From the NCBI RefSeq assembly GCF_042666395.1, contig NZ_JBHTDJ010000004.1, positions 258,158 through 282,157 of the forward strand: 24,000 nucleotides of DNA, given 5' to 3'. The position numbers and the translations under genes are program-made. This DNA comes from Knoellia pratensis. Its GTDB lineage: Bacteria > Actinomycetota > Actinomycetes > Actinomycetales > Dermatophilaceae. Positions 1 to 24,000 of this stretch are shown piece after piece; the stretch's first letter is position 1, and every line of letters starts with the position of its first letter. Below the pieces are notes generated by a model that was given only the letters and a program-made list of their open reading frames with translations, did not search any database and was not told the DNA's origin.

Positions 1-1
1 C

Positions 2-832
2 GACGCGTTCTCGAAGCGCTTCCCCGACCGCACCTTCGACGTCGGCATCGCCGAGCAGCACGCCACGACGATGGCTGCAGGACTTGCGTATGCCGGCCTG
101 CATCCGGTTGTCGCGATCTATGCCACCTTCCTGAACCGCGCCTTCGACCAGTTGCTCATGGACTGCGCACTGCACAAGGCTGGTGTGACGTTCGTCCTCG
201 ACCGCTCGGGTGTGACCGGCCCCGACGGCGCCTCGCACCACGGCATGTGGGACATGTCGCTCGCCGGCATCGTCCCCGGTCTGCACCTCGCCGCTCCGCG
301 TGACGGCTTCCAGATCCCCTTGGCCTTGCGCGCGGCGGTCGACATCGCCGACGCGCCGTCGGTCATCCGCTTCCCCAAGGGGTCGGTCGGTGACCCGATC
401 GAAGCGGTGCGTTCGGTCGATGGGGTCGACGTGCTCGTCGATCCCGACTCGAGTGACGACGAGGTCGACCTGCTCCTGGTCGGCATCGGTTCCATGGTCG
501 CGACGGCTCTCACCGTCGCCGACAAGCTCGCCGCCGAGGGGCTACGCGTGCGCGTCGTCGACCCGGTCTGGGCGTTGCCGGTCAACCCGGTCCTGGCAGA
601 GCTGGCCGGTTCGTCCCGTCGCGTCGCCGTCCTCGAGGACAACTCGGTGTCCGGCGGAATCGGTTCGCACATCATGAAGTCGTTGCGAGACAGCGGCATC
701 GACGCTCCCGTGGACCTCTTCGGGCTGCCGCGCGAGTTCCTCGACCACGGTTCGCGCGGACAGGTTCTCGACCGTGTCGGGCTCACGCCCGACGCCATCT
801 CGACACGGCTCCTCGACGCCGTCCGCGTCTGA
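2..832 (+). CDS. dxs: 1-deoxy-D-xylulose-5-phosphate synthase, C-terminal part (5' end lies outside the window)
   Basis: The frame of ORF 71..832 stays open back to nt 2. It reads DAFSKRFPDRTFDVGIAEQHATTMAAGLA..., the conserved Dxs FPDR-FDVGIAEQHA motif, then ...DRSGVTGPDGASHHGMWD.... Third codon positions are strongly G/C. Stop TGA at 830-832. Confidence 0.93.
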   Translation, partial: DAFSKRFPDRTFDVGIAEQHATTMAAGLAYAGLHPVVAIYATFLNRAFDQLLMDCALHKAGVTFVLDRSGVTGPDGASHHGMWDMSLAGIVPGLHLAAPRDGFQIPLALRAAVDIADAPSVIRFPKGSVGDPIEAVRSVDGVDVLVDPDSSDDEVDLLLVGIGSMVATALTVADKLAAEGLRVRVVDPVWALPVNPVLAELAGSSRRVAVLEDNSVSGGIGSHIMKSLRDSGIDAPVDLFGLPREFLDHGSRGQVLDRVGLTPDAISTRLLDAVRV

Positions 833-845
833 CCCCAGCGAGGTT

Positions 846-863
846 CGTGACCAGTAGGTCACG
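846..863. promoter_or_regulatory. Inverted repeat CGTGAC-cagtag-GTCACG, 14 nt after the dxs stop and upstream of hypA. Either an operator candidate or a weak terminator hairpin.
   Basis: Read directly: CGTGAC at 846-851 and GTCACG at 858-863. It is followed by the 12-nt palindrome GCCGGGCCCGGC at 867-878. No U-tract follows. Confidence 0.3.
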
Positions 864-986
864 CAGGCCGGGCCCGGCGAGGTCGACCATGCGCATCACG
901 GCACCCCTGACGGGAGGTTGTACTGGCTCCCGAGCCGTTGCGAGTTCGGGGCCCGCGGACCTACGGTGGGGACGAGAGGCGGACCC

Positions 987-1313
987 ATGCACGAGCTGGC
1001 CATCGCGGAGAGCGTGGTGTCGACGGTGCTCGAACGCACCAGTGGCCGGGTGCGCGTCGTGCGCCTGCGGGTCGGGCGGATGTCAGGAGTGGTGCCGGAC
1101 GCGCTGATGTTCTGCTTCGAGCTCGCCGCCGCGGGCACCTCCCTCGAGAGTGCGACGCTCGAGATCGAGGAAGAGGTGGGGCGCGCGCACTGTCGCGACT
1201 GTGACAGTGACTTCACGATGCGAGATGCGTTCCTCCTGTGCGACTGCGGGAGTGCCGACGTGGAGCTGCTGTCCGGCCGCGAGCTCCAGGTGACCTCGGT
1301 GGAGGTGGCCTGA
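987..1313 (+). CDS. hypA: Hydrogenase nickel-insertion metallochaperone HypA
   Basis: Starts MHELAIAESV, the canonical HypA N-terminal MHE nickel motif. GAGAGG at 974-979 lies 7 nt upstream of ATG 987. The ORF-track start at 918 only adds an Arg/Gly-rich leader. Zinc motif C-R-D-C at 1191-1202 plus C-D-C at 1239-1247. Confidence 0.9.
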   Translation: MHELAIAESVVSTVLERTSGRVRVVRLRVGRMSGVVPDALMFCFELAAAGTSLESATLEIEEEVGRAHCRDCDSDFTMRDAFLLCDCGSADVELLSGRELQVTSVEVA

Positions 1314-1314
1314 G

Positions 1315-2118
1315 ATGTGCAGCACCTGTGGCTGTGGCGAGGCCGACGTCCGTGTGACCACGCTTGACGCCGCAAGGGAGGCCGGACATGGCCACGACCA
1401 CGGACACAGTCATGGACAGGGCCACGGCACTGAGCACCGTCACGACCACGTGCATCTCGAGCCGGACGACGAGCTGCGCACCCACACCCTCGAGCTCGAA
1501 GTCGCTGTGCTCGCCAAGAACGATGGGTTGGCGGCGCGCAACCGGTCCTGGCTGGCGCAGCGCGGCATCACCGCACTCAACCTGATGAGCTCGCCCGGAG
1601 CCGGCAAGACCACCCTGCTCGAACGCACCATCGCCGCGACCGACAGCGCGGTCAGCGTGATCGAAGGCGATCAGGAGACTGTTTTTGATGCCGAGCGCAT
1701 CAAGGCCGCCGGCGCCCGGGCCGTGCAGGTCAACACCGGAGCGGGCTGTCATCTCGACGCCACGATGGTGGCCCGGGCTCTCGAACAGCTGCAGCCGGAC
1801 CCCGAGAGCATCGTGTTCATCGAGAACGTCGGCAACCTGGTGTGCCCGGCGCTCTTCGACCTCGGGGAGCTGCGCAAGGTCGTCGTGATCTCGGTAACCG
1901 AGGGGGACGACAAACCGCTCAAGTATCCCCACATGTTCGCCGCCGCCGACCTGGTCGTCATCAACAAGACCGACCTGTTGCCGTACGTCGACTTCGACAT
2001 CGAGCGACTGGCCGCTGACGCCCGCAAGCTCAACCCCGACGTGCAGCTGATGCCCCTCTCGGCGAAGACCGGAGACAACCTCGAGGAGTGGCTGGCCTGG
2101 TTGGCCCGGCCGGCCTGA
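1315..2118 (+). CDS. hypB: Hydrogenase nickel-incorporation GTPase HypB
   Basis: N-terminal MCSTCGCGE is the CxxCGC high-affinity Ni site. A His-rich tract HGHDHGHSHGQGHGTEHRHDHVH (1387-1455) has 10 His in 23 residues. P-loop SSPGAGKTTLL and NKTD G4 motif are present. The ATG lies 1 nt after the hypA stop. Confidence 0.95.
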   Translation: MCSTCGCGEADVRVTTLDAAREAGHGHDHGHSHGQGHGTEHRHDHVHLEPDDELRTHTLELEVAVLAKNDGLAARNRSWLAQRGITALNLMSSPGAGKTTLLERTIAATDSAVSVIEGDQETVFDAERIKAAGARAVQVNTGAGCHLDATMVARALEQLQPDPESIVFIENVGNLVCPALFDLGELRKVVVISVTEGDDKPLKYPHMFAAADLVVINKTDLLPYVDFDIERLAADARKLNPDVQLMPLSAKTGDNLEEWLAWLARPA

Positions 2119-2123
2119 GCCAC

Positions 2124-2140
2124 GTCACCGCAGAGGTGAC
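2124..2140. promoter_or_regulatory. Inverted repeat GTCACC-gcaga-GGTGAC abutting a TTGACA box, upstream of hhyS
   Basis: Read directly: GTCACC at 2124-2129 and GGTGAC at 2135-2140. It starts 6 nt after the hypB stop and ends 2 nt before TTGACA. Confidence 0.3.
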
Positions 2141-2142
2141 TC

Positions 2143-2171
2143 TTGACAAGTGCTGCGCTGAGGGCTCAGAT
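2143..2171 (+). promoter_or_regulatory. Candidate sigma70-type promoter for hhyS (perfect -35, poor -10)
   Basis: TTGACA at 2143-2148. After a 17-nt spacer comes TCAGAT (2166-2171), a weak -10. This is the only good -35 hexamer in the 137-nt hypB-hhyS gap. No transcription start data. Confidence 0.25.
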
Positions 2172-2182
2172 GGACAGTGGGA

Positions 2183-2196
2183 GTGACGCAGGTCAC
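2183..2196. promoter_or_regulatory. Inverted repeat GTGAC-gcag-GTCAC in the hhyS leader
   Basis: Read directly: GTGAC at 2183-2187 and GTCAC at 2192-2196. It lies between the candidate -10 and the hhyS SD (AGGGAG, 2241-2246). Confidence 0.3.
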
Positions 2197-2255
2197 ACAG
2201 ACGACGATCTGCGAACCAGCAGAGGACCGGAACGGCCCTCAGGGAGTTGGCGCAG

Positions 2256-3311
2256 ATGCCCACGGCCGAAGCAGTGAAGGCGGAAGAAACTCTCATCCAC
2301 GTCCTGTGGATCAACGCTGGCCTCAGTTGTGATGGCGACTCCGTGTCGCTGACGGCCGCGACCCAGCCCAGCATCGAGGAGATCGCGCTCGGCTCCCTCC
2401 CTGGGCTGCCCCAGATCGCGGTGCACTGGCCGTTGATCGACTTCGAGTGCGGACCCCAGGGCGGGCGGGACGACTTCCTGGAGTGGTTTCACAAGGCTGA
2501 TCGCGGTGAGCTCGAACCCTTCGTGCTCGTCGTCGAGGGATCCATCCCCAACGAGAAGCTGCACGACGAAGGCTACTGGTGCGGGTTCGGCAACAACCCC
2601 GAGACCGGGCAGCCGATGACGACCAGTGAGTGGCTGGACCGACTGGCCCCGAAGGCCACCGCGATCGTCGCGGTCGGCACGTGCGCGACGTACGGCGGCA
2701 TACACGCGATGGAAGGCAACCCGACGGGCGCGATGGGCGTGCCCGACTACCTCGGATGGAGCTGGAAGTCGAAGGCAGACATCCCCATCGTCTGCGTGCC
2801 CGGGTGCCCGGCACAGCCGGACAACATGGCGGAGACGCTGACCTATCTGCTCTACATGGCCACCGGCCAGGCACCGATGATCCCGCTCGACGAGGCCCTG
2901 CGACCGACCTGGCTCTTCGGGCAGACCGTGCACGAGGGCTGTGACCGGGCTGGCTACTACGAACAGGGCGACTTCGCGACGGAGTACGGCTCGCCCAAGT
3001 GCATCGTCAAGCTCGGGTGCTGGGGCCCGACGGTGAAGTGCAACGTCCCCAAGCGCGGCTGGATGAACGGCATGGGCGGTTGCCCCAACGTGGGCGGCAT
3101 CTGCATCGGTTGCACCATGCCCGGCTTCCCGGACAAGTTCATGCCCTTCATGGACGAACCACCGGGCGGCAAGCTCTCCACGACCACGGTCGGGCTCTAC
3201 GGCAACACCATGCGTCGGCTCCGTCAGGTGACGACCAAGACCTTGGACAAGGAGCCTAAGTGGCGCACGCCCGGCAGGACGCTGACCACGGGGGCCAAGC
3301 GAACCTGGTAG
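2256..3311 (+). CDS. hhyS: [NiFe]-hydrogenase small subunit, group 1h (actinobacterial/high-affinity type), no Tat signal
   Basis: Small-subunit Fe-S ligand pattern: GLSCDGDS, GTCATYGG, VPGCPAQP, HEGCDR, PKC, LGCWGP, KCN, GGCPN, GICIGC. The N-terminus MPTAEAVKAEETLIHVLW has no twin-arginine RRxF motif. The start was moved from the track's TTG 2247 to ATG 2256, which lies 9 nt after AGGGAG. Confidence 0.93.
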   Translation: MPTAEAVKAEETLIHVLWINAGLSCDGDSVSLTAATQPSIEEIALGSLPGLPQIAVHWPLIDFECGPQGGRDDFLEWFHKADRGELEPFVLVVEGSIPNEKLHDEGYWCGFGNNPETGQPMTTSEWLDRLAPKATAIVAVGTCATYGGIHAMEGNPTGAMGVPDYLGWSWKSKADIPIVCVPGCPAQPDNMAETLTYLLYMATGQAPMIPLDEALRPTWLFGQTVHEGCDRAGYYEQGDFATEYGSPKCIVKLGCWGPTVKCNVPKRGWMNGMGGCPNVGGICIGCTMPGFPDKFMPFMDEPPGGKLSTTTVGLYGNTMRRLRQVTTKTLDKEPKWRTPGRTLTTGAKRTW

Positions 3312-3357
3312 CTCCCAGTTCTCCCACCCCCACCGCAGACGACCGAGAGGCAGCGGG

Positions 3358-5148
3358 ATGACGTCGAGGATTCCAGCACCCAGCAGCATGACCGAGGATG
3401 CGAACGGCCTGACCGAGATGGCGTGGGACCCGATCACCCGCATCGTCGGCAGCCTGGGCATCTACACCAAGATCGACTTCAAGCAGAAGGTCGTCGTCGA
3501 GTGCAAGAGCACGAGCTCGATCTTCCGCGGCTACTCGATCTTCATGAAGGGCAAGGACCCGCGCGACGCGCACTTCATCACCAGCCGCATCTGTGGCATC
3601 TGCGGTGACAACCACGCGACCTGCTCCTGCTACGCCCAGAACATGGCGTACGGCGTGAAGCCACCGCACCTCGCTGAGTGGATCGTCAATCTCGGCGAGG
3701 CCGCCGAGTACATGTTCGACCACAACATCTTCCAGGAGAACCTGGTCGGGGTGGACTACTGCGAGAAGATGGTCGCGGAGACCAACCCCGGTGTGCTCGA
3801 GCTCGCGAACACCACAGAGTCGCCGAACGCGGAAGCCCACGGATACAAGACCATCGGCGACATCATGCGGTCGCTCAACCCGTTCACCGGTGAGTTCTAC
3901 CGTGAGGCTCTGCAGGTCAGCCGATGGACCCGCGAGATGTTCTGCCTGATGGAGGGTCGGCACGTCCACCCCTCGACGCTCTACCCGGGTGGCGTGGGCA
4001 CGGTGGCGACGATCCAGCTGATGACCGACTACATCACCCGGCTGATGCGCTACGTCGAGTTCATGAAGAAGGTCGTCCCGATGCACGACGACCTCTTCGA
4101 CTTCTTCTACCAGGCACTGCCGGGCTATGAGCAGGTCGGCAACCGCCGCATCCTGCTGGCCTGCTGGGGTTCGTTCCAGGACCCGGAGCACTGCAACTTC
4201 GAGTACAAGGACATGACCAACTGGGGACGCAAGATGTATGTCACCCCCGGCATCGTCGTGGACGGCAAGCTGGTCACGACCGACCTGGTGGAGATCAACC
4301 TCGGCATCCGGATCCTGCTCGGCTCGTCGTACTACGACGACTGGGAGGACCAGGAGGTGTTCGTGGAGAAGGATCCCCTCGGCAACCCGGTCGACCGGCG
4401 GCACCCCTGGAACCAGCACACCAACCCGAAGCCGCAGAAGCGCGACCTCGACAACAAGTACAGCTGGGTGATGTCACCGCGCTGGTTCGACGGCAAGGAC
4501 TACCTCGCCCTGGACACGGGCGGTGGCCCGCTCGCCCGGCTGTGGACGACGGCGCTGGCCGAGCTCGTCGACATCGGCTACGTGCAGTCGACCGGCCACT
4601 CGGTGAAGATCAACCTGCCCAAGACCGCGCTGAAGGGCCCGGTCGAGCTGGAGTGGAAGATCCCGCAGTGGAGCAACACCCTCGAGCGCAACCGGGCACG
4701 CACCTACTTCCAGGCGTATGCCGCAGCGTGCGCGCTGCACTTCGCCGAGAAGGCGCTGGTCGAGATCCGGGCCGGCCGCACCAAGACCTGGGAGGCGTTC
4801 ACCGTGCCCGAGACGGGCATCGGCTGTGGCTTCACCGAGGCAGTGCGCGGGGTGCTGAGCCACCACATGGTCATCCGCGAAGGGAAGATCGCCAACTACC
4901 ACCCCTACCCGCCGACCCCGTGGAACGCCAACCCGCGTGACTCCTACGGGACCCCCGGGCCCTACGAGGACGCCGTGCAGGGGCAACCCATCTTCGAGGA
5001 GAACGATCGCGAGCACTTCAAGGGCATCGACATCATGCGCACGGTGCGCAGCTTCGACCCGTGCCTTCCGTGCGGTGTGCACATGTATCTCGGAGAGGGG
5101 CAGAAGCTCGAGCTGATGCATTCGCCGACCCAGTCCGTCAGCGGATAG
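3358..5148 (+). CDS. hhyL: [NiFe]-hydrogenase large subunit, group 1h (formerly group 5)
   Basis: The N-terminal active-site motif TSRICGICGDNH (3580-3615) and C-terminal SFDPCLPCGVH (5050-5082) match the class-defining L1/L2 signatures reported for group 5/1h enzymes. A 21-aa tail MYLGEGQKLELMHSPTQSVSG follows the His and is expected to be removed by the endopeptidase. GAGAGG lies 7 nt upstream of ATG 3358. Confidence 0.97.
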   Translation: MTSRIPAPSSMTEDANGLTEMAWDPITRIVGSLGIYTKIDFKQKVVVECKSTSSIFRGYSIFMKGKDPRDAHFITSRICGICGDNHATCSCYAQNMAYGVKPPHLAEWIVNLGEAAEYMFDHNIFQENLVGVDYCEKMVAETNPGVLELANTTESPNAEAHGYKTIGDIMRSLNPFTGEFYREALQVSRWTREMFCLMEGRHVHPSTLYPGGVGTVATIQLMTDYITRLMRYVEFMKKVVPMHDDLFDFFYQALPGYEQVGNRRILLACWGSFQDPEHCNFEYKDMTNWGRKMYVTPGIVVDGKLVTTDLVEINLGIRILLGSSYYDDWEDQEVFVEKDPLGNPVDRRHPWNQHTNPKPQKRDLDNKYSWVMSPRWFDGKDYLALDTGGGPLARLWTTALAELVDIGYVQSTGHSVKINLPKTALKGPVELEWKIPQWSNTLERNRARTYFQAYAAACALHFAEKALVEIRAGRTKTWEAFTVPETGIGCGFTEAVRGVLSHHMVIREGKIANYHPYPPTPWNANPRDSYGTPGPYEDAVQGQPIFEENDREHFKGIDIMRTVRSFDPCLPCGVHMYLGEGQKLELMHSPTQSVSG

Positions 5149-5150
5149 CG

Positions 5151-6068
5151 ATGGGCGAGGTCAAGGGGGCCGAGCAGCTGCGAGCCACGGGCGAGCGCAT
5201 CGACGCGCTGCTGGATGCCAGTGGCTCGGGCGGAGTGGTGGCGCGCGAGCGCGCCGAGGAGCTGGTGCGGCTCGTGGCCGATCTGTACGGCGCGGGACTG
5301 GAGCGCATCCTCGACATCACCTACGACGCGGGGCAGCTCACCGACGAGGTGCTGGCCGCGCTGGCCGCCGACGACCTGGTGGCCAGCCTGCTGCTGGTGC
5401 ACGGCCTCCACCCCTACGACGTGGGCCAGCGCGTGGAGCAGGCGCTCGAGAGCGTGCGGCCCTACCTCGGCTCGCACGGCGGCGACGTCGAGCTTCTCGA
5501 GGTCAGCGACGAGGGCACGGTCCGGCTGCGCCTGCTGGGCAGCTGCGACGGCTGTCCCTCGTCGTCGGTGACCCTCAAGCTGGCGGTCGAGGGCGCGATC
5601 GAGACCGCGGCCCCCGAGATCACCCGCATCGAGGTGGAGGACGCCGAGCCGAGCGGTGCCCAGACGCTCATCCCGATCTCGTCCCTGCGCTCCCGTCTTG
5701 ACGAGGCCCCGGGCACCACCGCGTCCTGGGAGCCGCTTCCCGGCCTCTCGGACCTCAGTGCCGGTGCCATCAGGACGGTCGACGTCAGCGGCACGATGGT
5801 CCTGGTCTGCCGGCTCGGCGACGAGCTGTTCGCCTACGCCGACCGTTGTGCCCGGTGCGAGGGGTCTCTCGATGGCGCAGCCCTGTCGCGACGTCTCGGC
5901 GCAGTGGTGGGCGAGGCCGTGCTGCGCTGCCCGGCTTGCCGCGCCCACTACGACGTACGCCGCGCTGGTGCCTGCCTCGATGACGAGACGCTGCACCTCA
6001 TCCCCGTCCCGCTGCTCACCGATGGCGGCGTCACCTCAGTCGCGGTCGCCACTCCGGTCCCGTCATGA
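5151..6068 (+). CDS. hhyE: Hydrogenase-associated putative Fe-S protein: NifU-like domain fused to a Rieske-fold-like C-terminal domain (HhyE-like)
   Basis: ATG 5151 lies 2 nt after the hhyL stop. The track start 5061 overlaps hhyL out of frame. The NifU C-terminal-type segment is VRPYLGSHGGDVELLEV...LLGSCDGCPSSSVTLK, with CxxC at 5544-5555. The C-terminal segment is LVCRLGDELFAYADRCARCEGSL...LRCPACRAHYD (5847-5948). The position directly after hhyL matches hhyE of Mycobacterium smegmatis. Confidence 0.8.
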   Translation: MGEVKGAEQLRATGERIDALLDASGSGGVVARERAEELVRLVADLYGAGLERILDITYDAGQLTDEVLAALAADDLVASLLLVHGLHPYDVGQRVEQALESVRPYLGSHGGDVELLEVSDEGTVRLRLLGSCDGCPSSSVTLKLAVEGAIETAAPEITRIEVEDAEPSGAQTLIPISSLRSRLDEAPGTTASWEPLPGLSDLSAGAIRTVDVSGTMVLVCRLGDELFAYADRCARCEGSLDGAALSRRLGAVVGEAVLRCPACRAHYDVRRAGACLDDETLHLIPVPLLTDGGVTSVAVATPVPS

Positions 6069-6730
6069 GCGCCCCCGGGGGCTCCCCGCTCGCCTCGCTC
6101 CGACGGATCACCAGCACCCGGCCGGCGCCGGTGGTGGGAGAGCGCTGCGAGATGTGCGCAGCGGCCATCGCGCAGGAGCACCAGCACGTCGTCAACCTCG
6201 AGAGCCGGGTGCTGATGTGCACTTGCCGGGGGTGCTACCTGCTGTTCACCGCCGAGCACGCCGAGCTGCGCTATCGCGCGGTGCCCGACCGCTATCTCTC
6301 GTTCCCCGACTTCGAGTTCGGCGCCCGCGAGTGGGATGAGCTGCAGATCCCGGTCGGGCTGGCGTTCCTGTTCAAGAACTCCGTGCAGAACCGCATCATC
6401 GCGTTCTATCCCGGTCCGGCTGGCGCCACCGAGTCGGAGCTCCCGCTCGATGCCTGGGACCGCATCGTCATGGCCAACACCCAGCTCGACCACCTGCGCG
6501 CCGACGTGGAGGCATTACTGCTGCGCGGTGCCGACCGGGAGCACCCCGACTTCTCTGCACACGTCGTCCCGATCGACGCCTGCTACGAGCTGGTCGGGCG
6601 GTTGCGGTCGCTGTGGCGCGGTTTCGACGGCGGCACCGAGGCGCGCTCGGCGATCGACGACTTCTTCGTGATGGTGGCGCAACGCAGCAGGCCGGCTCCG
6701 CCCGCGCCGGACCTGGCGGGTGTCCCGTGA
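6065..6730 (+). CDS. Conserved hypothetical protein of group 1h hydrogenase clusters (recalled as DUF5947-like) with an N-terminal five-Cys motif
   Basis: ATGA overlap with the hhyE stop (6065-6068). High GC3 and a non-repetitive, globular-looking sequence. The motif CEMC-x20-CTCRGC lies at 6146-6235. The family name is from memory only. Confidence 0.75.
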   Translation: MSAPGGSPLASLRRITSTRPAPVVGERCEMCAAAIAQEHQHVVNLESRVLMCTCRGCYLLFTAEHAELRYRAVPDRYLSFPDFEFGAREWDELQIPVGLAFLFKNSVQNRIIAFYPGPAGATESELPLDAWDRIVMANTQLDHLRADVEALLLRGADREHPDFSAHVVPIDACYELVGRLRSLWRGFDGGTEARSAIDDFFVMVAQRSRPAPPAPDLAGVP

Positions 6731-7368
6731 GCAGCTACGAGTTCACTGTCGTCGACGTCTTCGCCGAACCGTATGCCGCCGCGCCGCAGCTCACGGCGAG
6801 GCTGCGAATCCGGGAGACGAGCGGCGAGACCATCCACGCGATCGCGCTGCGTTGCCAGGTCCGGATCGAGCCGCAGCGCCGTCGCTACGAGGAGAGCGAC
6901 GAGAGCGGCCTACGTGCGCTCTTCGGCGACCGCGACCGCTGGGTCGACACCCTCAAGCCGTTCCTGTGGATGCAGTGCAACTCGATGGTCCAAGGGTTCA
7001 CCGACATCACCGAGGTCGACCTGGCGCTGCCTTGCACCTACGACTTCGAGGTCACCGGCTCGCGCTACCTGCACGCCATCGGCGGCGGTGACATCCCCAT
7101 CGTCTTCCTGTTCTCGGGCACCGTCTTCACCAAGGGCACCAACGGTTTCGGCGTGGTTCAGGTGCCCTGGGACTGTGAGGCCTCCTACCTGCTGCCGGTT
7201 CAGGTCTGGCAGCAGATGATCGCGTCCTACTACCCGAACACCGGATGGATCCGCCTCGACCACGACGTCCTGACCGCGCTGGCCGCTTTCAAGGCCCAGC
7301 ACGGCCTCACCACCTGGGAAGAGACGGTGCAGAACCTCCTCGCCACCAGGGACGGAGCCCAGCCATGA
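6727..7368 (+). CDS. Conserved hypothetical protein of group 1h hydrogenase clusters (recalled as DUF6084-like)
   Basis: GTG 6727 forms a GTGA overlap with the upstream stop (6728-6730). The track start 6613 would overlap the upstream gene by 118 nt with an Arg-rich leader. The product starts VSSYEFTVVDVFAEPYAAAPQL... and looks beta-rich. No motif I can name. Confidence 0.72.
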   Translation: MSSYEFTVVDVFAEPYAAAPQLTARLRIRETSGETIHAIALRCQVRIEPQRRRYEESDESGLRALFGDRDRWVDTLKPFLWMQCNSMVQGFTDITEVDLALPCTYDFEVTGSRYLHAIGGGDIPIVFLFSGTVFTKGTNGFGVVQVPWDCEASYLLPVQVWQQMIASYYPNTGWIRLDHDVLTALAAFKAQHGLTTWEETVQNLLATRDGAQP

Positions 7369-8732
7369 CCCCGTCGCCGAGCCTCGATCACGTCCGGGCC
7401 ATCGCGGACGCCGTGCTCTACGAGGGCTACCTGCTCTACCCCTACCGCGCCAGCTCCTCGAAGAACCAGTCCCGCTGGCAGTTCGGCGTCCTCGGCCCAC
7501 CCAAGGCATCGGCCGCGAGCTTTGCCGAGGAACCGGACCTGTCCTTCCAGTGCCTGCTCGCTCCTGCGACAGGTGCGGCCACCATCAGCGCGCACCTGCG
7601 CTTCCTCCAGCTCCAGGTGCGTTCCGTCGAGCGGTACGCCGACGGCGACTTCGAGCCGGTGGCCGAGATGGTTGTCGACGGACTGTCCGTGCTCAGCTGG
7701 GAGGAGGCCGTCGAGTGCGAGGTCGCCCTCTCGCCGTACCACGTGGGCGGTCCACCTGTCGTCACCACCGTGGAGATCCCGGGCGGTGAGGAGGTCGAGC
7801 CGGTCCTGGACGCAGCGGGCGCGACGGTGGGCCGGATCCTGCGCCGACGGTTCCCGTTGCGCGCAGATGTCAGCGTGGGCGCAGAGGCCGACGACGGGTT
7901 CACCCGGCTCTGCGTGGCGGTGACCAACGCCCACCCCGACGAGGTCCACGGCAAGGACGACGCGATCCGGTCGTCGATGATCGGCACCCACGTGCTCGTG
8001 GTCGCCGACGGGGTCAGCTTTGTCTCGCTGCTGGAACCCCCCGAGGACGCGGCCGACGCGGCCGGGAGGTGCACGCAGCGGCGGTGCTTCCCAGTGCTGG
8101 TGGGACCTGTTGGCTCGAGCGATGTGGTGATGGGCTCGCCGATCATCCTCTACGACCACCCCGAGATCGCCGAGGAGAGCGCCGGCGCCCTGTTCGACTC
8201 GACCGAGATCGACGAGATACTGAGCCTGCGCGTGATGACGATGACCGACGCCGAGAAGGCCGAGGCCCGGGCCACCGACCCGCGCGCCGCCGCCATCATC
8301 GACCGGTGTGACGCGATGTCACCCGAGACGCTGCGCGACCTGCACGGGGTGCTCCGTGACCCGAACCGGGTCCAGGCACCTGCGGTCGGCACAGAGTTCG
8401 ACACCGGCGACGTCCCCTGGTGGGACCCGGCCACGGACGAGAGCGTGCGGCCCGACACCGACAGCGTGGTCATCGACGGCATGAAAGTGGCGCGCGGCAG
8501 CCTGGTGAAGGTCCACCCGTCTCGGCGGGCCGACGCCCAGGACCTGTTCTTCGCCGACCAGGTGGCCCGCGTCACCGCCGTGCTGTCCGACGTCGACGGC
8601 AGCACGCATGTCGCGCTGGTGCTGGTCGAGGACCCCGCGGCCGACCTGCACGAGCAAGTCGGGCGCTTCTTCTACTTCGCCCCGGATGAGCTCGAACCAC
8701 TGGACCAGGCACGAGAGGAGAGTCACCCATGA
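7365..8732 (+). CDS. Conserved hypothetical protein, 455 aa, function unknown
   Basis: ATG 7365 forms an ATGA overlap with the upstream stop, and GGAG lies about 7 nt upstream. It starts MTPSPSLDHVRAIADAVLYEGYLLYPYRASSSKNQSRWQFGVLGP. High GC3 throughout. No recognisable catalytic or cofactor motif. Confidence 0.75.
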   Translation: MTPSPSLDHVRAIADAVLYEGYLLYPYRASSSKNQSRWQFGVLGPPKASAASFAEEPDLSFQCLLAPATGAATISAHLRFLQLQVRSVERYADGDFEPVAEMVVDGLSVLSWEEAVECEVALSPYHVGGPPVVTTVEIPGGEEVEPVLDAAGATVGRILRRRFPLRADVSVGAEADDGFTRLCVAVTNAHPDEVHGKDDAIRSSMIGTHVLVVADGVSFVSLLEPPEDAADAAGRCTQRRCFPVLVGPVGSSDVVMGSPIILYDHPEIAEESAGALFDSTEIDEILSLRVMTMTDAEKAEARATDPRAAAIIDRCDAMSPETLRDLHGVLRDPNRVQAPAVGTEFDTGDVPWWDPATDESVRPDTDSVVIDGMKVARGSLVKVHPSRRADAQDLFFADQVARVTAVLSDVDGSTHVALVLVEDPAADLHEQVGRFFYFAPDELEPLDQAREESHP

Positions 8733-8848
8733 GAACCGTTGGCCGGCTGACCACCATCGTCGGCGTCTGCATTGCAGCAGTCGCAACGTTCGTCGGGGTC
8801 CGTTCGATCCCCGACATCAAGCGTTACCTCAAGATCCGCCAGATGTGA
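8729..8848 (+). CDS. 39-aa single-pass membrane micropeptide (not in the ORF track): MRTVGRLTTIVGVCIAAVATFVGVRSIPDIKRYLKIRQM
   Basis: ATG 8729 forms an ATGA overlap with the stop of the 455-aa gene. GAGAGGAGAG at 8713-8722 lies 6-8 nt upstream. There is one hydrophobic helix (about L7-V24) and then a basic tail KRYLKIRQM. Stop TGA at 8846-8848. I vaguely recall similar small proteins annotated in actinobacterial hydrogenase loci, but this is unverified. Confidence 0.55.
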   Translation: MRTVGRLTTIVGVCIAAVATFVGVRSIPDIKRYLKIRQM

Positions 8849-8882
8849 GGCGTCCTGAGCACCATCGAAAGAGGAGGTTGGC

Positions 8883-9089
8883 ATGAGTGACACACCAGGA
8901 GAACAGCTTGACGAGGAGCCGCAGGAGGAGCGCGGCCCCGAGGGTTCGCGCGACACCGGATCGGACGAGCCCGGTGGAGGCCCGGTCGACCGTCCAGCCG
9001 GGACTGCCGACGAGGACGACGACACGGGCATCGACCCGCAAGAACCCCAGGACCCGGAGTCTCCGGACCTGCTGTCCGGTGGCGGATAG
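8883..9089 (+). CDS. Small, highly acidic low-complexity (predicted disordered) protein, 68 aa
   Basis: Near-ideal SD: GAAAGAGGAGG (8867-8877), then 5 nt, then ATG 8883. The product is MSDTPGEQLDEEPQEERGPEGSRDTGSDEPGGGPVDRPAGTADEDDDTGIDPQEPQDPESPDLLSGGG, rich in D/E/P/G with no hydrophobic core. 18 of 68 codons end in A/T, more than in neighbouring genes. Confidence 0.55.
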   Translation: MSDTPGEQLDEEPQEERGPEGSRDTGSDEPGGGPVDRPAGTADEDDDTGIDPQEPQDPESPDLLSGGG

Positions 9090-9114
9090 GCCGACACGAG
9101 GAAAGGAACACGCC

Positions 9115-9429
9115 ATGACTACGATCCCCAACCCGGACGACCCGGACACCGAGGGCAAGACCGTCCCTCCGTATGACGGTCGCAAGGATTCGGGCGAGGT
9201 GGGCGGCCCGGAGGAGACGACCCAGGACGGTGTCCACACCGGCGGAGCCGGTCGTCCGGCGGAGTCCGACACCGACGAGGTCGACGACCCCACCGAGACC
9301 GAACGCGGTCAGCATGCCTCGCCGGCGGATGACCAACCGGCCGAAGGGGCCGACGAGACGTCTGGCCCCGGCGGGACGTCGGGACCTTCGCACGAGCCGG
9401 GCACCGGACGGGCAGAGGACAAGTCCTGA
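9115..9429 (+). CDS. Second highly acidic low-complexity (predicted disordered) protein, 104 aa
   Basis: SD GAGGAAAGGA (9098-9107), then 7 nt, then ATG 9115. The product starts MTTIPNPDDPDTEGKTVPPYDGRKDSGEVGGPEETTQDG... and is D/E/T/G/P-rich. Its stop lies 2 nt before the protease start. The upstream 76 codons of track ORF 8887..9429 are Arg/Thr-rich off-frame-looking sequence overlapping the previous ORF. Confidence 0.55.
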   Translation: MTTIPNPDDPDTEGKTVPPYDGRKDSGEVGGPEETTQDGVHTGGAGRPAESDTDEVDDPTETERGQHASPADDQPAEGADETSGPGGTSGPSHEPGTGRAEDKS

Positions 9430-9431
9430 CG

Positions 9432-9911
9432 ATGAGAGTGCTGGTGGCCGGCATCGGCAACCTCTTCTGCGGCGACGACGGGTTCGGTCCCGAGGTCGTC
9501 CGCCGACTCGCCGCGTCCGGGACCCTGCCCGAGGAGGCGCGTGCGGTCGACTACGGCATACGCGGCATGCATCTGGCCTACGACCTTCTCGAGGGGTACG
9601 ACGCGCTCGTGATCGTCGATGCCCTGCCAGGCGATGGCGACCCGGGCACGCTCGCCGTGCTCGAAGTAGGACAAGGTGACCTCGGTGCCGGGGCGTTCGA
9701 CCCGCACGGCATGGCTCCGGTCGCCGTCCTGGCCAGCCTCTCCGACCTGGGCGGCACCCTTCCGCCGACCTACGTCGTGGGGTGCCGGCCGGCCGATCTC
9801 GGCGACGGGATCGGGCTCTCGGACGAGGTCGAGGCCGCGGTGCCCGAGGCGATGGAGGTCGTGCTCGCCGTACTCCGCGAACGCTTGCCCGCACTGGACG
9901 GGGCCGGCTGA
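9432..9911 (+). CDS. hupD: [NiFe]-hydrogenase large-subunit maturation endopeptidase (HyaD/HupD/HybD family)
   Basis: MRVLVAGIGNLFCGDDGFGPEVV carries the family GxGN-x4-DDGxG motif. Also present: ...LVIVDALPG... and ...FDPHGM.... About 159 aa, as expected for this family. Confidence 0.9.
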   Translation: MRVLVAGIGNLFCGDDGFGPEVVRRLAASGTLPEEARAVDYGIRGMHLAYDLLEGYDALVIVDALPGDGDPGTLAVLEVGQGDLGAGAFDPHGMAPVAVLASLSDLGGTLPPTYVVGCRPADLGDGIGLSDEVEAAVPEAMEVVLAVLRERLPALDGAG

Positions 9912-10153
9912 TGTGCCTCGGGATCCCTGGCCAGGTCGTGCGAGTCCTGGAGGGCAACGCCGGGATGCTCGCCCTCGTCGACGTGCTCGGTGCGCAGCGG
10001 CCGGTCAACCTCGGGATGCTCGAGGACATGGCGGTCGAGCCGGGCCAGTGGGTGCTGATCCACATGGGCTTCGTCGTCGAACGTGTCGACGAGGCCGTGG
10101 CCGAGAAGGCGATGACCGCCCTCGAGATGATGGGTCGCGCGCGCGATGGCTGA
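9911..10153 (+). CDS. hypC: Hydrogenase assembly chaperone HypC/HupF family (copy 1, 80 aa)
   Basis: Starts MCLGIPGQVV, the invariant HypC N-terminal Cys after Met. ATG 9911 shares its A with the protease stop TGA (9909-9911). The earlier track start 9782 lies in protease-overlapping Arg-rich sequence. Confidence 0.9.
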   Translation: MCLGIPGQVVRVLEGNAGMLALVDVLGAQRPVNLGMLEDMAVEPGQWVLIHMGFVVERVDEAVAEKAMTALEMMGRARDG

Positions 10154-12425
10154 GCAACGGATCCGAAGCAGGTTCGAGGTCTCCGGTCTCGTGCAGGGGG
10201 TCGGCTTCCGCCCGTTCGTCTACGTGACAGCGAGCGAGCTCGGCCTCACCGGCAACGTGGCCAACACGCCGTCCGGGGTGGTGATCGAGGTGGAGGGTGC
10301 CCCGGCCGCGGTGGCAGAGCTGGGACACCGCCTGGCCCACGCCCCACCGCCGCTGGCCCACATCGAGGAGGTCACCGAGTCCCGGCAGCCACCGCGTGGC
10401 GGCACCGGCTTCAGCATCGAGGACTCCGCGGCCGGCGAGGGCCGCACCTTGGCATCGCCGGATGTCGCGACCTGCGACGACTGCCTCCGCGAGCTTGCCG
10501 ACCCCGACGACCGCCGTCACCGCCACCCCTTCATCACCTGCACCAACTGTGGCCCGCGGTTCACGATCATCACGCGCCTGCCCTACGACCGGGCCGCGAC
10601 CACCATGGCTGGGTTCGCCATGTGCGACGCCTGCCGCCAGGAGTACGACAACCCGGCGGACCGCCGCTTCCACGCCCAGCCGATCGCCTGCCGCGACTGT
10701 GGCCCCACCCTCGAGCTTGTCGGCTACGGGCCGCGGGCGGAGGGCGACGACGCCGTATGCCGTGCGCGTGACCTCCTCGCCCAGGGGCTGATCCTGGCTG
10801 TGAAGGGGCTGGGCGGCTACCACCTGGCGTGCGACGCCCGCAACGAGACGGCCGTCGCCGAGCTGCGCCGACGCAAGCAGCGCGGCGACAAGCCGTTCGC
10901 GGTGATGGTTCGCAGTGCCGAGGTGGCCGAAGGGCTCGTGACCATGGGCGAGGCCGAGCAGCGACTGCTCACCGGCCATCGCAAGCCGATCGTGCTGCTG
11001 CCCCGTGCCGGCCCCCAGGGGCTCGCTCCTTCCGTCGCGCCGGGCAATCCGGATCTCGGACTGATGCTTCCCTACACTCCGCTACACGTGTTGTTGTTGG
11101 AGGCGCCCGGTACCGACGCGCTGGTGATGACCTCTGGCAACCTCTCCGGCGAGCCGATCGTCACCGACGACGACGCGGCCCGCGAGCGGCTGTCCACGAT
11201 CGCCGATGCCTGGCTGCGGCACGACCGACCCATCCACGTGCCGTGCGACGACTCGGTCGCCCGCTTCGTCACCGGCGTCGAGCTACCCCTACGCCGGTCG
11301 CGCGGTCACGCACCCCTACCGGTGGCCCTCCCGTTCGAGGTCGACCCGGTCCTGGCCGTCGGAGCAGATCTCAAGAACACCTGCGCGCTCGCCTCGGGTC
11401 GCTATGCGTGGTTGAGCCAGCACATCGGCGACCTTGACGACCTCGCCACCCAGGCGGCGCTGACCGCGTCGGAGACCCACCTCGAGGAGCTCACCGGCAT
11501 ACGGCCTCAGGCCCTCGTCGCCGACGCGCACCCGGGCTACCGCTCCAGCCGTTGGGCGCGCGAGCATGCTGGCGGACGAGAGGTCCGAACCGTCCAGCAC
11601 CACCACGCGCACGTGGCCTCGGTGATGGGGGAGCACGGTCTGGGCAACGACGACACCGTCATCGGCGTCGCGTTCGACGGCACCGGCTACGGCACGGACG
11701 GCGCGATCTGGGGCGGTGAGGTTCTGGTCGCCGGCTACAAGTCGTTCCGGCGGGCCGCCCACCTGGGCTACGTGCCCTTGGCCGGTGGTGACGCCAGCGT
11801 GTTGCGGCCCTATCGGATGGCGCTGGCACACCTGTGGGCAGCCGGCATCGCGTGGTCCGACGACATCGCGGCCGTGGCGGCGTGCCCGAAGACGGAGCGA
11901 GGAGTGTTGGCCCACCAGCTGTCGACCGGTCTGGGGTGCGTGCCCACATCGAGCATGGGCCGCCTCTTCGACGCCGTGTCCTCTCTCGTCGGGGTCCGGC
12001 ACACCGTGGACTACGAGGCCGAGGCCGCGATCGAGCTCGAGTCCCTGGCGCGCTCCGTGCCGGTCCCGGATCCCTACCGTTTCGAGATCCTGGCACCCCA
12101 CGGCGGCCCCGCGATCGCGGACCCGGCACCCGTCCTGCGGGCAGTCGTGGACGACCTGCGTCGTGGACAGCCGGCAGCCCATGTCGCGGCGCGTTTCCAT
12201 GCCGGTGTCGCGACCCTCGTCGCTGATCTCGCCGACCAGGAAAGACGGCAGACCGGTCTGGACGTCGTCGTCCTGGCCGGCGGGGTGTTCCAGAACGCCC
12301 TGCTGCTCGACAGCTCCACCCAGCTGCTGGAGGCGCGTGGCTTCACGGTTCTGCGCTCCCGGCTGCTTCCACCCCACGACGGCGGCATCGCCTTCGGACA
12401 GATCCTGGTCGGCTCGCAGAGCTGA
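10146..12425 (+). CDS. hypF: Carbamoyltransferase HypF
   Basis: Acylphosphatase-like N-terminus (VSGLVQGVGFRPFVY). Two zinc-finger pairs: CDDC...CTNCGPRF and CDAC...CRDCGP. YrdC-like segment (KGLGGYHLACDA, KQRGDKPFAVM) and a Kae1-like C-terminal domain. 759 aa. 8-nt overlap with hypC. Confidence 0.97.
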   Translation: MAEQRIRSRFEVSGLVQGVGFRPFVYVTASELGLTGNVANTPSGVVIEVEGAPAAVAELGHRLAHAPPPLAHIEEVTESRQPPRGGTGFSIEDSAAGEGRTLASPDVATCDDCLRELADPDDRRHRHPFITCTNCGPRFTIITRLPYDRAATTMAGFAMCDACRQEYDNPADRRFHAQPIACRDCGPTLELVGYGPRAEGDDAVCRARDLLAQGLILAVKGLGGYHLACDARNETAVAELRRRKQRGDKPFAVMVRSAEVAEGLVTMGEAEQRLLTGHRKPIVLLPRAGPQGLAPSVAPGNPDLGLMLPYTPLHVLLLEAPGTDALVMTSGNLSGEPIVTDDDAARERLSTIADAWLRHDRPIHVPCDDSVARFVTGVELPLRRSRGHAPLPVALPFEVDPVLAVGADLKNTCALASGRYAWLSQHIGDLDDLATQAALTASETHLEELTGIRPQALVADAHPGYRSSRWAREHAGGREVRTVQHHHAHVASVMGEHGLGNDDTVIGVAFDGTGYGTDGAIWGGEVLVAGYKSFRRAAHLGYVPLAGGDASVLRPYRMALAHLWAAGIAWSDDIAAVAACPKTERGVLAHQLSTGLGCVPTSSMGRLFDAVSSLVGVRHTVDYEAEAAIELESLARSVPVPDPYRFEILAPHGGPAIADPAPVLRAVVDDLRRGQPAAHVAARFHAGVATLVADLADQERRQTGLDVVVLAGGVFQNALLLDSSTQLLEARGFTVLRSRLLPPHDGGIAFGQILVGSQS

Positions 12426-12453
12426 CCTTCGCCACCAGCAAAGGAGAGCGCAC

Positions 12454-12738
12454 ATGTGTCTAGCAGTCCCAGGTCGCGTCCTGTCCGTCGAGGACCAGGA
12501 CGGTACGACCATGGCGCAGGTCGACTTCGGCGGACTCCGCAAGGAGGTCTGTCTGGCCTACATCCCCGACGTACAGATCGGTGAGTACGTCATCGTGCAT
12601 GTCGGTTTCGCGATCCAGCGGCTCGACGAGAAGTCGGCGCTGGGCACGTTGGCCAACTTCGAGAAGCTCGGCATCCTCGAGGAAGAGTTCGGCGACGGCT
12701 TTGCCCTCGCCGCCAAGCAGGCAGGAGAATCGCAATGA
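12454..12738 (+). CDS. hypC: Hydrogenase assembly chaperone HypC family (copy 2, 94 aa, C-terminal extension)
   Basis: Starts [19 protein letters not shown] lies 6 nt upstream of ATG 12454. The rest of track ORF 11716..12738 is out-of-frame overlap with hypF. ATGA-type overlap with hypD. Confidence 0.9.
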
Positions 12739-13862
12739 AGTACCTCGACGAGTTCAGTGACCCGGTGCTGGCCGGCAAGCTGGTGGACCAGATCCACGCA
12801 GTGACCACTCAGCCCTGGGCGATGATGGAGGTGTGCGGCGGGCAGACGCACTCGATCATCCGACACGGCATCGACCAGCTGCTGCCCGAGGGCCTCGAGA
12901 TGATCCACGGCCCGGGCTGCCCGGTCTGTGTGACGCCGCTCGAGCTCATCGACAAGGCCTTGGCGATCGCCGAGCAGCCGGGTGTCATCTTCTGCTCGTT
13001 CGGCGACATGCTCCGAGTGCCCGGCAGCAGCAAGGACCTGTTCTCGATCAAGAGTGCCGGCGGTGACGTACGGGTCGTCTACAGCCCGCTCGACGCGCTC
13101 AAGCTGGCGCGCGAGAACCCCGACCGGCAGGTCGTGTTCTTCGGCATCGGGTTCGAGACCACGGCGCCGGCCAACGCGATGACCGTCTACCAGGCGAAGA
13201 AGCAGGGCATCGCGAACTTCTCCCTGCTGGTCTCGCACGTGCTCGTCCCACCGGCCATCGCGGCGATCATGGAGTCCCCGAGGTGCCGGGTGCAGGCGTT
13301 CCTCGCGGCCGGCCACGTGTGCAGCGTGATGGGCACATCGGAGTACCCCGCTCTGACCGAGAAGTACAAGGTGCCGATCGTGGTCACGGGGTTTGAGCCG
13401 CTCGACATCCTCGAGGGCATCCGGCGCACGGTGATCCAACTCGAGTCGGGTCGGCACGAGCTGGAGAATGCGTACTCCCGGGCCGTCACCGCCGAGGGAA
13501 ACGTGGCGGCGATGGCGATGCTGCGCGACGTCTTCGAGGTGACCGACCGCACGTGGCGCGGTATCGGGATGATCCCGCAGAGCGGGTGGAAGCTGTCCGA
13601 GCGATACGCCGACTACGACGCGGAGACACGGTTCTCGGTCAGCGACATCCACACCGACGAGTCGGCTCTGTGCCGCTCTGGTGAGGTGCTCCAGGGCCTC
13701 ATCAAGCCGCACGAGTGTGCGGCGTTCGGCAAGGAGTGCACGCCACGCAAGCCACTGGGCGCGACCATGGTCTCGTCCGAGGGCGCGTGCGCGGCCTACT
13801 ACACCTACCGGCGCCTCGACCACCTGGAGCTGTCCGAGACCCGCCTGGTGGAGAGCCGATGA
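12735..13862 (+). CDS. hypD: Hydrogenase Fe(CN)2CO assembly protein HypD
   Basis: [10 protein letters not shown]..., [21 protein letters not shown] and FETTAP motifs. A C-terminal Cys-rich region (CRSGE...[12 protein letters not shown]) is typical of the HypD [4Fe-4S] site. Confidence 0.97.
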
Positions 13863-14917
13863 GCAACGACCTGGACTTCGAGGGCTGGGTCTGTCCGCTG
13901 CCGCTGCGCGACACCCCGACGATCGTGATGGGCCACGGGGGCGGTGGAGCCATGTCCGGCGAGCTGATCGAGCAGCTCTTCCTGCCGGCCTTTGGGGGCG
14001 CTGCCCGCGCCGAGCTCGGCGACTCGGCCGTTCTGGAGGTGCCCGCCGGCCGGCTGGCCTTCTCGACGGACTCGTTCGTGGTGAAGCCGATGTTCTTCCC
14101 GGGTGGTTGCATCGGTGACCTCGCGGTCAACGGCACCGTCAACGACCTGGCGATGGTGGGGGCAACTCCCCTCTATCTCTCGACGGCGTTCATCCTGGCC
14201 GAGGGCACCTCGATGACGGACATCGGCCGCGTCGCGATGGCCATCGGCAAGGCGGCCGAGGTCGCGGGAGTGCAGCTCGTCACCGGTGACACCAAGGTGG
14301 TGGACAGTGGCAGCGGTGACGGCATCTTCATCAACACTGCCGGCATCGGCGTCATCCCCGACGGCATCGACATCTCGCCGGCTCGGGCCCGGGTCGGCGA
14401 CGTCATCCTGGTGAGCGGCGACATCGGCGTGCACGGCATCGCGGTGATGAGCTGTCGTGAAGGGCTCGAGTTCGGCACGACGATCGAGAGCGACTGCGCG
14501 CCTCTGCACGGACTGGTCGCCGACATGCTTGCCACAGGGGTCGACGTGCACGCGCTGCGGGACCCGACCCGCGGGGGAGTCTCGGCCACCCTCAACGAGA
14601 TCGCCAAGGCTTCCGGCGTGGGCATCGAACTGGTCGAGAAGGACCTGCCGATCCCGGCCGAGGTCAAGGACGCGTGCGGCCTGCTCGGCCTTGACCCGCT
14701 CCAGGTCGCCAACGAGGGCAAGCTGATCGCGATCGTGGCGGCCGAGGATGCCGACGCGGTGCTGGCCGCCATGCATCAGCACCCGCGCGGTGCGGGTGCG
14801 CGCCGCATCGGCACGTGCGTCGGGGAGCACCCGAAGATGGTCGTGGCCCGGACCGGTCTCGGCGGGACCCGCGTCGTGGATCTGCCGATCGGCGAGCAGC
14901 TACCGAGAATTTGCTGA
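13859..14917 (+). CDS. hypE: Hydrogenase maturation carbamoyl dehydratase HypE
   Basis: ATG 13859 forms an ATGA overlap with the hypD stop. The PurM/AIR-synthase-like repeat pattern is present. The protein ends in the diagnostic HypE C-terminus ...LPRIC. Confidence 0.95.
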
Positions 14918-14929
14918 GCGTCTGTTGCC

Positions 14930-15652
14930 ATGAGTGACGAGGGGGCTCTGAAGTTCGCGCGCTACGCCTACCCGCCCAACGAGCTCGGCTACTGCGGTCC
15001 CGACGGTGCGCACGAGATGCTCGTGCCCGGCGCGGTGGCCGAGATCGAACGGCGGGCGCGGCTGTTCGACGGAGCCTGGGTCTACCTGGAGTTCCTCGCC
15101 GGGGTGCTCGGCACCGACGACCCTCTGTCGACGCCGGTGGTGGAGGCGTACTGGATCGGCAACGACCTGCTCTCCGCCGTTGATCCGGCCGCCCTCGTCG
15201 ACCATCTGAGGGTGGCGTTCGACGGTCAGGTCGGCGGGACGTGGCGGGAGTCGGCCGACCGGGCTCGCGCGCACCACAGCTACCAGGTGTTCGAGGTCTA
15301 TCCATGGGCGGCGATGCTGCTTCGTGGGCTGCCGCCCGGTCCTGCGGTGTCGGTGCTCGACCGCTGCCGGATTCGGTCGGGGGTCGTCAGCGAGGTCGAC
15401 GGCGAGTGGGTGGTGGTGACGTCCCGCCTCCTGACCTGGGACGGTGGCTCCTTGACCCCGTCGCCTCACCGGGCCGAACGCGCCCGGTGGTCGGTCGACG
15501 GCAGGAGCCTGCTGTCGCCACCGGACGTGGGCGACACGGTGGCGCTGCACTGGGACTGGGTGTGTGACGTCCTCACGCCAGATCAGGCCGACCGCATCCA
15601 GCAGATCGAGGAGACCCAGCGAACCGCCGTTGGGCTGGACAGGCAGGCGTAA
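14930..15652 (+). CDS. Conserved hypothetical protein at the 3' end of the hyp operon (recalled as DUF6390-like)
   Basis: ATG lies 12 nt after the hypE stop. It starts MSDEGALKFARYAYPPNELGYCGPDG. High GC3 and a globular composition. No catalytic motif I can name. The family name is from memory only. Confidence 0.72.
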   Translation: MSDEGALKFARYAYPPNELGYCGPDGAHEMLVPGAVAEIERRARLFDGAWVYLEFLAGVLGTDDPLSTPVVEAYWIGNDLLSAVDPAALVDHLRVAFDGQVGGTWRESADRARAHHSYQVFEVYPWAAMLLRGLPPGPAVSVLDRCRIRSGVVSEVDGEWVVVTSRLLTWDGGSLTPSPHRAERARWSVDGRSLLSPPDVGDTVALHWDWVCDVLTPDQADRIQQIEETQRTAVGLDRQA

Positions 15653-15732
15653 GGGGCCCGGAGAGCTCAAGGGCGGTGACCGGGAGGCCATCATCGGGAG
15701 TGCCCGGTCAGGTCAGGGTGCCGTACACGAAA

Positions 15733-15767
15733 CCAGGTCGGCACGTGGTGATGCGGTGACCACCTGG
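15733..15767. terminator. Imperfect hairpin between convergent genes (candidate bidirectional terminator)
   Basis: CCAGGTCGGCAC (15733-15744) pairs with GTGACCACCTGG (15756-15767). That gives a 12-bp stem with 2 mismatches and an 11-nt loop. No U-tract, as is common in high-GC actinobacteria. A second stem, GACCGGG (15678-15684) with CCCGGTC (15703-15709), lies upstream. Confidence 0.3.
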
Positions 15768-15788
15768 GCCAGACGCGTCGCGTCCCGC

Positions 15789-16808
15789 TCAGGTGGTACG
15801 GGGTGGCTGGTCGGCCAAGTGGGCGCGAAGGGCGACGTAGACCTTGCGGACGCCGATCGCGCGCTGCAGGTCGTCTTCGATCTGGGAGAAGAACTCGCGG
15901 CGGTAGTTCTGGTCGATGACCGCCTGCACCGTGAAGTAGAGCCCGGCGAAGCCCGACAGGAAGACGGCGACCGAGAACAGCTCGTTGCTCACGAGGTGCA
16001 GCCCACCCGTCTCATAGGTCGGGGCGTGGCCGACCCACGACTCGATGACGTCAGGCTGGATGGCGATCGAGCCGAACACGACGAAGAACGTGAAGACGAT
16101 GAGGGCCAGGCTGACGACCTGGATCGCCTGGGTGATGAACAGCATGAGGAGCAGGTTGTTGCGCTGGAGCCCGCGCAGTCGGATGCCGGCAACCTCACGG
16201 GCCAGGTGCGGTTCGTCGAGGATCTCGCGGGCGGCCGAGGCGACGGGGGTGCCGGCACAGGACGCAGCGAGGCGCTCGCCCTCGACCTCCGCCCCCAACC
16301 GACTGATCTCCTTGTCGAACGACGGGGCGAGGAACGCCACCGCGAGGACGACAAAGACCGCGACGGTCGACCACAGGAGGGGTCGACTCAGCGACGACGC
16401 CACCTGCCAGACCTCGGTGTTGATGAAGAGGAAGGTGATGAACAGCAGGAGGAAGGGCAGGGCCCGGGTCGCGAGCGGGACGAGGAGCGACCGCCCTTCC
16501 CAGGCGTGGGCGAGCGCCCATCGGCCGATGAGCGGGACGCGGAACACTCGTGCGCCACGAAGCAGCCCGACCAGTGCGGCGGAAACGATCGCAGCCCACA
16601 CCGCGTCCGGCCACGAAGCGTTGGCCACCTTGGCCAGAACCCCGGCGCCAACTCCGATGACGAGGGCGATTCCGGTCCACAGGAGGACCACCCGCGCGGC
16701 GAAGGCGCGGCGGATCGACTCGTGCCCGGCCTCGACAAAATAGGGGAGTCCGTGGTCGTCGAACCACTGCTCGCACTTGGCGACGTCGTTGGGGGTGAGC
16801 ACGCGCAC
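15789..16808 (-). CDS. Polytopic integral membrane protein, function unknown
   Basis: 339 aa with a GTG start. It has about 6-7 hydrophobic segments (e.g. VVLLWTGIALVIGVGAGVLAKV, LPFLLLFITFLFINT, LLWSTVAVFVVLAVAFLAP, LLLMLFITQAIQVVSLALIVFTFFVVFGSIAI). A soluble N-terminal region of about 40 aa and a charged central loop are present. High GC3 on the minus strand. It lies 33 nt downstream of the regulator gene on the same strand. Confidence 0.7.
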   Translation of the reverse strand: MRVLTPNDVAKCEQWFDDHGLPYFVEAGHESIRRAFAARVVLLWTGIALVIGVGAGVLAKVANASWPDAVWAAIVSAALVGLLRGARVFRVPLIGRWALAHAWEGRSLLVPLATRALPFLLLFITFLFINTEVWQVASSLSRPLLWSTVAVFVVLAVAFLAPSFDKEISRLGAEVEGERLAASCAGTPVASAAREILDEPHLAREVAGIRLRGLQRNNLLLMLFITQAIQVVSLALIVFTFFVVFGSIAIQPDVIESWVGHAPTYETGGLHLVSNELFSVAVFLSGFAGLYFTVQAVIDQNYRREFFSQIEDDLQRAIGVRKVYVALRAHLADQPPRTT

Positions 16809-16841
16809 AGCCTCTCAGGTGATCAGGGTGATGTGCGGTTC

Positions 16842-18707
16842 TCACCGGGCCGTGGCGGACGCGAGGTGCCGCAGTCGCAGCGCCAGTTGCAGCTCGAGAG
16901 CGCGTTCGGGGGACTGCCAGCCGTCGCCCACGAGGCGCGTGATGCGCTCGAGACGCTGGGCCACGGTGTTGGTGTGGACGTGCAGTCGCGTGGCCGCGTG
17001 GCGCGGGCTGGCGCCGGCCAGGAAGTAGGCCTCGAGGGTGCCCACGAGGTCGGTGCCCCGCGACGTGTCGTAGTCGTGCAGGGGACCAAGAACCGAGTGC
17101 ACGTATGCCGTGACCTCCGGTTGGGTGCCCACGATGAGTCCCGCGAAACCCAGGTCAGCGGCGGCCGCGCCATCGCCGCGACGCCCGAGCGCGACGAGCG
17201 CCTCGGCCGTGCGGACGGCCTCGGTGTGTGTCGCCGCGAGGTCGGTCCCCAAGGTTCCTTCGGCCTCGTTCACGGGACCAGCCGCTCCCACGGTGACGAT
17301 TTGGTTGCGGGACAGGCGTTGCGCCAGATCGGTTGCGGCAGAACCGGGTTCGACGCCAGGCACGAGAGCCACGACGTGGCCCTCGACCTCACCGACGAGG
17401 CCGACGCCACCGAGGGCGGCGCTGACCGCGAGCACGAGTGAGCGGGCCGTCGCCGCCTCGGTCCCGATCACCGCGAGCAGGCAGACGGGTTCGCGCAGGT
17501 CGAGGCCGAGCGAACGGGCGGCCGGGAGCAGGAGACCGAGATCGGCGTGACCGCTCACGAGGCCCGAGACGAGGTCGGTGCGTTGCTGCTGGCGGGTCTC
17601 GGCCCGGTTGCGCTCACCGAGCAGGACGAGGGCTGTGACGACGGCGGCGCGCTCGACGGTGCGTTCGTCGGAGTCGTCCATCGAGGACACCTCACCGATG
17701 ACGAGGGTGCCGAGCGGCTCACCGGCCGCGGCGATGCCGATCGCCCACGCGTCACCGAGCCGGGACAGCCGTCCACCGTCGACGCCACCGTCGACCTGCG
17801 TCATGAGGTCGCGCAGGGCCTCACCGGTCGGCGGAGCCTCACCCGCCACGCTGCGTGGTGCACCGTCGAGATCGAGCAGGAGTGCCCACCCGCCGAGGAG
17901 TTGGGTCAGGGACTCGGTGAGGTCGTCGACCCCGCCACCCTCGAGGACGATCTCGGCGAACCGGTCGTGGGCGGCGGCGGCGCGTTCGATCCCGGCGGCG
18001 TAGTGGCTCACTCGGTCGGTGGCGTTCGACAGGGCCGCGAGGGTGCGTGAGGACTCCTCGACGGCCCGGACCTGGACGATCGTCACGGCTGCGAGTGCCG
18101 CGAGGGAGCCGAGCAGGGCCACCTCGTCGTGGGTGAAGGACCGTGGAGTGCGGTTGGAGGCGAAGAGCACTCCGACAAACTCGTCCTTGACGAGCAGAGG
18201 AGTGCCGCAGATGGCCACGAGGCCCTCGTCGCCGACGGCGCCGTCAATCGAATGAGTGTGCCGGAAGCGGGCATCGGCGAAGTAGTCGGCGGTCCAGTAC
18301 GGCTTGTGCGACTGAGCGACAAGGCCTCCGAGGCCGGCGCCGAACGCCAGCCGCACGACCTGGAACTGGGCCGAGACCGAGCCCGCCGTGGCGCGCATGA
18401 AGGTGTCGCCACGCTCGTGGTCGAAGAGCGTGAGGTAGGCGACGTCGGTCCCCATGAGCCCGCGGGCCCGCCGGACGATTGCATCGAGGACGACGGACGG
18501 GTCGCTCATCGAGGCCAGCTCGCCAGCCGTGTCGACGAGGGCGGCCAGCTGCTGCTCACGTCGGCGTTGCACATCGAAGGCGCCGCTGATCCGGATGGCG
18601 AGGTCGCGGGCGTGCGGATCGACGTCGAGGGAGGCCAGGTCGCCGGCGGATGCTCCTGAGGCGAGCATCTCGAGCAGGCGAGTGCCCACGTCCACGTCAT
18701 CGTGCAT
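16842..18707 (-). CDS. Transcriptional regulator: N-terminal GAF-like sensor domain plus PucR/CdaR-type C-terminal HTH
   Basis: The C-terminus LEAYFLAGASPRHAATRLHVHTNTVAQRLERITRLVG is the PucR-family HTH. The N-terminal third (LVDTAGELASMSDPSVVLDAIVRRARGLMGTDVAYLTLFD...GVLFASNRTPRSFTHDEVALLGSLA) looks like a GAF domain. The start was set to ATG 18707 (MHDDVDVG), with AGGA 8 nt upstream. The track start 18785 is a TTG with no SD. Confidence 0.82.
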   Translation of the reverse strand: MHDDVDVGTRLLEMLASGASAGDLASLDVDPHARDLAIRISGAFDVQRRREQQLAALVDTAGELASMSDPSVVLDAIVRRARGLMGTDVAYLTLFDHERGDTFMRATAGSVSAQFQVVRLAFGAGLGGLVAQSHKPYWTADYFADARFRHTHSIDGAVGDEGLVAICGTPLLVKDEFVGVLFASNRTPRSFTHDEVALLGSLAALAAVTIVQVRAVEESSRTLAALSNATDRVSHYAAGIERAAAAHDRFAEIVLEGGGVDDLTESLTQLLGGWALLLDLDGAPRSVAGEAPPTGEALRDLMTQVDGGVDGGRLSRLGDAWAIGIAAAGEPLGTLVIGEVSSMDDSDERTVERAAVVTALVLLGERNRAETRQQQRTDLVSGLVSGHADLGLLLPAARSLGLDLREPVCLLAVIGTEAATARSLVLAVSAALGGVGLVGEVEGHVVALVPGVEPGSAATDLAQRLSRNQIVTVGAAGPVNEAEGTLGTDLAATHTEAVRTAEALVALGRRGDGAAAADLGFAGLIVGTQPEVTAYVHSVLGPLHDYDTSRGTDLVGTLEAYFLAGASPRHAATRLHVHTNTVAQRLERITRLVGDGWQSPERALELQLALRLRHLASATAR

Positions 18708-18815
18708 GAAGCCGATCCTAGGCGCCCCACCCGGCCACCGCATGGGCCTCCACGCCATGAGAACGGGCAGACCATGGTTCCCCAAGCCATGTGAGCCCGT
18801 TTGGGTCCGGCCTAG

Positions 18816-18829
18816 GGTGAGGCTTCACC
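18816..18829. promoter_or_regulatory. Inverted repeat GGTGA-ggct-TCACC in the divergent regulator/ABC promoter region
   Basis: Read directly: GGTGA at 18816-18820 and TCACC at 18825-18829. It lies 42 nt upstream of the ABC operon start codon. Confidence 0.2.
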
Positions 18830-18870
18830 GCCTGCAGATGTCCTGCACCGCGGAGCACAAGGAGGTGCTG

Positions 18871-19674
18871 GTGAGCGCGAGCCCATCGACCACAACGACG
18901 TCCCCGTCGGCAGCGTTGACGCCGATCCTGCGGACCGTCGACCTGACGAAGGACTTCCGCGGCTTCACCGCTGTGGGCGGCGTGAACCTCGACGTCACCG
19001 AGGGCACGATCCACGCGCTCGTCGGCCCCAACGGTGCCGGCAAGACCACCCTGTTCAACCTGCTCACCGGCTTCCTCACGCCGACCTCGGGGCAGATCCT
19101 CCTGCGCGGTGACGACATTGCCGGGAAGCAGCCGGAGCAGATCGCCCACCTGGGGGTCGCCCGCTCCTTCCAGATCACCAGCCTGTTCGACGAGATGACC
19201 TTGCTGGAGCACCTCGAGCTCGCGCTCGCCTCACCGACCGGGATCGGCTATCGGTTCTGGACGTCCCGCAAGCGGCTCGGCGCCTTCCGCGAACGGTCGA
19301 TGGAGCTCCTCGGCGAGGTCGGACTCGCCGACCGCAGCGGCCAACGAGCCGGCTCCCTCGCCTACGGCCAGAAGCGGGCCCTCGAGATCGCGCTGGCGCT
19401 GGCTCTCGACCCCTCCTTGCTCCTCCTCGACGAGCCCACCGCAGGCATGGGCCTCGAGGACGTCGATCGGACCATCGCCCTCGTCAGATCAGTCTCCGAC
19501 GGGCGCACCGTCGTCTTCGTCGACCACAACATGCACGTCGTCGGCTCCCTCGCCGACAACGTCACCGTCCTCCAGTCGGGCGAGGTGCTCGCAGAGGGGA
19601 CCTATGACGAGGTGCGGGTCGACGAAAGGGTCATCACGGCATACCTCGGAGAGTCTGGAGACACACATGAGTGA
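18871..19674 (+). CDS. livG: ABC transporter ATP-binding protein, LivG-like (HAAT family)
   Basis: Walker A GPNGAGKTT, signature-like SLAYGQKRALEIA, Walker B LLLLDEPTAGM. GTG 18871 lies 5 nt after AAGGAGG (18859-18865). The upstream part of track ORF 18454.. overlaps the regulator gene on the opposite strand. Confidence 0.88.
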   Translation: MSASPSTTTTSPSAALTPILRTVDLTKDFRGFTAVGGVNLDVTEGTIHALVGPNGAGKTTLFNLLTGFLTPTSGQILLRGDDIAGKQPEQIAHLGVARSFQITSLFDEMTLLEHLELALASPTGIGYRFWTSRKRLGAFRERSMELLGEVGLADRSGQRAGSLAYGQKRALEIALALALDPSLLLLDEPTAGMGLEDVDRTIALVRSVSDGRTVVFVDHNMHVVGSLADNVTVLQSGEVLAEGTYDEVRVDERVITAYLGESGDTHE

Positions 19675-20374
19675 CACGTTGCTCACGGTCGACAAGCTCT
19701 CGGCGTTCTACGGGGAGGCGCAGGTGCTGCGCGACGTCTCCATCGACGTCGCACCCGGTGAGGTCGTGACCCTCGTCGGTCGCAACGGTGCCGGAAAGAC
19801 CACGTTGCTGCGCTCGATCATGGGCCTGCACAAGGGAACTCGCGGTTCGATCTCCTTTGCCGGGACCACCCTTGATGGCCGCTCCGCCGACAAGCGGGCC
19901 CGTCTGGGACTCGGCTGGGTGCCCGACGACCGCGGGATCTACGCCACCCTCACCGTCGCCGAGAACCTCAGCCTCCCGCCCGTCGTCGACAAGGCCGCAG
20001 CCTGGAGCCTGGACAAGATCTACGAACAGTTCCCGGTGCTGCGCGAGCGTCGCGACTTCCCGGGCACCAAGCTCTCGGGCGGTGAGCAGCAGATGCTCGC
20101 CATGGCTCGCCCGCTGAGGGCGGGGTCACGGCTCCTGCTCCTCGACGAGCCGAGCGAGGGACTCGCGCCGGTGATCGTCAACCAGATCGGTCAGATCATC
20201 CGCGACATCAAGGCGCAGGGGGTCGCGGTCCTTCTCGTCGAGCAGAACGTGAAGTTTGCGTCGACCGTGGCCGACCGCCACAACCTCCTCGCCCAGGGCG
20301 AGGTCGTCGAGAGTCTCGACAACTCCGAATTCCAGTCCCGCACAACGGAACTGCTCCAGCACCTCGGCATGTAG
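19667..20374 (+). CDS. livF: ABC transporter ATP-binding protein, LivF-like (HAAT family)
   Basis: Starts MSDTLLTVDKLSAFYG. Walker A GRNGAGKTT, signature LSGGEQQML, Walker B LLLLDEPSEGLAP. 8-nt overlap with the upstream ATPase gene. Confidence 0.9.
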   Translation: MSDTLLTVDKLSAFYGEAQVLRDVSIDVAPGEVVTLVGRNGAGKTTLLRSIMGLHKGTRGSISFAGTTLDGRSADKRARLGLGWVPDDRGIYATLTVAENLSLPPVVDKAAAWSLDKIYEQFPVLRERRDFPGTKLSGGEQQMLAMARPLRAGSRLLLLDEPSEGLAPVIVNQIGQIIRDIKAQGVAVLLVEQNVKFASTVADRHNLLAQGEVVESLDNSEFQSRTTELLQHLGM

Positions 20375-20443
20375 CCGAAACGCACAGAACTGCACCCCAG
20401 CATCGGACCGCCGGGCACGGCATACACACCCCAGGAGGGGAAC

Positions 20444-21694
20444 ATGCGAAACACCAAGATGATCAGCCTTGCGGCCATGGTGGCCAGCTCAGGCCTGCTG
20501 CTCACCGCGTGCGGCAGCGCAGGCGGCGGCCCGGCGAAGGCCAGCGGCAAGATCAGTGACGACAAGATCGTCCTCGCCGTCCTCAACGACCAGTCCGGTG
20601 TCTACAAGGACCTCTCCGGCACCAACTCGGTCGAGGCCGTGAAGATGGCCGTCGAGGACTGGAAGGCCGCCCACAAGGACGATGCGGTGAGCAAGAACAT
20701 CGAGGTCGTCACGGCCGACCACCAGAACAAGCCCGACATCGCCAACACCAAGGCGCAGGAGCTCTACGACCGGCAGAAGGCCGACATCATCCTCGACGTC
20801 CCGACCTCGTCCGCGGCCCTCGCCGTCGCGACGCAGGCCAAGGCGAAGAAGAAGGTCTACATCAACATCGGCGCCGGCACGACCGCCCTCACGGGCAAGC
20901 AGTGCAACAAGTACACGTTCCACTGGGCCTACGACACCTACATGCTCGCCAAGGGCACGGGTGGCACGCTCACCAAGGATGGCGGCAAGAAGTGGAACGT
21001 CGTCTACCCGGACTACGCGTTCGGTCAGGACATGACCAAGTCGTTCGAGGGCCAGATCAGCTCGGCCGGCGGTGCGATCGGCCAGAAGGTCCCGACGCCG
21101 TTCCCCAACGACAACTTCGCGACCTACATCACCAAGGCTGCGGCGGACAAGCCTGATGTCATCGGCACCATGCACGCCGGTGGTGACCTCATCAACTTCG
21201 TCAAGCAGTACAACCAGGCGGGGATCAGCGACCAGATCAAGCTCGCTGTCGGCCTGATGTTCATCACCGACATCCACAGCCTCGGCGCGGACCAGTTCAA
21301 GGGCGTCACGTTCACCGACGCCTGGTACTGGAACTTCGATGACCAGAACCGCGCGTGGGCCGACAAGTTCCAGGCCAAGACCAAGACCCGCCCGTCGTTC
21401 GCGCACGCAGCGAACTACTCCGCGGCCTACAACTACCTCGAGGCCGTCCAGGAAGCCGGGTCCGACACCGGTGACGACGTCGTCGCCAAGCTCGAGGGCA
21501 AGAAGATCAACGACTTCTTCCTGCGCAACGGTGAGGTTCGTGCGGCGGACCACCGCGTCATCCACGACGCCTACCTTGCCGAGGTCAAGCCCCAGTCCGA
21601 GGTCACCGAGGAGTGGGACCTCGAGAAGATCGTGGCCACCATCCCCGCGGCCGACGCCTTCAAGCCGGTGGCCGAGTCCGGCTGCTCGATGTGA
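20444..21694 (+). CDS. ABC transporter substrate-binding lipoprotein (LivK/Peripla_BP_6-like), ligand unknown
   Basis: Signal peptide with lipobox: MRNTKMISLAAMVASSGLLLTAC-GSAGG. The 416-aa length and alternating alpha/beta-type sequence are typical of type I periplasmic binding proteins of the Liv/amide/urea family. SD AGGAGGGG lies 3 nt before the ATG. Confidence 0.85.
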   Translation: MRNTKMISLAAMVASSGLLLTACGSAGGGPAKASGKISDDKIVLAVLNDQSGVYKDLSGTNSVEAVKMAVEDWKAAHKDDAVSKNIEVVTADHQNKPDIANTKAQELYDRQKADIILDVPTSSAALAVATQAKAKKKVYINIGAGTTALTGKQCNKYTFHWAYDTYMLAKGTGGTLTKDGGKKWNVVYPDYAFGQDMTKSFEGQISSAGGAIGQKVPTPFPNDNFATYITKAAADKPDVIGTMHAGGDLINFVKQYNQAGISDQIKLAVGLMFITDIHSLGADQFKGVTFTDAWYWNFDDQNRAWADKFQAKTKTRPSFAHAANYSAAYNYLEAVQEAGSDTGDDVVAKLEGKKINDFFLRNGEVRAADHRVIHDAYLAEVKPQSEVTEEWDLEKIVATIPAADAFKPVAESGCSM

Positions 21695-21715
21695 TGAAGG
21701 GTCTTTGAGAACCTG

Positions 21716-22585
21716 ATGAGTGCATTCATCCAGTACACGCTCCAGGGTCTGGCGACGGGCGGCTTCTATGCCCTCGCCGCCCTGGGGCTGGCGGTCATCT
21801 TCGGTGTCATGGGGGTGGTCAACTTCAGTCACGGCGCCATGTACATGCTCGGCGCCGTTGGGTCGGCCGTGCTCCTCGACGTCGCAGACATCCCGTTCTG
21901 GGGTGCGCTCGTCATCGTCCCGATCCTCCTCTTCCTCTTCGGGGTCCTCGTCGAACGGTTGCTCGTGCGATGGCTCCTCACGCTCGATCCGCTCTACAAC
22001 TTCCTGCTCACCTTCGGCCTGACGCTGCTCATCGTCGACCTGGTCAAGCGCAAGTACGGCGTCTCCGGGTTGCCGTACGAGCTGCCGGCGGGACTCGAGG
22101 GGCGGGTGAGTATCGGCGGGCTGAGCCTGTCGAGCTACCAGCTGTTCGCGGCGTTCTTCTCGGTGGTGCTCTGTGTCGCCGTGTGGATGCTCCTCACCAA
22201 GACGCGCATCGGCATGATCGTGCGCGCCTCGACCGAGGACGCCGAGCGCACCCGTGCCCTGGGCATCAACGTCGGTCGGTGGGTGACTCCCGTGTTCGGC
22301 TTCGGGATCGCCCTGGCCGGTGTGGCCGGAGTGCTCGCGGCACCGTTTCGCGCGATCACGGCCGACATGGGCAGCAACTTCATCATCATCCTGTTCGCCG
22401 TCGTCGTCATCGGCGGGCTCGGTTCGATCCTCGGCGCAGTCGTCGCCGGGTTCCTCGTCGGGCTCGTCGAGGCGTACGGCCAGGCCTACGCACCGTCCTA
22501 CGCGCAGGTCCTCATCTTCGTCCTCATGGCAGCGGTCGTCCTCGTCCGCCCGGCAGGACTCTTCGGCCGCGAGGAGGCCTCATGA
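21716..22585 (+). CDS. livH: ABC transporter permease, LivH-like
   Basis: 289 aa and very hydrophobic. It starts MSAFIQYTLQGLATGGFYALAALGLAVIFGVMGVVNFSHG, the conserved N-terminal pattern of LivH-type permeases. Confidence 0.9.
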   Translation: MSAFIQYTLQGLATGGFYALAALGLAVIFGVMGVVNFSHGAMYMLGAVGSAVLLDVADIPFWGALVIVPILLFLFGVLVERLLVRWLLTLDPLYNFLLTFGLTLLIVDLVKRKYGVSGLPYELPAGLEGRVSIGGLSLSSYQLFAAFFSVVLCVAVWMLLTKTRIGMIVRASTEDAERTRALGINVGRWVTPVFGFGIALAGVAGVLAAPFRAITADMGSNFIIILFAVVVIGGLGSILGAVVAGFLVGLVEAYGQAYAPSYAQVLIFVLMAAVVLVRPAGLFGREEAS

Positions 22586-23619
22586 GTGCCCAGCTCACTG
22601 AGACGACGCGTGTCGAGACGGCCGCTTCGGCGGCACCCGACCGCAAGCTCAACCCGTTCGTGCGGGCCGGACTGCTCGTCGGTGCACTGCTCCTCGTCCT
22701 CGCCCTGCCCTGGTACATCTACCCGCCCGTCGCGATGGACATCATGGCGTGGGGTCTGTTCGCGATCTCCGTCGACCTGCTGCTCGGCTTCACCGGGTTG
22801 CTGAGCTTCGGGCACGCGATGTTCTGGGGCACGTCGGCCTACGTCACCGGACTCATCGCCACCCGCTCCGGGCTGCCGTTCCATGTCGCGGTCCTCGGTG
22901 GTGCCGTCGTCGCCATGATCATCGCGGTGCCCACGGGCTATCTCGCCGTGCGCCGGACCGGGATCTACTTCGCCATGGTGACGCTGGCGTTCGCCCAGAT
23001 GATCTTCTTCATCGCCAACCAGGCGCGTGACCTCACGGGTGGCGAGAACGGCCTGCAGGGCATCCCCAAGACGTTCTTCGGGGTCGAGCTGGTCGAGACC
23101 GATCCGTTCTACTTCTACTACGCCGCGCTGCCGCTCATCCTGCTCGGGGCCCTCATCGCCTGGCGCACGGTGACCTCGCCGTTCGGTCGGGTCCTCCTCG
23201 CCATCCGCGACAACCCGGCCCGCGCACGAGCACTCGGCTACGACGTCGAGCGCTACAAGATCATGGTGTTCGTCATCTCGGCCGGTATCGCAGGCCTCGC
23301 CGGGGGAGTGTTCTCGGTCAGCCACGGCTTCGCGTCATTGCAGGAACTCATCTGGCAGACGTCCGGCAAGGTCGTGCTCATCACCGTCCTCGGTGGCATC
23401 GGCACCCTGTGGGGTGGTCCGCTCGGAGCGGCTGTCGTCGTCCTGCTCGAGGACAACCTGGCGTCCTCGGGCTTCAACGGCATCGGCATCATCACCGGCA
23501 CGATCTTCGTCCTCATCGTCCTGCTCTTCCGCAAGGGCATCTGGGGCACGGTGGCCGATCTGGTCGCCCGGATCCGCGGCCGCGCGGCAGCTGCGGCACA
23601 GGGGAAGCGTGATGCTTGA
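22582..23619 (+). CDS. livM: ABC transporter permease, LivM-like
   Basis: ATG 22582 forms an ATGA overlap with the livH-like stop. The polytopic sequence includes GLLSFGHAMFWGTSAYV and RDNPARARALGYDV, both LivM-family hallmarks. The first 204 codons of track ORF 21970.. are out-of-frame overlap with the previous gene. Confidence 0.9.
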   Translation: MSAQLTETTRVETAASAAPDRKLNPFVRAGLLVGALLLVLALPWYIYPPVAMDIMAWGLFAISVDLLLGFTGLLSFGHAMFWGTSAYVTGLIATRSGLPFHVAVLGGAVVAMIIAVPTGYLAVRRTGIYFAMVTLAFAQMIFFIANQARDLTGGENGLQGIPKTFFGVELVETDPFYFYYAALPLILLGALIAWRTVTSPFGRVLLAIRDNPARARALGYDVERYKIMVFVISAGIAGLAGGVFSVSHGFASLQELIWQTSGKVVLITVLGGIGTLWGGPLGAAVVVLLEDNLASSGFNGIGIITGTIFVLIVLLFRKGIWGTVADLVARIRGRAAAAAQGKRDA

Positions 23620-24000
23620 CGGTCGCACCGCGCTCGTCACGGGCGCCGGGAGCGGGATCGGCGCCGCTGTCGTGGATCGCTTCGTCGCCGAGGGAGCCCG
23701 GGTGCACGCGGTCGACATCGACAGTGACGCCCTCAAGGCGCTCGTCGACCGCCTCGGAGCCGAGCGGGTCACCCCGTGGGTCGTCGACCTGTCCGACCTC
23801 GACGCCCACGCGGGGCTGCCCACGGACATCGACGTCCTCGTCAACAACGCCGGCATCCAGCACGTCGCACCCGTCCACGAGTTCCCGGTCGAGGAGTTCG
23901 AGCGGATCCACCGGATCATGCTGCTCTCGCCGTTCCGGCTCGTGCGTGCCTGCCTTCCCCACATGTATGCCGCTGGCTGGGGTCGCGTGGTCAACGTGTC
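23612..24000 (+). CDS. Short-chain dehydrogenase/reductase (3-hydroxyacyl/3-hydroxybutyrate dehydrogenase-like), 3' end outside the window
   Basis: Not in the ORF track because no stop falls within the window. It reads MLDGRTALVTGAGSGIGAAVV (the TGxxxGIG cofactor motif), then ...VLVNNAGIQHVAPVHEF... (NNAG motif). ATG 23612 overlaps the end of the livM-like gene by 8 nt. Confidence 0.85.
   Translation, partial: MLDGRTALVTGAGSGIGAAVVDRFVAEGARVHAVDIDSDALKALVDRLGAERVTPWVVDLSDLDAHAGLPTDIDVLVNNAGIQHVAPVHEFPVEEFERIHRIMLLSPFRLVRACLPHMYAAGWGRVVNV

Follow-up and report, generated by a model that had tools for sequence, protein, structure and literature searches.

Four genes that follow hhyE in the DNA analysed here, a 24,000-nucleotide stretch of Knoellia pratensis (the window), are, by their family matches, local copies of conserved companions of group 1h [NiFe]-hydrogenases whose function is experimentally uncharacterised. 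We refer to them as A, B, C and D (Table 1). With roughly even confidence, we propose that A–D would make up, together with HhyE and HupD, one group-1h-specific assembly (maturation) complex working with the protease, with HhyS/HhyL as its presumed client. Physical complex formation and a maturation role of A–D are the most likely interpretation of what was observed directly: the family identities, invariant synteny with hhySL, conserved coupling, gene fusions, the invariant ligands of A, and the transmembrane helix and tail motif of D.

Table 1. Features of the window that bear on the A–D genes; overlap counts are loci keeping a 4-nt overlap
Feature	Position	Strand	Description
hypA	~987-1313		HypA, member of the complete Hyp set
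hhyS	2247-3311	+	Group 1h [NiFe]-hydrogenase structural gene
hhyL	3358-5148	+	Group 1h [NiFe]-hydrogenase structural gene; matches 5AA5 HofG, E=0
hhyE	5151..6068	+	NifU-like domain (Pfam NifU 4e-23) and C-terminal Rieske-fold domain with 4 Cys (Rieske 2e-5)
Overlap ATGA	6065..6068	+	hhyE stop / A start; 55/78 loci
Gene A	6065..6730	+	221 aa; Pfam DUF5947 1.3e-71; PHG067 / MSMEG_2717 ('hhaA')
Overlap GTGA	6727..6730	+	A stop / B start; 66/80 loci
Gene B	6727..7368	+	213 aa; Pfam DUF6084 6.4e-94, residues 1-209; PHG068 ('hhaB')
Overlap ATGA	7365..7368	+	B stop / C start; 80/83 loci
Gene C	7365..8732	+	455 aa; PHG069 ('hhaC'); large family without a Pfam model
Overlap ATGA	8729..8732	+	C stop / D start; 26/50 loci
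Gene D	8729..8848	+	39-aa microprotein; Pfam DUF6893 3.3e-14; one transmembrane helix and basic tail
hupD	9432..9911	+	Large-subunit C-terminal endopeptidase; Pfam HycI 1.4e-16, TIGR00072 1.4e-35

The module had been predicted to be undescribed, which did not hold: A, B and D belong to the Pfam families DUF5947, DUF6084 and DUF6893, A–C are the counterparts of PHG067-069 in C. necator H16 (PMC4377017), and they have been cited as 'conserved hypothetical proteins hhaABC' (PMC6776052). Papers from 2025-26 still annotate the genes as CDS of unknown function. Gene C had no family match in Pfam or NCBIfam, and its family comprised 3811 representatives (50% identity, E<=1e-3). Profile searches against the same two collections bore out that A–D include no Hyp protein, and the Hyp pathway is complete in the locus, as predicted, with HypA, HypB, HypC, HypD, HypE, HypF and HupD all present.

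The four start/stop overlaps joining hhyE to A–D are present in the sequence as predicted, and their recurrence across loci, which is more than chance would give, bears out the predicted translational coupling. The 4-nt overlap was found at hhyS>hhyL in 0/68 loci and at hhyL>hhyE in 8/77. Directly 5' of the C>D overlap lies a Shine-Dalgarno-like run, GAGAGGAGAG, and C>D takes the -4 position in most actinobacterial loci compared. As to the start codons, the DUF6084 alignment begins with the first residue of B in its 213-aa form, and homologue alignments of C begin at residues 4-10. Coupling and a place on the structural operon would also suit the main rival, a rather unlikely and less supported reading in which HhyE-A-B-C-D are permanent subunits on mature HhySL and connect it with the membrane and menaquinone pool; electrons would pass through A and HhyE, B and C would serve as scaffold and D as anchor. 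However, hypC>hypD (12735) and hypD>hypE (13859) in this window share the ATGA overlap, so such overlaps mark maturation machinery too and not enzyme subunits alone. Where D does not intervene, C overlaps hupD by 4 nt (L081, L082, L087, L090, L092); the coupled chain thus includes a bona fide maturation enzyme, which argues for assembly.

The order hhyS-hhyL-hhyE-A-B-C-(D)-hupD is kept throughout 80 species loci, and on proteobacterial plasmids and metagenome contigs. Among the best 80 species loci, all 74 contigs with enough upstream sequence keep hhyL-hhyE-A-B-C collinear, as do divergent family members, supporting the predicted specificity for group 1h. B is present in all 80 loci and hhyE, which heads the coupled chain, in 75; hupD comes after C or D in 78 of the 80, and in the window two acidic ORFs are inserted upstream of it.

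Gene fusions also link the chain to the protease. In seven of the long representatives of the C family, the protein ends in a HycI/HupD protease domain, and the C::HupD fusion was confirmed on contigs L084, L085/L086 (two sequencing runs), L214 (52 kb), L215 and P0332, with the protease motifs GDDGFG, xDA and DAH intact in the fused proteins. Two contigs encode a B::C fusion (P0377), and the N-terminal half of HhyE is fused to A on L087/L088. On the P0332 contig, C::HupD lies within a HypC/HypA block 5' of the structural genes, with no adjoining A or B. Fusion is evidence for functional linkage and is silent on which function is shared. The three kinds of fusion and the placement of C::HupD among HypC/HypA genes point to assembly, and the repeated joining of C to the maturation protease, by fusion or overlap, counts against permanent subunits. 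On one contig a hemerythrin gene adjoins C::HupD. This gene, together with the operation of the enzyme in air, the NifU-like partner and the conserved metal ligands of A, is compatible with an O2-protection, repair or regulatory module (cluster re-reduction or rebuilding, redox sensing) needed for neither first assembly nor electron transfer. We regard such a role as very improbable: nothing points specifically to repair, no regulatory domains were found in Pfam or NCBIfam, and the fused endopeptidase links C with a maturation step that happens only once.

Sequence divergence gives a similar picture. Median identities over the 80 loci were 62% for A, 55% for B, 55.5% for C and 51% for D, close to those of HupD (58%), HypF (60.5%) and HypB (58.5%), whereas HhyS and HhyL reached 87% and 86%. 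A–D thus show the divergence of Hyp proteins (identity of about 55%) and not that of HhyS/L (about 86%), which favours assembly over permanent subunits.

Among A, B, C and D, invariant metal ligands occur in A only. Its motif, C28-x2-C31-x7-H39-x-H41-x10-C52-x-C54-x2-C57 plus C173 (CxxC...HxH...CxCxxC), provides 6 Cys and 2 His that are all 100% conserved across 99 sequences with identity down to 40%, and A is probably a metal-binding protein. The AF2 model has an alpha/beta predicted fold (pLDDT 67.5, with low confidence in the Cys-rich region), and neither sequence search nor Foldseek returned a match in the PDB. The invariant set could serve as redox-cluster ligands, which would speak against assembly and for permanent subunits; PHG067 / MSMEG_2717 was suggested earlier as an electron acceptor, and on native gels HhyE, with which the chain begins, reportedly runs together with HhyL/HhyS (PMC6883350). 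Against an electron relay, one lineage without A retains B, C, HupD and D, and its HhyE-like protein has zero Cys.

B and C offer little to an electron-carrying role. Cys/His conservation in the alignment of B gave no conserved redox-ligand pattern; in C, H209, C236 and H327 are the sole conserved Cys/His positions, and a conserved cluster is absent. The AF2 model of C (pLDDT 76 overall, >90 in the beta-sandwich) predicts a large beta-sandwich together with an acidic helical segment, a conserved helix at the N-terminus and, at the C-terminus, a small SH3-like barrel; Foldseek matches were limited to that barrel and were all SH3-like. PDB sequence searches with A, B and C matched no chain, Huc complexes and 5AA5 included. 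The latter is the only solved group 1h enzyme, its match in the window is HhyL, and the enzyme deposited with the 2016 structure paper reportedly consisted of HofK/HofG only. The lack of a PDB match argues for assembly rather than for permanent subunits, as does Methylacidiphilum, whose cluster lacks the module: hhyS-hhyL-hupD occupy consecutive locus tags (PMC5364354), the genome has no hhyE (PMC6688271), and its enzyme is nevertheless reported to be a functional high-affinity hydrogenase (PMC7174314). Of the prediction that A–D are coupled subunits of the enzyme complex, the part concerning real, coupled and hydrogenase-linked genes stands; the subunit part is weakened by the fusions and overlap of C with the protease and by the absence of redox ligands in B and C.

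The helix encoded by gene D is hydrophobic (Kyte-Doolittle maximum over 19 residues 1.98) and is followed by an invariant cytoplasmic-type basic tail, ...RSIPDIKRYLKIRQM-COOH. An ORF scan found a D-type peptide after C in 74/83 loci, several others were recovered by tblastn, and the tail motif occurs on at least 120 metagenome contigs, of which 99 also carry genes of the hydrogenase cluster. Its placement varies (C>D>hupD in Actinomycetota, C>hupD>D elsewhere), and the tail PD..RY.K.R.M-COOH is invariant; C. necator pHG1 and a Methylocystis plasmid encode unannotated D-like peptides. A gene of the polyisoprenoid-binding YceI family lies 3' of D in several lineages and many loci. A membrane peptide with a neighbouring YceI gene sits less easily with assembly and would suit permanent subunits, particularly as the Hhy of M. 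smegmatis, whose subunits lack transmembrane segments, is nonetheless tightly bound to the membrane (bioRxiv 10.1101/769216). A split of functions, with E-A-B-C as transient assembly factors and D (with YceI) staying as a membrane tether or lipid-quinone interface, would accommodate the shifting position and constant tail of D, the YceI genes and the resistance of Hhy membrane association to cholate (10.1101/769216). We nevertheless hold it to be quite unlikely: pHG1 encodes a D-like peptide, but a cytoplasmic location is given for the C. necator enzyme (PMC4377017), and D-like peptides of a sister class, with the tail ...IS.M, were found away from hydrogenase genes.

The closest known counterpart is the 'actinobacterial' group 5/1h cluster of C. 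necator H16, where PHG066-PHG069 equal hhyE plus the hhaABC of HydDB-style nomenclature (equivalents MSMEG_2718-2715 in M. smegmatis and trd_1876-1874 in T. roseum). It shares DUF5947, DUF6084 and the C family, the order small-large-NifU-A-B-C-protease and overlaps of 4/8/4/4 nt. Unlike the 192-aa PHG066, HhyE of the window has an extra Rieske-fold domain; D lies between C and hupD here and after the protease on pHG1, and the two acidic ORFs before hupD are a feature of the window. Function is unassigned there as here (PMC4377017, PMC6776052, PMC12319191, PMC13332983).

HypC-HypD-HypE, coupled in the same way, indicate that the ATGA overlap marks transient assembly complexes; their sequences are unrelated to A–D, and they are universal in [NiFe] hydrogenases, whereas A–D are group-1h-specific. 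O2-tolerant group 1d operons encode isoenzyme-specific accessory proteins, namely HoxL/O/Q/R/T/V (R. eutropha), HyaE/HyaF (E. coli) and HupG-K (Rhizobium). Like A–D, these are small non-Hyp proteins encoded between the structural genes and the protease/hyp genes; they are required for a single hydrogenase type and are thought to adapt maturation to O2, and HoxR is a Cys-motif metalloprotein. A–D gave no Pfam match to HyaE, HupH, HybE or rubredoxin. To our knowledge, the small subunits of group 1h enzymes carry no Tat signal, which would leave no place for Tat proofreading of the HoxO/Q kind, and we know of no accessory-endopeptidase fusion described for group 1d systems. The predicted analogy with a Huc scaffold stands as far as extra non-catalytic proteins encoded beside a high-affinity hydrogenase are concerned, as with HucM of the mycobacterial group 2a Huc complex (PMC10017518); it is weakened because A, B and C all failed to match any PDB chain by sequence, those of Huc included, and Foldseek against the PDB with the predicted folds of A and C gave no HucM match. 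HucM co-purifies with its enzyme; binding of A–D to HhyS/HhyL is a prediction.

Several observations weigh against the assembly complex: no known maturation factor resembles A–D by sequence or fold (Pfam, NCBIfam, Foldseek), their place is in the structural operon, after hhyL and before hupD, and T. roseum induces them along with hhyLS (5.5-fold versus 12.6-fold; PMC6776052). Taken together, the evidence nonetheless favours a role in enzyme assembly over a new electron-coupling subunit. The proposed complex would act on HhyL/HhyS precursors and would form no permanent electron- or quinone-coupling module. A may be its metal-handling component (Fe-S, Zn or Ni) and partner of HhyE, and B and C may form a heterodimeric chaperone or scaffold onto which the protease is docked. 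In this way, insertion of the cofactor, cleavage at the C-terminus of HhyL and its assembly with HhyS would be coordinated in air, while D would position or retain the machinery, or its product, at the membrane.

A full group 1h [NiFe]-hydrogenase locus lies on the plus strand of the window (G+C content about 68%); within it, the ordered block from hhyS to hupD spans positions 2247–9911. Four genes follow hhyE and are referred to here as A, B, C and D. The junctions that the original prediction placed from hhyE onward are exact in the window sequence: ATGA at 6065, GTGA at 6727, ATGA at 7365 and ATGA at 8729.

Genes of the hydrogenase locus in the window, with positions in nucleotides
Gene	Position	Strand	Remarks
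hypA	about 987–1313	+	
hypB	1315–2118	+	
hhyS	2247–3311	+	
hhyL	3358–5148	+	
hhyE	5151–6068	+	NifU plus Rieske-fold domain
A	6065–6730	+	221 aa
B	6727–7368	+	213 aa
C	7365–8732	+	455 aa
D	8729–8848	+	39 aa
acidic ORF 1	8883–9089	+	low complexity, 68 aa
acidic ORF 2	9115–9429	+	low complexity, 104 aa
hupD	9432–9911	+	
hypF	10146–12425	+	
hypC	12454–12738	+	
hypD	12735–13862	+	
hypE	13859–14917	+	
DUF6390 gene	14930–15652	+	E 5.5e-81

We compared the locus with 80 species-level loci encoding a relative of C, taken from at least 594 confirmed candidate stretches, to which two proteobacterial plasmid loci were added, those of pHG1 and of a Methylocystis plasmid. Each junction was scored by whether a start codon was present at the 4-nt overlap position. 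Such an overlap was found between B and C in 80 of 83 loci, between A and B in 66/80, between hhyE and A in 55/78 and between C and D in 26/50; the corresponding counts were 0/68 for hhyS to hhyL and 8/77 for hhyL to hhyE. These counts indicate that coupling is conserved across the E-A-B-C-D block and does not simply result from high G+C content. The overlaps had also been proposed as the hallmark of subunits of one complex, but they are not diagnostic of enzyme subunits: in the window, hypC to hypD and hypD to hypE are joined by the identical ATGA overlap, and their products are transient maturation proteins. Scanning the cluster for promoters and terminators gave no signal above shuffle expectation.

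Two further features of the locus were recorded. The acidic ORFs between D and hupD are rich in Pro, Gly, Asp and Glu, and each has a good Shine-Dalgarno sequence; tblastn detected them in 22/80 and 16/80 related loci, at times elsewhere in the cluster, and neither matched a Pfam or NCBIfam family. The DUF6390 gene directly 3′ of hypE is a further conserved unknown of such clusters, present in 64/80 loci.

Family searches placed three of the four products. A matched Pfam DUF5947 with 240 bits (gathering cut-off 25; E 1e-71), B matched DUF6084 with 314 bits (cut-off 25; E 6e-94) and D matched DUF6893 with 53 bits (cut-off 24.6; E 3e-14), while C matched no Pfam or NCBIfam model. The nearest database protein to C is a hypothetical protein of a Knoellia sp. 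MAG (97% identity). In the C family, 7999 of 8000 scored candidate clusters (90% identity) passed E ≤ 0.001, and at 50% identity there are at least 3811 representatives at E ≤ 1e-3. By tblastn, A is 41% identical (E 1e-36) to a DUF5947 gene on NC_005241 of C. necator H16. There, on pHG1, the genes annotated as small subunit, large subunit, NifU-family, DUF5947, DUF6084, hypothetical protein and maturation protease (PHG064–070) repeat the window's series, with overlaps of 4, 8, 4 and 4 nt at junctions located from the tblastn HSPs of B and C.

The module had been proposed as undescribed; family HMMs, homology to pHG1 and the literature show that it is already recognised as PHG067–069, or hhaABC. 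In T. roseum, the "conserved hypothetical proteins hhaABC" belong to the structural operon and are induced together with hhyLS (PMC6776052), and papers of 2025 and 2026 still list the genes as hypothetical proteins or as CDS without a known function (PMC12319191, PMC13332983). Our literature search found no functional study of these genes, and MSMEG_2715–2718, where A corresponds to MSMEG_2717, are not named in the portion of the Cordero 2019 supplementary mass-spectrometry table available to us. Judged by HMM score, synteny and homology, the A-B-C(-D) block can be securely assigned to the PHG067–069/hhaABC set. A separate annotation problem concerns the group 1h small subunit, which RefSeq labels "hydrogenase expression protein HypE" in both plasmid loci (pHG1 locus, 3423–4478; Methylocystis locus, 3550–4629); the R. 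equi small subunit carries the same mislabel (PMC13332983).

The block was found to be tied to the hydrogenase. In tblastn searches with the window proteins, hypB-hhyS-hhyL-hhyE-A-B-C-(D)-hupD was collinear in every one of the 80 loci, and all absences fell at contig ends: hhyL was found in 74, and the other six start less than about 3 kb from C. The gene order is retained on pHG1, on the Methylocystis plasmid and on metagenome contigs, where C members of only 39–40% identity have the two structural genes (small and large subunit), DUF5947/DUF6084, HycI and hyp genes around them. Among the 80 loci, the plasmids and the metagenome contigs, A-B-C was never found outside a hydrogenase cluster. 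Phylogenetic co-occurrence, which the original prediction had named as a check, thus bears the association out in the loci examined. The group 1h enzyme of Methylacidiphilum fumariolicum apparently does without the module: hhyS, hhyL and hupD stand on consecutive locus tags (PMC5364354), and the genome lacks hhyE (PMC6688271).

Gene fusions connect the block with hupD, which encodes the HhyL maturation endopeptidase; precursor HhyL bears an extension of roughly 21 residues. The natural fusion proteins include P0316, P0285, P0261 and P0377. Among the best 150 C-family representatives, seven are long proteins with a C-terminal HycI/HupD endopeptidase domain and one is a DUF6084::C fusion. The C::HupD fusions lie on contigs L084, L085/L086 (two sequencing runs), L214 (52 kb), L215 and the contig of P0332; their linkers measure only 10–30 residues, and the protease motifs GDDGFG, xDA and DAH are kept. 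Contigs from two sources carry the B::C fusion; on these contigs gene A encodes 375 aa, with an N-terminal addition of 187 residues that is similar to the N-terminal half of HhyE (28% identity, E 1e-6). The fusions observed thus connect the pairs E–A, B–C and C–HupD. By BLASTP, B and C showed no homology to each other. In loci without an intervening D, C and hupD share a 4-nt overlap (pHG1, the Methylocystis plasmid, L087, L090 and L092), and on L085, L087, L092 and L214 D lies 3′ of hupD, again with a 4-nt overlap.

Protein P0260 on contig L083 was not counted as a clean C::HupD fusion, because its linker contains, in another reading frame, a D-like ORF (MRHVWLWVVAGLALLVALTSGPDLLRYLRIRNM) at about 2440–2545; either the C stop codon was lost, through an assembly or evolutionary event, or the gene is a real overlapping one. 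On the P0332 contig (JGI 3300056388), C::HupD lies between a SIS::HypC fusion gene and hypA; a hemerythrin gene and the small subunit gene come next, in that order, and A and B are not adjacent.

Putative metal ligands are concentrated in A. Residues C28, C31, H39, H41, C52, C54, C57 and C173 are all 100% conserved in 99 sequences down to 40% identity, forming the motif CxxC-HxH-CxCxxC plus C173, which at the sequence level is compatible with Fe-S, Zn or Ni. The conservation alignment of B contained no cluster-like Cys/His pattern, and among the Cys/His positions of C only H209, C236 and H327 are conserved (111 sequences). No Fer4, Rieske or cytochrome b Pfam match was obtained in A–D. The lineage of contigs L092 and L093 lacks A and has an HhyE-like protein without any cysteine (in L092, 186 aa at 6583–7143), with B, C, HupD and D kept. 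On L088, an HhyE-like protein fused to DUF5947 (3035–4162) is missing the NifU CxxC. These cysteine-free and CxxC-less variants suggest that the N-terminal HhyE domain may be non-redox and have a structural role.

Divergence was measured, for each window protein, as the median identity of its counterparts in the 80 loci. The values were 87% for HhyS and 86% for HhyL; 55% for HhyE, 62% for A, 55% for B, 55.5% for C and 51% for D; and 58% for HupD, 60.5% for HypF and 58.5% for HypB.

The reading best supported by these data, to which we give about an even chance, is that the products form an assembly complex specific to group 1h, with the endopeptidase at its centre. It rests on the fusion of C to HupD or its translational coupling to hupD, on the coupling or fusion of B to C, and on the coupling or fusion of A, the sole probable metal binder, to the NifU-like HhyE. 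It is further based on the set evolving like Hyp proteins and on its partial loss, of A or of the cysteines of HhyE, while B, C and HupD stay. We infer complex formation from the linkage itself, and a maturation role from its being with the protease.

Comparison with known systems defined the block further. The original prediction held that none of the four has a motif assignable to the Hyp pathway and that this pathway is already complete in the locus; both points stand, as A–D matched no Hyp or HycI model (Pfam and NCBIfam, E ≤ 0.01) and HypA, B, C, D, E, F and HupD were found elsewhere in the window. The group 1d accessory proteins HyaE, HyaF/HupH, HybE and HoxR rubredoxin likewise had no Pfam or NCBIfam match in A–D at E ≤ 0.01. 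We nevertheless take the block to be functionally most like these isoenzyme-specific accessory proteins of group 1d hydrogenases, a likeness that is functional and positional only.

The analogy to the HucM scaffold was weakened, since A, B and C had no relevant match among all PDB chains in phmmer sequence and profile searches and Foldseek of the A and C models against the PDB did not return Huc. The sole PDB relative of HhyL is 5AA5 (HofG). In the AF2 model of C (pLDDT 76), a conserved N-terminal helix is followed by a confident beta-sandwich at residues about 58–260 (pLDDT >90), an acidic stretch that is helical and, at the C terminus, a small barrel; for this barrel Foldseek against PDB gave only SH3-like similarity, e.g. 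to PetP. DrmA was the top Foldseek match of C (E 3e-6) but was taken as spurious (TM 0.23, rmsd 24 Å). The model of A has a pLDDT of 67.5 with a low-confidence Cys-rich part, and Foldseek found no PDB neighbour below E 0.05.

The microprotein D, encoded by a 39-residue ORF, combines a hydrophobic helix with the tail RS[IVL]PD[IA]xRY[LM]K[IM]RxM-stop. An ORF scan found a D-type ORF 3′ of C in 74/83 loci, and tblastn recovers several of the remaining ones. Outside Actinomycetota, D has 32–45 residues and lies 3′ of the protease. Six-frame scans uncovered unannotated D-like ORFs on pHG1 (10214–10315 of the locus, about 66753–66854 of NC_005241; MKGFLKYLVLPALVVALLANIKDIRRYIRIRSM) and on the Methylocystis parvus plasmid (9995–10093 of the locus; MGLFEIILGLLILALIAFNFRDIVRYIKITMM), both between the protease and hypF or hypC. 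An absence of D from organisms with a soluble enzyme, such as C. necator, had been considered and was accordingly rejected.

A degenerate DNA pattern for the D tail matched at least 120 metagenome contigs, every matched ORF being D-like, and 99 of these contigs carry detectable hydrogenase-cluster genes, though many are only 1–2 kb long. Among the matches listed, 83 of 102 peptides with "...R.M" tails lie in hydrogenase clusters on the same strand, against only 3 of the 18 peptides in a sister class with "...IS.M" tails, some of which occur in unrelated neighbourhoods. The sister class, ending ...PD..RY[IM][KR]IS[ST]M, is found on metagenome contigs L101, L131, L142, L193, L206 and others, where no hydrogenase gene is detectable nearby or a divergently oriented small-subunit gene adjoins. 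The DUF6893 tail motif is therefore not strictly confined to hhy clusters. On L215, the C::HupD fusion is followed by a tandem pair of DUF6893-like ORFs (34 and 39 aa; 3112–3335).

In many non-actinobacterial hhy clusters, a gene of the polyisoprenoid-binding YceI family (PF04264) lies directly 3′ of D (L087, 4361–4873; L092, 10121–10651; L214, 8044–8565), which makes a lipid or quinone link possible. A PadR-YceI gene is also nearby on L214.

Transmembrane peptide D with its YceI neighbour speaks for the main rival of the assembly complex, the idea of the original prediction that the block is a permanent electron or membrane-coupling module. The structural-operon position and the invariant ligands of A also favour it, as do three observations on the enzyme: HhyE is reported to co-migrate with HhyLS (PMC6883350), the membrane binding of Hhy resists cholate although its subunits lack transmembrane segments (10.1101/769216), and its physiological acceptor is still to be identified. 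We hold this rival to be a serious but minority candidate. A split model, with A–C transient and D retained, and a role in repair or O2 protection each take a smaller share.

A more far-reaching proposal, which we regard as unlikely, is that HhyE-A-B-C-D would be more than a maturation aid, namely the physiological partner through which group 1h hydrogenases are connected with the membrane and quinone pool. The Cys6His2 centre of A and HhyE would take electrons from HhyS, B and C would scaffold the assembly, the protease fusion would reflect assembly on that scaffold, and the DUF6893 peptide, with YceI in other phyla, would anchor it at the lipid/menaquinone interface.

Much of the atmospheric H2 taken up by soils is consumed by group 1h hydrogenases, and hhaABC/DUF6893 are their most consistent unexplained companions. 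The window itself adds one more copy only; its value lies in the question of function and in the comparative leads that sharpen experiments, namely the protease fusions, the invariant ligands in A only, and a membrane microprotein that is nearly universal, frequently lacks annotation and ends in a fixed tail. The module may bear on enzyme assembly in air and on electron transfer to the respiratory chain, and functional work on it would aid heterologous production of O2-insensitive, high-affinity hydrogenases.
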